64,000 bases of DNA, taken from assembly GCA_027002265.1 (NCBI GenBank), contig JAMOTM010000056.1, positions 30,977 to 94,976 of the forward strand. The letters are read 5' to 3'. Both the position numbers and the translations under genes were made by a program. The notes below the pieces were generated by a model, which saw only the letters and a list, made by a program, of their open reading frames with translations, was not told the origin of the DNA and did not search any database. How positions within the stretch are numbered: the stretch's first letter is position 1; every line of letters begins with the position of its first letter. This document shows positions 1 to 64,000 of the stretch, piece after piece. The stretch comes from Aquificota bacterium (GTDB taxonomy: Bacteria > Aquificota > Aquificia > Desulfurobacteriales > DQVG01).

Positions 1-1134
1 TTTGAAGAAGAAAAAGATATAAAGGTTCTATTTGCAAAAAATGGAAAAGAAGCTTTAAATATTTTAGAAAAAGAAGATATAGATTTAATCTTACTTGATC
101 TTGCTATGCCAGTTTTAAATGGTTTTGATTTATTAAAAATAATTAGAAAAGAAAAAAAACTTGAGACTTTACCCATTATTGTTATTACAGCAAACTCTGA
201 TGAAAAGTTAAAATGTCTAAAACTTGGAGCAAATGATTTTTTAAGTAAACCTATAGAACCAACTGAACTTAAACTTAGAGTAAGAAATTATTTAAAATTG
301 AGAGAGTATGAAAAACGTTTAAAAAATATCAATAAATATTTAGAAGAAGAAGTTCAAAAAAGAACATATGCTTTAAAAGAGGCCTTAAAAAGATTAGAAG
401 AAGCTCTCAAATTTGCTAAGGAAACTGAACTTGCAATATCACGAATTTTAGGTAAAGCTGCAGAATTTAGGGATATAGAAACTGGAAATCACATTATCAG
501 AATGAGTAAATATTGTGAAATTATTGCAAGAAATTATGGTTTAAGTAAAAAAGAGCAAGAACTTATTTTATATGCGTCTCCACTTCATGACGTTGGAAAA
601 ATAGGAATTCCAGATGAAATTCTTTTAAAACCTGGAAGACTAACGGAAGAGGAATTTGAAATTATAAAAAAACATACTATTATTGGAGCAAAAATCTTAG
701 AAGGTTTTGAGAGATATCCAATAGTAAAATATGGGAAAATAATAGCTTTAGAACATCATGAAAGATGGGATGGTAAAGGTTACCCTTATGGTAAAAGGGG
801 GGAGGAAATTCATATATTTTCTAGGATAGCTGCTATCGCGGACGTTTTTGATGCTTTAACTTCTCCTAGAATTTATAAACCGCCTTTTCCTTTAGAAAAA
901 GCTATAAACATAATAAAAGAAGAAAAAGGAAAAGCATTTGATCCAACTTTAGTAGATGTATTTTTAGATAGTTTAGATGAAATAAAAGAGGTAAAAAAGA
1001 AATACGAAGATAAAAATTTAGATTTTAAAGATAATATTATATATCAATATCTTTTTTCAAAAGGTAAATTTAAAAATGTTTTGTTAGAAAACTTAAATTT
1101 AAAAAATAAAGACAAAACAACTCAAGAAAGCTAA
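1..1134 (+). CDS. Response regulator, CheY-like receiver + HD-GYP c-di-GMP phosphodiesterase domain (5' end cut by window edge)
   Basis: Frame 1 is open from nt 1 (FEEEKDIKVLFAKNGKEALNILEKEDIDLILLDLAMP...), so the receiver domain starts upstream of the window. Receiver motifs: DLILLDLAMP, ITANSD, KLGANDFLSKP. The C-terminal HD-GYP motifs are intact: PLHDVGKIGIPDEILLKPGRLT ... HHERWDGKGYPYG ... ADVFDALTS. Confidence 0.85.
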   Translation, partial: FEEEKDIKVLFAKNGKEALNILEKEDIDLILLDLAMPVLNGFDLLKIIRKEKKLETLPIIVITANSDEKLKCLKLGANDFLSKPIEPTELKLRVRNYLKLREYEKRLKNINKYLEEEVQKRTYALKEALKRLEEALKFAKETELAISRILGKAAEFRDIETGNHIIRMSKYCEIIARNYGLSKKEQELILYASPLHDVGKIGIPDEILLKPGRLTEEEFEIIKKHTIIGAKILEGFERYPIVKYGKIIALEHHERWDGKGYPYGKRGEEIHIFSRIAAIADVFDALTSPRIYKPPFPLEKAINIIKEEKGKAFDPTLVDVFLDSLDEIKEVKKKYEDKNLDFKDNIIYQYLFSKGKFKNVLLENLNLKNKDKTTQES

Positions 1135-1147
1135 ATAGGGGGATATT

Positions 1148-2500
1148 ATGCAGGAAACAATGGTTTTAGGCGCTCATATTCCTCTTTGGATGGTAATTCC
1201 TTTTATAGGAATTTTACTTTCTATTGCTATTTTACCTCTTGTAGCTCCTCATTTTTGGCACCATAATTTTGGGAAAGTTTCTTTATTTTGGGCTTTAGCT
1301 TGTTTAATTCCCTTTTTAATTATGTTTAAAGGAGTAGCTTTACATGAAGTTTTACATACTTTAATTGCAGAATATATTCCTTTTATCATTTTACTTGCCT
1401 CTTTATATACTATTGCTGGGGGAATATATATAAGAGGTTCTTTAGTAGGTACTCCTTTTTTAAATACAAGCATTTTATTTATAGGTTCTATACTTGCTTC
1501 TTTAATGGGAACAACTGGAGCTGCAATGCTTCTTGTTAGACCTTTAATACGTGCAAATAAATGGAGAAAATTTAAAACTTTTATTTTAGTTTTCTTTATT
1601 TTTCTTGTCGCAAACATTGGAGGAGCCTTAACTCCACTTGGAGATCCACCTTTATTTTTAGGATTTTTAAAAGGTGTTCCATTTTTATGGACTTTAAAAC
1701 TTTTTCCTATATGGATAACTGCAGTTGCAATTTTACTTGGAATATACTTTATTATGGATTTTTATTTTTATAAAAAAGAGGATTTGAGTAAAAAACCAAG
1801 TTTAAATGAAAAATTTTCCATTGAAGGGAAATTTAATTTTATTCTTCTTTTAGGAGTTTTACTTGGAGTTCTATTTAGCGGAACATTTCACTTGGGAGAA
1901 ATAAACATTTTTGGTATTCATTATCCTTTACAAAATTTAATAAGAGATATTTTTTTAATTATTCTTTTACTTTTATCTTTAATGTTTACTCCTCAAGAAA
2001 TTAGAATAAAAAATGAATTTTCGTGGTTTCCAATTAAAGAAGTAGCAATTTTATTTATCGGTATTTTCATTACTATGATTCCTTGTTTAAAAATTTTGGA
2101 AGCTGGAAGTCATGGTCCTGCAAAACCCTTAATAGAAGCTTTATCTTTACCATATCATTATTTTTGGGCAACAGGAACTTTATCCTCTTTCTTAGATAAT
2201 GCACCAACCTACCTTACTTTTTTAATGACAGCCCTGGGTAAATTTTATCCAGGTATACCAGTTCATGACGCTATATTAAAGCTTATAAAAGAACATCCAA
2301 AATACTTAGAGGCAATTTCTGCTGGAGCTGTATTTTTCGGAGCTGTAACTTACATTGGAAACGCACCAAACTTTATGGTAGCCTCCATTGCAAGGGAACA
2401 AGGAATAAATATGCCTTCCTTCTTTGGTTATATTTTAAAGTACTCTTTAGTATTTTTAATCCCAACTTTTATACTTTTAACCTATTTATTTTTCATTTAA
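1148..2500 (+). CDS. Polytopic ion transporter, ArsB/NhaD/CitMHS-superfamily permease (often annotated sodium:proton antiporter)
   Basis: 450-aa protein made almost entirely of hydrophobic helices, with RBS GGGGGA 6 nt upstream. Family assignment is by overall pattern only (GDPPLFLGFLKG, NAPNFMV). Confidence 0.55.
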   Translation: MQETMVLGAHIPLWMVIPFIGILLSIAILPLVAPHFWHHNFGKVSLFWALACLIPFLIMFKGVALHEVLHTLIAEYIPFIILLASLYTIAGGIYIRGSLVGTPFLNTSILFIGSILASLMGTTGAAMLLVRPLIRANKWRKFKTFILVFFIFLVANIGGALTPLGDPPLFLGFLKGVPFLWTLKLFPIWITAVAILLGIYFIMDFYFYKKEDLSKKPSLNEKFSIEGKFNFILLLGVLLGVLFSGTFHLGEINIFGIHYPLQNLIRDIFLIILLLLSLMFTPQEIRIKNEFSWFPIKEVAILFIGIFITMIPCLKILEAGSHGPAKPLIEALSLPYHYFWATGTLSSFLDNAPTYLTFLMTALGKFYPGIPVHDAILKLIKEHPKYLEAISAGAVFFGAVTYIGNAPNFMVASIAREQGINMPSFFGYILKYSLVFLIPTFILLTYLFFI

Positions 2501-2505
2501 TAAAA

Positions 2506-2530
2506 CTGGGGCTTTTTGCCCCAGATTTTC
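2506..2530 (+). terminator. Rho-independent terminator candidate
   Basis: CTGGGGC-TTTTT-GCCCCAG hairpin (2506-2524) followed by ATTTTC, directly after the stop at 2500. Confidence 0.55.
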
Positions 2531-2553
2531 TAATCTAAATGAGAGTTTAAATA

Positions 2554-3627
2554 ATGTTTTTGTATTTAACTATATTTATTTTTTTGATCTTAGAAATTAT
2601 TTTCAAAATAGATTTTAAAATACTTTTAAAGCTTCCTTATAAAGCTCTTATTTCCCTAAGTGTTTTTATGATTATTTCAAATGGTATATATTATTCTAAT
2701 TATCCAAAGAAAATTTTATATTTCCTTTTTAAAAATATAGAAAAATTTTCTATTTTTAAATTTCTTATAATTTACTCAGGTTTTATCTTTTTATTAGCCT
2801 TCTTTTTAACCAATGATATTGCCTTGTTTGTAGCTCTTCCTTTTGTAAAATATTTAAACTTTCAAAAGGATATTTTAAAAAATCTTGGATTTTCCTTTAT
2901 TTGGAGTGCAAATATAGGAGCTTGTGCTTCTCCTATAGGTTCTCCTCAAAATATTTTTATATGGAGTTATTTAAATGTGGGTTTTTTTAAATTTTGTTTG
3001 TATCTATTTCCTTTATTTTTAAGTATGCTTCTTTCATTTTTAATTTTTTTGTTTTCCTTTCAAAAAAATTTCTCAAAATATCATAAAATAGATGTTTCAA
3101 GATATAAAAATATATATCTTAACTTAAAGTTATTTAAGTTGTCCAGTTTTTTACTTTTTTTAAATATAGTTTCATTTGAGACAAATTTTTTTTATCTAAC
3201 ATCATTATTTACTTTTATAATATATTTAACTTTATATCCTAATTTAATAAAAAAATTTGATTATAAGTTTATTTTACTATTTATTTTCTTAAGTTTAGAT
3301 ATAAACATAATTCAAAAGATTCCAGGCATAAAAAATCTAATTTTGAAATTTAAAAATCCTTATTTTGAAAGTGCTTTTTTATCCCAAATTATTAGTAATT
3401 TTCCATCTTGTATTCTTATAACAAATATTACTCATAAACCTTTAGAAAGTTTATATGGTGCAAATGTAGCTTGTAACGGAATGTTGCATGCCTCCATTGC
3501 AAATTTAATAGGTATAAATATTTTAAGACTTAATAAAAAAGAATTTATGAAAAAATCTATGATTGCTTTTTTTTTAAGTTTACTTTTCGGATATTTAGCT
3601 TTAAAAGTTTTAAAAATTTTCTATTAA
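2554..3627 (+). CDS. Polytopic membrane permease, ArsB/NhaD-like
   Basis: 357-aa hydrophobic protein. The SPIGSPQNIFIW motif is typical of ArsB/NhaD/YbiR-type anion permeases. Second permease in tandem. Confidence 0.5.
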   Translation: MFLYLTIFIFLILEIIFKIDFKILLKLPYKALISLSVFMIISNGIYYSNYPKKILYFLFKNIEKFSIFKFLIIYSGFIFLLAFFLTNDIALFVALPFVKYLNFQKDILKNLGFSFIWSANIGACASPIGSPQNIFIWSYLNVGFFKFCLYLFPLFLSMLLSFLIFLFSFQKNFSKYHKIDVSRYKNIYLNLKLFKLSSFLLFLNIVSFETNFFYLTSLFTFIIYLTLYPNLIKKFDYKFILLFIFLSLDINIIQKIPGIKNLILKFKNPYFESAFLSQIISNFPSCILITNITHKPLESLYGANVACNGMLHASIANLIGINILRLNKKEFMKKSMIAFFLSLLFGYLALKVLKIFY

Positions 3628-6113
3628 GACAATTTATTTTCTAAAAATTCAAAATAAGTTTCTACTTTTTTTTCTATTTCTTTAATTTTTTTCTTTTCTT
3701 CTTCTAAAAGATAAAAGTCATCTTTATGAAGTTTTGTTTCTAATTCTAATTCCTTTAGAAAAATATAATCTTTTAAAAAATCAAATTTAGTTTCTTCTTT
3801 TAAAAGTTTTAAAACTTTATATAAATTAGGTTCCTTAAATTTATGGAAAAGTTGATAAGTAAAAGAAACAAACTCTAAAGCTATTAATCCACCTTTAGAA
3901 TATTTTACAGGATTTTCTGTATGGTATGTTTCTATTAATTTATTTAAAAGATTTAAGATTTCCTTTAGATCCTGTTTTTCCAAATCCTTTTTAAAAATAA
4001 AAGATTTTAAAAGTAATTCAAATTCGGGAAATTTTTTATATAAATCTTTTGCTTTCGTATATGCAAGTCTTTCCCATAATCTTGCTATTTTTTCAAAATA
4101 TTTTTTATAGTAACTTATAGGTATAACAATTTCGCTTTGATTTCCATAAGGTCGAAGCCTTAGATCTATATCAAATTCAAGTTCCATAAGTTTATTTACA
4201 AGCTTAGAAGCTAGCTTTAAACTTTTATTCTTTTCCTCTAGAGAAGATGCTACAAATATTAAATCTAAATCTCCAAGAAATAAAAGTTCATAACCTCCTA
4301 GCTTTCCAAGGGCATATATACTTGATGGAAATTCCATCTCTTTAGAAATAGCGTAAACAAAAGTATGAGCTAAAAGAGAGTAGTTATAGGCAAGACTTTT
4401 TATATCTAAGTTTTTAGTTTTATATCCTAGGTATAATGAAAGTTCATAAAATTGTTTTAATTTCTTTCTATTTTCATCTTTTGTATTTAAAATATTTTCA
4501 ACAAGATTTAGAAATTCAAGTTTTGGTTTTAAAAATTTTTGAGTGAAAATTTCTTCTAAAAGCTCGGTATATTTTAAAAATATATCTGTAAAGTAAGAAG
4601 TTTCCAAAATATATGTTAGTATTTTTAAAGCTAAAGGTTCATCTTTTATTTGATAAAAATAATTCAGATACAAAGGATTTTGAATAAACTTGAGAAAATT
4701 TTCAAATTTTTTATCTTTATACTTACCTTCTAAAAGATAAGGTAAAAGTTTTTCAAAAAGTGCATCTACTTTTTCAAAATTAGGTTTTAAAAATTCTTTT
4801 GCAGAAATTATATTTTTGTAACTTTCATAAAGTTTTTCATAATTTTTAAATCCAAGAAGCTTAAGTTTCCTTCGTGTTAAAGAAGAGAAATAAACTTTTT
4901 CTTGTTCTTCAAAGTATCTTTTGAATATTTCGGTTACTTTTTTTCTATAATTTAATATTTTTTCTTTAAATGTTTCATAATCTAAATTTAAAATTTGAGC
5001 TAAGGTTTTTGCTTCTTCTCCCTCAAGATGAAAAGAGTATCTTGGTTTAAAATCTCTAAGTTGCAAAAGATGTTCTATATCTCTAAAAAAAATATAAGCT
5101 TGTTTTAAAATTTTATATTCTTCCTTTAAAAGAATACCTCTATTTGTTAGAATTTCCAAAAGAGATAATGTATCTTTTCTAAAAATTTTATCTTTACCCA
5201 AACTCTTTGAAAAAATTAAACTTAAACCTTGTGCTAAAAACTCTATAAATCTTATTCCACCTTGACCTTCTTTAATATTTATAAGATCAAGTTTTTCTTT
5301 ATGCTCTACTAATAAATTTTTAAGTTTTATAATTTCTTCTTTTATATTTTCTAAAGAAGAAAACACAAAACTTTTAATTAAATCCTCAAGTTCTTTTATT
5401 TTTTCTTTTGGACCTAAAATAACTTTACTTCTAAAGTAGGCCAGCTTTTCCCAAGGTCTAGCAAATTTAAATAGATAATTTTCAAAGTCTTCCAAAGATA
5501 TTAAAAGAGGTCCTCGACTTCCAAAAGGACGAAGACGAGTATCTACTATGAAATACTTCTCAAGTTCTTTTATAAATTCCTTAATTATATTATCAAAAAA
5601 TATTTTATCTTTTTTTTCAATTTTTCCATTATAAATAAATATCAAATCAATATCGGAGCGATAATTAATTTCTAAGCTTGCAAGTTTTCCCATTCCTAAT
5701 ATAAATATATTGTTTAATATATTTTTTATATGTTCATTGTCTTCATATTTTTTCTTATAGTTTTCAAAAAGGTAAATTATTAATGCCTCTATTAAAAAAG
5801 AATGCTCTTTCCAAGCTTCATTTTTAGGAACAATTTCAAAAAAATCTTTTATAAAAATACGAATTAGATGAGATAAATAAATATCTTTAACATTTTTTAC
5901 ATTAGTTTCCTTTAAAATCTCAAAAAAATAATACTTGTCATAGGTATTATTTAAATTTTTAAGAATATAAAAAACATAATCCTTTTTTTCTTTTAAAAAG
6001 GAAAAAAGTGGGGGGGAGGCCAAAGCAAGGGTATATAAATATTTTTTTCCTTCTTCGTGATTAATGATACTATCTATAAAATCACTAGCTTTATTTGTTT
6101 GATTCTTCCACAT
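3624..6113 (-). CDS. glnE: Glutamine synthetase adenylyltransferase/adenylyl-removing enzyme (GlnE-like, two nucleotidyltransferase modules)
   Basis: Two repeated NTase modules: [22 protein letters not shown]...[13 protein letters not shown] and [19 protein letters not shown]...[12 protein letters not shown], each followed by a WERLAY/WEKLAY helical domain. Confidence 0.8.
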
Positions 6114-6891
6114 AATTAACTAATTTCCCTATATTTTCTATTTCTATTCTAACAATATCTCCTTTTTTTAATGGCCCCACCCCTTTTGGAGTTCCAGTTG
6201 CAATAACATCCCCAGGTAAAAGAGTCATAATTTTTGATATAAAAGAAACTAATTTATAAACATCAAAAATCATATCGGATGTATGTCCTTCTTGCTTAAG
6301 CTCGTCATTAACATAAGTTTTTATAGATAAGTTCATTGGATCTACATGAGTTTGAATCCAAGGACCATAAGGAGCAAAAGTATCAAAACCTTTTGCTCTT
6401 GTATACTGAATATCTTTTTGTTGTAAATCTCTTGCAGTAACGTCATTAAAGCAAGTATAACCTAAAATGTATTTTTTAGCTTCCTCTTCACTTACATCTT
6501 TACATTTTCTTCCAATTACAATAGCAAGTTCTCCTTCATAATCAACTCTCTTACTCATAGAAGGAAGGTAAATTCTCATTTTGTGAGAAATCACAGCTGT
6601 AGATGGTTTTAAAAAAATTAAAGGTTCTTCTGGAATAGGTTTTCCCATTTCCTCAGCGTGAGATTTGTAGTTTAAACCTACCCCTATTATTTTTGTAGGC
6701 CTCGTTGGGGATAGAAATTTTACTTCTTTTAAAGAGTATTTTTGAGTTAAACTTTCAAGAAGCATGTGAAAATTTTTTCGTTTTATTTTCATAAGGTCTT
6801 CTACTTTCCTTGCTGGTAATGGATAAACTTCATTTTTATGGACAAGCCCAAAAAAAAGATGATTTCCTTTTAAAAATCTACCAATTTTCAT
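6091..6891 (-). CDS. Fumarylacetoacetate hydrolase (FAH) family protein
   Basis: Motifs: [45 protein letters not shown]. The stop overlaps the glnE start by 23 nt. Confidence 0.85.
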
Positions 6892-6977
6892 AATATAAAG
6901 CCTCCCCTAAAATTATATTGTTAACTTATTTTAAAATTTCGTTTTTTTTCTATATTATTTTAAACTAATGTAGCTAC

Positions 6978-8663
6978 CTATTTTTCTAAAAATATTTTTA
7001 AGTTTAATTTTTCGCATCTTTCTCTCAATTTTTTGAGAGCTTTACTTTCTATTTGTCTCACTCTTTCCCTTGTAATTTTAAAAATTTTTCCAACTTGCTC
7101 TAAAGTATGCTCCGGATAACCATCTAATCCGAACCTTAGCTTTAAAACCTCAAGTTCTCTAGGAGTTAAAGCATCCATAATTTTTTCTAAATGTTCTCTT
7201 AAGTTTTGTCTTAAAATCTCTTCCGCCGGAGAAGGAGTAGAAGTATCCTCTATAAAGTTACCAATTGTAGAGTCTTCATCATCCCCTATTGGAGTTTCCA
7301 AAGAAATTGGTTCTTGAGCTATTTTTAAAATTTGTCTTACCTTATGAACTGGTAGATCTATTCTTTCTGCAATTTCTTCTGGAGTTGGATCCCTACCAAT
7401 TTCTTGATAAAGTTGACGGGAAATTTTATTTACTTTATTTATCGTTTCTATCATATGAACGGGAATTCTAATAGTTCTTGCTTGATCTGCAATAGCTCTA
7501 GTTATAGCCTGTCTAATCCACCAAGTTGCATAGGTAGAAAATTTGTATCCTCGTCTATATTCATATTTATCTACAGCTTTCATTAAACCTATATTTCCTT
7601 CTTGAATTAGGTCTAGAAAATGAAGACCTCTATTTATATATTTTTTTGCAATAGATACCACAAGTCTTAAATTAGACTTAATAAGTTTATCCTTTGCTGC
7701 TTCTACATCTTTTGACTTTTCATAAAGTTTTTCTTCTATTTCTAAGAACTTATCTATATCCATTTCAATTTCTTCTTGAAGAGCTTTTAATCTTTTTTTA
7801 TTTTCAACATACTTTTTTAAAAGCCTTTTTACTTCTCGTGTAGTAAAAGAAGAGCGCGCAAGTTTTTCTTGAATTTCCGGAGAATCAAAATTACAAATAA
7901 GATCTGTAATAGGAGCTATACTTTCTAGTTTTTTTTCTATTTTTGCTATTTCTTTTCTTTTTCTTCTTATTTCACTTGCGATATTATGAATTTTTTCTGT
8001 TAGGTGATCATAAATTGTAAATTTAAGTTGAATAGAACGAATATAGTTATTTACTTTTGCAAGTTCCTTTATAGCTTCTTTTTTATATTTTTCTTCTTCA
8101 GTTTCTTCATATTTTTTCATAAGTTCTCTATATTTAAAAAGGTGCTTTTCTACATTTTCCATAATTTCAAAAAATTTCTTTCTTCTTTCTGTTTCCCCAC
8201 CATTTACAAATTCATCTGGGGAACGTAAAATATCTCTAACTTTAAAATCTTCTTTTTCAATTCTTTCTTGAATGTCTTTTAAAAATTTATATAAAAATGG
8301 TGTTTTTAAAAGATATCTTAAAAGAAATGCTCTTCCATGCTCTACTCTTTTTGCAAGAGATATTTCCTCATGTCTTTTTAAAAGGGGAATACCTCCCATT
8401 TCTCTTAAATAAAGCTTTATAGGATCATCGGACTTGGGCATAGTATCTGGAGTTACCGTCATAGAAAGATCAGCAAAACTCAAATTAGATTCATCTCCAT
8501 AAACTACAGTTATATCGTTACTTTCTAAATATTCTATTAGCTCTTCTAAAAGTTCAGGTTCAGGTTCTATTCCATGTTCACTTAAATATTCAAATATTTC
8601 TTCATAGGTAATAAAACCTTTATCCTTTACTAAATTAATTAAATCATCGTAGTTAATAGCCAA
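6978..8663 (-). CDS. rpoD: RNA polymerase primary sigma factor (sigma-70)
   Basis: Region 2: [52 protein letters not shown]. Region 4.2: [28 protein letters not shown]. Confidence 0.97.
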
Positions 8664-10398
8664 GTTCTACCACCTCCTTTAATTTTTTTGTAATATTAAC
8701 AAGATCTTTAAAATCGTGACTATCTTCAAGAAATTCTTTTAAATTTTTTACTTTATTTATTTTTTCTTTTTGTTTTTTCAAAATAAAATTTCTATATAGA
8801 TAATTAAGATTTCTTTTTAAAATTTCTTTGTAACTTACAAAATAAATATGATCCCAAAGATGTTTTATTTCTTCTTCATCTTTTTCATAATCTTCTTTAA
8901 AATCTAAAGTTGCAATATCAGCAATTAAATTATTTATTTTTTCATCTTCCTTAAACTTTAAACTTAAATCCTTATAATTTTTTACATTTCCATAGACAAT
9001 TTCATTAAAAAGCTTTTGAATTTCTAAACTTAAAAATAAATTAGAATTTATACTTTTTAAAATTTCCGTATTATATCCTTCTTCTAAATATCTTTCCAAA
9101 ATAGTTTTTATAAAAAGCTTTTCTATACTTGGAATTGGGAGCTCAAAATTATTTTCTTTTTTTACATTTACTTTAAAAGTTTTTTCATATTTTTCTAAAA
9201 GAACTTCAGGTATTTTTAATTTTTCGCAAATTACGCTTTTTAAATTTATATATCTATAAAAGAAAAAAGCTTTTAATTTTCCCAAAATCTCTCCCAAGAT
9301 ATCTAAAAGTTCGAAAAATTTATCTTCATCTTTTTGGAATTGTAAAAGTTTTTTCACAATATATTCTTCAAAAGAAAGCTTATTTTTATAAATGTTTAAA
9401 AACTCTTTCTCATTTTTTCTAATTAAGCTATCTGGATCTTCTTCAAAAGGTAAATCTAGAACGTATATTTTAGTAATTAATTTTTCTATTAAAAGAGAAA
9501 TAGCTCTGAAACTTGCCTTTATTCCTGCAAAGTCTCCATCAAAGCCTAAATTTATTTTTTTTGAAAAAATTAAGGCCTTATCTATTTGCTCTCTTGTTAA
9601 AGATGTTCCCATAGGTGCAACTGCATTTTTTAAACCTATCCTATGACAGGAAATAACATCAAAATATCCTTCTACAAATAAAATACCTTCATCTTTTAAA
9701 AACTTTAAATTTTCTTTGGCTTGATAAAGACCATAAAGAAGTTTTCTTTTCTTAAAAAATTCATTTTCCTTTGTATTTATATATTTTGGAGAAGAATTAT
9801 CTAAACTTCTTGCCCCAAAACCTACAAGTTTTCCACTTTCATTGAAAATAGGAATAATAAGTCTATTTTTAAAAAATTCTTGCTCTCTTTCATTTAAAAG
9901 ACCAAGCTTTATTAAAGTATCTTTATTTATACCAAGTTGTATAAGTTCATTTTTATAATTTTTCGGAGCATAACCTAGGAAAAATTTTTCAATAGTACTG
10001 CTATCTATTTTTCTTTCTTTTAAATAATTTAAAACCTCTTTATTTTTATAGAGAGCATTTTTAAAATAATTTAATATTTTTTCATAAGGTAAATCTTCTT
10101 CTTTTTTAAATTCTATTTCCTCGGGATAAGGTAAAGAACATATCTCACATATTCTTTTTACAGCTTCCCAAAAAGATATGTTTTCTATTTTTTGAACAAA
10201 GGTTATGGCATTTCCACCTACTCCACATCCAAAACATTTAAATATTTGTTTGTCTGGAGAAACAAAAAAGGAAGGAGTATCCTCTATGTGAAAAGGACAT
10301 AAAGCACTATAATTTCTTCCAACAGGTTTTAAATCTGGGATATAGTAACTAACTACATCAACTATATCTACCTGAGATAGAAATTCTTCTATATTCAT
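8653..10398 (-). CDS. dnaG: DNA primase
   Basis: Zinc finger [32 protein letters not shown]-polymerase core and TOPRIM ([11 protein letters not shown] ... GFDGDFAG). Overlaps the rpoD start by 11 nt (conserved dnaG-rpoD pair). Confidence 0.95.
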
Positions 10399-10593
10399 TT
10401 TATAATAGAATACCTTTTAAGAGCTTGGATTGATATTTTCCCAAGGGATAATATAAATATATTTTTCTATTTTTCAATGGGAGAAATAAAAATTAGAGTA
10501 ATAATTTAAAAACAAGTTTTCAAGAATTCTTCCACCTTTGCTTTCTTTTAAATATACCGAGCTCTTAGAAAAAATTTAGTTTTTTCTATAAGC

Positions 10594-10860
10594 TTAAAAC
10601 TCTACCATCTCAGCGTATAACGATAAAGTATCATCCAAAAATAAACTTCTATTTAGAAATATTTTAAATTCCTCTTCAAGTTCCGGCATAAGCTCTAAAG
10701 ATATATAAGGAGAAACAAAAAAGTCTCCAATTAAAAAAGAAAAGATGATTATGGAAAATAGAAATTCTAAATCATATAGCTCTTTCTCCAAATGAGAATA
10801 TGCTATTTGTGAAAAACCTTCAAAAAAGCTTTTTATATTTTCCCAAAATTTATTAAGCAT
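10594..10860 (-). CDS. Hypothetical small protein
   Basis: 88-aa ORF whose start overlaps the upstream GT9 gene stop by 8 nt. No recognisable motif. Confidence 0.35.
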   Translation of the reverse strand: MLNKFWENIKSFFEGFSQIAYSHLEKELYDLEFLFSIIIFSFLIGDFFVSPYISLELMPELEEEFKIFLNRSLFLDDTLSLYAEMVEF

Positions 10861-11917
10861 TTAAAAACCTCTCAATTTTATTTAAAACATCTTTTACCTT
10901 TATATTTTTCATACATAAAAGAAGTTTACAATTTCTGTTTCTACAAGGAGAACAACTTACCTTTTTATATATAGCCTCTCCATTTATGTAGGGTCTTACA
11001 ACCTCTGGAGATGTAGGTCCTAAAATTTCAAAACTATAAACTCCAGCACTCCAAGCTATATGTGTAGCTCCAGCATCATTTCCAATAAAAAATTTTATAT
11101 TAAAATCTTTTGAAAATTTACAAAGATAAATATATTCTTTTAGAGAAATCTGATTATATAAATTTAGAAATTTAAGATTTTCCTTTGTTGCAAGTTTAAT
11201 AAAGTTTATATATTCATCTTCTTCAGGAGAACCTGAAGGTGCTCCTCCTACAAGGACTGGAATAAAGCCGTATTTTTCTTGAAGCTTCCTAGAAAGATAA
11301 AAGTAGTTTTTATATCCCCATCTTCGTGATATCCACCCTCCTCCAAGAAATAAAAGAAAATAAGTTTTATCTTTTTCAAAAAAAAATTTTAGTTTAGAAA
11401 ATATTTTCTCTATTTCATTTTGAGTAAAAGCATATGAAAAATCTACTTCTTTTTTAAAAGGTATTTTTAGGTAATCCTTAAATATTTTCTCTAAAGAGAA
11501 AAGATGTCTATCTACCCTATGAACATTTTCAAATTCTTTGTATTTATAGGGAAATTTAGAAAATAAAAAAGCTGGCTCTTTTGGAGAGGGAGAAGTTCCA
11601 AATTTATATTTTGCCTTTATAAAAAGCATAACAAGGGAACTTTTTAAATATCCTTGCATATCAAATGCTATATTAAAGTTAAAGTTTCTAAAAAATTTGT
11701 AGGCTTTAAATAGATTTAATGGATTTTTTAAAAGCTTAAAATCGTATGAAATTACTAGATCTATATTAGGATTTAAATCTACTAAGTCCTTATATCTTTT
11801 ATCTACAAAAAAAGTTATATGTGCACTCTTTAAAGATTTTTTTATGCTTTTTATAGCCGGAAAAGAAAAAACAATATCCCCAATTCTTGAAGGTAAAATA
11901 CAAGCAACTTTAGTCAT
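10853..11917 (-). CDS. Glycosyltransferase family 9 (LPS heptosyltransferase-like)
   Basis: N-terminal ILPSRIGDIVFSFPAIKSIK and C-terminal FIGNDAGATHIAWSAG match GT9 hallmarks. Cys cluster near the C-terminus (CSPCRNRNCKLLLC). Confidence 0.8.
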   Translation of the reverse strand: MTKVACILPSRIGDIVFSFPAIKSIKKSLKSAHITFFVDKRYKDLVDLNPNIDLVISYDFKLLKNPLNLFKAYKFFRNFNFNIAFDMQGYLKSSLVMLFIKAKYKFGTSPSPKEPAFLFSKFPYKYKEFENVHRVDRHLFSLEKIFKDYLKIPFKKEVDFSYAFTQNEIEKIFSKLKFFFEKDKTYFLLFLGGGWISRRWGYKNYFYLSRKLQEKYGFIPVLVGGAPSGSPEEDEYINFIKLATKENLKFLNLYNQISLKEYIYLCKFSKDFNIKFFIGNDAGATHIAWSAGVYSFEILGPTSPEVVRPYINGEAIYKKVSCSPCRNRNCKLLLCMKNIKVKDVLNKIERFLNA

Positions 11918-13244
11918 TTTTATACCTATTTTTATACTTTTTTTCTAAATATTTTGAATAAAGCTCTCTATAAAATAAAAGAAAATGCATGCTAAATATT
12001 GTTACCACGGCTGCTGGGACTATAACACTAAAATTTAAAGTAAGCTCAAAAGATAAAACAATTGCTGTTGTTGGAACATTTAAAATAGATCCTAGAAAAG
12101 CTGCTGCTCCAATAGCTGCAAAATAGCTATTTGGAAGATATATATCCGGAAGAAAATCTTTTAAAACAAGCGCATATAAGTAACCCAATAAAGCTCCAAT
12201 AGAAAGAATAGGCATAAAAAGACCACCGACAGCTCCCCATCCTAAAGCTAGAGAGGTTGATAATATACGTGCAAGTAAAATTAGAAGTGCTAAGCGAAAC
12301 GCAAATTCTTGGTTTTCGTAAATTAATTTTTCTATAAGTATATGCCCGGAAAATCCGGCATAAGGAGTTAACTTTAAAAGACAAGCCGTAAAAAAGCCTG
12401 CCAAAATTGCGCGAACAAAAATTTTATATTTTCCCGAAATTCCATATTTTTTCATTATTTTTTCAACTTTTTTTTCTATAGGATAAAAAATTTGTAAATT
12501 TATAGAATCTTTTACTCTTAAAAAAATTAAAGAAGCAATAACTACCAAGGGAACCATAAAAACGGAGTATAAAATATCTTGAAAAGATATGGTTCGCTGA
12601 AAGATGAAAGGGAATATATCTCCATGAAAAAAGTGGGAAGCTATGGCAAAACCAAAAACCGCAGATAAAACCATAATAAAAGAGTTTGTAAGAGATAACT
12701 CTTTTACTATAAGCTCAAGTCCAAAAACAAATCCAGTAAAGGGAGATATAAATACTGCAGCTATTCCTGCAGAAGCCCCAGCCGCAATAACAGTTCTCAT
12801 CAAAGTTACCGGAATTTTTACAAGTTTACTTAAATAAAAAGCAAGTATTGCTCCAACCTCGGCACTGGGACCTTCGTTTCCAACTGCAAATCCACTGCCT
12901 ATACTTATAGCTGAAGCAAAAATTTTAAGAATAACATCTTTTATACCGATAATAAGCTTTCCTTCTTCTAAAATTCTAGCTACTCGAACAACCCCATACT
13001 CTTTTATATTTTCATTTGTAATTTTTAAAAAGCTGACAATAATAGCTCCAACAATTGGAGGGAAAATTAAAATATAGAAAGGAATTTTTTTTATAGTTTT
13101 AAACGGGTCTCCGAAAAAAAATATATGCATAAAAAAATGGGTAAGTTTTAAATATATAACAATTGCGAAACCGACAGTTATCCCTATAAATACAGAATGT
13201 ACTAAAACTTTTAACTCAACATTTGATAATCTTTCTCCAGGCAA
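11910..13244 (-). CDS. ClC-family voltage-gated chloride channel/antiporter
   Basis: Selectivity-filter-like GSGFAVGNEGPSAEVG plus GGLFMPILSIGA. About 10 hydrophobic helices. Confidence 0.85.
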   Translation of the reverse strand: MPGERLSNVELKVLVHSVFIGITVGFAIVIYLKLTHFFMHIFFFGDPFKTIKKIPFYILIFPPIVGAIIVSFLKITNENIKEYGVVRVARILEEGKLIIGIKDVILKIFASAISIGSGFAVGNEGPSAEVGAILAFYLSKLVKIPVTLMRTVIAAGASAGIAAVFISPFTGFVFGLELIVKELSLTNSFIMVLSAVFGFAIASHFFHGDIFPFIFQRTISFQDILYSVFMVPLVVIASLIFLRVKDSINLQIFYPIEKKVEKIMKKYGISGKYKIFVRAILAGFFTACLLKLTPYAGFSGHILIEKLIYENQEFAFRLALLILLARILSTSLALGWGAVGGLFMPILSIGALLGYLYALVLKDFLPDIYLPNSYFAAIGAAAFLGSILNVPTTAIVLSFELTLNFSVIVPAAVVTIFSMHFLLFYRELYSKYLEKKYKNRYKND

Positions 13245-13258
13245 TAGAGTGCCTCTCG

Positions 13259-14428
13259 TTATTTAACAATTATTTTTGCGTGAATAGCTCCAGCTGCCTT
13301 TAAAGCTTCTATTATTGCAATTAAATCTCCGGGGGAAACTCCAAGAGCATTTAAAGTTTTTACAAGATCTTTTAAAGTGGGAGCATTCAACATAAAGATT
13401 TTTCCTTCCTGAGTAATATTTATCTCAGTTAAAGTTTTATTTGTTAAAGCCCTTAGCTCCTCTAAAAAGGCTTGGGTACTATTTCCATTTCCAAATATAA
13501 GTTTATTTATTTGAGGAATTTCTTTAACAGCTACCATAATGTTTCCGTGAGCTACGGCTACAGGATCTATTTTTACATCTTCACCCATAACCACGGTTCC
13601 TGTTCTTTCATCTATAACCACAACCGGCTCTGGATTAATATTAACTTTTAGAGATAGTATTTTATTTATTACATTTACAGGATCCTCATCTAAAGGTGGA
13701 ATAACTTTTATAGTATTTAAATCTACCACTTTACAAACTTTAGCATTAAAAGCTTTATTTATAGTTTTTACAATATTATCTATTACAGTTGGATCATCTC
13801 TAAATTTTTTTAAAACAAAAATTAATCCATATCTAGGGTCAAAAATTTGATTTGGAGTTTTTTCTACAATAGCTCCATTTATTACAATACCTGTTGTTGG
13901 AAAATTTTTTTGAACCTGAGCATTTCTAGTTCCTATTTTATATCCTCCAGTAGAAACAGGACCTTGCGCTAATGCATAAATTTTATTATCTGGACCAAAA
14001 AGGGGGGTCAAAAGTAAAACGCCATTTTGCAAAGATTTTGCATCTCCAATAGAAGATACCCTTACATCTAATCTCATTCCAGGCTTTGCATAAGGGGGGA
14101 GTGTAGTTGTAACCATTACAGCTGCAACATTTTTTGATTTAAAAGTAGTAGTATCTAATTTAACATTAAAACGTCGAAGCATATTTGCGATACTATTTAC
14201 TGCAGCTAAAGAAGAATCTCCAGTTCCATCTAATCCAACAACAACTCCGTATCCAACTAAATAATTTGGTTTATTTCCATATAAAGTGAGAAGCTCTTTT
14301 AAAGTGAAAGTCTTTGAAAAGGAAAATGTTATTAAACTAAAGATATATAAAAAAAAGAAAAAAATTTTTTTTAATATTTTTAACCGTCCTATCTTTACTT
14401 TTCTGCTATTAACTTTTACCATGGCCAA
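13259..14428 (-). CDS. flgI: Flagellar P-ring protein
   Basis: Motifs: LVGYGVVVGLDGTGDS, RVSSIGDAKSLQNGVLLLTPL, C-terminal LNALGVSPGDLIAIIEALKAAGAIHAKI. N-terminal signal sequence. Confidence 0.95.
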   Translation of the reverse strand: MAMVKVNSRKVKIGRLKILKKIFFFFLYIFSLITFSFSKTFTLKELLTLYGNKPNYLVGYGVVVGLDGTGDSSLAAVNSIANMLRRFNVKLDTTTFKSKNVAAVMVTTTLPPYAKPGMRLDVRVSSIGDAKSLQNGVLLLTPLFGPDNKIYALAQGPVSTGGYKIGTRNAQVQKNFPTTGIVINGAIVEKTPNQIFDPRYGLIFVLKKFRDDPTVIDNIVKTINKAFNAKVCKVVDLNTIKVIPPLDEDPVNVINKILSLKVNINPEPVVVIDERTGTVVMGEDVKIDPVAVAHGNIMVAVKEIPQINKLIFGNGNSTQAFLEELRALTNKTLTEINITQEGKIFMLNAPTLKDLVKTLNALGVSPGDLIAIIEALKAAGAIHAKIIVK

Positions 14429-15150
14429 GCACCGGTTATAAGTCTATAGAGCCATCCAGGTGAAGTAACAACTTTGGAGTAATTACGGGTATTATATATT
14501 ATTTTTAAATTAGATATTCTTGTAGAGTCCACTATATTATTTGGAGAAATATCTCTTGGAGAAACTTCTCCAGATATAGTAATTATAAGTTCTTCTCCAT
14601 TAACATTATATTGTTTTTTTCCTAAAATAAATAAGTTTCCATTAGGTAAAACCTCAATAACTTTTGCAGATATATATATATTTTCTAATTTTGTAGAAAG
14701 CTTTCCACTTGAGGAAGATTGAAAATTTGTAGAGGATTGCATAGAAATTCCAGTTTTAAAGTTTAAACCTGCAACATTTTGAGTATTTACACCTAAAAAA
14801 GAATTTAAAGAATTGGAATAGCTTGGATTTTTAGAAAAACTTCGTTGGGTTTGTGTTTCTGCACTTGGAGTTTCAGATACACGAATTAAAATAATATCTC
14901 CTTTTTTCCTAGCTACAGGATAAGCATAAGGATTATCTATATAATTTTGACTAAGTAAACTTCCCGTTATTTTTGGATCTTGAGGTAAAGGGGAATAGTT
15001 TATCTTTTTAGGAGTTAAAGGAGGTAAAGTGATTACTTTAATTTTATTTTCAGGCGTAGGTTTAGGTTGCTGCTCAGAACAACCTAAAAAAAATAAAAAA
15101 AAGATACCTATAAGGAAAATATTTAATTTTTGAGAAAAATGAAATTGCAT
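14416..15150 (-). CDS. flgH: Flagellar L-ring lipoprotein
   Basis: Motifs: GDIILIRVSE, ISAKVIEVLPNGNLFILGKK, ISGEVSPRDISPNNIVDSTRISNLKI. Start moved to ATG 15150 (MQFHFSQKLNIFLIGIFFLFFLGC, lipobox FLGC, RBS GGGGGAA). The longer ORF to 15279 runs through the livJ-like terminator hairpin. Confidence 0.9.
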   Translation of the reverse strand: MQFHFSQKLNIFLIGIFFLFFLGCSEQQPKPTPENKIKVITLPPLTPKKINYSPLPQDPKITGSLLSQNYIDNPYAYPVARKKGDIILIRVSETPSAETQTQRSFSKNPSYSNSLNSFLGVNTQNVAGLNFKTGISMQSSTNFQSSSSGKLSTKLENIYISAKVIEVLPNGNLFILGKKQYNVNGEELIITISGEVSPRDISPNNIVDSTRISNLKIIYNTRNYSKVVTSPGWLYRLITGAWPW

Positions 15151-15254
15151 TAATTCCCCCAAGGAAAACTTATATTTTAAAACTTTTAAATATATTATAC
15201 GGAAAAATATAAAGGATAATGTTAAAAGTTTAAAGAAGAGAAAAAAGAGATATA

Positions 15255-15286
15255 GGAAAAGAAAAGTAAGGGGGAACACCCCCCTT
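15255..15286 (-). terminator. Rho-independent terminator of the livJ-like gene
   Basis: On the minus strand: AAGGGGG-GTGTT-CCCCCTT hairpin (15268-15286), then ACTTTTCTTTTCC, 5 nt after the stop at 15292. Confidence 0.55.
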
Positions 15287-15291
15287 ATAAG

Positions 15292-16422
15292 TTAAGGATT
15301 TATTGTGGTTACATATTTAAATTCACCATTTTCAACTTTTTTAACAACTGCAGGTTTTACAGCATTTCCGTTTTTATCGATAGTAATGTTACCGGTTACA
15401 CCTGGGAAGTTTTTGGTGTTTGCAATAGCATCTCTAATTTTCTCTTTATCTAAAGAATTTGCTCTTTTTATGGAATCAACTGCAACAAAATAAGCGTCAG
15501 CTCCAAGAGCTGCTAAAGAGTTTAATTCTTTATGATAAGTTTCGTGATATTTTTTTACAAACTCTTTTCCAAGTTTTGTAGAAATAGATTTTTCATCAAA
15601 GTGAGTTGTAAAGTAAAGACCTTCTACTGCTTTTCCACCTATCTTTACAAGCTCTGGAGCTTCAGCTCCATCTCCAGATAAAATTTTTGCTTTTATTCCA
15701 AGTTGTCTTGCTTGTCTTGCAATTAAGGCAACTTCTCTATAATAACCTGGAACATAGATGACATCTGGATGAAGATATTTTATAACGGTTAAAATTCCTT
15801 TAAAATCTGTTTGACCGGATTTATATGGAAGTATTCTTATAACTCTTCCACCCATTTTTTCAAAAGCTTTTTTAAAGGATTTTGCAAGACCAACTGAGTA
15901 GTCTTGAGCTATATCCATAATTATTACTGCAGTTTTTGCATGAAGATTATTTCTTGCAAATTTTGCAGCAACGTATCCTTGAAATGGATCAATAAAACAA
16001 ACTCTAAATACATATTTTTTTCCTTTTGTTACTAGAGGATTTGTAGAAGAAGGAGAAATCATAGGAGTTTTATTTTTTTCAGCAACGGTACTCATAGCTA
16101 TAGAGTTAGAAGATGCTACCGCTCCTAAAATAACTTTAACGTTATTTTGTGTAATTAAACGAGAAGCTGCATTTGCACTTTCCGCTTTATCCCCACGGTT
16201 ATCCATTAAAATTAAGTTTATTTTATAGGTTTCTCCGTTAATTTTTACTGTTGGTTCAATTTGGTGAGCAAGTTTAATTCCTTCCCAAGTTTGTTGTCCG
16301 AAAGCAGAAATAGGCCCTGTCATTGGTAAAACTACACCTACATTAACTTGTTTCATAGCAAAAGCTAAACTTAAATTAAAGATTAAAATAGCAAAAAGCT
16401 TAAAAATTTTTTTCATTTTCAT
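15292..16422 (-). CDS. Branched-chain amino acid ABC transporter substrate-binding protein (LivJ/LivK family)
   Basis: Signal peptide, then VGVVLPMTGPISAFGQQTWEG and overall Peripla_BP_6-like pattern. No permease or ATPase genes adjacent. Confidence 0.8.
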   Translation of the reverse strand: MKMKKIFKLFAILIFNLSLAFAMKQVNVGVVLPMTGPISAFGQQTWEGIKLAHQIEPTVKINGETYKINLILMDNRGDKAESANAASRLITQNNVKVILGAVASSNSIAMSTVAEKNKTPMISPSSTNPLVTKGKKYVFRVCFIDPFQGYVAAKFARNNLHAKTAVIIMDIAQDYSVGLAKSFKKAFEKMGGRVIRILPYKSGQTDFKGILTVIKYLHPDVIYVPGYYREVALIARQARQLGIKAKILSGDGAEAPELVKIGGKAVEGLYFTTHFDEKSISTKLGKEFVKKYHETYHKELNSLAALGADAYFVAVDSIKRANSLDKEKIRDAIANTKNFPGVTGNITIDKNGNAVKPAVVKKVENGEFKYVTTINP

Positions 16423-16541
16423 ACCTCCTAAAAGTCCATCTTAAGGGTAAAATAAAAGCAATTGTATTATATTATAACACTAAAAAAATTGCTAAAATTT
16501 TAAACGTATAGTATTTTGCTTTTTTTATCGGAGGCTTTTTT

Positions 16542-19500
16542 ATGAAATATTTTGTCGGAATAGATATTGGTTCTACTACAATAAAAACTTGCGTTTTGGA
16601 TAAAAATAAAAATTTAGTTTATAGCTCTTATAAAAAGCATGAAGCCAAGCAAATAGATAAGTTAATTGAAGAACTTAAAATATTAAAAGAAAAATTTAAG
16701 GATAATTTAGTTTTAACTTTTACTGGTTCTGGAAGTTTTGATATTTCAAAAGTTCTAAATGCTAATTTTCTTCAAGAGGTAAACGCTTTAACACTTGCTG
16801 TAGAAGATGTTTTTAATAAGGAAGTTTCAAGCGTTGTAGAACTTGGTGGACAGGATGCAAAAGTTTTAATTTTTGAAGATGGTTCTACTTTCACGTCTAT
16901 GAATGATAAATGTGCTGGAGGAACTGGAGCAACTATAGAAAGAATAATAAGAAAACTAAATTTATCTTTAGAAGATGTAAAAAAAATTAATTTCTTTGAA
17001 AGAAAAATATATCCGGTAGCTTCTAAATGTGGAGTTTTTGCAGAAAGTGATATTAATTCTCTTCAAAAGCTTGGGGTCCCAAAAGAGGATTTAATAGCTT
17101 CCTTATTTAATGCTATTGTTCTTCAAAATCTAAATATTTTAACTAGAGGAAGAATTCTAAAGCCAAAAGTTTTACTTTTAGGAGGACCTCATTTTCTTTT
17201 TAAAGCTTTAAGACAAGCTTGGATAAAAAATTTATATAAAGTTTGGAGGGAAAAAGGATTTGTAAATTCCTTAGAAGAATGCTTTGAACTTGTTTTATGT
17301 CCAGAAAATGCCTATATATATCCGGCTTTAGGATGCGCTTTGTATGCTTTAGAAAATAATTTTGAAACTACAAAGTTTTCTATAAAGGAGCTTTTAAATT
17401 ATAAAAAGGAATATTTTGAAAAATTAAAAAAGGAAACTTCACAAGAAGGTTTAATTTCTAAAAAAGAGTATGAAGAATATAAAAAGCTTTATCCAGACCT
17501 TCCTAAAGATGAAATTTATAAAAAAATATATTTAGACTTTAAAAAAAAATATTCTCCTAAAGGTAAAGAACTAGAGAAGCTCCCAGAAACTGTAGAAATC
17601 TTTATTGGAATAGATGGTGGATCAACTTCAAGTAAGCTTATTGCAATAGATAAAAATAAAAATGTTGTAGCAAAAGCTTATAGAATTTCAAAAGGTAATC
17701 CTTTAGAAGATATTAAATATCTATTTAAGGATTTAAAAGCTTCTTTAGAAAAAAAAGGAGTAAAAAACATAAAAGTTTTAGGTGTTGCTACTACTGGATA
17801 TGCAAAGGAAATGTTAAAAGAAGCTCTTTGTGCAGATTTAGCTTTGGTAGAAACTGTGGCTCATACAAAAGGGGCCTTGTCCTTTTTTGAAGATATAGAC
17901 GTTATTTGTGATATTGGCGGTCAAGATATAAAAATAATTTTTTTAAAAAACAAAAAAGTTTATGATTTTAAACTAAATACTCAATGTTCGGCTGGAAATG
18001 GTTTTTATCTTCAAAGCACTTGTGAAAGATTTGGCTATAAAATAGAAGAATATGAAAAAATTGCTTTTAAAGCTGAAAAAGCACCTAAATTTAACGTAGG
18101 ATGTGCGGTATTTTTAGAGCAAGATATTGTTAATTTCCAAAGAATGGGTTGGGAACCAAAAGAAATCTTAGCTGGCCTTGCAAAGGTATTACCTTTAAAT
18201 GTTTGGATATATGTTGTCCAAGAGCATAATTTAGAAAAGTTTGGAAAAAGATTTTTACTTCAAGGTGGAACCCAAAGAAATTTAGCTGCAGTCAAAGCTC
18301 AAGTTGATTTTATCAAGTCCTCAGTTAAAGATGCAGAAGTTTTTGTTCATCCTTTTACTGGAGAAGCTGGAGCTTTGGGAGCAGCTTTAGAAATCAGAGA
18401 AAAATATTTAAAAGAAAATTTTGAGAGCTCTTTTATAGGTATAGATGAAGCTATCAATTTAAAATTTGAAGTAGAAACTTCTCCAAAAACAGTGTGTAAT
18501 TATTGTCCTAACAGATGCCTGAGAACATTTATTACTTTTGAAAGAAACAATAAGAAACATTTGTTTATAATTGCTCCCTGTGAAAAAGGTCAAGCTGAAA
18601 GTTTAAAAGAATTTAAAGATATAAATAAAAAGCTTTTAGAAATTGAAAAAGAAAATCCAAACCTTGCGAAGGAAGCTTTAAAGCACCTTTTTAAAGTACC
18701 AAAAATAAAAAATTCAAAACTTAAAGTAGCTATTCCAAGAGTTTTGAACATGTACTCTTTAGCTCCTTTCTTTATAGGATTTTTTGAAAATTTAGATATT
18801 GAAATTGAGTTTTCCCCCTATACAAATGAGAAATTAAAAGAAGAGTATTTAGTAGGAGGAACTATAGATCCGTGTTTCCCAAGTAAAATAGCACTAGCTC
18901 ATACTAGGTATTTACTTGAAAATAGTGATGCTCCAATAATATTTTTTCCAAAAATTCAATACTTACCGACATTTTTGGAAAATACCTTAGATTCCAAAGC
19001 CTGTCCTACTGTAACGGCAACTCCTATGCATGTTTATGCATCTCTAACTTTAGAAGAAGATGTATTTAAAAAGAAAAATAAAATATTTTTAGATCCTCTT
19101 TTAGACTTTAAGCATAAAAATGTTTTAGAAAATTTTCTTTTTGAAACTTTTCAAAAGTTTGGATATAAAAAAAATCAAATAAGGGAAGCTATTTCATATG
19201 GATTTTTAAAACAAAAAGAATATATGACTACTATGCAAAATTTAGGTAAAAATGTTTTTAAACTTTTAAAAGAAAAGAATAAAATAGGTGTGGTTTTACT
19301 TTGCAGAAGCTATCACTTGGATCCGGGAATTAATCATCAAATTCCAGATGAAATTCAAAAAAGAGGCTACCCTATTTTAACCATAGAAAGTTTACCTTTA
19401 GATGAAGCTCCCACTTTAAGTATTCAAGATGTTTGGCAAACAAGTTATAGTGAAAATTCTAATAGGAAAGTCTGGGCAGCAAAGTATGTGGCCTCTAAAG

Positions 19501-19718
19501 ATTTTTTAGCTGCAGTTGATTTATCTTCTTTTAAGTGTGGACATGATGCGCCTATTTTAAGAGTTGTGGAAGAAATTTTACATTCTAGTAATACTCCTTA
19601 TTTTGCCTTTCATGAGCTTGATGAAAATAAACCTACAGGTAGTATAAAAATAAGAGTAGAAACTTTGGATTACTTTTTAAAAGAGCTTCAAAGAGAGAAA
19701 AATAAACTTTACGTTTAA
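16542..19718 (+). CDS. Fused double BcrAD/BadFG/HgdC-type ATPase (CoA-substrate-specific enzyme activase-like) with C-terminal HgdB/DUF2229-like domain
   Basis: Two acetate/sugar-kinase-fold modules. Module 1: GIDIGSTTIKTCV...GGQDAKV...NDKCAGGTGATIE. Module 2: GIDGGSTSSKLIA...GGQDIKIIF...NTQCSAGNGFYLQ. Then a Cys motif CNYCPNRC and a ~350-aa C-terminal domain. Confidence 0.75.
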   Translation: MKYFVGIDIGSTTIKTCVLDKNKNLVYSSYKKHEAKQIDKLIEELKILKEKFKDNLVLTFTGSGSFDISKVLNANFLQEVNALTLAVEDVFNKEVSSVVELGGQDAKVLIFEDGSTFTSMNDKCAGGTGATIERIIRKLNLSLEDVKKINFFERKIYPVASKCGVFAESDINSLQKLGVPKEDLIASLFNAIVLQNLNILTRGRILKPKVLLLGGPHFLFKALRQAWIKNLYKVWREKGFVNSLEECFELVLCPENAYIYPALGCALYALENNFETTKFSIKELLNYKKEYFEKLKKETSQEGLISKKEYEEYKKLYPDLPKDEIYKKIYLDFKKKYSPKGKELEKLPETVEIFIGIDGGSTSSKLIAIDKNKNVVAKAYRISKGNPLEDIKYLFKDLKASLEKKGVKNIKVLGVATTGYAKEMLKEALCADLALVETVAHTKGALSFFEDIDVICDIGGQDIKIIFLKNKKVYDFKLNTQCSAGNGFYLQSTCERFGYKIEEYEKIAFKAEKAPKFNVGCAVFLEQDIVNFQRMGWEPKEILAGLAKVLPLNVWIYVVQEHNLEKFGKRFLLQGGTQRNLAAVKAQVDFIKSSVKDAEVFVHPFTGEAGALGAALEIREKYLKENFESSFIGIDEAINLKFEVETSPKTVCNYCPNRCLRTFITFERNNKKHLFIIAPCEKGQAESLKEFKDINKKLLEIEKENPNLAKEALKHLFKVPKIKNSKLKVAIPRVLNMYSLAPFFIGFFENLDIEIEFSPYTNEKLKEEYLVGGTIDPCFPSKIALAHTRYLLENSDAPIIFFPKIQYLPTFLENTLDSKACPTVTATPMHVYASLTLEEDVFKKKNKIFLDPLLDFKHKNVLENFLFETFQKFGYKKNQIREAISYGFLKQKEYMTTMQNLGKNVFKLLKEKNKIGVVLLCRSYHLDPGINHQIPDEIQKRGYPILTIESLPLDEAPTLSIQDVWQTSYSENSNRKVWAAKYVASKDFLAAVDLSSFKCGHDAPILRVVEEILHSSNTPYFAFHELDENKPTGSIKIRVETLDYFLKELQREKNKLYV

Positions 19719-19780
19719 AATTTTTACTTTTATTTTAAGTAGTATAATTAATTTTCACTAAACTTAAGTGGGGAACTTTT

Positions 19781-20974
19781 ATGAAACGTCAAAGAAATTT
19801 AAAATTATCTTCTAATAAATGTCCTATATATCCTTGTAGGTTTATAAATATATTAAACATACCTAAAATAAAATCTTTAATAGAAGATATTTTTTGCTTT
19901 GCCGAGTATACAGATTGCCAAAGATTTCTAAGACATCAAATGCATTTGGAAGTTCCCGAAGATTTATGGCCTATAGAAAGAATTTCAATCTCTGAAGTTT
20001 TAAAAAATATAGGTTTTTCTTTTGGAAAGGAAATAGAAAGATATAAAAGATTTTTTCAAAAATTTAAAAAAAGTGAATATTTCAAAAATGTGATTTTGAA
20101 AACTTTAACTTCTATAGAAAAGGGAATCTATAATAAAAGATTGAATTTTTTTAGAGCATTTTTTGAAAAATACTACGAGGAATTATTTATAAAAAAATTC
20201 AATAATCGATTCTTTTTAAAAATGGCATATTTAATTTTAAAAGAAAATATAGATGAAGCTATTTTCGACTCATCCTTTTTGGTCTATTCTACCTTTCTTT
20301 CAGAAAATATGTATCTTTGGAGTTTGCAAAATATTAAAAATTCTATTCTTAGAGCAAGGATTTTATCAAGCTTTACAAAATTAAACACTTTAGCTTTAAT
20401 CTTTATAAAAAGGAACGTAAAATTAATTAAGGAAATTGAAGAAATAAAAAAAACAAGAACTTATATTTTTAATATAAAAAACGAACTTTATATAGATCCT
20501 CTTACTAAGGTTTTAAATAGAAGATTTCTAGAAAATTATAAGGATGACATTTTAAAAAATTATTCTCATATTTTAGTTTTAGACATAGATCACTTTAAAA
20601 AGATAAATGATACATATGGTCATCAAATTGGAGATTTAGTTTTACAAAGTGTATGTAAAATATTAAAAAAGCTTTTAAGAAAAAAAGATTTAATTATAAG
20701 ATATGGTGGAGAAGAATTTATTTTGGCTATAAATGTACCTGATGATGAAACAGCTCTAAAAGTAGCAGAAAGAATTAGAAAAGCTATAGAAAATACCTTA
20801 ATTACTATAAATGATGATAAAATTAGAATTACAGTTTCCATTGGAATATCTAAAATAAATCCAAACAAATCTTTTGAAGAAATTTTCTTGCTTGCAGACA
20901 AAGCTTTATATGAAGCAAAAAGAAGTGGAAGAAATAAAGTAGTTTTTAAAAAGGAGTTTGAGGAATCTTATTAA
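19781..20974 (+). CDS. Diguanylate cyclase (GGDEF) with uncharacterised Cys-containing N-terminal domain
   Basis: Motifs: DPLTKVLNRRF, DIDHFKKINDTYGHQIGDLVL, RYGGEEFILA, ADKALYEAKRSGRNKV. Confidence 0.9.
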   Translation: MKRQRNLKLSSNKCPIYPCRFINILNIPKIKSLIEDIFCFAEYTDCQRFLRHQMHLEVPEDLWPIERISISEVLKNIGFSFGKEIERYKRFFQKFKKSEYFKNVILKTLTSIEKGIYNKRLNFFRAFFEKYYEELFIKKFNNRFFLKMAYLILKENIDEAIFDSSFLVYSTFLSENMYLWSLQNIKNSILRARILSSFTKLNTLALIFIKRNVKLIKEIEEIKKTRTYIFNIKNELYIDPLTKVLNRRFLENYKDDILKNYSHILVLDIDHFKKINDTYGHQIGDLVLQSVCKILKKLLRKKDLIIRYGGEEFILAINVPDDETALKVAERIRKAIENTLITINDDKIRITVSIGISKINPNKSFEEIFLLADKALYEAKRSGRNKVVFKKEFEESY

Positions 20975-20975
20975 T

Positions 20976-22718
20976 ATGCTGAAAAATTTAGTTTTTTTAT
21001 TTTTTTTATTCCAATGCGGATACTCTCAAACTCTAAGTATAAAAAATCAAAATATATCTACACAAGATATAAATTCTATCTATAAACATTATAAAAATAA
21101 AGATACAAATTACTTTTTAAATAATACTTACTTTTTTAAAAGTAAAACTTTTTCAAAAATTTTTATAAAAACATTTCCTTTAAGCTATACAAACGAAAAA
21201 GATTTAAATAAAATTTTAAAATTATACTCCCAGGAAAAAATTGCATGTAATTTATTTTTTCTTCTTAATAAACCTATAAGTGAAAACATAAAGAAAAAAA
21301 TAGAGAAAATTCTTTTTCTTTACTGTCCCTATGAACCTTATGTAAAATCTTTTAAAAATCGTTTTAACTTTTTGGAAGATATATACAAACGAGCTAAACT
21401 TCTTTTTAAAAATAAAGAGTTTCAAGATGCCTTTTATTATGCAAAAAAATTACCCCTAAACCAAGATAAATATCTTTATTTAAAAGCGAGAATTTACTAT
21501 GCAAATAGAAAAAGAAAACTTGCAGTAAAATTTATGGAAAAAATATCTGAAGATTCTAAATACAAAATAAAAAAATATTACTTTCTAAGTTTATGGAAAA
21601 AAAATCCTGCAGATAAACTTTATTATTTTAACAAACTTTTAAAAACTCAAGATAAAATAAGGATAAACATAGTTTTAAATGCGCTTTTAAATAACGCCTT
21701 TTATAGTGATAATGAAACTTATTTTGAAACTCTTTTAAATATTTCAAAAAAAGTAAATAAAAATCTCTATGGGATATATGGATTTAAAGATGCATATCTC
21801 TTTGGGGATTATAAAAAAGCGAAATTTTACCTATCTTTTATAAAGGATAAAAATAAAAAAAACTTATATACTCTTTTTCTTTATAACTCTTTTGGGAAAA
21901 ATTATAATTTAAAAAGTTTTTTAAATAATTTTACAAATTACAATAAATATAAAATTATTTTAGAACCTCCAAAAAAAATTTATTCTAGAGAGCCAAAAAT
22001 TTCTGATATAAAAAATCCTACTTTAAAAAAATATTTAAAAAAAGATAAAAAATTCACAGAAGTTTTATTAGAGCTTTATAAATTTCCAAAGTTAGATAAG
22101 GCTATTACCTATTACTTTTTGGGAGATTATTACTCTGCTATAAAATACAGCTATAGGTACTTGAATCAGCAAAAAAATAAGCCTTTTATTATAAGGCTTG
22201 TTTACCCAAGAGGTTATAAGAATAAAATAAAAAAATATTTAAAACTTTATAATTCTTCTTTACCTGAAAATTATATTTATGCTTTAATTAGAAAAGAAAG
22301 CCTTTTTAACAAAAATGCAGTTTCTTGGGCCGGAGCTAGAGGTCTTATGCAGATAATGCCTTTTACAGCAAAATTTATATCAAAAAAACTTAAAATAAAA
22401 TATAACTTATATAATTTAACTCAAGTTGATTATAATCTAAAACTTGGAATTTGGTACGTAAATTACTTAAGCAAAAGATTAGAAAATTTAGCTTTAGTAT
22501 CTGGAGCATATAATGCAGGAATATATAATATCTATCGCTTCTTAGGAAATGACACTCCTTGCTATAACACCTTAGAATTTATAGAACTTGTAGAAATGTT
22601 TGTAAGATATCCTGAGACAAGAAATTACATTTTAGAAACATTAAAAAATTTATACATATATAACGCAATTTATAAACGAGAGGGAAATCATGAAATTACT
22701 TGCACCATCTCTCCTTAG
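20976..22718 (+). CDS. Soluble lytic murein transglycosylase (Slt family)
   Basis: C-terminal SLT domain ALIRKESLFNKNAVSWAGARGLMQIMPFTA ... GAYNAG. Long helical-repeat N-terminus with a signal-like MLKNLVFLFFLF. ATG 20976 preferred over TTG 20958. Confidence 0.85.
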   Translation: MLKNLVFLFFLFQCGYSQTLSIKNQNISTQDINSIYKHYKNKDTNYFLNNTYFFKSKTFSKIFIKTFPLSYTNEKDLNKILKLYSQEKIACNLFFLLNKPISENIKKKIEKILFLYCPYEPYVKSFKNRFNFLEDIYKRAKLLFKNKEFQDAFYYAKKLPLNQDKYLYLKARIYYANRKRKLAVKFMEKISEDSKYKIKKYYFLSLWKKNPADKLYYFNKLLKTQDKIRINIVLNALLNNAFYSDNETYFETLLNISKKVNKNLYGIYGFKDAYLFGDYKKAKFYLSFIKDKNKKNLYTLFLYNSFGKNYNLKSFLNNFTNYNKYKIILEPPKKIYSREPKISDIKNPTLKKYLKKDKKFTEVLLELYKFPKLDKAITYYFLGDYYSAIKYSYRYLNQQKNKPFIIRLVYPRGYKNKIKKYLKLYNSSLPENYIYALIRKESLFNKNAVSWAGARGLMQIMPFTAKFISKKLKIKYNLYNLTQVDYNLKLGIWYVNYLSKRLENLALVSGAYNAGIYNIYRFLGNDTPCYNTLEFIELVEMFVRYPETRNYILETLKNLYIYNAIYKREGNHEITCTISP

Positions 22719-23343
22719 TGCAAATTTTGCGAATCTAGAAAAGGAAATTGAAACTGTTGAGGCGGCCGGGGCGGATCTTCTTCATGTAGATGTTATGGAT
22801 GGGCATTTTGTCCCAAATATTACTATCGGTATTCCAGTAGTAGAAGCTATTTATAAAGTTACAAAATTACCTTTAGATGTTCATTTAATGATAGAAAATC
22901 CAAGTAGATATATTAAAGATTTTATCAAGGCTGGTGCAAGTTATATTTCTTTTCATGTTGAAGCGGAAAAACACATTCATAGAACCTTAAGCTTTGCTAA
23001 GGAAGAAGGAGCCAAAGTGGGTTTAGCTCTTAATCCTGCAACACCTTTATATCTTATAGAGGATGTTTTAGAACTTTTGGATTTTGTTTTGATAATGACT
23101 GTAAACCCAGGTTTCGGGGGACAAAGATTTTTAGATTTTACTTTAAGAAAAATAAAAAAGCTAAAATCTTTGATAAGAGAAAAAGAACTTAAAACCTTAA
23201 TAGAAGTAGATGGAGGCATAAAGCTTGAAAATGTAAAAAAAGTTTTAGAAGCTGGAGCCGATATTATTGTTTCTGGATCAGGTATCTTTAAAAATCCGAA
23301 GGAAAATACAAAAAAATTTAAAGAAATCCTAAAAAGATATTAA
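22690..23343 (+). CDS. rpe: Ribulose-phosphate 3-epimerase
   Basis: Motifs: APSLLSANFANLEKEI, HVDVMDGHFVPN, MTVNPGFGGQ, EVDGGI. Confidence 0.97.
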   Translation: MKLLAPSLLSANFANLEKEIETVEAAGADLLHVDVMDGHFVPNITIGIPVVEAIYKVTKLPLDVHLMIENPSRYIKDFIKAGASYISFHVEAEKHIHRTLSFAKEEGAKVGLALNPATPLYLIEDVLELLDFVLIMTVNPGFGGQRFLDFTLRKIKKLKSLIREKELKTLIEVDGGIKLENVKKVLEAGADIIVSGSGIFKNPKENTKKFKEILKRY

Positions 23344-23369
23344 ATAACATAAAATCCGCGAGGTTAAAG

Positions 23370-23810
23370 ATGAAAGCCGAAAAAACAAATTTTGTGAAAA
23401 TGTGGATAAAAAATTATTTAAATGAAGTTGGAAGCTTTGTAGGAACTTGGAGCGAACTTTCAAGACATACAAATGCTTCTGCAACTGTTATAAAAAAAGC
23501 GGTAGAAGAACTTGAAAAAGAAGGTTTTTTAAAAGTATCTTCCAAAAAAGGAAAAGGGGTTATTTTAGAAAAAAAATCTTCTCAGGAAACTTCCTTAGAA
23601 CAAACGTTTTCCCCTTTAGAAGAAAAATACTACGAAAAGCTTTTAAATAAACCCTTGAAAATTGTATTTAAAGATGCATCTTATTTAACTGGTATCTTAA
23701 AAGATTTTTCTCCACATACTATAAAACTTTTTAATTTAGATACTCGTTCTGAGATAGACATAGATAAAAATAAAATTGCTTATATTGTAATTGATAAAAC
23801 TACACTTTAA
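23370..23810 (+). CDS. Hypothetical protein: N-terminal winged-helix + C-terminal Sm/Hfq-like barrel (inferred)
   Basis: wHTH-like segment: WSELSRHTNASATVIKKAVEELEKEGFLKVSSKKGKGVIL. The C-terminal LLNKPLKIVFKDASYLTGILKDFSPHTIKLFN...IDKNKIAYIV follows the Hfq pattern (L..v.v.l.nG..l.G.i..fD...i.l......i.K.aI). Confidence 0.5.
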   Translation: MKAEKTNFVKMWIKNYLNEVGSFVGTWSELSRHTNASATVIKKAVEELEKEGFLKVSSKKGKGVILEKKSSQETSLEQTFSPLEEKYYEKLLNKPLKIVFKDASYLTGILKDFSPHTIKLFNLDTRSEIDIDKNKIAYIVIDKTTL

Positions 23811-23819
23811 GGGGGAAAA

Positions 23820-24326
23820 ATGATTACAAAAAAAACTTTAAGAGATGTTTATTTTGATTTTGTAAAACTTTTAGAGGAAAAACAAAAAATTGTAGTTTCT
23901 TCAGAAGAGCTTTCAAATATTTTAGATACAACTCCATTGGTAGTAAATATTCTTATTAAAGCTTTAAAAAACTCAAAAGAAATTTCTCTTATAGAAAAAG
24001 GAGATATATACGAGATTTCACCCATATATAGAATAAAAGATTTTGATAAAGTTTTAAAAGATATTTTAAAATCTTCTAAAGAAGAAAAGGATAGTAAAGA
24101 AAAAGAAATAATTTCTGAAAATTCTAAAGTTGAAACAAGTCAAACTGAAAAAAGTGTAAAACTAAAAAAAGAAAATTTAGTTAAATTTAAATTAAAAAAT
24201 AATGAAGTTCTACAAGGAGAATTCATAGAGGAAGATGAAAAAATAGTTTGTCTAGATTCTCAAAAATATAGATATTTAATTTATAAAGATAATATCTTAG
24301 AAAGGGAAAATGTAGAAAATGTCTGA
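23820..24326 (+). CDS. Hypothetical protein, paralogous architecture: winged-helix + Sm/Hfq-like barrel (inferred)
   Basis: wHTH-like segment: SSEELSNILDTTPLVVNILIKALKNSKEISLIEKGDIYEI. K/E/S-rich linker. C-terminal VKFKLKNNEVLQGEFIEEDEKIVCLDSQKYRYLIYKDNI is Sm-like. Confidence 0.5.
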   Translation: MITKKTLRDVYFDFVKLLEEKQKIVVSSEELSNILDTTPLVVNILIKALKNSKEISLIEKGDIYEISPIYRIKDFDKVLKDILKSSKEEKDSKEKEIISENSKVETSQTEKSVKLKKENLVKFKLKNNEVLQGEFIEEDEKIVCLDSQKYRYLIYKDNILERENVENV

Positions 24327-25470
24327 TTTAGGTCTGCCTGAAATTGAAAAGGAAATAGAAAATAATAAATATTTTAAAAAAGTAGAAAATGATTTATTTA
24401 TAAAATATTATTATAGAGCTAACTTGCCATCTATTTTTGATTCTCCCTTAAAAAGGGAACTTCGAGGTATTACTTTTTCAAAGAAAGAAAAAGATCTTGT
24501 AGCTCGCCCTTATCATAAGTTTTTTAACATAAATGAACATGAGGAAACTAAAGAGGATAATCTAAATAATAAAAATTTTATAGCTAGAGAAAAACTAGAT
24601 GGAAGTTTAATTTATTTTTGTTTTTATAAAAATAAACTTCATGCTTTTACTCAAAGACGTTTTGAAAATGAATATACTCAAAAAGCATGGGAAATTATAA
24701 ATAAAAATAAAAAACTTTTAAAATTTATAGAAAATTTAACTCAAAAAGGTTATACTCCACTTTTTGAACTTATCTCTCCAGATTTTCAAATTGTTATTCC
24801 ATACAAAGAAGATAAACTTATTTTAACTGAAATAAGAGAAAACAAAACTGGAAAATATGTTTTAGAAAATTTTGAAAATGAAATTAAAGAAAATAATATC
24901 CTTCTTCCAAAAAAATACTTTTTCAATTTAAAAGAAGCAAAAGATTTTTTAGAAAATAAAGATAATATAGAGGGTTTAGTTTTAAAAGATATAAATTCTT
25001 ATAAAAACACGTATCCTAATTTCCCTTTATTTGTAAAATTGAAATCTCCATGGTACTTAGAAAAACACTATGCTACTTCTTATCTTTCTAATATTCCAGT
25101 TCATAAACTGTTTTTAAATTACATTCAAAACAAATTAGATGATATTTTTTCAAATGTTTTAAATTCTTCTTTAAAAGAAAAAAAGTTAAAAGAACTAAAA
25201 CCCTATGTAGAATTTTTTGAATTTCTTTTAGAAAATTTAGAAAAAATATCAAAAAATATAGAGAAATTTGAAAACTGGAAGGAAAAAAAGAGTTTTATAG
25301 ATAAAGCTTTGGAAGATCTTTTAAAGAAAATAGAAAAAAAGTACAAAATCACTTTTCCAAAAGAAATACTTTTAGAAACTGTATATGCTATTATTAACAA
25401 GTCAAACTATGAAGAAAATTTAGGTTTAAAAATATACAGTCTTATGAAAAAAGGGAAGCTCAAACTTTAG
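24319..25470 (+). CDS. ATP-dependent RNA ligase, phage T4 Rnl1 (RnlA) family
   Basis: Nucleotidyltransferase motif I REK92LDGSL. Other matches: RPYHKFFNINEHE; FELISPDFQIVIPYKEDKLILTEIRENKTGKY; motif IV IEGLVLK; motif V FVKLKSPWYLEKH. All are collinear with T4 Rnl1 as I remember it. The start ATG overlaps the upstream stop (ATGTCTGA). Confidence 0.88.
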   Translation: MSDLGLPEIEKEIENNKYFKKVENDLFIKYYYRANLPSIFDSPLKRELRGITFSKKEKDLVARPYHKFFNINEHEETKEDNLNNKNFIAREKLDGSLIYFCFYKNKLHAFTQRRFENEYTQKAWEIINKNKKLLKFIENLTQKGYTPLFELISPDFQIVIPYKEDKLILTEIRENKTGKYVLENFENEIKENNILLPKKYFFNLKEAKDFLENKDNIEGLVLKDINSYKNTYPNFPLFVKLKSPWYLEKHYATSYLSNIPVHKLFLNYIQNKLDDIFSNVLNSSLKEKKLKELKPYVEFFEFLLENLEKISKNIEKFENWKEKKSFIDKALEDLLKKIEKKYKITFPKEILLETVYAIINKSNYEENLGLKIYSLMKKGKLKL

Positions 25471-25479
25471 GGGGATTTT

Positions 25480-26409
25480 ATGGAACTTAAAGTATCTTTA
25501 AAAAATATAACTTTAAAAACTCCATTTTTACTTGCTTCCGGAACCTGTGGATTTGGTTTAATTTTTGAAAAATTTTTTGACGTAAAGGAAACTGCAACTG
25601 TAATTACAAAAGGTTTATCTTTAAATCCAAATCCTGGAAATCCTCCTCCACGTTTATATGAAACTTATGCAGGACTTTTAAATAGTATTGGCCTTGAAAA
25701 TCCAGGTGCAGACACGTTTTTAAAAGATATAGCTCCCAAGTTAGAAAAGAAAAAAATACCTTACATTATAAATATATATGGAAAGGATATAGATGAATTT
25801 ATTAAACTTGTAGAAAAATTAAATAAAACCCAAGCTTTAGCATATGAAGTTAATGTTTCTTGTCCTAATGTTAAAAAGGGCGGACTTGCTTTTGGCCAAG
25901 ATCTAGATACTTTAAAAACTCTATTAAAGGAAATAAAAAAAGTTTCTAAAAAAGAACTTATAGTAAAGCTTTCTCCTAATGTTTCGGATATAAAACCTTT
26001 TGTAAAGGTATGCCTAGATGAAAACATTTTTAATATTACAGTAGCAAATACTTACTTAGGAATGGCGGTAGACCTAAAAAACTTTAAGCCTCATTTTAAA
26101 AGAATTTATGCCGGATATTCGGGACCAGCCATAAAGCCTTTAACTTTAAGATTTGTTTATGAAGCAAGTAAAGTTTCCGAAAAAGCAAACATTATTGCAA
26201 GTGGTGGTATAACTACCTTTAAAGATGTCTTAGAATATTTCCTTGTAGGTGCAAAAGCTGTTCAACTTGGAAGCATTTTATTTAGAGATTCAAAGGCTCC
26301 AGCTAAATTTAAAGAAAGTTTAAAAGCATATATCAAAAGTTTGAATTTAAATACTTTTGAAGAACTTCTTGAGTTTTTTAAGGAAAAAAGAAAAGCATGG
26401 GAAGTTTAA
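25480..26409 (+). CDS. pyrD: Dihydroorotate dehydrogenase catalytic subunit (class 1)
   Basis: Motifs: ASGTCGFG, NSIGLENPG, NVSCPNVKKGG, SGPAIKP, ASGGI. Confidence 0.93.
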   Translation: MELKVSLKNITLKTPFLLASGTCGFGLIFEKFFDVKETATVITKGLSLNPNPGNPPPRLYETYAGLLNSIGLENPGADTFLKDIAPKLEKKKIPYIINIYGKDIDEFIKLVEKLNKTQALAYEVNVSCPNVKKGGLAFGQDLDTLKTLLKEIKKVSKKELIVKLSPNVSDIKPFVKVCLDENIFNITVANTYLGMAVDLKNFKPHFKRIYAGYSGPAIKPLTLRFVYEASKVSEKANIIASGGITTFKDVLEYFLVGAKAVQLGSILFRDSKAPAKFKESLKAYIKSLNLNTFEELLEFFKEKRKAWEV

Positions 26410-26987
26410 GTTTAAATCAAAAAATATTTTTATATTTAAATTCTTTTACCGGTAAAAATAAAATTTTAGATTTTTTCTTTGTGTGTTTAGCAAAGTACTC
26501 ACCTTATATTTTTATTTTTTATGAGTTTTACCTATATTTTTATAAAAAAGAAAAAGATAAAGCTTTATTTGCCTTTTACTCTGCCACTTTGGGAATAATT
26601 ATAAGTAAAACTATTTCCCTTTTTTATTTTCATAATCGTCCCTTTATGGATAAACTTGGAAGACTTCTTATTTATCACTCGCCAGATAGCTCTTTTCCTT
26701 CAGATCACACTACTTTTATGTTTTCTTTAGCTTTTTCCTTTTACTTTTTTAAAGTCCCCCATAGAAATTTATTTTTTCTTTTGGCTTTTCTAGGAAGTAT
26801 AGCTAGAGTTTTTGTAGGAGTTCACTATCCTTTTGATATTCTTGGAGGATTACTTGTTGGTTTTTTTAGCGCCTATATTATTTTTAGATCCCAAAGCTTA
26901 TTTTCAAAATTAAATAAAATAATAATTAACTTAGAAGAAAATTTAACTAAATTTTTAATTTGGAAAAAAAATGCTAAATCTAAATAA
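26397..26987 (+). CDS. PAP2-family phosphatase (undecaprenyl-diphosphatase BcrC/YbjG-like)
   Basis: PAP2 motifs: HNRPF, PSDHT, ARVFVGVHYPFDILGG. Multiple TM helices. Confidence 0.8.
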   Translation: MGSLSLNQKIFLYLNSFTGKNKILDFFFVCLAKYSPYIFIFYEFYLYFYKKEKDKALFAFYSATLGIIISKTISLFYFHNRPFMDKLGRLLIYHSPDSSFPSDHTTFMFSLAFSFYFFKVPHRNLFFLLAFLGSIARVFVGVHYPFDILGGLLVGFFSAYIIFRSQSLFSKLNKIIINLEENLTKFLIWKKNAKSK

Positions 26988-28140
26988 AAATGTAGTAGCT
27001 ATAAGTTTAGTAAGCTTTTTTACAGATTTTTCTAGTAGTATGGTAACTACAATTTTGCCGCTGTTTATTGTTTATATTTTAAAAGAAGATGTAGATAAGC
27101 TTGGATATATAACCGGTATTGCTACCTTCACTTCCTATATTTTTAGAATTCTTTTTGGTTATCTTTCCGATAAATATAATAAAACTAAACCGTTTTTAAT
27201 CTTTGGATATTCGATTTCTACATTTACAAAACCTCTTTTTGCATTTTCTCATTCTTGGAAAGATATAGCCCTTTTAAGAAGCATAGAAAGACTTGGAAAA
27301 GCAATAAGAAGTGCTCCAAAAGATGTTTTAATTTCTTTTTATTCAAAAAAAGAGTCTGGAAAAGCGTTTGGTTTTCAGAAAATGTTAGATATGGCTGGGA
27401 ACATGTTTGGAGCTTTAAGTGTATTTTTAATCTTATATTTTTTTGGAAAAACAGAAAATATTTTTAAAAGTATTTTTCTTTTAACTATAATTCCAGGTTT
27501 AATTGCGCTTCTTATTCTTCTTTTTTTTGTAGAGGATATTAAAAAAGATAAAAAAGAAAAAAGAAAAAAGATTTCTTTAAAGGAGGAAAATTATTTTATT
27601 TACCTTATTTTATTTTCCTACTTTTTTTCTATGTTTTTTATGTTAAAAAAACCTTTCTTTATTGTAAAGGCGAAAGATTTTATAGATATAACTTATATTC
27701 CACTTTTAGTAATTCTTTTATATTTTATTCAAAGCATAAGTAGCTATATTTTTGGAGTAAGTATAGATAAATATGGCTGGGCTCCATTTTTTATTTTATC
27801 TTTAGTATTTGGAATTTTATCAATTATTTTTTTGAGTTTTGGAAAAATAATTTTCGCTTTTGTTTTTCTCGCATTATTTCTTATTGCCTCTACTAATTCT
27901 ATTAAGGTTTTTATTTCAAAACATTCAAAAAATAAAGGTATCATTTTTGGAATTTTTTATGCGGGAACTGCTATTTTTTCTTCCTTAGGTGCTATAGTAA
28001 CTGGAATAATTTGGAAAAATTTTGGATTTAAAATGGCTACTAAATTTTCTATTTTTGGGCTAATTTTTACTTTATTTTTTTCAATTTTCGTTTTAAGATT
28101 TTTTATTATTAAAAATAAACTAGAGGTTAACCATGAATGA
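26971..28140 (+). CDS. MFS transporter
   Basis: About 12 hydrophobic helices. The GYLSDKYNKTKP loop is typical of MFS motif A. Confidence 0.75.
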   Translation: MLNLNKNVVAISLVSFFTDFSSSMVTTILPLFIVYILKEDVDKLGYITGIATFTSYIFRILFGYLSDKYNKTKPFLIFGYSISTFTKPLFAFSHSWKDIALLRSIERLGKAIRSAPKDVLISFYSKKESGKAFGFQKMLDMAGNMFGALSVFLILYFFGKTENIFKSIFLLTIIPGLIALLILLFFVEDIKKDKKEKRKKISLKEENYFIYLILFSYFFSMFFMLKKPFFIVKAKDFIDITYIPLLVILLYFIQSISSYIFGVSIDKYGWAPFFILSLVFGILSIIFLSFGKIIFAFVFLALFLIASTNSIKVFISKHSKNKGIIFGIFYAGTAIFSSLGAIVTGIIWKNFGFKMATKFSIFGLIFTLFFSIFVLRFFIIKNKLEVNHE

Positions 28141-28594
28141 ACTTAGTAGAAAAAAGAAATATTTTGAAGCTTTAAAAAATTTAGATATTTTGAAAATTGA
28201 AAGTAATTTTGAGGTCATAAAAAGTGAGGAAGAAAAGGAAGATTCAAGGGTAGTCTTTAAAATAAAAATATCTTTAAAAGATGGTTTAGAAGTAAGCTCC
28301 CACGGAGAAGCTGAGCTTAAATCAAAAAATGCATTTAGATTAGCTGAAACAAGAGCCTTTTTAAGGGCTTTGGAGATAATATATGCTTTAAAAGGTTTAT
28401 CTTTTAAAGTTAAAGAAGAAAAGCAAAAAAGTGCTGAAAATAGAGGTCCTTCAAAAAAACAAATAGGTTATCTTAAACACCTTGCAAAGAGTTTGGGAAA
28501 AGATTTGAAAGATGAGGAAATAAAAAATTTAAATGAAAAGGAAGTTAGAGTTTTAATTGAAAAATATAAAAAAGAACTTGAGGAGAAAAAATGA
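28133..28594 (+). CDS. Hypothetical protein
   Basis: 153-aa ORF overlapping both neighbours (8 nt with the MFS stop; ATGA with the next gene). C-terminal helical module PSKKQIGYLKHLAKSLGKDL...EVRVLIEKY. Confidence 0.45.
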   Translation: MNELSRKKKYFEALKNLDILKIESNFEVIKSEEEKEDSRVVFKIKISLKDGLEVSSHGEAELKSKNAFRLAETRAFLRALEIIYALKGLSFKVKEEKQKSAENRGPSKKQIGYLKHLAKSLGKDLKDEEIKNLNEKEVRVLIEKYKKELEEKK

Positions 28595-29079
28595 AAATAG
28601 CTATATGTTCAGATAGTCACGATCGAATGGACAAAATTTTAAAGTTTGTAGATTTTGTTATAAATAAAAAAGTAAATTTAGTTATTCATCTTGGAGATTT
28701 TGTCGCTCCATTTACTTTTAAATTTGGCTTTAATAAACTAAAGGAGCACAACATTTCCTTTTTAGGAATTTTTGGAAACAATGATGGGGAAGTTTTCGGA
28801 TTATTAAAAACATGTTATGGAGAAATTTATAAGCCACCTTATTTTTGTGAAATATTTAATAAAAAATTTCTTCTTATGCATGAACCTTATTTTGTGGAAA
28901 ATTTAAGTTTAAAGGATGTAGATTATATTCTTTATGGCCACACTCATAAACAAGATATAAGAAAAAAGGAAAATTACACGATAATAAATCCAGGAGAACT
29001 TTGTGGCTATTTAACAAAAAAAGCAAATTTTGTAATTTTGGATTTAGAAAATAACAAAATAGAAAAAGTAGAAGTTTAA
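28591..29079 (+). CDS. Metallophosphoesterase, YfcE/MJ0936 family
   Basis: Motifs: ICSDSHD, GDFV, GNNDGE, HEP, GHTH. Confidence 0.85.
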   Translation: MKIAICSDSHDRMDKILKFVDFVINKKVNLVIHLGDFVAPFTFKFGFNKLKEHNISFLGIFGNNDGEVFGLLKTCYGEIYKPPYFCEIFNKKFLLMHEPYFVENLSLKDVDYILYGHTHKQDIRKKENYTIINPGELCGYLTKKANFVILDLENNKIEKVEV

Positions 29080-29109
29080 GATAGGTAGTTAAATGGAGGT
29101 CTTCTTAAA

Positions 29110-30402
29110 ATGATAAAGGAAATATCTCCTATAACAAGAATAGAAGGTCACCTTAAAGTAGAGGTAGAGACCTCTCAAAATGTGGTAAAAAAAGCAAAAA
29201 TAGTTGGGGAAATGTATAGAGGTATAGAAAAAATTGTTGAAAATAGGCATTTTATGGATCCCATAAGAATAGTTCAAAGAGTTTGTGGACTTTGCTGTGA
29301 AGTTCATGGACTTGCTTCATGTAAAGCTATTGAAAACGCAATAAATGCTCCAGTTGAACCAAATGGAGACAAAATAAGAGATTTAATTATTTGTTTGAAT
29401 ATAATTAATGATCATTCTCTACATTTTTATCAATTAACTTTACCCGATTATATAGATTTTAGCGTTTTAGAAAATGTTCCTCTTTTTTTAAAAAATCCTC
29501 CTAAAGCTCCAGATTTAATTAGGGATAAAATAGTTGCAAAAAAATTTTTAAAAAAATATTTAGATTCCTTTAAATTAAGAACTAGAGTTTGTCAAGGAAT
29601 TGCTATCTTAGGAGCTAAAACTCCATTTGCTCACGCCATTTTAGTAGGTGGAGTTTCTACGAATATAAGAACAGATGATGTAGGATTTTTTGTATCTTTA
29701 CTAAATGATGTAAAAGACTTTTTAGAGGAATATAAAAAAGATATTTTATTTTTAGCGGAAAACTTTAAACATTTATTTGATATAGGAAAAGGCCCTGGAA
29801 ATTACCTTTCAGTTCCTCACTTATATGTTCCGGGTAAAGTTTTAATAAATGGAAAAGAAGAAGAATTTGATGTTTCTTATGTTACGGAAGATGAACCTAA
29901 ATATGGATTTATAAAAACTCCAAGATATAAAGGATATGTAGTTGAAACAGGCCCTTTAGCTGAATGTATTTTAACGAAAAATAAAGAGTTTTATGATTTA
30001 TTAAAGAAATTAAATGTTCCAAAAGAAAAAGCTAACTCCTTAATGGGACGGCTTCTTGCAAGATATGTAGATAGCTTAATGGCTTATAGATATGCAAAAG
30101 ATCTTGTAGATAGTATTTTGGCAAAAGGAAATAATATTTATTGGAAAGATCCAAAGGGACTTTATGAAGGAGAAGGTTATGGTTTTGTAAAAGCTCCAAG
30201 AGGAGCTTTAATTCATTATATAAAAATTCAAGATAGTAAAGTGAAAAAATACTCTATTATTTCTCCATCTACTTGGAATTTTTCTGCAGGTGGTCCTGTA
30301 GAAATAGCTTTAAAGGGATGCCCGGTAGAAAGTGAAGATTTAGTAAATGTAGGAAGAATAATAAGAAGCTTTGATCCATGTACAGCGTGCTCTATTCAGT
30401 AG
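29110..30402 (+). CDS. [NiFe]-hydrogenase large subunit (short form, no C-terminal extension)
   Basis: N-terminal ITRIEGH and RVCGLCCEVH (RxCGxCxxxH). C-terminal Ni-Fe ligand pair in FDPCTACSIQ, immediately followed by TAG. RBS GGAGG. Confidence 0.9.
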   Translation: MIKEISPITRIEGHLKVEVETSQNVVKKAKIVGEMYRGIEKIVENRHFMDPIRIVQRVCGLCCEVHGLASCKAIENAINAPVEPNGDKIRDLIICLNIINDHSLHFYQLTLPDYIDFSVLENVPLFLKNPPKAPDLIRDKIVAKKFLKKYLDSFKLRTRVCQGIAILGAKTPFAHAILVGGVSTNIRTDDVGFFVSLLNDVKDFLEEYKKDILFLAENFKHLFDIGKGPGNYLSVPHLYVPGKVLINGKEEEFDVSYVTEDEPKYGFIKTPRYKGYVVETGPLAECILTKNKEFYDLLKKLNVPKEKANSLMGRLLARYVDSLMAYRYAKDLVDSILAKGNNIYWKDPKGLYEGEGYGFVKAPRGALIHYIKIQDSKVKKYSIISPSTWNFSAGGPVEIALKGCPVESEDLVNVGRIIRSFDPCTACSIQ

Positions 30403-30517
30403 GAAATTAATTTTTATAAAATAAATTTAAAATGGAAACTTAAAACTAATAAGTTTATTGGACGAAAATAATAAAAAAAATTTTTGGGATAAGGGGTCTT
30501 TTTAGGAGGAAATAAAA

Positions 30518-31441
30518 ATGAAAACTACTCGAAGAGAACTTTTAAAATATTTAGGTAGCTTAGCTGCTCTTTTAGGACTTCCAAAAAGTGTGGGAAAAGC
30601 TTATGCTGAAACTTTACGAAAACTTAAGGAAGGAAAAACTAAAATAATAATTATTTCTGGTCAGGCTTGTTCAGGATGTATTTTATCTGCAACTTATTCG
30701 GATGGTCCTTTTTTTGATGATTTAGTTATTATGATAAAAAATATTTTACATCCAACTTTAGCAGCTTCTCAGGGGAAAAATTTTATAAAAGAACTTTATA
30801 AAGTTATAGATGAAGGAGATTATATTTTAACTACGGAAGGTGCTGTTCCGGGAGAGGAAAAGTACTGTGAATTTGGTGGAAAACCTTATTCTGAAATTCT
30901 TTTAGATGCAGTAAGAAATGCTAAATTTTTAGTAAATATGGGGACATGTGCCTCTTATGGGGGTGTCCCTGCAGCAAAAGGTAATCCTACAAAAGCTATG
31001 AGTGTGCCCGAGTTTTTAAAGAAAAACGGTGTAAATATTCCTTATGTAAATGTTCCAGGATGCCCAGTTAGAAGCGATAGAATACTTGCAACTTGGCTTT
31101 ATATAGCAACTTTTGATAAGCTTCCTCCTATAAATCAAAAAATTAATGCTCCAAAAATGTTTTATGAAGATATTATTCACTATAACTGCGAAAGATATCA
31201 GTACTTTACTCAAGATATATATGCTAAAAAACCTGGAGATAAATTTAAATGCCTTTTGGCCCTTGGATGTAGAGGACCTATAACTTATGGAGATTGTTCT
31301 TATAAACGCTGGAACTGTGGAAAAAATTATTGTATAGCCGCCGGAACACCTTGTATAGGTTGTTCTAATCCAAAATTTCCTTTTGATAAGCCAATTTATA
31401 CATCTCCACAAGAAGTTTTAAAAGGTTTAAAGATTCAATAA
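30518..31441 (+). CDS. [NiFe]-hydrogenase small subunit with twin-arginine (Tat) signal peptide
   Basis: Tat motif: MKTTRRELLKYLGSLAALLGL...AYA. FeS ligand motifs: GQACSGC, GTCASYGG, PGCPV, HYNCERY, CLLALGCRGP, CIAAGTPCIGCSNP. Confidence 0.9.
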   Translation: MKTTRRELLKYLGSLAALLGLPKSVGKAYAETLRKLKEGKTKIIIISGQACSGCILSATYSDGPFFDDLVIMIKNILHPTLAASQGKNFIKELYKVIDEGDYILTTEGAVPGEEKYCEFGGKPYSEILLDAVRNAKFLVNMGTCASYGGVPAAKGNPTKAMSVPEFLKKNGVNIPYVNVPGCPVRSDRILATWLYIATFDKLPPINQKINAPKMFYEDIIHYNCERYQYFTQDIYAKKPGDKFKCLLALGCRGPITYGDCSYKRWNCGKNYCIAAGTPCIGCSNPKFPFDKPIYTSPQEVLKGLKIQ

Positions 31442-31455
31442 GAGGGTGAGGAAAA

Positions 31456-33795
31456 ATGAGATTAAAGTATTTATTACCCGGAATATCTTTTGTAACTTTA
31501 TTGATTTTAGCAATAATTTTCTTCATATATTCTCAATATTCCATAAATTCCATAAAAAAAGAAAATATCAACTTAGCTAAAGCTTTAGGTAATACTGCTT
31601 TTAGTAGTGCTTATGATTCTTTACGAAAAGGTAATATGGTACTTTTTGATCATATTTTAAAGTCTATTGCTTCTCAAAAAATTATTCGTGAGTTTAGTTT
31701 AGCAGATAAAAATGGAGTAATAGAATACTCTTCAAATCCATCTTTACTTGGAAAAAAAATCAATATTGAAGAAATAAAAAAGAAATTTAAAATAAAAGAA
31801 TTAAAACCAGAAACAATGTATTTAACTTTAGATAAAAATGAGAAAGCAACTTTAGTTTTTAAAGCTATAAAAACAATTCCTTATTGTATTAGATGTCATA
31901 CTACCTGGAAGCTAGGAGAAATAAATTCCTATTATATTTTAAAAGTAGATGCAAGAAATATATTAACCGTAATAACTACAACCCGACTAGTGAACCTTCT
32001 TTACTTACTGGCAGCTATTGTTATTTTATTTATCACTTTATTCATTTTAAATCACCAATTTATCAGACCTCTTGAAAAAGTGAAAAGTGCTTTAAATGAA
32101 ATTTCTAAAGGAAATCTGAAAGTTAAACCTAAAATCTATGTAAATAACGAAATTCAGGAGGTTGCAAGAGCATTAAATAGAACTTTAAAAAATATAAATT
32201 TTATATTTTCTCAAATAAATGAGTTTGCAGAAAATGTAAATAAAGGTAATGTTTTTGTAAATATAGATTATGGACAAACTCAAGGAGATTTTAGGGCTAC
32301 CTTAGAAAAATTAAATGAAATAGTCAAAAATCTTCAAAAATTTGTGAAAGGATTAGAAGATGTTTTAAATAAAATTGAATCTATGAACATAGGAGTAAGT
32401 GTAAATGGAGCTTCTGCTCGGGGAAATTTAATAAAGATTTATGAGTATTTCCAAAAGGTATTTAATGATCTTAAAGAAACTATAGAAACAGTAACTAAAT
32501 CTATAAAAGAACTTTCTAGCAAACTTGCGGAAGGAGAATTTGAAACCGAGGATCCCCTTAAATATAAAGGAATATGGCAAGATATTGTTATATCTTTAAA
32601 TGCTATTGTAAATAGTATTGAAAAAGTAACTACCTATTTAAAAAGAATTCTTGAAGATACTATAAATGGAAAATCTTCTCAAATTGATATAGAAGAGTTT
32701 AAAGGAATTTATAGAGAAATTATTGAAAATCTTTTAGATTTTCAAAATAAACTTAAAGAAGCAATTAAAGAAGTTCAAAATATTTCTAAAGCTATTGCAG
32801 ATGGTAATTTTGATACATCTTTAAATACAGCTAGTTTACCACCGGCTCTATTACCAATAGGAGAGGCTGTGGAAGATATAAAAAATAATATTAACCGTGT
32901 TATTGTTGCTCTTGATAAAGCTATTAAAAAAATGGCCATGGGAGATTTATCTGTTCGTATAAATGAAAACGAATTTAAAGGTAAGTATAAAGAAATTGCC
33001 AAAATGTTTAATTATGGAGTTAGACAGCTTGCTCAAGCCATTGCAGTTTCTTTATCTACTTTTGAACTTATTGGTGAAAGAGTAGAAAAAACAATTCAGG
33101 AACTTATGAAAACCATAAATACCTTCAACATGCAAAATAAAAAGACTGAAGAAATTTCTCAGGAAATCCTACGTCTTATTGACGTTCTAAGGAATTTAAA
33201 GAAAGAAATGGATAGGGTAAAACAAATTTCCAGGGTTACCGAGGAAGATTTAGTGAAAACTCAGGAATCCTTTGAACATATTGCAAATATTCTTAAAACC
33301 CGTCTAGAAGAACTTGATAAGATCGTTGATATTATTCTTTCTATTTCTGAGCAAACAAATTTACTTGCCTTAAATGCGGCAATTGAAGCGGCCCGTGCTG
33401 GAGAAATGGGAAGAGGTTTTGCAGTAGTTGCAGATGAAGTTAGAAAGCTCTCAACTCAAGTTTCCGAACAAGCTAATGAAATACGTTCTACTATTTCTCA
33501 ACTTTCAGATGATATTAGAAAATATATCTTTGAAAATCTCTCTAAGCTTCTTGAAAATATTAAAAATAGCATGAATAACCTTTTAGATGTTATTGAAAAA
33601 GTATCTACCACTACCGAAAAAGAAGCATCTCAAGCTGAAAAATCTAAAGAAGATATTATTGCGCTTGAAAATCTTGCAAAAGAATCTAGCGAAAAAATTA
33701 AGAAAATTGTGGAAGACTTTAAAAAGGTTGAAGAACTTCTTACAGATTTATCCGAAGTATCTAAGAAATTTAAAGTTGGAGATTTAAAGAAATAA
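31456..33795 (+). CDS. Methyl-accepting chemotaxis protein with periplasmic CXXCH (heme c) sensor domain and poly-HAMP-like array
   Basis: TM1 about aa 6-25 and TM2 about aa 176-199. Periplasmic loop with C144-I-R-C147-H148 (nt 31885-31899), the only Cys residues in 779 aa. About 400 aa of repeated HAMP-like units. Canonical hairpin [35 protein letters not shown]. Confidence 0.9.
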
Positions 33796-33872
33796 AAAAT
33801 TAAATCGAAAAGTTAAAATTTATAACAAATAAGGCGATTTAATAAAGAAAACTAAATAGGAAGGAGGAGAAA

Positions 33873-34151
33873 ATGAAAAAGTTGTTAGCAATTTTAGGTA
33901 TATTGTTTGGAACAGCTTTTGCTCAATGCTATGTACCTTGTCAAACTTGCGTATCTGGATATGTTGTAATGTATCCCGGAACATATGTTCCAAATGTTTG
34001 TAATAATCCTTGTTGCTGTGAATACTGTAGTTTTTGTTATTCTTCTTGCTGTTTGCCTTCAGGGTGTATTTACGGCCCTGTTAATTGTCCAACATGTTAT
34101 CCAACATGCTGCCCAACTCAGTCTATAATTGTTAATCAAGTGGCAAACTAA
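33873..34151 (+). CDS. Secreted cysteine-rich small protein (16 Cys in the 75-aa mature part)
   Basis: Strong RBS GGAAGGAGGAG. Signal peptide MKKLLAILGILFGTAFA|Q. The mature part is C/P/Y/T/V-rich, with CCC, CC, CxxC and CxC runs and no K, R, H or D. Confidence 0.7.
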   Translation: MKKLLAILGILFGTAFAQCYVPCQTCVSGYVVMYPGTYVPNVCNNPCCCEYCSFCYSSCCLPSGCIYGPVNCPTCYPTCCPTQSIIVNQVAN

Positions 34152-34161
34152 GGAGGAAAAA

Positions 34162-34509
34162 ATGAAAAAAATATTTATATCTTCTTTAGTAGTCACATCC
34201 TTCCTTCTTGTAGGTTGTGAATGTACTGATGTACAAACAACTCCTCCGCAAACTACTTCTTTTCAAGCCAATATTCCACAAATTCAAACATGTGATGCAT
34301 GTGCTAATCAAACAAGTACAAAAATTACGAAGATTTTACCTACTGAAAAAAAAGTAATTCAAAATGTAATAACCGTAAATCCAAAACCAATATGTACTTG
34401 CCCAAGCATACCAATGGTTCCAGCAAATTATTTTGTAACATATGAACCACTTAATGATTATCCAGTCACCTATAAGACAAAATACACAGAACCTTGCTCT
34501 TGCTACTAA
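34162..34509 (+). CDS. Small lipoprotein with four CxC/CxxC pairs
   Basis: ATG 34162 preceded by AGGAGG (34151-34156). Lipobox LLVGC. Cys pairs: CEC, CDAC, CTC, CSC. The ORF-track start 34129 lacks an RBS. Confidence 0.65.
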   Translation: MKKIFISSLVVTSFLLVGCECTDVQTTPPQTTSFQANIPQIQTCDACANQTSTKITKILPTEKKVIQNVITVNPKPICTCPSIPMVPANYFVTYEPLNDYPVTYKTKYTEPCSCY

Positions 34510-34521
34510 GGGGGATAAAAA

Positions 34522-35346
34522 ATGATAGAAATTATAATAAAAGCTATTTTTGCTATAGCTCAAGTAGTAAATTTAAATACAGTATATACGTATACACCTT
34601 ATACCAAACCTACAATACAACCTTATAATCCAACCTTGCCTTCTACACAACTTAACTTGCAAAATTCCCCAAAAATTGTATATCCTTTACCTCAAAATAC
34701 TAATAATTTACCTAGAGCAGCTCAACCTGTACCCCCGCTAACCTATCAACCTCAAAGAAGATCTAATACAGTTCAAAATATTCAAATATATACAACTTTT
34801 CCAAAAGCTTCATATTTACCATCTATATCAAGAAAAGGTATACTTTTACCTATTTTACCTTCAAGAACAAAAATAGGATACTTAAATTCAAATATTATCT
34901 TTTTAGCTGATCAACTTTTAAGAAATATGGATAAGGAATTTAAAAAATATCCCGTTATTGTAACTACATTTGTAAATTTAAATAATTTTAAAGAAACAAG
35001 TGATTTAGGAAGACTACTAAAGGAAAATTTAGTTCATGAACTTCAAGTAAGAGGTTGGAAGGTTATTGATATTAATTATATGCCTAAAATTGTTGTAAAT
35101 AAATATGGAGAATTTGTTTTAACAAGAGATATGAAACGTATTATAAAAAAATATAAAGTTGCCTCAATTTTAGCTGGAACTTATACAGTAGCTGATAATT
35201 CTCTAATTGTAAATGCTAAAATTATAGATGCAAAAAGTGGTCTTATTATTTCAACCGGACAATTTGAGATTCCTTTAGAATTTGTTGAGGATTTATTAAA
35301 AAATAGTTCTTTAAAACCTGTTGAAATTATAGTAACGGGAGAATAA
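34522..35346 (+). CDS. Envelope protein: P/Q/T/Y-rich low-complexity N-terminal half + FlgO-like (LpoB/CsgG/TolB-N-like) C-terminal domain
   Basis: RBS AAGGGGGA. The C-terminal VIVTTFVNLNNFKETSDLGRLLKENLVHELQVRGWKVIDI ... ILAGTYTVADNSLIVNAKIIDAKSGLIIS fits the FlgO-family pattern as I remember it. Confidence 0.5.
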   Translation: MIEIIIKAIFAIAQVVNLNTVYTYTPYTKPTIQPYNPTLPSTQLNLQNSPKIVYPLPQNTNNLPRAAQPVPPLTYQPQRRSNTVQNIQIYTTFPKASYLPSISRKGILLPILPSRTKIGYLNSNIIFLADQLLRNMDKEFKKYPVIVTTFVNLNNFKETSDLGRLLKENLVHELQVRGWKVIDINYMPKIVVNKYGEFVLTRDMKRIIKKYKVASILAGTYTVADNSLIVNAKIIDAKSGLIISTGQFEIPLEFVEDLLKNSSLKPVEIIVTGE

Positions 35347-35356
35347 AAGGAAAATA

Positions 35357-35938
35357 ATGAAAAAATTTTTATCCCTTTTTCTTGTAGGAGCGGGATTTCT
35401 CCCGCTCTACTCTTGTGTTTATCAGGAAGATGTTACACCTTATTATATTGACAAATATTCTGAGCCTATTTCATACGCCAATATAAAGTATGTTCCTTTA
35501 GATGATCTTTTAAATCACATAAAACCTCAAGAAATAAAATATGTTTTTGATAAAATAGTAATCTCTATGTGTCCATGTATATGTAAATATAATAAAGTTA
35601 TTGTTACAGATTTACCAAATCTTTCTTATTTAAAAGTAGATAAGCTTTCCTCTTATTTTGGAGATACTTTAAGAACATCTGTTTCAGATATGTGTCATAA
35701 ACCTACCATTTTAGCTGAATTTTCAAAGTATCTAAAGATAAATACTCTTGGAATAAAAGTAAGAAGTAGAAAAGTAAATGATCTATTAAATAAAAAGTAT
35801 AAAGGATATTCTGTAGCTTTTTTAACAGGAACTTATCAAATAAATAATGATAAAATTACTGTGTTTGTAAAGTTTATAGATGCAAAAACTGGGAAGATTC
35901 TTTGTGCCAAGGAAGGTATTATAAATATATATCCTTAA
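35357..35938 (+). CDS. Lipoprotein with FlgO-like C-terminal segment
   Basis: Signal plus lipobox-like FLPLYSC. C-terminal VAFLTGTYQINNDKITVFVKFIDAKTGKIL repeats the motif of the preceding gene. Confidence 0.45.
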   Translation: MKKFLSLFLVGAGFLPLYSCVYQEDVTPYYIDKYSEPISYANIKYVPLDDLLNHIKPQEIKYVFDKIVISMCPCICKYNKVIVTDLPNLSYLKVDKLSSYFGDTLRTSVSDMCHKPTILAEFSKYLKINTLGIKVRSRKVNDLLNKKYKGYSVAFLTGTYQINNDKITVFVKFIDAKTGKILCAKEGIINIYP

Positions 35939-35959
35939 TTTACTTTAGGGAGGTAAAAT

Positions 35960-36307
35960 ATGAGTGAATGTATATTTTGCAAGATTATAAATAGGGAAAT
36001 TCCCTCTGAAATTGTATATGAAGACGATAAAGTAATTGCCTTTAAAGATATTAATCCTCAAGCTCCTATTCATATTCTTATTTGTCCAAAAAAACATATA
36101 GAAACTGTAAATGATATAAAAGAGGAAGATAAAGATCTTATTGGTCACATATTTTTAGTAGCTAAAAAAATTGCAAAAGATTTGAATGTAGCTGAAAGAG
36201 GTTATAGAATCATAGTTAATTGTAACAAAGAAGGTGGCCAAGAAATCTATCATATTCATTTTCATTTTTTAGCAGGAAAACCACTTGGAAAACTTGTTTG
36301 TCCTTAA
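35960..36307 (+). CDS. HIT-family (histidine triad) nucleotide hydrolase
   Basis: Motifs: CIFCKII, AFKDINPQAPIHILICPKKH, histidine triad HIHFHFLAG. Confidence 0.93.
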   Translation: MSECIFCKIINREIPSEIVYEDDKVIAFKDINPQAPIHILICPKKHIETVNDIKEEDKDLIGHIFLVAKKIAKDLNVAERGYRIIVNCNKEGGQEIYHIHFHFLAGKPLGKLVCP

Positions 36308-36362
36308 CTAATATTTATATTTAAAAGTAAGTGAATCTAAATTGAGAAAATGGAGCTACTTT

Positions 36363-36971
36363 ATGAAAGGTTTTGGTTATTACAAAGAAAAACTTTCAAA
36401 CCGTCAAATCCCCATTTTTGCAGATTTAGACTTAAATCTTGATAAAGGAATAGTTTTTATAAAAAATATACGTCCCTCAACTTTAGCAGCCATTTTAAAA
36501 TTTGGAGATTTAATGGAATTTGTCTTTACAGATAAAGATAATAAGTCAAAAGATATAGTTTTAGAGATCGTAACGGAGACTGCTCCTGGTATATATCAAG
36601 GAAAAATACTAAAGCTTTCTGAAAATAAAAGAAGATTTCCCCGTTTTAATGTTAGAAACTTAGATGTAAGAGTTATTGTTGCCGGAACTTACTTTGGATT
36701 TTTAAGAGATATTTCTTTAAGGGGTTTTTCGGTAGAAATAAAGGAAGTTCCCGATAAACTTTTTTTAAAAAAAACTTATCCTGTGAAAATACTTTATAAA
36801 GGTAAAGAATATAAGTTCTCTTCTCAACTGGTAGGTATGTCATATGATGATGAGAAAGAATGTTATATTCTTAGATTCAGAATTTTAGAAAGTTTAAGAA
36901 ATATTAAACTTATAGATGAACTTTATAAAAAACTTTTTGAAGATGAGTTAAAACTATTTCTAAGTTCCTAA
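36363..36971 (+). CDS. PilZ-domain c-di-GMP receptor protein
   Basis: PilZ motifs RRFPR (RxxxR) and DISLRG (DxSxxG). ATG 36363 with GGAG upstream is preferred over TTG 36342. Confidence 0.75.
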   Translation: MKGFGYYKEKLSNRQIPIFADLDLNLDKGIVFIKNIRPSTLAAILKFGDLMEFVFTDKDNKSKDIVLEIVTETAPGIYQGKILKLSENKRRFPRFNVRNLDVRVIVAGTYFGFLRDISLRGFSVEIKEVPDKLFLKKTYPVKILYKGKEYKFSSQLVGMSYDDEKECYILRFRILESLRNIKLIDELYKKLFEDELKLFLSS

Positions 36972-37016
36972 CAATTTGAAATTAGAGTTTAAATTACTTT
37001 AGCTTTTATTGAAAGG

Positions 37017-39131
37017 TTATTTATCATTTTTTAACTTTTCTAAATATTCTTTAACCTTTTCAAAGGGCATAGGAGGAGAGAAATAATATCCTTGTAGATA
37101 ATCGACTCCTAGTTTGTTTAAAAGTTTTGCAGTTTCTTCATCCTCAACAAATTCTGCAATGGTTTTTAAGTGGAGTTTTCTTGCCATAATTACAATAGTT
37201 TCTACAATTTCCTGCTTTTTCCTATTAATTTTTAAATCTTTAACCAAAGATCCGTCTATTTTAAGGTATTTAATAATTCCTCGAATAGATAAATCCAAAA
37301 CTGTATGTAAAGAAGAAAATCCAGTTCCAAAATCATCTATTGCAAAATCTAAATTTAGTTCTTTTCTTAGTTTTTCAATTTGCTCTAAATTTTCTAAAAT
37401 AAATTGTTCGGTAATCTCAAAGACGGTATTTCCAAGGTATATGTTTTTTAACTCTTCCAAAATATGTTTAGAATACAAAGATTTTGGAGACAAATTAACA
37501 AAAAGCTTTACAGGAAGTTCTTTTCTAATTTTGGATATATATTTAAGCATTTGAATATCAATATCTAAAATAAGACCTGTTTCAATAGCTACATCAATGA
37601 ACATACCTGCAGGTAAAACTTTATTATTATCTACAATTCTTGCAAGACATTCAAACGCGTATGGTTTGTATGTTTTTGAGTCTACGATAGGTTGAAAATA
37701 AGCAATAACTTTCTGTTCTTTTATAGCTTTTTGTAAAATTTTTTCTTTTTCCATAATATCTTCAAGTTTTAAACGAAAATCTGCATGACCTTCATAAATA
37801 ACTATTGAACCCTTGCTTTGGTTTTTTGCATAATCTTCCAAATATTCAACAAAGGAAAAAAAATCACATGAATTTTTTAAACATTTAGAACAATCTATTT
37901 TTTCCTTCACTACCATAGTAAATTTTGGAATATACTCTAAACCATTTTCTAAATATATGGGTTTTTCAAGTTTGTCTTTTATACTTTTTAAAAAAGCATA
38001 ATCCTTAAATTTTTTATCTTGAGAAGGAATGAAAATTACAAAAGTATTAGACCAAAATCGTGAGATTAACGGATTAAAATCTTTAAAAACAGATTTTATT
38101 CTTTCAGCAATTAATCTTAAAAGATTATCTCCAGATTTCCTACCGTAAATTTCATTAAATCTTTTAAACTTTACAAGATCTAAAATAATGATATATCCTT
38201 TTTTATTTTTTGTATACTCAAAAAATACATCTCTGTTTAAAGTATTTGTTAAATCATCTTTGATAAGGAGTTCCTCCATTTTTTTTCTTTCTTTACAGAA
38301 TAAAATTAAGGAAGAAATAACAAGAATAACTCCAAATAAAATAGAGATTATAGATAACCTTTCGTAAAATTTCTCTTTCTTTTGTAACTTTGTTTCTTCC
38401 TCTAAAAGTTCCATCTTTGTATTTTTTAAAAATATATAAAATTGATTTTTTAAATCCTCAAATATGCAATTTATTAAGTTATCTATTAAGTTTGTAGAAT
38501 TAAACATATTTTTGTCAAAGTGTAAATTACATTTTTGTATAAAATCTTCAGAATAATAGAATTTTAGTAACCTAATTAAGTGATAAATATAATCCTTGGA
38601 TATATTACTATTAGTAACAAAAGTTTTTGAAAAATCTTGAAGATGCCAATATAAATTTTCTTCTTCATTTTGTAAATCCTTAAATTTTAAAGGAAAAGAA
38701 AAAGAACCTTTTCCTTGCAAATTTTTAAAAATTCTTTTCTCGAGTTTTCCAATAAGAAATGCAAAATCAAAAGTTTGGGCTTGATTGTGTTTTATCTTAT
38801 TTATTAACACTTCTAAATCTTTTTTTAATTTTTGATCATCTAGTAAATTTAAAGTTTGCTCTAATATATTTTCAGACTTAATTTTTAATTTTTTGTTTCT
38901 TTTAGAAAGGGTATAATATATTTCAGCTTGATGAATATTTATTAAAGCTTGAAAATATTTTTCTATATTATGCAAATTATAATTTACATAATGATACTGC
39001 GTTAATTTTTGATAATAATCTTCCTTAAGCTTTAAACCTATAGCTCCAATAATAAAAAAAATCATAGATAAAAGTCCTATTATAGGGCTTATAATAATTT
39101 GAAAACGTTTCTTTCTTGTCATATCCTTCAC
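37017..39131 (-). CDS. Membrane-anchored degenerate-GGDEF + EAL c-di-GMP phosphodiesterase
   Basis: Two TM segments flank a ~240-aa N-terminal domain. The GGDEF-like domain has RFWSNTF in place of GGDEF. EAL domain motifs: FECLARI, NLSPKS, EITE, DDFGTGFSSL, KIDGSLV, AEFVE, QGYYFSPP. Confidence 0.85.
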   Translation of the reverse strand: MKDMTRKKRFQIIISPIIGLLSMIFFIIGAIGLKLKEDYYQKLTQYHYVNYNLHNIEKYFQALINIHQAEIYYTLSKRNKKLKIKSENILEQTLNLLDDQKLKKDLEVLINKIKHNQAQTFDFAFLIGKLEKRIFKNLQGKGSFSFPLKFKDLQNEEENLYWHLQDFSKTFVTNSNISKDYIYHLIRLLKFYYSEDFIQKCNLHFDKNMFNSTNLIDNLINCIFEDLKNQFYIFLKNTKMELLEEETKLQKKEKFYERLSIISILFGVILVISSLILFCKERKKMEELLIKDDLTNTLNRDVFFEYTKNKKGYIIILDLVKFKRFNEIYGRKSGDNLLRLIAERIKSVFKDFNPLISRFWSNTFVIFIPSQDKKFKDYAFLKSIKDKLEKPIYLENGLEYIPKFTMVVKEKIDCSKCLKNSCDFFSFVEYLEDYAKNQSKGSIVIYEGHADFRLKLEDIMEKEKILQKAIKEQKVIAYFQPIVDSKTYKPYAFECLARIVDNNKVLPAGMFIDVAIETGLILDIDIQMLKYISKIRKELPVKLFVNLSPKSLYSKHILEELKNIYLGNTVFEITEQFILENLEQIEKLRKELNLDFAIDDFGTGFSSLHTVLDLSIRGIIKYLKIDGSLVKDLKINRKKQEIVETIVIMARKLHLKTIAEFVEDEETAKLLNKLGVDYLQGYYFSPPMPFEKVKEYLEKLKNDK

Positions 39132-39163
39132 CTTTCTAAGTTTACTATCAATTTAATAAAGTA

Positions 39164-39195
39164 TATAAAATTTTATAATTATAAAATTTTATAAT
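39164..39195. repeat. Perfect tandem duplication of a 16-bp unit containing the 12-bp palindrome ATAAAATTTTAT (possible operator/promoter element)
   Basis: TATAAAATTTTATAAT (39164-39179) is repeated exactly at 39180-39195, 33-64 nt upstream of the start (39131, minus strand) of the GGDEF*-EAL gene. It contains TATAAT hexamers. Confidence 0.4.
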
Positions 39196-39221
39196 AAAGT
39201 TTTATAAAGTACTTTCAAGTA

Positions 39222-40238
39222 CTAATTATTTAAAGTTTTATAGGAAATATATTTTTTAGGAAGATATAAAGCTTTAGCTTTACCATCTAGGGCAAAAAAT
39301 GGTAAAGCTAAGGGAGATAAGGTAGAATAAAGTTTTAATAAAATTTTATCTCTTTTTTTATTTTCTACTTTAAAATGGTAAACACTTTTTACGGGATCAC
39401 AATCAAAAAGGTAGTAAGGTTTAATTTTTAAATCTCTTAAAGTTTTAAAAAGTTTAGATAACTCTTTATAACTATCATTAATTCCTTTAAGTAAAACAGT
39501 TTGAGAATAAACCTTAAAATTTTTTGAAAGTTTTTTTAAAAGATTTATATTTTCCTCTATAAGTTCATTTATATGATTTATATGAATAACAAAAATCAAT
39601 TTTTCGAAAGCTTTAAATTTATCTATAAGATCATCTGTGAAAAAATTTGGAGCATTTATTACAGATTTACTTGCAAATCTAATTATTTTTATGTGCTTGA
39701 TTTTTTCTAAATTCCCTAAAAGAGAAAATAAAATATTTTTAGAAAGTAAAATTGGTTCACCTCCAGAAACTAAAACTTCCTCAATTTCTTTGTGCTTTTT
39801 TAAATAATCTAGGATTTTTTCTAAATCTTTGTTGTCTATCAAAAATGACTTTCCCCAATTTTTCTTTCTCATACAAAATCTACAAAAAGCAGGGCACATA
39901 TTTGTAGTAACTATTAGAGCTCTATTTGGATATTTATGAACTAAAATTGGAATTTTTCCTTTAAAAACTTTTCCATAAACCTTTTCTTGATATGGATCTA
40001 CAGTTTTTTGTTTAAAACTTTTAAGCTCATCTATATGAGGAAAATACATCTTAAAAATTGGATCTTCAAAAGAAAAGTTTTTTATTTGCTTTAGTATGAA
40101 AGGTGTAATCTTAAAAGGATAAATTCTACTTACCTTTCTAAAAACAAAGGAATAATTTTTTTCCTTTACTTTTTTTAAAATAGAATTTATGTTGATATAG
40201 CTTTTTTTTAGCATCCTATAAATCCATTTCGAAATCAA
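39222..40238 (-). CDS. KamA-family radical SAM protein (lysine 2,3-aminomutase/EpmB-like)
   Basis: Motifs: TNMCPAFCRFCMRK (CxxxCxxC), VLVSGGEP, characteristic KPYYLF. Confidence 0.85.
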   Translation of the reverse strand: MISKWIYRMLKKSYININSILKKVKEKNYSFVFRKVSRIYPFKITPFILKQIKNFSFEDPIFKMYFPHIDELKSFKQKTVDPYQEKVYGKVFKGKIPILVHKYPNRALIVTTNMCPAFCRFCMRKKNWGKSFLIDNKDLEKILDYLKKHKEIEEVLVSGGEPILLSKNILFSLLGNLEKIKHIKIIRFASKSVINAPNFFTDDLIDKFKAFEKLIFVIHINHINELIEENINLLKKLSKNFKVYSQTVLLKGINDSYKELSKLFKTLRDLKIKPYYLFDCDPVKSVYHFKVENKKRDKILLKLYSTLSPLALPFFALDGKAKALYLPKKYISYKTLNN

Positions 40239-40267
40239 ATAAATAGTATAGGGGAGAAAAATCTCCC

Positions 40268-40936
40268 CTATAAAGAAATATCTAAAATATCATAATTTTC
40301 TAAAATTTCTTTTTTTGTTCCAAACTTTAAAAATTTAATAGTATCTTTTTCCAAATATGTATATAAAGCTGCATAATCTCCATAATAACTTGGAATTTCC
40401 ATAATATATATATTCTCACTTAAAGCCTTTGAGTGCTCTTCTAAATTTCCAAGAGATTTTATAAAAGCATCAAATAAAAAGGGTTTTTGAGCTAAAGAGG
40501 CAATAAAGCTTTTTCTAAAATTTTTAGAAAATAAAACTTTTTTGTTTTCTTTAGATGCTACAAAAGAAGAAAGTGCATTTAAAGCTATTTCTAAAAAAAG
40601 CTCTAAACGAGAAGGTGTAAAAATTTGTTTTTTTTGAATTTCAATTTCATGGGAAAGTTCAAAAATTTTTTGGTTAAGTTTATTAATTTTTTCTTCTCTT
40701 TTTCTTATTTCATTTTTTAAATAATTGATATCCTCTTTTGTCTCTAAAGAACTTTTTTTCTTTTTAGCCAGCAACATTTTTTTATCTTTGGAAATAGATT
40801 TTTTTTCTGCTTTTTCCTTTTTTTCCGATTCTATTTTTTCTAAGGTTTGAGTAGAAGATGAATTTTGAAGAGCTTTTTCCCTTTGCAAAAATATAGCTTC
40901 AAGATCTTTTATATCTTCATTTGATAATGGATACAT
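40268..40936 (-). CDS. Hypothetical coiled-coil protein
   Basis: ORF with K/E-rich coiled-coil centre. ATG 40936 is preceded by GGGGGTGA. An alternative start at 40951 lies inside that RBS-like sequence. Confidence 0.4.
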   Translation of the reverse strand: MYPLSNEDIKDLEAIFLQREKALQNSSSTQTLEKIESEKKEKAEKKSISKDKKMLLAKKKKSSLETKEDINYLKNEIRKREEKINKLNQKIFELSHEIEIQKKQIFTPSRLELFLEIALNALSSFVASKENKKVLFSKNFRKSFIASLAQKPFLFDAFIKSLGNLEEHSKALSENIYIMEIPSYYGDYAALYTYLEKDTIKFLKFGTKKEILENYDILDISL

Positions 40937-41135
40937 TTCTATCACCCCCATAGAACTTCTAACCTGATTTTAAAATTTAAACTACTTTTTCATATCTTCA
41001 AATTTAATTTTTTGAAGCGAAATTAAAATTAATTATACCGAACTTAGAAATTGGAAAGATGTAAAAATTTTGTAAAAAAATGATAAAATTACTTTGCTTC
41101 AAGATTTAAATGATTTAAATATAAGGAGGGTAAAA

Positions 41136-43133
41136 GTGGGATTAAATGTTACCCAAAAAATTATCAAAAATCATCTTGTAGAGGGAGATTGGACAAAACC
41201 AGGTAGTCCGATTGCAATTAGAATTGATCAAACTTTAACCCAAGATGCTACTGGAACTATGGCATATTTACACTTTGAAGCTATGAGAATTCCAAAGGTT
41301 CAAACTGAACTTTCTGTATCTTATGTAGATCATAACACTCTACAGGCTGGAGGACCGGAAAACGCAAATGACCATCTCTTTTTACAAACCGTAGCAGCAA
41401 AATATGGAATTTACTTTTCCAAAGCAGGAAGTGGAATTTGTCACCAACTTCATTTAGAAAGATTCGGAATTCCTGGAAAAACTTTACTTGGATCAGATTC
41501 CCATACCCCAACTGCGGGTGGACTTGGTATGCTCGCTATCGGAGCTGGGGGTATGGACGTAGCACTTGCAATGGCAGGGGAGCCATTTTATTTAAAAATG
41601 CCAAAGGTAGTAGGAGTAAAGCTTGTTGGAAAACTTAGACCATTTGTATCTGCAAAAGACGTTATTTTAGAGCTTTTAAGAAGACTTTCTGTAAAAGGTG
41701 GTCTTGGAAAAGTATTTGAATATTTTGGACCTGGAGTAAAAACTTTAACTGTTCCAGAAAGAGCTACTATTTGTAATATGGGTGCAGAACTTGGAGCTAC
41801 AACTTCTATTTTCCCATCTGATGAGCAAACCTATGCTTTCTTAAAAGCTCAAGGAAGAGAAAGAGAGTGGAGAAGACTTGAAGCTGATCCAGATGCTACT
41901 TATGATGAAATTATTGAAATTGATCTTTCAGAAATAGAACCTTTAATTGCATGTCCTCACTCTCCAGATAATGTTGTTCCAGTAAGAGAAATTGAAGGTT
42001 TAGAAGTAGATCAAGTTGCAATTGGTTCTTGTACTAACTCTTCTTATAGAGACTTAAAGATGGTAGCTCAAATGTTTAAACAAATGGAAGAAAAGTATGG
42101 ACCAAAAGCAGCTTTAGTTGCTAGAAACATTTCTGCAGCAATATCTCCAGGTTCTAAAAATGTACTTCATCATTTAGTTGCAGAAGGAGATTATGCAGTT
42201 CTTTTAAGAGCCGGATTTAGATTTTTAGAATGTGCTTGTGGACCTTGTATCGGTATGGGATTTGCACCACCATCTAAAGGTAAATCTGTTAGAACCTTTA
42301 ACAGAAACTTTGAGGGTAGAAGTGGAACAAAAGATGCAGAAGTTTACTTATGTTCTCCAGAAACTGCGGCAGCAACTGCTATGAAGGGAGTAATTACTGA
42401 TCCTAGAAACTTAGGTTTAGATGAAATTAAAATTACAATGCCAGAAAAATTTATTGTAGACGAATCTTTAATTTACGCTCCAGCTGCAAATCCAGATGAA
42501 GTAGAAGTTATTAAAAAACCAACTATTAGATATTTTGAACCTAGACCTCCAATGCCAGATGTTTTAGAGGGAGAAGTTTTAATTAAAGTAGGTGATAATA
42601 TTACTACAGACCATATTATTCCAGGTGGAGCCAAAATCTTACCACTTCGTTCTAATATTCCAGCTATTTCTCAATATACTTTCAGCATTTTTGAAGATGA
42701 AAAAGGAAACTTTGCTAAAAAAGCTCAAGAAAAAGGTGGTGGATTTATTGTTGGAGGTGAAAACTACGGACAAGGTTCTTCCAGAGAACACGCAGCTATT
42801 TGTCCAATGTATCTTGGAGTAAAAGCTGTTTTAGCAAAATCTTTTGCAAGAATTCATAGAGCTAATCTTATTAATTTTGGAATTGTTCCGTTTATCTTTA
42901 AAAATAAAGAAGACTACGATAAAATTGATGAAGGAGATACATTAGTAATAGATGTAAAAGATCTAACTCCAGGTGGAATTACAAAGTGCACAGTTAAAAA
43001 ACCATCTGGGGAAGAATTTATTATAGAGCTTACAAATGATCTTTCTCAAAGAGAGGTAGATATTCTTAAAGCTGGTGGAATTTTAAATTATGTTGGAGAA
43101 AAAGTAAGAAAAAGACTTGGTATTCAAGAATAA
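41136..43133 (+). CDS. acn: Aconitate hydratase (aconitase/IPM-isomerase superfamily, ~665 aa form)
   Basis: Motifs: IDQTLTQDATG, GSDSHT, IGSCTNSS, CGPCIG, NRNFEGR; swivel domain GENYGQGSSREHAA. GTG 41136 with AAGGAGGG RBS is preferred over TTG 41094. Confidence 0.92.
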   Translation: MGLNVTQKIIKNHLVEGDWTKPGSPIAIRIDQTLTQDATGTMAYLHFEAMRIPKVQTELSVSYVDHNTLQAGGPENANDHLFLQTVAAKYGIYFSKAGSGICHQLHLERFGIPGKTLLGSDSHTPTAGGLGMLAIGAGGMDVALAMAGEPFYLKMPKVVGVKLVGKLRPFVSAKDVILELLRRLSVKGGLGKVFEYFGPGVKTLTVPERATICNMGAELGATTSIFPSDEQTYAFLKAQGREREWRRLEADPDATYDEIIEIDLSEIEPLIACPHSPDNVVPVREIEGLEVDQVAIGSCTNSSYRDLKMVAQMFKQMEEKYGPKAALVARNISAAISPGSKNVLHHLVAEGDYAVLLRAGFRFLECACGPCIGMGFAPPSKGKSVRTFNRNFEGRSGTKDAEVYLCSPETAAATAMKGVITDPRNLGLDEIKITMPEKFIVDESLIYAPAANPDEVEVIKKPTIRYFEPRPPMPDVLEGEVLIKVGDNITTDHIIPGGAKILPLRSNIPAISQYTFSIFEDEKGNFAKKAQEKGGGFIVGGENYGQGSSREHAAICPMYLGVKAVLAKSFARIHRANLINFGIVPFIFKNKEDYDKIDEGDTLVIDVKDLTPGGITKCTVKKPSGEEFIIELTNDLSQREVDILKAGGILNYVGEKVRKRLGIQE

Positions 43134-43136
43134 TTT

Positions 43137-43166
43137 TTAGGGGGGATGTTGCCCCCCTAATTTTAA
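43137..43166. terminator. Terminator hairpin between convergent acn and nfi
   Basis: TTAGGGGGG-ATGTTG-CCCCCCTAA (43137-43160), then TTTTAA on the plus strand. It lies 3 nt after the acn stop and 10 nt after the nfi stop. Confidence 0.65.
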
Positions 43167-43170
43167 AAAT

Positions 43171-43893
43171 CTAAAATAGTTTTCCAAATTTTTCTTTATT
43201 TAAAAGCTCTTTTCTTATAGAATTACAATATAAATGAGCAAGCCTGGTAGGTTCTGGTAAACGGTATCCTTTTAAAGATTTTTTCACAATCTCTAATGCT
43301 GTTAAAGGTGTTAGATAATTTCCGGGAGATATATAAATAGGAGTTACTTTTTTTCTACTTCTTAAAACATATCCTAAAATTTCTTTTGTTTTTTCATCAT
43401 ATAAAGGAACATAACTACCTTTTTCTAAAGGTAGCTCTTCATGTTTACCATATAAAAGTTTTTTAGCACAACCTATAGTAGGAATCTCTAAAGTAGCACC
43501 TATGTGAGAGGCAATACCCATTTTCCTAGGATGAGCAATTCCGTGACCGTCTACTATCAGTACATCTGGTTTTATTTTTAATTTTTTATAAGCTGAAAGA
43601 ATTAAAGGAGCTTCCCTAAAAGCTAAAAATCCAGGAATATAAGGCATATTAACTATATCTATACTATAAGTTTTATCCACAATTTTCCAAGTTTTAAAAT
43701 CAAAAACTAATATAACTCCTATTCCTCTACAAGGATTTGAGAAGGGATTTAGAAAGGTTAAGTCACAACCAGCAATATATCTAATTTTATCTATATTTAT
43801 CTTATCTTCTAAGATAAGTTTCTTTCTTAAAGAATACTGAATTTTTTTTAAATCTTCTAAAAAATTATTTTTCTTCAAATTTATTTTCCTCAA
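43171..43893 (-). CDS. nfi: Endonuclease V
   Basis: Motifs: IAGCDL, FREAP, DVLIVDGHGIAHPRKMGIASHIG, PIYISPGN. Confidence 0.93.
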   Translation of the reverse strand: MRKINLKKNNFLEDLKKIQYSLRKKLILEDKINIDKIRYIAGCDLTFLNPFSNPCRGIGVILVFDFKTWKIVDKTYSIDIVNMPYIPGFLAFREAPLILSAYKKLKIKPDVLIVDGHGIAHPRKMGIASHIGATLEIPTIGCAKKLLYGKHEELPLEKGSYVPLYDEKTKEILGYVLRSRKKVTPIYISPGNYLTPLTALEIVKKSLKGYRLPEPTRLAHLYCNSIRKELLNKEKFGKLF

Positions 43894-44635
43894 ATTCTCT
43901 TATATATATAAATCTACCACAATAAGGACATCTACTTTTACCAAATTGAAGCTTTCTTAAAATTTCCATAAATTCTACCGAGGAATATTTCATACCACAT
44001 CCTTCACACACGCCATCTGTAACATCCGAAAAAACTAAAGCTCCATATAAATTTTTATATTTATCAAAAATTTCCATATAATGAGGATTTTTTTCTTTAA
44101 TTTCAGATTTTAATTTTTCTAATTCTTCTTCTAACTTTTTGTATTCTTCTTCTAATTTACTTAGTTCATCTTTTAAAAATTTTATGACAACTTCATTTTC
44201 TTCTTTTATTTTTTTTATTTCTTCAAAAAGGGCTTGATATTTTTCCTTTTCTTCATCATAAGCTCCTTCTAAATCTATAATATCTTCTTGAGTTTCCAAA
44301 AGTTCTTTTTCAAGCTTAGCTATTTCTCGAGCAAGTTTTTTGAATTCTTCGGGGGAAGAAGCATTTTCTTGAAGTTTTTTTAGTTCTTGAATTTTTTCTC
44401 TTAAATATTTTGCTTTTTCCTTTAGCTCTCTAATTTTATTTTGATATTCTTTTAAAGTATTTCCTAACTTTTCTAGTTCTTTTTCTTTTTCAGAAATAAA
44501 ATTTTCAATTTCCTTTATTTGTTTTTCTTTTTCTTTAATTTTAATTTCAAGTTGTCTTTTTTTTATTACCTTTCTTTGATAATTAATTACCTTTTTTTCA
44601 TCATCAGAATACTTGTAAAATATATTTAAAGACAT
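43865..44635 (-). CDS. Coiled-coil protein with C-terminal zinc ribbon (COG1579/DUF164-like)
   Basis: About 190 aa of K/E heptad-rich sequence, then CEGCGM...(x19)...CPYCGR. Confidence 0.7.
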   Translation of the reverse strand: MSLNIFYKYSDDEKKVINYQRKVIKKRQLEIKIKEKEKQIKEIENFISEKEKELEKLGNTLKEYQNKIRELKEKAKYLREKIQELKKLQENASSPEEFKKLAREIAKLEKELLETQEDIIDLEGAYDEEKEKYQALFEEIKKIKEENEVVIKFLKDELSKLEEEYKKLEEELEKLKSEIKEKNPHYMEIFDKYKNLYGALVFSDVTDGVCEGCGMKYSSVEFMEILRKLQFGKSRCPYCGRFIYIREFEENKFEEK

Positions 44636-44731
44636 GTTTTTCCCCCTTAACTTCTTTCAAAGAGAAATATAACACTTTGAAATTTTAAGGTCAACTATAT
44701 TTTATGTAGAAGAGAAAAATAAAATTTACTT

Positions 44732-45370
44732 TTATAAAGAAGATAAGATATCAACCTGTTTATTATTTATATCAATTAAAGCACCTATTTTTCCAGGATT
44801 TACAAAAAGAGTTTCTTTATATATTTCAATAGAGCCAGCAAATTCATGAACGTGTCCACAAATATAGATATCTATATTAAAAGTATCTACTATTTTCCTT
44901 AAAGCTTTTGAACCTCTTAAATTATCTAAAATTCCAAAAGGGGGAGAGTGAGCTAAAAATATATCTATATGAGAAACTTTGTAATTTTCAAATAAGTCCA
45001 AAAGTTCAACTTCTCTTATAACTTCATCAAACTCATAAGGCGTTCCCGCATATGGAGCTTCGCAGCCTCCCGTTCCTACAATAATTTTTCCTTTATATTT
45101 TTTTACTTTTAAATCTATAACCTCTATGTTTTTAAAATCATATTTTTTTATTAAACTTTCTATAAATTCACTTCTTTCGTTGTTTCCACCTACAAAAAAA
45201 GTTTTAACTTGATTTAGAAGTTCCAAAATGGCTTTAATAGGACCTCTTTCCGAAAATGAAATATCTCCAGCACAAAATACTGGAAGATTATAAGCTTTTG
45301 CAAAATTAATAATTTTTGTAAGTCTAACAACATCTCCATGAATATCACTAATAGCAATTATTTTTTCCAT
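44732..45370 (-). CDS. Metallophosphoesterase (calcineurin-like)
   Basis: Motifs: IAISDIHGD, AGDISF, GGNNE, AHSPP, CGHVHE. Confidence 0.8.
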   Translation of the reverse strand: MEKIIAISDIHGDVVRLTKIINFAKAYNLPVFCAGDISFSERGPIKAILELLNQVKTFFVGGNNERSEFIESLIKKYDFKNIEVIDLKVKKYKGKIIVGTGGCEAPYAGTPYEFDEVIREVELLDLFENYKVSHIDIFLAHSPPFGILDNLRGSKALRKIVDTFNIDIYICGHVHEFAGSIEIYKETLFVNPGKIGALIDINNKQVDILSSL

Positions 45371-45580
45371 AAAATCCCTCTCTTTTAATTGTTTGCATAA
45401 AAATTTTATATTGTTAAATTTTATATTATTTATTTAAATAACTTAAAATTTTTACATAACAAATAAAAGTGTTATCAAAAGTTTATTTTCATTTATAAAA
45501 CATCTAATAATATAGATTTTTGTAATAAAATTATTTAAGCAATATAAATACCAAATCCACTTAATAAAGGAGGCCTTAGA

Positions 45581-45895
45581 ATGATTTTATCTTTTGGAGA
45601 AATTCCACAACCTCATGAAGTTTTAACTTTGGTTTATGCTTATGCGGAGGCGGATCCAGATACCTTCTTTACTAAAGATGAGCAAGGTCAAGATATTTTA
45701 CCAACTGATTACATTATGTACGTTGTAGATATGCTTATTAAGGCAGCTCAAGAGCAGTATCAAGCAAACGGTTTAAAAAATATTCAAATAAAAATAATTC
45801 CGGCAAAGAATAAAGAAGGAAAAGAAATTTATAGAATTTTTGGAATGGCCACAGCGGTAAGAGTTCATATTACTTATCAAATGCCAAATATCTAA
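45581..45895 (+). CDS. Small hypothetical protein (possibly YbjQ/UPF0145-like fold)
   Basis: 104-aa ORF with RBS AAAGGAGG. Weak pattern similarity to YbjQ (C-terminal ...IFGMATAVRV). Confidence 0.4.
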   Translation: MILSFGEIPQPHEVLTLVYAYAEADPDTFFTKDEQGQDILPTDYIMYVVDMLIKAAQEQYQANGLKNIQIKIIPAKNKEGKEIYRIFGMATAVRVHITYQMPNI

Positions 45896-45922
45896 AATTA
45901 AGAAAACAAATAAGGTGATAAA

Positions 45923-47539
45923 ATGCCAGGAAAGGAAATTAAATCTAGATTATTTTTAGTTTTATTTACTCTACTTGCAGCTATTTATATAGTTTTAACA
46001 AAACCAATAAAACTTGGTTTAGATTTAAAGGGTGGAACATATATAAAGCTTAAAGTAGATATTAATAAAGTCATACAGGAAAAGCTTTATAATACAAAAA
46101 AGGAAATTTTATCTTTGGCTAAACAAAATAATTTCCAAATTTTAAAGGTAGATATAAAAGACAATCGCATTTTTATATATCCTTTAGAAGATAAAAATTT
46201 ACAAAAATTTTTAACAGCTTTAAGACGAAATTTTGAAGGAATTTATGATATTTCATGGGACGGAGAAAAAATAGTTTTAAGTTTTAACCCTACTTACCTT
46301 CTTACCTTTAAAAGAAAAGTTTTAGAGCAAGAACTAGAAACTATAAGAAATAGAATTGATAGCTTAGGAGTTAGTGAACCTCTTATTGCAATGGAGGGAG
46401 ATAAATATATTGTAGTAGAGCTTGCAGGAATAAAAAATCCTGAAAGAGCAAAAAAAATTCTTAAAAAAGTTGCCAATTTAGAGTTTATGGAAGTTATTAA
46501 AGAATATCACCTAAAGGAGCCTTATCCTATTTTTAATATAAAAAAATGCGAAGAAGGCTTGAAAAATCCCGTTTGCACTCTTTATAACAATTTAAAACTT
46601 AAATACGCAAATATTACAAATAAAGAAATTTTACCCGGAGTAAAAAAAATAGGTGTTACTCAAAATAAAAAATTGTATATAACTTCTTTATATGTTTTAA
46701 AAACTCCTCCTATTTTAACTGGAAGATATTTAGAAGATGCTTATCCTTCAAAAGATCAATATGGTATGCCAGCTGTTGCATTTAGATTAAATGAGGAAGG
46801 AGCAAAAATTTTTGAAAATTATACAGCTTCTCATATAGGTAAAAGACTTGCTATCGTTCTTGATAAAAAGGTTATGTCCGCTCCCGTTATTCAAAGTAAG
46901 ATTTCTTATCAAGGTCAAATTACTGGAAGTTTTACCTTAGAAGAAGCCCAAGATTTAGCTTTAGTTTTAAGAGCTGGGGCTTTGCCTGCTCCAGTTAAAA
47001 TTGTAGAAGAAAATACGGTAGGACCTTATTTAGGAAAAGCTTCTATAGAAGCTGGTTTTAAAGCTGCAATTTCCGGATTAATTTTAGTTTTACTTTTTAT
47101 GCTTGCCTATTACAAAATTTTTGGTCTTATTGCAGATATTGCACTTCTTCTAAATTGTTTATTTTTGTATGCTCTTTTAGTTTTATTAGATGCAGTTTTA
47201 ACCCTGCCAGGTATCGCAGGTTTTATCTTAACTATTGGTATGTCAGTAGACGCAAATGTTATTATTTTTGAAAGAATAAAAGAAGAGCTTAAAAAAGGAA
47301 GAAGACTTTCCTCAGCTATTGAAAGCGGATTTAAAAAGGCTTGGCTTACTATTTTTGATGCAAATATAACTACTTTAATTTCAGCTTTAATTTTATTTAT
47401 ATTTGGAACAGGACCTATAAGAGGATTTGCTATTACCTTAAGTTTGGGAATTATATGCTCTATGTTTACGGCCGTATTTGTAACAAAGGTTTTAATAGAT
47501 ATTATCTATAAAATAAATCCAAAACTTTTAAAGTTTTAG
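45923..47539 (+). CDS. secD: Protein translocase subunit SecD
   Basis: Motifs: LGLDLKGG, RIDSLGVSEP, ANLEF, VGPYLG, GIAGFILTIGMSVDANVIIFERIKEE. Six TM helices. Confidence 0.93.
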   Translation: MPGKEIKSRLFLVLFTLLAAIYIVLTKPIKLGLDLKGGTYIKLKVDINKVIQEKLYNTKKEILSLAKQNNFQILKVDIKDNRIFIYPLEDKNLQKFLTALRRNFEGIYDISWDGEKIVLSFNPTYLLTFKRKVLEQELETIRNRIDSLGVSEPLIAMEGDKYIVVELAGIKNPERAKKILKKVANLEFMEVIKEYHLKEPYPIFNIKKCEEGLKNPVCTLYNNLKLKYANITNKEILPGVKKIGVTQNKKLYITSLYVLKTPPILTGRYLEDAYPSKDQYGMPAVAFRLNEEGAKIFENYTASHIGKRLAIVLDKKVMSAPVIQSKISYQGQITGSFTLEEAQDLALVLRAGALPAPVKIVEENTVGPYLGKASIEAGFKAAISGLILVLLFMLAYYKIFGLIADIALLLNCLFLYALLVLLDAVLTLPGIAGFILTIGMSVDANVIIFERIKEELKKGRRLSSAIESGFKKAWLTIFDANITTLISALILFIFGTGPIRGFAITLSLGIICSMFTAVFVTKVLIDIIYKINPKLLKF

Positions 47540-47546
47540 GAACAAA

Positions 47547-48620
47547 ATGGAAGTAAAAAGGAGAAAAACTAAAATAATTTCTCTGGGATCTTTAAAAATA
47601 GGTTATACTGAGCCTATATATGTTCAATCTATGCTTAAAAATCCTTTAACAAATTTTGAGAAAGTAAAAAAAGAGGTTAAAAAACTTTTGGAAGTTGGTT
47701 GCGAAATCATTCGCTTTGCGGTCCCAGATAGAGAAAGTATAAAATATATAAAGCTTTTAAAATCATATCTTTATTTAACTTCAAAAGAACTTAAAAAATT
47801 CCCACCACCTTTGATTGCAGATATTCATTTTGATCCTAAACTTGCCCTTCTTGCTATGGAAGAAGGAGTGGAAGGTATTAGAATAAATCCAGGAAATATA
47901 AAACGTTCTTCTTTAAAAGAAATAATAAAAGAGGCTATAGATAAAAATATTTGCATTAGAGTAGGTATAAATACAGGAAGTCTACCTAAAGTTATTTCTT
48001 CAAGAAACTCTATAGATGCTATTGTAAATTATGTTTTAGATTTAATAAAGGAAATAGAAGATTTTGGATTTACCAATATAAAAATCTCTATAAAAGATAG
48101 CTCAGTTTTAAATACTATAAAAATAAATAAAGCTTTAGCTAAAAAAACAGATTATCCTCTTCATCTTGGGGTTACCGAAGCTGGAACTTTTCTTTCTGGA
48201 ACTGTAAAATCAAGTGTAGGTCTTGGAATTTTACTTTCTGAAGGTATAGGTGACACGATAAGAGTCTCTTTAAGCGAAGAAAGTTATAAGGAAGTTTTAG
48301 TTGGGTTTGAAATTTTAAAAGCTTTGGGGTTAAGGCAAGGTATTAATATTATTTCTTGTCCTACCTGTGGAAGATGTAAAGTTAATGTAAAGGAAATTGC
48401 AAAAATATTAGAAGAAAAATTTTCTCATATTCGAAAAAATATAAATGTTGCAGTTATGGGATGTAGTGTAAATGGTCCGGGAGAGGCAAAACATGCCGAC
48501 TTAGGTATAGCTGGAGCCGGAAATTACTTTTTATTTTTTGAGAAAGGAAAAGTGGTTGGAAAAGGAAAATTCAAGGAGGCATTAGATTGGATTTCTCAAA
48601 AAATTTCTCATCTCAAGTGA
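47547..48620 (+). CDS. ispG: 4-hydroxy-3-methylbut-2-en-1-yl diphosphate synthase
   Basis: Motifs: VQSM, IADIHFD, RINPGN, LGVTEAG, SCPTCGRC, GCSVNGPGE. Confidence 0.95.
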   Translation: MEVKRRKTKIISLGSLKIGYTEPIYVQSMLKNPLTNFEKVKKEVKKLLEVGCEIIRFAVPDRESIKYIKLLKSYLYLTSKELKKFPPPLIADIHFDPKLALLAMEEGVEGIRINPGNIKRSSLKEIIKEAIDKNICIRVGINTGSLPKVISSRNSIDAIVNYVLDLIKEIEDFGFTNIKISIKDSSVLNTIKINKALAKKTDYPLHLGVTEAGTFLSGTVKSSVGLGILLSEGIGDTIRVSLSEESYKEVLVGFEILKALGLRQGINIISCPTCGRCKVNVKEIAKILEEKFSHIRKNINVAVMGCSVNGPGEAKHADLGIAGAGNYFLFFEKGKVVGKGKFKEALDWISQKISHLK

Positions 48621-48967
48621 AAAATGAAGTTTATGTAAAAAAGTATTCTATAGTGATAAAAGATTTAAAACTTGTTTTGCATTGTGGAGATATTCAAGAA
48701 GAAAAAATTCTCGGAATAGAAACTTTAATGGATTTTGAAATTGAAGCTATTGATTTTTTGGATTATATGGTTATTTATAAGTTTATAGAAGATTACTCAA
48801 AACATGAGTTTAAATATCTAGAGGACTTTTGCTTTTCTTTAGCTAAAGAAATGTTTAAAACTTTTAAACAAATTATTAAAATATACATATACATAAGAAA
48901 AAAATCCATCCCCTTTAATATTTATGCTCAAGAAATAGGAGTTAAATTAGAATTTGAAAAAAATTAA
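48587..48967 (+). CDS. folB: Dihydroneopterin aldolase-like T-fold protein
   Basis: TTG start 7 nt after AAGGAGG. The pattern IVIKDLKLVLHCGDIQEEKILGIETLMDFEIEA ... IYIYIRKKSIP...IGVKLEF parallels FolB by eye. Confidence 0.5.
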   Translation: MDFSKNFSSQVKNEVYVKKYSIVIKDLKLVLHCGDIQEEKILGIETLMDFEIEAIDFLDYMVIYKFIEDYSKHEFKYLEDFCFSLAKEMFKTFKQIIKIYIYIRKKSIPFNIYAQEIGVKLEFEKN

Positions 48968-48977
48968 GGAGAAAAAA

Positions 48978-50054
48978 ATGGAAAAAAAATTAAAATGTAA
49001 GGTTTTAGAGAAAATATTTAATAATGAGTATTCCGAAGAGGATATAAAACTTATATCCGAAATTGCGCGTGAGGAACTTAAATTTTTGGTTAGAAATAAT
49101 ATTCCAATAACTCCCCAAAATTTCGAAGCATGGTTTTATGTATTTTGCTATGTTTTAGAAAATCTAAAATATATTCCCAGCGACGAAGAACTAAAAGAAC
49201 TTTTTAAAAATTTTTATAAAAATGAAAAAGCTATTTTAAAACAAGGTTTAAATCCCAAAGTTTTAAAAGAATTTTCTGAAAAATTAGAAAAGGAAATAGA
49301 TAATGTTTTAAAACTTATAGATAATCATACCAATTCTTTAGATAAACATCAAAAAAACTTAGAAAATATAGAAAAGAAAACTCAAAATAAAAATTTAAAT
49401 GTTGAAGAGCTTTTAAAAGAGATACTAAATGAAGTTCACTCTTTAAAAGAACAAAATGAATCTTTAAAAGTAAAACTTCAGGAAGCTCAACTTCAAATAA
49501 GTGAACTTAAAGAGGAACTTCAGCAAACAAAAAGAGAAGCTACTATAGATTTTCTTACGAAAATTCCAAATAGAATGTCGTTTATGAGAGCTTTAAGAGA
49601 TTTTGTAAGAGATTACTATGAAAGAAAATATCCTTTTGCTTTAATTATGGTAGATATAGATCACTTTAAAAATATTAATGATACTTATGGTCATCTTTGT
49701 GGGGATAAAGTTTTAAAAGCAGTTGCGGAAACTTTAAAGCTTAACTTAAGAGCACGAGATATTATAGGTAGATATGGAGGGGAAGAATTTGGAATTATTT
49801 TACCTGGAGTTAACTTAGCCCAAGCTGTAAGTATCGCAGAAAGATTAAGAAAAGCGGTTGAAGGTATAACCATAGATTGTAATGGAGTTCCAATAAAAGT
49901 TACTATATCTTTAGGTGTAGCTACTATGAAAGATGGTTTAGATGAAGAGAAACTTATAAGTTTAGCTGATGAGGCTTTATATTTAGCAAAAAGAAGTGGA
50001 AGAAACAGGGTTAAAACAAGCGTAGATGTTGAAATAGAAAAAAAGTCTAAGTAG
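48978..50054 (+). CDS. Diguanylate cyclase (GGDEF) with coiled-coil N-terminal region
   Basis: Motifs: DFLTKIPNR, DIDHFKNINDTYGHLCGDKVL, RYGGEEFGIIL, ADEALYLAKRSGRNRV. ATG 48978 after AAGGAG. Confidence 0.9.
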   Translation: MEKKLKCKVLEKIFNNEYSEEDIKLISEIAREELKFLVRNNIPITPQNFEAWFYVFCYVLENLKYIPSDEELKELFKNFYKNEKAILKQGLNPKVLKEFSEKLEKEIDNVLKLIDNHTNSLDKHQKNLENIEKKTQNKNLNVEELLKEILNEVHSLKEQNESLKVKLQEAQLQISELKEELQQTKREATIDFLTKIPNRMSFMRALRDFVRDYYERKYPFALIMVDIDHFKNINDTYGHLCGDKVLKAVAETLKLNLRARDIIGRYGGEEFGIILPGVNLAQAVSIAERLRKAVEGITIDCNGVPIKVTISLGVATMKDGLDEEKLISLADEALYLAKRSGRNRVKTSVDVEIEKKSK

Positions 50055-50062
50055 GATTAAAA

Positions 50063-50635
50063 ATGGAAAAAGCAAAAGTTTTACTTCACATATGTTGTGC
50101 TCCATGTGCATGTTATCCTATTGAAAAATTAAAGGAAGAAAATTTTGAAGTTTTTGGCCTTTGGTATAACCCAAATATTCATCCTTTTACAGAATATAAA
50201 AAACGTTTAGAGGAAGTAAAAAAACTAGAAAGTATATATAACATAAAAGTTATATATATAATAGAATATCCGTTGGAAACTTGGATTCAAGATAAAGTTT
50301 TTAGAGAAAATAGAAAAATAAGATGTAAGCTTTGTTATTTTGATAGATTTAAAAGAACTGTATCTGTCTGTAAAGGTGGAAGATTTGATTTTTGGACCTC
50401 AACTTTATTTTATAGCAAATTCCAAAATCACAAGCTTATGAAAGAGGTTGCCTTAAGTTTATCTGAAAGTTACAAGGTAAAATTTTTATATAAAGACTTT
50501 AGAGAAGGTTGGAAAGAAGGTATTGAGAAAAGTAAAGCTTTAGGCCTTTATCGTCAAAACTATTGTGGGTGCATATACTCTGAGAAAGAAAGATATGAAA
50601 ATGAAATAAAAAAATTAAAGGAACTTTATAAATGA
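50063..50635 (+). CDS. queH: Epoxyqueuosine reductase QueH (DUF208)
   Basis: Motifs: LLHICCAPCACYP, CKLCY, YRQNYCGC. Confidence 0.85.
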   Translation: MEKAKVLLHICCAPCACYPIEKLKEENFEVFGLWYNPNIHPFTEYKKRLEEVKKLESIYNIKVIYIIEYPLETWIQDKVFRENRKIRCKLCYFDRFKRTVSVCKGGRFDFWTSTLFYSKFQNHKLMKEVALSLSESYKVKFLYKDFREGWKEGIEKSKALGLYRQNYCGCIYSEKERYENEIKKLKELYK

Positions 50636-51324
50636 TATTAAAAATATTATTAAGTTTCATTTATATATCTTGGGCTACAAAACTTTTTTTATGTTTATAT
50701 GTTCCCCAAAAATTTCTTATGCTTCCTTTTTACATAAGTAAATATAAATATAATTATGAAGTTGAAGTAAAATTTTATCTTTCTAAGAAAATTCCAAGAA
50801 GCTTTTTTAATTCAAATTTTGCAATTTTTATTTTGCCTTATAAAGAAGGAATAAAATATCCCCTGCTTCATGCCGTAACTGTACTTTGCAAAACCAATAG
50901 CACGTACTATACTCTTTTTATAAATAAAGACGGAGATTACGAATATACTAATTTAAAAGGTGTTCTCCAAGCTTGGTATAAAGGGAGTTATGAGCTATAT
51001 AATAAAGATTATAGATTTTTATTTGAAAATATATTTAATATAACGCTTCCAAAAGATATTGTTTTTTATACTCCTACTCAAGGTATTTTGAAACTTTTTG
51101 ATCTAAAAAAAAGATATAAGGTAAACAGTAATCAAAAAAATAAAGCTTCTAAAAAGAATATAAAGACCTCTTTAAATAAAAGTAAAAGCAACTTAAAAGC
51201 AAATATAAATACAACAAAAAATAATAAAACTTCAAAAATTGAAAAAAGTTATAAAAAAATATTAAAAATTCCTTGTGTAAAAAATAAAGATCCAAAGATC
51301 ATAGAAAAAACTTTAAAAAAATAA
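50632..51324 (+). CDS. Hypothetical protein with N-terminal hydrophobic segment and K/N/S-rich basic tail
   Basis: ORF with ATGA overlap to queH. No recognisable motif. Confidence 0.4.
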   Translation: MILKILLSFIYISWATKLFLCLYVPQKFLMLPFYISKYKYNYEVEVKFYLSKKIPRSFFNSNFAIFILPYKEGIKYPLLHAVTVLCKTNSTYYTLFINKDGDYEYTNLKGVLQAWYKGSYELYNKDYRFLFENIFNITLPKDIVFYTPTQGILKLFDLKKRYKVNSNQKNKASKKNIKTSLNKSKSNLKANINTTKNNKTSKIEKSYKKILKIPCVKNKDPKIIEKTLKK

Positions 51325-51384
51325 AGTTTCAGTATTAAAATCCAAATTAACATTTAAAATCTAAGGGGGAAGAAAAGAAAGCAA

Positions 51385-53241
51385 ATGGGTAAAATTTCAA
51401 AAAAACTTCAAAGTAAATTTATTTGGTATTTTCTTATATTCACCATTTTGGCTTTAGCACTTTCAAACTTTATAATTATTTCCATAATAGGTGCAAAAAG
51501 TAAATATGCTTTAAGCATACTTCTTAATAATTACTTTGTTAACTCAAATACAATTAATGAATTAATAAATAGACTTGTAACCTCTCCCTTTGTTTCTCAC
51601 TTAACAGTTTTAAAAGATGGAGTTATATATAAGGATTTAACAGGCCTTGCAGATAGTTATAACTACATCCTTACAAAAAGTTTTATAGGAAAAAATGGTA
51701 TTTATGAGGTAAAATTATTCATATCTTTACCTGATCTAGTTAAATATGTATATATAAAGCTTTTTTATTTAAGCTTTATATTAACTCTTCTTTTTGATGT
51801 ATTTTTCCTTCTTTTTTATAGAAATATAAAAAATACATTTATTAGACCTATAGAAGTTCTTTTATCAAATATTAAAGAAAGAAAAATAAGCAAGTTAATA
51901 TCTATAAAAAATAAAGAATTTTTTGAAGCTCAAAAAGAACTTGAAGATATTTTTTCCGTTATTAGAATTTCTCAACAAAAAATTCATTTTATATCTGAAA
52001 TTTTAGAGGTCTTATCTCGAAGTGAAAATTTCAAGGAAGATTTTAAACATTTACTTAAAAAGCTTGTAAATTCTTTACCTCAAATAGATGGATTTTTATT
52101 AGTTGAAAAACAAAATGATGATGGTCTGAAGGTCAAAGTTATAGATAAACATTTTGAAAAAGAATTTAAAGTAGATAAAGAAAGCTTTAGCTTGTATGCT
52201 TTTAACTTAATCAATCCTAAACTTGTTCCAGAAGTAGATAAACTTGGAGTTTTATCCGAAGAAGAAAAGGAAATTTTTATAAAGGATGCTTATGTAATTC
52301 CTATTAATTTATTTTCAAAAAAAATAGGAGCTTTTATAACTTATTCAAAAGGAAAATTATTTTTATCTGATATTGAAAAGGAATTTTTTAAACTTCTTGG
52401 ATTTACTATCTTTTTAGCTTTAGTTTTAGATAAAGTTTATAAGGAGGCTCAAAACATAGATAAGCTCAAAGCTGAGCTTTTAATAAAGGGAATAACAAAT
52501 TATTTAAATATATTAGAAAATAGGTATATATATAGCTATAAAACTCAAAGAATTCTTTCTTTAATAGAAAAATTAAAAGATACTTTAAGCAGTTTAAATT
52601 TAGATTTAGAAAAATTAAAAAGAGCTGCAACTTTAATGGATATAGGTCTTTTTATGATGCCAGATAAAATTGTTTTAAATTTTGAAGAAGATTTGGAGGA
52701 AAAGGAAAAAAATCTCTATGAGCTTCATCCAATAATCGGAAGTATATATATAAACTCTTTAAATGCTTGTGATGAAGATATAAAAAGAGCAATTTTAGAA
52801 CATCATGAAAATATAGATGGAAGTGGTTTTCCTTCGCAAAAAAAGGGAAATGAAATTTCAAGTTATGCAAAAGTTTTAAGAATTTTAGATGATTTTGATA
52901 GTTTAAGTTATAAAGAAAACAAAGAAAAGGCTTTAGAATTTTTAAGAGAGCAAAAGGGAAAATATTATGATGAAGAAATTTTAGATAAACTTTTACCAGA
53001 ACTTGAAAAAATAGAAATTCCAAAAGTATCTTCCTTATTACCTGAAGAGATTTTAGAGCTGCAAAGAGAAGTTCTAGAAATAGAAAAAAATAGTTTAAAT
53101 ATAGCTTTACCAAAAGATCTTGAAAAAATAGAAAAGGAAATAGAGGAAAATAACAAAGATATAGAGGACAATGAAACACAAAAGACAAAAGAATCTTCTC
53201 AAGAAAATTTAGAAAACTTGAAAGATACTCAAAATCCTTAA
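51385..53241 (+). CDS. Membrane-anchored HD-GYP-like protein with degenerate HD motif
   Basis: Two TM segments flank a ~90-aa loop, then a GAF-like middle region. The C-terminal domain has LMDIGLF in place of HDxGK but retains LHPIIG, HHENIDGSGFP and LDDFDSL. Confidence 0.7.
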   Translation: MGKISKKLQSKFIWYFLIFTILALALSNFIIISIIGAKSKYALSILLNNYFVNSNTINELINRLVTSPFVSHLTVLKDGVIYKDLTGLADSYNYILTKSFIGKNGIYEVKLFISLPDLVKYVYIKLFYLSFILTLLFDVFFLLFYRNIKNTFIRPIEVLLSNIKERKISKLISIKNKEFFEAQKELEDIFSVIRISQQKIHFISEILEVLSRSENFKEDFKHLLKKLVNSLPQIDGFLLVEKQNDDGLKVKVIDKHFEKEFKVDKESFSLYAFNLINPKLVPEVDKLGVLSEEEKEIFIKDAYVIPINLFSKKIGAFITYSKGKLFLSDIEKEFFKLLGFTIFLALVLDKVYKEAQNIDKLKAELLIKGITNYLNILENRYIYSYKTQRILSLIEKLKDTLSSLNLDLEKLKRAATLMDIGLFMMPDKIVLNFEEDLEEKEKNLYELHPIIGSIYINSLNACDEDIKRAILEHHENIDGSGFPSQKKGNEISSYAKVLRILDDFDSLSYKENKEKALEFLREQKGKYYDEEILDKLLPELEKIEIPKVSSLLPEEILELQREVLEIEKNSLNIALPKDLEKIEKEIEENNKDIEDNETQKTKESSQENLENLKDTQNP

Positions 53242-53261
53242 CAAGAAGCATTTAGAAAAAA

Positions 53262-54380
53262 ATGAAAATAATAGATTCTAAAGCTTTAACCGAAAGATTA
53301 AAAAATATTTCTTTAGATGAAAAAAAAGAATTTATAAAAAATTTTGATGCCATAACTACTTCCACTTTTGCCGTTATTTCTTCGGTTTCTTTTATATTTG
53401 AAATAAAATTTGCAGAAAGTGGAAAATATAAAGTTGCAAAAGAAGCTTATATAGATAAAGATAAAGTATGTATAGGACCTGCTCCAAATGAAGGTCTTGG
53501 AATTTTAGATGGAATTGTTAATCGCCCAAAATTTTTAAATAAGCTTCTAAATAACGAAAAAGTAGAAATAAAAATAAAAGCCTTGGATTATAAAAATAAA
53601 CTTCACACTCTTAAATTTTTTGCTACAAAAAAAGATTTTCTTTATCAAAAGCTTCTTTTTACCCGCGTTTGTGTAAAAAATTATATGGCTTTTACTTCTT
53701 TTGAAAAAGTAGAAACTATATTTGCCTATGATTATCTTAATAAAGGAGAACTTACCTTTAGTGGTTGCGGGATTTTGAACCCTTTAGAAATTTTTGAAAT
53801 TAAAAAAGGTGACAAAATTTTTATTGCAGGGGGAAGCGGTTTAGTTTTAGGAAGTGGAACAAGAAGTTCAAAAGAAAAACCCAATTTAAGTGTTTTAGTA
53901 GATTTCAAAGAAGTAGATAAAAAATATTTTGGGAATTTTTATCAAAAATCATCTCTAGAGTACTATGTGGCCGTAGGATATAAGAAGAAAGTAAGAGACT
54001 TAACACCCAAAGAAACAGAAAATCTTTTTAACAAAAGCATGGAAAGTATAAAACTCCCAATTGCTAATGTAAAAGGAAGGAAAATTATAGATTTTTCAAA
54101 TTATAAAGAAGCTTGGCAAGGGGATTTAAGTTTTAAATTTGATAAAAGTAAATGTAAAAGCTGTAAAGATTGCATTATAGAAAAATATTGCCCTGCTCAA
54201 GCATTTTCAAAAGAGGTAGGATTTTTAGAAAATTGTTTATATTGCGGCGTTTGTCTTTCCTTATGTCCTTTTAAAGCTATTAAAGGTAACTTGGGATATA
54301 TAAAAAATTATAAAATCAAAATGCGACACTCATCTTTAAAACGAGCTTTGGATGTTTGTAATCTTTTAAAGGATCTTTGA
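53262..54380 (+). CDS. COG1900/HcyBio (DUF39)-like domain protein with C-terminal 2x[4Fe-4S] ferredoxin domain
   Basis: C-terminal CKSCKDCIIEKYCP ... CLYCGVCLSLCP (two CxxCxxCxxxCP motifs). N-terminal DAITTSTFAVISS and KIFIAGGSGLVLGSGTR resemble the sulfur-insertion HcyBio family (from memory). Confidence 0.5.
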   Translation: MKIIDSKALTERLKNISLDEKKEFIKNFDAITTSTFAVISSVSFIFEIKFAESGKYKVAKEAYIDKDKVCIGPAPNEGLGILDGIVNRPKFLNKLLNNEKVEIKIKALDYKNKLHTLKFFATKKDFLYQKLLFTRVCVKNYMAFTSFEKVETIFAYDYLNKGELTFSGCGILNPLEIFEIKKGDKIFIAGGSGLVLGSGTRSSKEKPNLSVLVDFKEVDKKYFGNFYQKSSLEYYVAVGYKKKVRDLTPKETENLFNKSMESIKLPIANVKGRKIIDFSNYKEAWQGDLSFKFDKSKCKSCKDCIIEKYCPAQAFSKEVGFLENCLYCGVCLSLCPFKAIKGNLGYIKNYKIKMRHSSLKRALDVCNLLKDL

Positions 54381-54441
54381 AAATTTTGCATGCTATAATC
54401 TTTTTAAATCCAATTTTTAAATTAAAGCTTGAGAGGGGAAA

Positions 54442-55326
54442 ATGTCTATAGAAAGAGTAGCTGTTTTGTATGGGGGACCTTCCCCTGAGGCAGAAATTTC
54501 AATGAAATCAGCAAAAGAAGTAGAAAAAGCTTTAAAAAATTTAGGATATGATGCTTTTTTAATTGAATTTTCTCCAAAATTTATTGCAGATATTAAATCC
54601 GCTTTAACAGATAAAGTTTTTATATGCATGCATGGAGTTCCCGGAGAAGAGGGTCGTATTCAAGGGACCTTTGAACTTATAGATATACCTTATACAGGTT
54701 CTTCTTTTGAAGCTTCTCATAAAGCTGCGGATAAAGAGCTTTCTAAACTTTTATTTTTAGAATATGATATTCCTACTCCAAAATATAAAATAATAAAAAG
54801 TGAAGATGATTTACTTTCGTGGAACATTTTTCCAGCTATTTTAAAACCTTGCACTCTCGGTTCATCATTAGGAGTAGAGCTTATAGAAAGTAAAAAAGAT
54901 ATTTTTGAAGCTTTTAATAAAGTAAAAAATTTAGATGAAAAATTTTTAATTGAAGAATTTATAGATGGGAAAGAGCTTTCTATTGGAGTTTTAAACGGAA
55001 AACCCTTAGAAATTGTAGAAATTATTCCTAAAGGAAAGGTTTTTACTTTTGAAGATAAGTATATTTCTCCCGATACTCAATATATTTGCCCGGCTCCCAT
55101 AGAGGATGAAGTTAAAGAAAAAATAAAAAACTATGCAAAAAAAATTTGGGATACTTTTAAATTTAAAGGAGCTGTGAGAATAGATTTAAGGCTTAAAGAT
55201 GATAAACCTTACTTTTTGGAAGTAAACACTATACCTGGTTTAACGCGAAGAAGTCTCTTACCTTTAAGTGCTCAAGGTATAGGAATTTCCTTTGAAGATT
55301 TAATTCATGAAATATTGTTAAGTTAA
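54442..55326 (+). CDS. ddl: D-alanine--D-alanine ligase
   Basis: Motifs: VAVLYGGPSPEAEIS, HGVPGEEGRIQG, KPCTLGSSLGV, RIDL, EVNTIPG. Confidence 0.93.
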   Translation: MSIERVAVLYGGPSPEAEISMKSAKEVEKALKNLGYDAFLIEFSPKFIADIKSALTDKVFICMHGVPGEEGRIQGTFELIDIPYTGSSFEASHKAADKELSKLLFLEYDIPTPKYKIIKSEDDLLSWNIFPAILKPCTLGSSLGVELIESKKDIFEAFNKVKNLDEKFLIEEFIDGKELSIGVLNGKPLEIVEIIPKGKVFTFEDKYISPDTQYICPAPIEDEVKEKIKNYAKKIWDTFKFKGAVRIDLRLKDDKPYFLEVNTIPGLTRRSLLPLSAQGIGISFEDLIHEILLS

Positions 55327-55392
55327 TTAGCTTAAAGTTTTTCAAAAGTATTAAAATATCTTTATCAAAATTTTAAATTTAGGAGAAACGAA

Positions 55393-56586
55393 ATGGCATT
55401 AACTTATGAAAGCTCAGGAGTTTCCATTAAAGAGGGTGATAGTTTTGTAGAAAAAATAAAAAAACTAGTTCCAATAACTTATGACGAAAATGTATTAGAG
55501 GGAGTAGGTCTTTTTGCTTCTTGTTATAAATTAGATAAAGATAATGTCCTTGTTTCTTCTACAGATGGAGTTGGAACTAAGATAAAAATTGCTCAAGAAG
55601 TGGATATACACTCAACTATTGGAATAGATCTAGTTGCGATGTGTGTAAATGATTTAATTACAACTGGGGCAAAACCTTTATTTTTCTTGGACTATCTTGC
55701 AACAGGAAAACTTGATAAGGAAATTCATTTTCAAATAATAAAAGGTATAGTAGAAGGTTGTAAAGAAAGTGAGTGTGCCTTAATTGGTGGAGAAACTGCA
55801 GAGATGCCTGGAGTTTATAAAGATAAAGAATATGATTTAGCTGGTTTTGCAGTAGGAAATGTAAAACTAAAAGATTTAATTTTACCTACAGTTTTTGGAG
55901 ATGAAAAAAAAGCAAGAAAAATATATGGTAAATATTTTGATATAGCTAAAGATAGAAAAATGAAGGAAGGAGATATTATTGTTTACCTTCCTTCTAGTGG
56001 AATTCACTCAAATGGATACTCTCTTGTTAGAAAACTCTTTTTTGAAATCATTGGAAAAAAGTTAAGACTTTCTCCAAAGGAAATCTTAAAAAAATCTGTA
56101 AAAGAAATATTAAGAAAATTAAAACTTTTAGAAAAAGAAAAAAAAGATTTTTATAATGATCTTTTAGAAACATTACCCAAAGAATTTTTAGAAAAATATT
56201 TATATGAAATTTTACTTACACCTACGAAGATATATGTAAAAGATGTAAAAAATATACTTAAAAAGTACAAAGTTAAAGCTATGGCACATATTACCGGAGG
56301 AGGAATTCCCGGAAATTTATCTCGGGTTTTACCCAAGGATTTAAAAGCAAAAATTTATCTTGATATAGAAAAAGATGTGAAATTTGATAAAGTTGTTATA
56401 AAAGCTTTAAAGGATACATCTATCGTTCTTCCTATTTTTAAGCTTATTCAAAAACTTGGAAATGTACCTTTAGAAGATATGTTAAAAACTTTTAATATGG
56501 GCGTTGGTTATTTAATTGTTTTAGATAAAAAAGAAGAAAATAAAGTTTGTGAAGATAACTTAAAAATTATTGGAGAGATTATTTAA
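55393..56586 (+). CDS. purM: Phosphoribosylformylglycinamidine cyclo-ligase (AIR synthetase)
   Basis: Motifs: YESSGVSI, STDGVGTK, GGETAEMPGVY, DLAGFAVG, SSGIHSNGYSLVRK, HITGGG, FNMGVG. About 50 aa longer than typical PurM because of K/E-rich insertions. Confidence 0.92.
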   Translation: MALTYESSGVSIKEGDSFVEKIKKLVPITYDENVLEGVGLFASCYKLDKDNVLVSSTDGVGTKIKIAQEVDIHSTIGIDLVAMCVNDLITTGAKPLFFLDYLATGKLDKEIHFQIIKGIVEGCKESECALIGGETAEMPGVYKDKEYDLAGFAVGNVKLKDLILPTVFGDEKKARKIYGKYFDIAKDRKMKEGDIIVYLPSSGIHSNGYSLVRKLFFEIIGKKLRLSPKEILKKSVKEILRKLKLLEKEKKDFYNDLLETLPKEFLEKYLYEILLTPTKIYVKDVKNILKKYKVKAMAHITGGGIPGNLSRVLPKDLKAKIYLDIEKDVKFDKVVIKALKDTSIVLPIFKLIQKLGNVPLEDMLKTFNMGVGYLIVLDKKEENKVCEDNLKIIGEII

Positions 56587-56587
56587 G

Positions 56588-59500
56588 ATGGCAAAGCTCT
56601 TGGGTATAAAACTTGAAAATTTTAAATCTTTTAAAAATTTGGATTTACCTATTCCAAGTGGCTTTACAGCCATTGTTGGTCCAAATGGAGCTGGAAAATG
56701 TCTTTTAGGAAACTCTCTTTTACACTTAGATACTGGAAAAATAAGTATAGAAAAACTTTTTGAAAAAATAAAAAAGAATTATCTTAAAAGAAAAGTAGAG
56801 AATAATACAGAAATTTTAATTCCAAGGGAAAAGTATTTAATTTTTAGTGTTAATTTGGATACCTTAAATATAGAAAAAAAAGAAATTTTAGCTATAACAA
56901 AAAGAAGAGAAAAAAGATTTGCAATTTTAAGAACAAAATATAAAAGAGAAATTGAAGCTACTTTAAATCATCCTTTTTTTGTTTTAGAAAAAAATAAAAT
57001 AGTTTCAAAACCTTTAAGTTTTTTAAAAGAAGGAGAGAAAATTTTAACTTATCCTTTAGATTTAAAGTTAAGCTTTAAAAAAGAAAAAAAAGAAAAATAT
57101 AACTTTTCATCTCAAAAAGATTATTATCTTGAAAATTTACCCGATATAAGTTTTCTTTTAAAAGAAGCTTTTAATATGGATACTAATTCTTTTATAGATA
57201 AAAAAGGACTTTTACAAATTTTAGAATTTCAAAAAGTTTTGAATAAAAAAATTTATTCAAAGGAAGCTTTAAAACTTTTAGAAAATTTAGCAAAAACTCC
57301 TTTAACTTGGGATGAAATAGAAGATATTGAAGTTATAGAAAAGGAAGTTTATGTTTATGATATTCAAGTAAAAGATAATAGTAACTTTTTTGCAAATGAT
57401 ATTTTGGTTCATAATTCTAATATAGTAGATGCCTTTTGTTTTATTTTAGGAAAAGGCTCTTCAAAAGCTTTAAGAGGAAAAACTTTTAAGGATCTAATCA
57501 CTTTATTACCTAAGCGTCCTAAAGAAGGGAAAGTTTGTATATTTTTTTCCATAAATGATAAAGAAAAGGAAAAGTTAAATGCAAAATCAAATCTTTTAGC
57601 TTTGGAAAGAAAAATATATCTAGATAAAGATGAAACATCTTATCGTATTTATTATTTAGATGGAGAAGAAAATGAAATTTTTAATTTTTTAAGAGAAAAA
57701 AAAGGAAATGAAATTTTTAAAAGAACTATAAAAACAAAAAAAATTTCAAAAAGTGAAACTTCAGATATTCTTTCAAAGTTAAATTTACCTCCTCATGCTC
57801 CTAACGTTATTCAACAAGGAGATTTGTTAAAAATAATTTCTATGTCAAATTTAGAAAGAAGAAAGGTTATAGATGAAATTTGTGGAATTTGGGAATTTGA
57901 AGAGAAAAAGGAAAAAGCTTTAGAAGAGTTAAAAGTAGCCAGAGAATATTTAGAAAAAATAGAAGTTCGTCTTTTAGAAGTAAAAAATCTTTTAGATCAC
58001 TTAAAAAAAGAAGTAGAGAAGCTTGAAAAATATGAAAAATTGAAAAGAAAGTTAAATTTACTTTTGGATATATATTATCTTCGTCTTTATATTTTTTACA
58101 AAAACAGAATAAGAAAATTAAAAGAAACTTTACAAGAGAAAAGAAAAATTTTAGAAAATATAGAACTTGAACTTGAAAATTTAAAAAAACATAAAAAAAA
58201 TTTTTTAGAAAAACTTTCTGAAATAGATGCAAAAATATTTGAATTTAAGGAAGGGGAATATAAAGAAAAATTTGAAAATTATTCTAAGATAAATATAGAA
58301 ATATCTAATCTTTCTAAAGAAATTAAAGATCTTGAAAGTAAGTTAAAAGCTTTGGAAAATAAACTTTCTTTAACTTTAAAAGAAAAAGAAAACTTATCTT
58401 TTCAAAAAGATACTTTAGAAAAAGATTTATCAAATTTAAGATCACTTTTAAAAGATCTTTTGGAAGATATAAAGATTTTAGAGGAAAAAAGAAAAAAAAT
58501 ATCTAACTCCTATTTAAAATTAAGTCAAAAGTTAGAAGAGCTTTCGGAGAAAGAAAGAAATCTTTTAGAAAAATTTTCTAAGCTTTCTCAGGAAGTTCAA
58601 AATCTTTCCCATAAAATAGAAATTTTAAAAAAAGAAAGGGATATAAAGCTAAAGGAAATAGAAAATTTAAAGTCTTTAAAAGAACAGCTTACAAAGGAGA
58701 TAGAAAATTTAAAAAATGAAAAATATAAATATGACATAAAAGATATTTTGAATCGCCTGGAAGCCATAAAAGAAGAAGAATTTTCCTTAAAAGATGACAT
58801 AAAAAAACTTACAGAAGAAATAAAAACTTTAGAAAAAGAAAGAGAAAAAATTTTTAGAGAACTTATTGAAGAAGAAGCAAAGATAAAGAACTTAGAAAAA
58901 TACTCAGTTTCTTATGATGAAGCTTTAAAAAAGCTCATGCAAGCAAATTTACCTGGTATTATAGATATAGTAGGAAATTTAGGTAAAACTTCCTTAGAAT
59001 ATAAAACTGCTTTAGAAGCAAGTGCAGGAGGAAGGCTTAATTTCATTGTTGTAGATACCTTTGAAAATACAAAAAGAATAATAGAGTTTTTAAAACGTCA
59101 TAATCTTCCGCGATTTACATTTTTGCCCTTAGATACAATTAGATATCGAGAAACGCCTTATATAGAGCATGAAAAAATTATAGGAAGAGCTATAGATTTA
59201 ATAGAATTTGAAGAAAAATATCGTCCTATTTTTGAATTTGTATTTTATGGAACATATATAGTTAGAAATTTAGATGATGCAAGAGAACTTTTTGAAATTT
59301 ATCCAAATTGGAGATTCGTAACTTTAGAAGGAGATATTTTGGAACCTTCAGGTGCTGTATCTGGAGGAAAGTTAAAAAGTCGAGCACAAATTTCTATAAA
59401 AATCGATTATTCTCATCTAGAAACTTTAAAAAATAAATTAAAAGAGATATCAAAAAGTTTAGAAGAGAAAAAAAATATTTTAGAAAATCTAAAAAGAAAA

Positions 59501-60952
59501 CTAAGTTCTTTAGAAAAAGAGGAGTTTTCCTTAAAACATCATTTAAAGGAAATAGAAAGAAAAAAACAAACAACTTCAAAAAAATTGGAAAAATTAACTT
59601 GTGAGCTTGAAAGTATAGAGCCCAAGATCTTTGCTTTAAATAAAGATATAGAAAATATTTCAAAAAAAATTAAGATTTTGGAAAATGAAAAAAAAGAGAA
59701 AGAAGTTATTCTGTCAAATCTAGAAAAGGAAATAAATGTTTTAAAACAAGAAAAAGAAAGCATTAAAAATAATGAAATTTTAAAGGAGTTGTCTTCTCTG
59801 GAAGAGATTTTAAGTAAAAAGAAAGGTTTGTATGAAAGATATGAAAAAGAGTTTAAAGAAAAGTCCTTGAAACTTGAAAAAATAGATTTAAAACTTTCTT
59901 CTCTAGAAGAAAATATTAACTCTCTAAAAGAGGAAATTTCTATTTTAAAAGAAACTTTAAATTTAAGAAAGAAGCTTTATGAAAAAAAGAAAGAAGAGCT
60001 TTCACGACTTGAAAAAGAATTTAAAGCTTTAGAAGAAAAGTTAAGAAAATTAGAAGAGGATAAAACTTTCTTAAAAAAAAATATAGAAAATATTGAAAAA
60101 GAAATAGAAAAAAAGCAAAGGGAAAGAGAAAAAATAAAAGAAGAAATTTATCACTTTGAAAAAGAAATAGAAAAATCAAAAGTTTATATAGAGGATATAA
60201 AAAAGGTCTATCCAAAAATAGAATATTATCTAGATATTTCAAGAAAAGAGGATATAGAAAATATTTTAACTTCTAATGGTTTTAAAAAAGAGGAATTTGA
60301 AAGTTATTTAAATCTAGAGATTGATAGTATTGAAAGGGAAATAAAAGATATAAAAGCTTTTTTAAAGTCTTTAGGTGAAATTAATTTTCAAGCAAAGAAG
60401 GATTATAAAGAAGTTTACGAAAGACACAAAGAGCTTTTAGAAAAATGGGAAATATATAAAAAAGAAGAAGAAAAGTACTTACATCTTTTGGAAGAAATTG
60501 AAAAGAGAAAAAAAGAAGTATTTTTAGAAACTTTTAGAAAAATTAGAAAAGCTTTTCAAGAAATTTATGAAAAATTGGGGGGAAAAGGAGATATTCTTTT
60601 AGAAAATGAAAAAGACCCCTTAAAGGCAGGCATTATTATAAAAGCAACTCCCAAAGGAAAAAAACTTATAAATATAAATTCCATGAGTGGAGGAGAAAAA
60701 GCTTTAGCTGCTTTAAGCTTTATTTTTGCAATAGCACGTCTATTTAATGCGCCTTTCTATATTTTAGATGAAGTAGATGCTCCTTTAGATGTAAAAAATG
60801 CAGCCTTAGTGGGTAAACTTATAAAGGAATACTCTAAAGAAAAGGATTTTATAGTAATTTCGCATCGAGAGCAAACTATATCCTCGGCAGATAATATTTT
60901 TGGGGTTACTATGGAAAATGGTCTTTCAAAGGTTGTAGGTATAAAAATCTAG
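56588..60952 (+). CDS. smc: Chromosome segregation protein SMC, interrupted by an intein in the Walker A motif
   Basis: Exteins: LENFKSFKN...AIVGPNGAGK | SNIVDAFCFILGKGSSKALRG. Long coiled coils. Hinge IVGNLGKTSLEYKTALEASAGGRLNFIVVD. C-terminal SGGEKALAALSFIFAI...FYILDEVDAPLD. ATG 56588 directly follows the purM stop. Confidence 0.93.
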   Translation: MAKLLGIKLENFKSFKNLDLPIPSGFTAIVGPNGAGKCLLGNSLLHLDTGKISIEKLFEKIKKNYLKRKVENNTEILIPREKYLIFSVNLDTLNIEKKEILAITKRREKRFAILRTKYKREIEATLNHPFFVLEKNKIVSKPLSFLKEGEKILTYPLDLKLSFKKEKKEKYNFSSQKDYYLENLPDISFLLKEAFNMDTNSFIDKKGLLQILEFQKVLNKKIYSKEALKLLENLAKTPLTWDEIEDIEVIEKEVYVYDIQVKDNSNFFANDILVHNSNIVDAFCFILGKGSSKALRGKTFKDLITLLPKRPKEGKVCIFFSINDKEKEKLNAKSNLLALERKIYLDKDETSYRIYYLDGEENEIFNFLREKKGNEIFKRTIKTKKISKSETSDILSKLNLPPHAPNVIQQGDLLKIISMSNLERRKVIDEICGIWEFEEKKEKALEELKVAREYLEKIEVRLLEVKNLLDHLKKEVEKLEKYEKLKRKLNLLLDIYYLRLYIFYKNRIRKLKETLQEKRKILENIELELENLKKHKKNFLEKLSEIDAKIFEFKEGEYKEKFENYSKINIEISNLSKEIKDLESKLKALENKLSLTLKEKENLSFQKDTLEKDLSNLRSLLKDLLEDIKILEEKRKKISNSYLKLSQKLEELSEKERNLLEKFSKLSQEVQNLSHKIEILKKERDIKLKEIENLKSLKEQLTKEIENLKNEKYKYDIKDILNRLEAIKEEEFSLKDDIKKLTEEIKTLEKEREKIFRELIEEEAKIKNLEKYSVSYDEALKKLMQANLPGIIDIVGNLGKTSLEYKTALEASAGGRLNFIVVDTFENTKRIIEFLKRHNLPRFTFLPLDTIRYRETPYIEHEKIIGRAIDLIEFEEKYRPIFEFVFYGTYIVRNLDDARELFEIYPNWRFVTLEGDILEPSGAVSGGKLKSRAQISIKIDYSHLETLKNKLKEISKSLEEKKNILENLKRKLSSLEKEEFSLKHHLKEIERKKQTTSKKLEKLTCELESIEPKIFALNKDIENISKKIKILENEKKEKEVILSNLEKEINVLKQEKESIKNNEILKELSSLEEILSKKKGLYERYEKEFKEKSLKLEKIDLKLSSLEENINSLKEEISILKETLNLRKKLYEKKKEELSRLEKEFKALEEKLRKLEEDKTFLKKNIENIEKEIEKKQREREKIKEEIYHFEKEIEKSKVYIEDIKKVYPKIEYYLDISRKEDIENILTSNGFKKEEFESYLNLEIDSIEREIKDIKAFLKSLGEINFQAKKDYKEVYERHKELLEKWEIYKKEEEKYLHLLEEIEKRKKEVFLETFRKIRKAFQEIYEKLGGKGDILLENEKDPLKAGIIIKATPKGKKLININSMSGGEKALAALSFIFAIARLFNAPFYILDEVDAPLDVKNAALVGKLIKEYSKEKDFIVISHREQTISSADNIFGVTMENGLSKVVGIKI
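56699..57415 (+). mobile_element. Class-1 intein (239 aa) inserted between Lys and Ser of the SMC P-loop GPNGAGK|S
   Basis: Starts with Cys (CLLGNSLLHLDTG, block A). Block B TLNHPFF. Ends ...VYVYDIQVKDNSNFFANDILVHN, followed by +1 Ser. Removing it restores the canonical GPNGAGKSNIVDA. Confidence 0.85.
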
Positions 60953-60954
60953 TA

Positions 60955-61764
60955 TTATATTTCCTTTATGGGATAATCATTTTCCAAAATTTCTTTTGCA
61001 AGTTTTACAAAATTTTTGTTTTTATCTGAAACATATATCTCAAGTCTTGGAAAATTATTAGAAATGTTTAATAAATTTTTTCTTTTTAAAAAGTTCTTTA
61101 AAGCATAAGCAGTTTGATAAGCGCTATCTATAATCTTTACGTTAGGCAAAATAGATCTTATAACACCCTTTAAAAGAGGATAGTGAGTACATCCGAGAAC
61201 CAAAGTATCAACTTTTCCTTTAAGCTCACTTAAATATAAATTTGCAGTTTGATAAGCAATATGAGAGTTATATAAACCTTCTTCTACAATTGGAACAAAT
61301 AAAGGACAAGCTTTTTGAAATATTTTTAATTTTCCATTTAAAAAGGGATAGTATTTTTTGTAAAATTTAAAAATCTCTTCTTTGTATTTTCCACTACTTA
61401 TAGTAGATGCAGTTCCTATAACCCCTATTTGTTTTCTTTTACTAACAAGCACTGCTTTCAAACTTGCAGGCTTAATAACACCTATTACAGGAATATTAAA
61501 TTTTTTTCTTAAAATTTCTAAACTGTAACAAGAGGAAGTATTACAGGCAACAACTAAAGCTTTAATTCCTTTTGAGACTAAAAACTCGGCATTTTCTAAG
61601 CTATATTGAATTATGGTTTTTGGACTTTTATTCCCATAAGGAACTCGAGCTGTATCTCCAAAATATATAAAATTTTCAAAAGGCATTAATTTTTTTAAAG
61701 CTTTTAAAACAGTTAACCCACCTATTCCTGAATCAAAAACACCTATGGGTTTTTTTCTGTTCAA
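60955..61764 (-). CDS. murI: Glutamate racemase
   Basis: Motifs: GVFDSGIGGLTV, VVACNTSS, VLGCTHYP. Confidence 0.95.
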   Translation of the reverse strand: MNRKKPIGVFDSGIGGLTVLKALKKLMPFENFIYFGDTARVPYGNKSPKTIIQYSLENAEFLVSKGIKALVVACNTSSCYSLEILRKKFNIPVIGVIKPASLKAVLVSKRKQIGVIGTASTISSGKYKEEIFKFYKKYYPFLNGKLKIFQKACPLFVPIVEEGLYNSHIAYQTANLYLSELKGKVDTLVLGCTHYPLLKGVIRSILPNVKIIDSAYQTAYALKNFLKRKNLLNISNNFPRLEIYVSDKNKNFVKLAKEILENDYPIKEI

Positions 61765-62015
61765 GTTCCTTAACCTGATAAATATTTGATGTTCTAATAT
61801 TATTTAAAATAAGTTATAAACTGGTAAAAACAGAAAGTATATTTAGATTTTATAAATTTTATCTTAAGTTTTATACCTGTCAATTATATAGAAAAACTTT
61901 AAAATGTTAAAATAAATTTGTTTAGGATTTATATTCGTTTTATAATTAAAATTACACATATTAAAAGAAATAAAAATTCCTTGTTTTTCAAAATATGCAA
62001 TAAAGGAGGTACAAT

Positions 62016-62783
62016 ATGTGTGATACATGTGGATGTCATGAAAATTCTCAGGTTCAAAAAAAGGAAGTAAAACTTTTAGAAAGCATATTTAAAGGAAATT
62101 TAGAAGTAGCTGAGCATAATAAAGAGCATATAAATAAACTTAAAGCTTTATCTATAAACCTTATTTCATCTCCGGGAGCTGGTAAAACTACATTACTTGA
62201 AAATACTATAGAGGCTTTAAAAGATAAGCTTAAAATTGCAGTTTTAGAAGGAGATATAGAAACTCAACGAGATGCCGAACGTATAAGAGCAAAAGGAGTA
62301 CCAGCTATTCAACTTACAACCGGAGGAGCTTGTCATTTAGAATCTGAGCTAGTTCATAAAGGTATTAGTGCTCTTGAAAAACTTATAAAAGATTTTAATT
62401 GGCCTACCAAAAATCCTTTATATCCAGAAGATCCTTTAGATCTTTTATTTATAGAAAATGTTGGAAATTTAGTATGTCCGGCTTCTTTTTATTTAGGAGA
62501 AGATCTTAGAGTAGTCTTAATTTCCGTTCCAGAAGGGCCTGATAAACCTGCAAAATATCCGAAAGCTTTTAAAACTTCAGATGTATTTATTATTACAAAA
62601 ATAGATTTACTTCCTTACTTTAAAGAATTTGATCTTCAAAAGGTAAAAGAAGAAGCTTTATCTTTAAATCCAAACTTAAAAATTTTTACTATTTCCAATG
62701 AAACTAAAGAAGGTTTGGAAGATTGGGTAAATTACCTTTTAAAGAAGGTAGAAGAGAAAAAAAATAAGTTAAAGTCCGAATAA
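62016..62783 (+). CDS. hypB: Hydrogenase nickel-incorporation GTPase HypB
   Basis: N-terminal Ni site MCDTCGCH. P-loop SSPGAGKTTLLE. Also ENVGNLVCPA and ITKIDL. Confidence 0.93.
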   Translation: MCDTCGCHENSQVQKKEVKLLESIFKGNLEVAEHNKEHINKLKALSINLISSPGAGKTTLLENTIEALKDKLKIAVLEGDIETQRDAERIRAKGVPAIQLTTGGACHLESELVHKGISALEKLIKDFNWPTKNPLYPEDPLDLLFIENVGNLVCPASFYLGEDLRVVLISVPEGPDKPAKYPKAFKTSDVFIITKIDLLPYFKEFDLQKVKEEALSLNPNLKIFTISNETKEGLEDWVNYLLKKVEEKKNKLKSE

Positions 62784-62826
62784 ATTTATATAGATAATTT
62801 TTTTAAGTTGCATTTGGGGATTTCAG

Positions 62827-64000
62827 ATGGTTGTGGAAAAAGACTCCAAGAAGGTTGAAAAAGAATATCAATTTTTAAATTTACTTATTAATGAGCTTAA
62901 ACTTTTAAAGGAGCTTAGCCTTAATATTTTTTCTTCATTTGAAGAGGTAAATAAACTTTTACGTTTAGATATTTCAAAAAAACATAAAGAATTCTCTAAA
63001 ATTTTAAGGAATTTGAAATTATTTTTACAAGATCAAATAATTAATTTTAATGTTGAAGAGATAAAAAAGAGAATAGATGTTTATGTTGAAGATTTAAGGA
63101 AACTTTCTAGAGAATTATCTTTAATGGCTATAAATACAAAAATAAAATCTGTCAATATGGGGGAAAGAGGAACTACAATCTCTGTTCTTTCTACAGAGAT
63201 AAAAAAAGCGGCTGAATTTCAAAATGAGTTTTCTACAAAATTTGAAGAAGAACTTACAGCTGTTTCAAAAACCTTAGAAAGTTTAATCAAAGCATTTGAA
63301 GAAATTTATAATAATTTTGAAAATTTGGTAAACAATTACAAAAACAACATTCAAATTAAAAATTTTCAAATGGACAGAAATTATATTTTCAAACTTGAAG
63401 AAATTATTTTTAAATTAGAAAAACTAAGATTAGATTTTGAAAAAAATAAACATTTAAATAAATCTGTGTATAAAAGACTTTTAGAGGATTTAAAAAAATT
63501 CTTAGATGAATATGAAAATTATATTACAAACAAAATAATGGAATTTAAAGATATGTTCCAAAGTTTCGAAAAAATAGAAAAAGCTTGTAAAACCGCTCAA
63601 ATATCTGTAAATAAAGAATATAAAAACATTATGAAAATAATAAAAAGTTTTCAAAATTTAATTTCAAATATAATAAAAAATCTTTATTTTATTGAAAACT
63701 TTTCTAAAACAATAGAAGGTTTAAGAGTTTTAATGGCAATAGAAGTAAACAGAATTCAGGCTAAGGAGTTTTATTCCATTGTAGAAGCTATGGATAGAAT
63801 AAAACAAATTTCAGACAAAGCACAAATAGAAATGCAACGTTTATTTTTAGAGTGGCAAAGAAAGAATGAGAAAATGGAGCAAAGATTTGAAAGATTAAAA
63901 ATTATAAACGAATGTATGGATGAAACTTTATCTTTAAATTCTGAATACCAAAAAAAGCTTATAGAATTTTTGGAAAAACTAAAATCTCAAATGAAAAAAA
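62827..64000 (+). CDS. Cytoplasmic coiled-coil protein with divergent MCP-signalling-hairpin-like segments (3' end beyond window)
   Basis: I translated this frame by hand from ATG 62827 (RBS GGGGA) to nt 64000 without a stop. It is not in the ORF track because it runs off the window. LSLMAINTKIKSVNMGERGTTISVLSTEIKKAAE aligns with the MCP hairpin [31 protein letters not shown] second segment reads LRVLMAIEVNRIQAKEFYSIVEAMDRIKQIS. Confidence 0.6.
   Translation, partial: MVVEKDSKKVEKEYQFLNLLINELKLLKELSLNIFSSFEEVNKLLRLDISKKHKEFSKILRNLKLFLQDQIINFNVEEIKKRIDVYVEDLRKLSRELSLMAINTKIKSVNMGERGTTISVLSTEIKKAAEFQNEFSTKFEEELTAVSKTLESLIKAFEEIYNNFENLVNNYKNNIQIKNFQMDRNYIFKLEEIIFKLEKLRLDFEKNKHLNKSVYKRLLEDLKKFLDEYENYITNKIMEFKDMFQSFEKIEKACKTAQISVNKEYKNIMKIIKSFQNLISNIIKNLYFIENFSKTIEGLRVLMAIEVNRIQAKEFYSIVEAMDRIKQISDKAQIEMQRLFLEWQRKNEKMEQRFERLKIINECMDETLSLNSEYQKKLIEFLEKLKSQMKK

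Follow-up and report, generated by a model that had tools for sequence, protein, structure and literature searches.

A rare Cys- and Tyr-rich mini-protein with a predicted Sec signal, encoded ahead of a widespread FlgO-type module

Flagellar motors have gained lineage-specific scaffolds in the periplasm and at the outer membrane (the H-ring, T-ring, basal disk, and cage), and to our knowledge the characterised examples come almost entirely from Proteobacteria and Campylobacterota. The Vibrio H-ring encircles the L-ring of the flagellum and is anchored to the outer membrane, and the Campylobacter flgP-flgQ pair is reportedly the operon of the basal disk. Small or Cys-rich proteins that could serve as models for an unusual exported peptide are known from several other settings. 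The chlamydial envelope proteins OmcA and OmcB are small, Cys-rich, and exported, OmcA as a lipoprotein, and are associated with disulfide cross-linking; bacterial metallothioneins (SmtA/BmtA) contain few or no aromatic residues and conserve their Cys as metal ligands, and the Cys-rich copper storage protein Csp1 is exported; eukaryotic keratin-associated proteins (high-sulfur and high-Gly/Tyr) and the bacterial spore-coat or exosporium proteins CotY/Z and CdeC belong to matrices cross-linked through disulfides or Tyr. FlgO, FlgP, and FlgT of the Vibrio H-ring have been described in situ (PDB 9YDS, 9YFG; bioRxiv 10.64898/2025.12.02.691832), with the lipobox Cys16 of V. cholerae FlgO serving as the outer-membrane anchor.

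The locus compared here with these systems lies in a 64-kb stretch of DNA, hereafter the window, in which four ORFs on the same strand are packed with gaps of 10-12 nt (Table 1). They are flanked by genes for a methyl-accepting chemotaxis protein (MCP), a PilZ protein, and a GGDEF-EAL protein, with a HIT gene also neighbouring. FlgH and FlgI are encoded ~20 kb from the module, a [NiFe]-hydrogenase and a HypB-like gene are present, and no rRNA or other Rfam match was found in the window. The host genome has a GC content of 26.6 % and carries an LPS heptosyltransferase gene, and the host is a diderm of non-sporulating type.

Table 1. Positions of the features of the four-gene locus within the window (slashes mark predicted cleavage sites).
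Feature	Coordinates	Strand	Remarks
σ28-type promoter-like motif TAAA-N15-GGCGAT (then TTT)	33814..33838	+	19 nt past MCP stop, 34 nt before ORF1 ATG
Shine-Dalgarno GGAAGGAGGAG of ORF1	33859..33869	+	duplex energy -12.3 kcal/mol
ORF1 signal peptide MKKLLAILGILFGTAFA	33873..33923	+	predicted SPase I cut after AFA; n/h/c-region pattern and AxA by inspection
ORF1 mature Cys/Tyr-rich mini-protein, 75 aa and stop codon	33924..34151	+	16 Cys, 8 Tyr
In-frame 12-nt tandem repeat, 2.4 copies, encoding PTCY-PTCC-PT	34089..34117	+	inside ORF1
ORF2, 115-aa lipoprotein, lipobox LLVG/C	34162..34509	+	ATG 34162, 10 nt past ORF1 stop
ORF3, 274-aa FlgO-domain protein, short non-lipoprotein signal, P/Q/Y/T-rich linker	34522..35346	+	PF17680
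ORF4, 193-aa second FlgO-domain protein, lipoprotein (PLYS/C), carries CPCIC	35357..35938	+	PF17680

ORF1 (33873-34151, plus strand) encodes 92 residues, MKKLLAILGILFGTAFA/QCYVPCQ…VAN, and its product is predicted to be a Sec-exported Cys-rich mini-protein of the periplasm or envelope that lacks a lipobox and begins, once mature, with a probable N-terminal Gln. The mature part is 21 % Cys, arranged in CC, CCC, CxC, and CxxC spacings, and further contains 9 Pro, 8 Tyr, 5 Thr, and 1 Phe, with Val and Ile also numerous; a single Glu is its only residue among Lys, Arg, His, Asp, and Glu. These features (the coordinates, the Sec signal, 16 Cys in 75 residues, and the absence of Lys, Arg, His, and Asp) had been described in the original prediction and are all present. 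So is the compositional opposition to the K/E-rich surroundings noted there, since window ORFs of at least 150 aa average 1.0 % Cys, 12.5 % Lys, and 8.3 % Glu, and across all six frames of the window stop-free stretches of 75 aa with 13-16 Cys occur only within ORF1. The ribosome-binding site, which had been ranked among the strongest in the window, is indeed third of 60 (ORFs of at least 90 aa) when scored against a generic anti-SD sequence. An AlphaFold2 model of ORF1 from a shallow alignment was uninformative (pLDDT 43), and no helical bundle was predicted.

Just two diverged orthologues of ORF1, the more distant with a BLASTP E value of 3e-13, emerged when protein collections of 5.8 G and 1.84 G entries were searched along with Pfam, NCBIfam, PHROGs, the PDB, plasmids, and phages. 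Pfam, NCBIfam (E up to 1), and PHROGs gave no family, only a 9-residue match in the signal peptide; the best PDB sequence match had E 0.23, and tblastn against plasmids and phages found nothing. Scans of JGI metagenome contigs with the peptide and lipoprotein alignments yielded pattern matches of which none was confirmed by tblastn, and no loci were gained. The suggestion that ORF1 belongs to no characterised bacterial family is thus borne out.

The original prediction had named one pattern that would speak against the gene, namely a conserved reverse frame overlapping an ORF1 that is not conserved. What was found instead is conservation of the forward frame: against a 68 %-identical orthologue dN/dS is 0.08 with synonymous sites saturated, 38 of the 60 differences fall at codon position 3, and indels among the orthologues are in frame. 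Within the gene, dN/dS is 0.023 for the N-terminal block, which conserves PCQ…YV[VI]MYP.TY..N[VI]C.NPC, and 0.17 for the rest, where the Cys/Tyr-rich middle and C-terminal parts are variable. The FAQ at the cleavage site is kept in all three orthologues (ORF1 included), and of the 16 Cys ~6 are shared by all of them. Total Cys plus Tyr is stable at 24-30 of 75-76 residues, with a Cys:Tyr ratio ranging from 16:8 to 7:22; at the latter extreme, orthologue P0017 (7 Cys, 22 Tyr) carries Tyr at many Cys positions and has the cleavage site AFA/QYY. The tandem repeat of ORF1 coincides in the alignment with a 4-codon indel relative to the L003 orthologue, which has its own perfect repeat (15 nt, 2.1 copies, encoding YNCYC). 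Judged from these substitution patterns, ORF1 is a genuine protein-coding gene; by the searches above, it is very rare and restricted to a narrow lineage.

All three peptide genes occupy the same slot, between an MCP gene and a lipoprotein gene, and the order peptide-lipoprotein-FlgO-FlgO of the window recurs in the two other lineages. The original prediction had treated 33873-35938 as a four-gene unit that might be syntenic elsewhere, a view that does not hold for the cluster as a whole, because the downstream three genes (a lipoprotein and two FlgO-domain proteins) are widespread without the peptide. Four sister lineages keep the operon with the peptide gene absent, and the peptide-bearing lineage L017 is nested among peptide-less ones. 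On this distribution ORF1 is a narrowly distributed add-on to a widespread three-gene module; it appears dispensable for that module, because the four sister lineages have the same operon without it, and the gene, although selection on it is strong, has been lost on repeated occasions, as read from the same comparisons. The peptide-less L008 has an intergenic region of 177 nt, in which a search for a remnant of the gene detected nothing significantly similar to that of L017. An origin of ORF1 by duplication of the C-terminal CxC-hairpin-CxC module of ORF2 was considered and rejected, as the signal peptide was all that hhalign could align (probability 11 %), and the BLASTP E value was 1.5.

The adjacent lipoprotein ORF2 was also correctly anticipated, in place, lipobox, and four Cys pairs, which lie at CEC (19), CDAC (44), CTC (78), and CSC (112). 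Its Shine-Dalgarno sequence AAGGAGG overlaps the ORF1 stop codon. A low-confidence, linker-like region of ~60 aa is followed by a C-terminal β-hairpin module of ~40 aa, VPANYFVTYEPLNDYPVTYKTKY, bracketed by CTC and CSC; AlphaFold2 on a shallow alignment gave pLDDT 46 overall, with only the β-hairpin (residues 85-108) better at ~57-68, and no usable family or structure match was found in Pfam, NCBIfam, PHROGs, or a PDB sequence search (E at least 0.23). ORF2 belongs to a lipoprotein family with a DYPVTY[KR] or DFPVSYRSK motif that always lies directly upstream of FlgO pairs. While its CxC motifs appear typical of the whole family, the CxxC (CDAC, CDVC, or CNVC) alone tracks the peptide, being present in 3 of 3 peptide-bearing and 0 of 4 peptide-less lineages, a correlation across 7 lineages that represents at most 2-3 independent events. 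Otherwise, the Cys counts of ORF2-ORF4 do not differ systematically with the presence of the peptide.

The two genes downstream of ORF2 provide the link to the Vibrio H-ring. ORF3 matches PF17680 with 134.8 bits (E 2e-39) and aligns with V. cholerae FlgO (PDB 9YDS/9YFG) over 124 residues (E 2e-18); ORF4 matches the same family with 25.1 bits (E 1.7e-5; cut-off 22.6). In a GTDB scan, FlgO relatives were found only at 61 % or lower. The locus resembles the H-ring system in having FlgO domains in ORF3 and ORF4, outer-membrane-directed products including two lipoproteins (ORF2 and ORF4), clustered genes, and a related locus inside a flagellar gene cluster. It differs in encoding two FlgO paralogues, and in the lack of a lipobox in ORF3, which has a short AIA/Q-type signal and no Cys. 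FlgP (LPP20-type) and FlgT are missing from the cluster, and no FlgP, LPP20, or FlgT family match was found in ORF1-ORF4 or the scanned window ORFs. Additionally, neither the DYPVTYK-motif lipoprotein nor the Cys/Tyr-rich peptide of the three lineages has a Vibrio counterpart, and the host is an uncultured bacterium of 26.6 % GC, not a gammaproteobacterium. The Campylobacter flgP-flgQ operon offers a looser parallel, as a small operon of exported proteins and lipoproteins that contributes to a lineage-specific flagellar disk at the outer membrane and in which a small accessory is needed beside the ring former; however, Pfam scans revealed no sequence relationship, and FlgQ is not Cys-rich. Taken with these likenesses, ORF2-ORF4 probably build an outer-membrane scaffold like the H-ring, at the flagellar base in this organism.

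The motif upstream of ORF1, TAAA-N15-GGCGATTT (33814-33841), matches the published σ28 consensus TAAA-N15-GCCGATAA (PMC12784957). TAAA-N15-GGCGAT occurs once in the 64-kb window (0.1 matches expected) and once at the homologous position in each of loci L001-L013 and L017, and its CGAT core is invariant across 7 aligned intergenic regions. This pattern suggests that the operon may be under σ28 control; neither fliA nor flagellin genes are found in the 64-kb window. No convincing terminator was detected from ORF1 to ORF4, the one hit (35387-35408) falling within the signal-peptide coding region of ORF4.

Comparison of the peptide itself with known Cys-rich proteins gives partial likenesses at most. 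Like OmcA and OmcB, ORF1 is small, very Cys-rich, predicted to be exported, and encoded beside a partner, and a disulfide role, thought likely for the chlamydial proteins, may apply by analogy. The OmcA analogy put forward in the original prediction nevertheless breaks down at the AFA/QC site, which is of the SPase I type with no lipobox, and in the lack of a Pfam match; ORF1 also differs from both proteins in being Tyr-rich, in the interchange of Cys and Tyr, and in belonging to a FlgO operon and not to a peptidoglycan-poor envelope, so that on sequence grounds it is not an OmcA homologue. With SmtA/BmtA and Csp1 it shares high Cys density and CxC/CxxC spacings (and, with Csp1, export), but no sequence match, and it has many aromatic and β-branched residues, no His, and Cys that are not conserved across orthologues; metallothionein identity is accordingly not supported by the sequence comparisons. 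In composition (Cys, Pro, Thr, Ser, Val, and Tyr) and in short in-frame repeats that expand and contract, ORF1 resembles keratin-associated proteins, CotY/Z, and CdeC, an analogy without homology that also involves a different cell type and from which the host departs as a diderm, non-sporulating-type organism with an LPS heptosyltransferase, FlgH, and FlgI.

Several other explanations for these observations can be weighed. That ORF1 is spurious or a decaying gene with no function is extremely improbable: the absence from four sister lineages, the low-complexity composition, and a GC content of 36 % against ~27 % in neighbouring genes would fit such a gene, but not the low dN/dS at saturated synonymous sites, the in-frame indels, or the persistence of an intact ORF with signal and Shine-Dalgarno sequence in three lineages separated by ~34 % FlgO divergence. 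A broader doubt concerns the module, since FlgO pairs also sit outside flagellar clusters, so that its flagellar role is probable and not proven. ORF2-ORF4 could instead be a general lipoprotein complex at the outer membrane, its fold class being FlgO/TolB-N/CsgG-like, with ORF1 as a lineage-specific cargo or partner (e.g., a fibre or envelope-layer subunit). The same three genes lie beside housekeeping genes in Desulfuromonadales loci (nadD/rsfS and ruvCA, read from ORF translations) and in L040 (purB, bipA), some members are annotated by JGI as 'TolB-like', and flgH/flgI are ~20 kb away in the window. We consider this unlikely on balance, given that the closest out-group (L014-L016) has lipoprotein-FlgO-FlgO between fliD-fliS and flgB-flhB-fliN, that the σ28-like motif is conserved, that the immediate neighbours encode an MCP, a PilZ protein, and c-di-GMP enzymes, and that the sole solved homologue is the FlgO of the H-ring.

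Two further alternatives detach the peptide from the FlgO proteins. It could be a periplasmic thiol-rich buffer for metal or sulfide in a vent habitat rich in both, metallothionein-like in function and placed in the operon by chance or through co-regulation with motility. The Cys content and spacings, the export signal, the CxxC and CxC of the neighbouring lipoprotein, the [NiFe]-hydrogenase and HypB-like genes, and source metagenomes that resemble hydrothermal-vent assemblies (as read from sample labels) are consistent with such a role. This function is nonetheless rather improbable: no metallothionein or other Pfam family matches at E up to 1, the Tyr, Phe, Val, Ile, and Pro content is unlike that of metallothioneins, L010 retains the hydrogenase-MCP-module synteny although it lacks the peptide, and in P0017 the thiolate capacity would be gutted at 7 Cys while ORF, signal, and synteny persist. 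The other alternative, in our estimation similarly doubtful, is a secreted or surface-exposed product acting away from the FlgO ring, either a disulfide-rich, Sec-dependent antimicrobial or signalling peptide or a Cys/Tyr adhesive or matrix protein made with late flagellar genes for attachment, for which mussel-foot and spore-coat proteins are analogues. Small size, the Sec signal, and the probable N-terminal Gln suit such a peptide, as do features common in accessory or ecological genes (fast sequence change, slippage of repeats, and a patchy distribution) and the conservation of Cys+Tyr richness but not of exact positions. On the other hand, no immunity, ABC-transporter, or outer-membrane export gene lies nearby (the neighbours being MCP, lipoprotein, two FlgO, HIT, and PilZ genes, conserved with or without the peptide), no bacteriocin or phage family matches, how the product would cross the outer membrane is not apparent, and the slowly evolving N-terminal block together with translational coupling to the lipoprotein favours a fixed partner. 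A ribosomally synthesised, modified peptide (RiPP) was also considered from a radical-SAM gene (39222-40238, minus strand) and rejected, as that gene is 5 kb off, on the opposite strand, and conserved in peptide-less loci.

Among the three roles that had been offered for ORF1, that of a structural partner of the FlgO-like proteins fits best, because gaps of 10-12 nt separate the four genes, a single conserved promoter-like motif precedes them, and their order recurs in two other lineages, while the metal-buffer analogy is weakened by the 8 Tyr, the many Val, Ile, and Pro, and the orthologue with 7 Cys and 22 Tyr. We therefore prefer, tentatively and as a reading that is quite possible though short of probable, that ORF1 serves a FlgO-type ring as a periplasmic accessory or cross-linker peculiar to its lineage, encoded in an operon with a σ28-type motif. 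As the first cistron of a packed operon, and the one predicted to be best translated, it would be exported through Sec and cut after AFA to give a 75-aa mini-protein of the periplasm or envelope, with a conserved core holding ~6 conserved Cys and fast-evolving, low-complexity Cys/Tyr-rich segments that would lengthen and shorten by in-frame repeat slippage. ORF2-ORF4, with their homology to the H-ring component FlgO of Vibrio, would form the scaffold, and the mini-protein would be its abundant accessory. We infer that disulfides of ORF1, possibly with Tyr contacts, would staple copies to one another or link them to the Cys motifs of ORF2, whose CxxC is the prime candidate partner as it is present only where the peptide is, and that stapling would make the ring stiffer or more stable. 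Against this, disulfides may not be stable in the periplasm of an H2-using vent anaerobe, where conditions could be too reducing, and the window was found to contain no Dsb gene.

An extended and distinctly less likely form of the cross-linker reading would make ORF1 a new envelope class, a Cys/Tyr matrix mini-protein like keratin-associated proteins, produced in excess from a late-flagellar promoter and covalently cross-linking a FlgO-type ring (through disulfides, and perhaps Cys-Tyr or Tyr-Tyr bonds) via the CxxC/CxC lipoprotein. If true, ORF1 would act in a vent bacterium as a covalent, heat-stable brace of a rotary motor; if it instead handles metal or redox, it would represent a new type of periplasmic thiol protein. 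ORF1 also provides a clean case of a tiny, compositionally extreme, real gene that annotation pipelines and homology searches cannot name. An unannotated FlgO module, comprising the DYPVTYK-motif lipoprotein and two FlgO paralogues, is conserved from vent bacteria to Desulfuromonadales, and a small clade has added to it an unusual Cys/Tyr-rich exported mini-protein. The lineages with and without the peptide may offer a natural comparison of what a covalent cross-linker would add to a ring.

ORF1, the reading frame of the Cys/Tyr-rich mini-protein, can be regarded with high confidence as a real gene. The mature part of its product comprises 75 residues (16 Cys, 9 Pro, 9 Val, 8 Tyr, and 1 Glu; Lys, Arg, His, and Asp are absent), against mean contents of 1.0% Cys, 12.5% Lys, and 8.3% Glu in the long ORFs of this 26.6% GC window. 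In a six-frame reading of the 64 kb, open 75-residue segments that hold 13-16 Cys occur solely within ORF1. Its Shine-Dalgarno (SD) sequence, GGAAGGAGGAG, ranks third among 60 ORFs in duplex energy against a generic anti-SD. The original observation, a Cys-rich product with a Sec signal next to a Cys-motif lipoprotein, is confirmed; export itself is presumed from the predicted signal. A diverged orthologue (P0002; 68% identical) lies on a 1.2 kb contig (L003) that repeats the order peptide, lipoprotein, FlgO. In the codon-aligned comparison of the two genes, dN/dS is 0.08, falling to 0.023 in the N-terminal block (14 synonymous versus 3 non-synonymous changes), and third codon positions hold 38 of the 60 differences; the neighbouring lipoprotein (dN/dS 0.28) is under weaker constraint. 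Indels between the two genes preserve the reading frame and fall at short tandem repeats: a 12-nt repeat in the window gene (34089-34117, coding PTCY/PTCC) and a perfect 15-nt repeat in the L003 orthologue (coding YNCYC).

Features of the FlgO locus and the flagellar ring genes in the window (a slash marks a predicted signal cut)
Feature	Position	Strand	Description
TAAA-N15-GGCGATTT	33814-33841	+	σ28-like motif, just 3' of the MCP (chemoreceptor) stop
ORF1	33873-34151	+	92 aa, MKKLLAILGILFGTAFA/QCYVPCQTCVSGYVVMYPGTYVPNVCNNPCCCEYCSFCYSSCCLPSGCIYGPVNCPTCYPTCCPTQSIIVNQVAN (window translation)
ORF2	34162-34509	+	Lipoprotein, lipobox LLVG/C; motifs CEC, CDAC, CTC, CSC
ORF3	34522-35346	+	FlgO domain
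ORF4	35357-35938	+	FlgO domain
FlgI	13262-14428	-	Encoded in window
FlgH	14419-15279	-	Encoded in window

By the searches made here, ORF1 is almost an orphan. A word-indexed search of 5.8 billion proteins returned only near-identical copies and P0002, and the exhaustive profile search (HMMER, 1.84 billion cluster representatives) yielded one more, P0017 (E 8e-4; BLASTP against window ORF1, E 3e-13). No relatives were found in Pfam, NCBIfam, PHROGs, PDB, plasmids, or phages, and ORF1 is without characterised relatives. P0017, a true orthologue, is encoded on contig L017 between an MCP 3' end and a lipoprotein with CNVC and CRC; it retains the signal (…AFA/Q), PCQ, YVIMYPxTYxxNxCxNPC, and a small number of the later Cys, and many Cys positions of window ORF1 are Tyr. 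Cys and Tyr number 16 and 8 in the mature window protein, 18 and 12 in P0002, and 7 and 22 in P0017, so that Cys plus Tyr stays at 24-30 of 75-76 residues, and the constraint seems to act on a small core and a "Cys-or-Tyr-rich" composition. Sample labels, as we read them, suggest that the source metagenomes are from hydrothermal vents.

Four sister lineages lack ORF1 (L008/L009; L010-L012; L013/L036/L039; L038) and show the order MCP, 82-177-nt spacer, lipoprotein, FlgO, FlgO2, HIT, PilZ; the lipoprotein and two FlgO genes thus form a conserved module that is also found without the peptide. Peptide-bearing L017 clusters with these lineages by lipoprotein identity and a common MCP tail (…DIKDKNxHN, also in L008), the other branch being the window and L003. 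The simplest history would be an ancestral ORF1 gene followed by repeated loss; no ORF1 remnant is detectable in L008. The σ28-like motif, a single site in the window versus 0.1 expected, fits the σ28 consensus TAAA-N15-GCCGATAA (PMC12784957) and stands at the homologous position in every related locus, with its CGAT core invariant in 7/7 aligned spacers. Where present, ORF1 sits in the gap separating this motif from the lipoprotein gene and is therefore the first cistron. It is probably the operon's most-translated product, and is predicted to be translationally coupled to the lipoprotein gene, which starts 10 nt after the ORF1 stop and whose AAGGAGG overlaps that stop.

The ORF2 lipoprotein belongs to a widespread, unannotated family of small lipoproteins, always directly upstream of FlgO pairs (window, L010, L013, L014, L018-L027). 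The family is found in vent-metagenome bacteria and as far afield as MAGs of Geobacter and Desulfuromonadales, and is covered by no Pfam or NCBIfam model. Members combine a disordered tether with a Cys-flanked C-terminal β-hairpin motif, [DF]YPVTY[KR] or DFPVSYRSK. A lipoprotein CxxC (CDAC, CDVC, CNVC) occurs in 3/3 peptide-bearing and 0/4 peptide-less lineages; the aligned position reads C..Y in L013 and Y..Y in L010, the motif is gone in L008, and in L038 the entire middle segment that would hold it is missing. In a Desulfobacterales MAG (L026, 5545-5853), a Cys/Tyr-rich end (…CGSYYYSCCSGCKTKG…) that recalls the composition of ORF1 replaces the usual DFPVSYRSK. Duplication of ORF2 as the origin of ORF1 was rejected (hhalign aligned the signal peptide only; BLASTP E 1.5).

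ORF3 matches the FlgO chains of in-situ Vibrio cholerae motor structures (9YDS, 9YFG) at E 2e-18. In these structures, FlgO is an outer-membrane lipoprotein that, together with FlgP, makes up a ring of 58-fold symmetry within the H-ring, which encircles the L-ring (bioRxiv 10.64898/2025.12.02.691832). The window cluster differs from the Vibrio H-ring in having two FlgO paralogues and an added small lipoprotein, in lacking FlgP and FlgT, and in an ORF3 without a lipobox; ORF3 and ORF4 are new FlgO family members in a new arrangement. The ORF3 N-terminus (34522-34860, residues ~14-113 region) has an unusually short signal-like start without positive charges (MIEIIIKAIFAIA/Q), and its ~90-aa, low-complexity, P/Q/Y/T/N-rich linker differs greatly in length among orthologues. 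The genome is that of a flagellated diderm, its window genes including those for FlgI, FlgH, and an LPS heptosyltransferase. The flgI and flgH (P-/L-ring) genes stand alone, ~20 kb away from the FlgO module, with genes for a chloride channel and a periplasmic binding protein as neighbours; flagellar genes are thus dispersed in this genome.

Elsewhere in the window, at 29110-33795, the genes of a [NiFe]-hydrogenase with a short large subunit (430 aa) and a small subunit bearing a Tat signal (30518-31441) are followed after 15 nt by that of a 779-aa HAMP/MCP chemoreceptor, an order that L010 also keeps. This arrangement may link H2 sensing by the hydrogenase to chemotaxis. Downstream of the FlgO genes (35960-39131), a HIT-family protein, a PilZ-domain protein, and a convergent GGDEF-EAL protein are kept in all related loci, a synteny that suggests c-di-GMP control tied to the FlgO module. 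The window also encodes two further GGDEF proteins (19781-20974, 48954-50054), two HD-GYP-like HD_5 proteins (106-1134, 51385-53241), and a 1460-aa SMC protein (56570-60952) with an intein splicing domain (PF14890, E 8e-22) within its N-terminal ATPase head.

ORF2-4 likely constitute a late flagellar operon whose products assemble into an outer-membrane flagellar scaffold of the FlgO type. In a more distant relative (L014-L016), an 81-aa lipoprotein (…DYPVTYKTK), FlgO, and FlgO2 are flanked by fliD-fliS and flgB-flhB-fliN. A non-flagellar role of the module is the rival reading; the triplet of Desulfuromonadales and Geobacter MAGs (lipoprotein with …DFPVSYRSK, FlgO, Cys-rich FlgO2) adjoins housekeeping genes, and another FlgO pair adjoins purB and bipA.

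For ORF1 itself, composition and repeat dynamics resemble those of cross-linking matrix proteins. The original interpretation is partly supported: among the three roles proposed, partnership with the FlgO-like proteins fares best. A periplasmic metal or sulfide buffer is weakened by the orthologue with Tyr in place of Cys and by the richness of ORF1 in aromatic and β-branched residues. A secreted peptide or adhesive is a further rival, against which stands the absence of export or immunity genes nearby. ORF1 does not qualify as a metallothionein, OmcA, or bacteriocin, and AF2 predictions were uninformative (pLDDT 43 for ORF1, 46 for ORF2). Our tentative proposal, the best supported of the mechanisms though somewhat short of an even chance, is that ORF1 is a lineage-specific, dispensable structural accessory. 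It would staple the FlgO-type ring or make it stiffer through disulfides, perhaps also through Tyr contacts; its likely partner would be the CxxC/CxC lipoprotein. ORF1 thus encodes a genuine orphan protein, unusual but tractable, with an inferred function, a very narrow distribution, and a suggestive context; taken as a whole, the locus would represent a lineage-specific flagellar outer-membrane scaffold with an unusual add-on.
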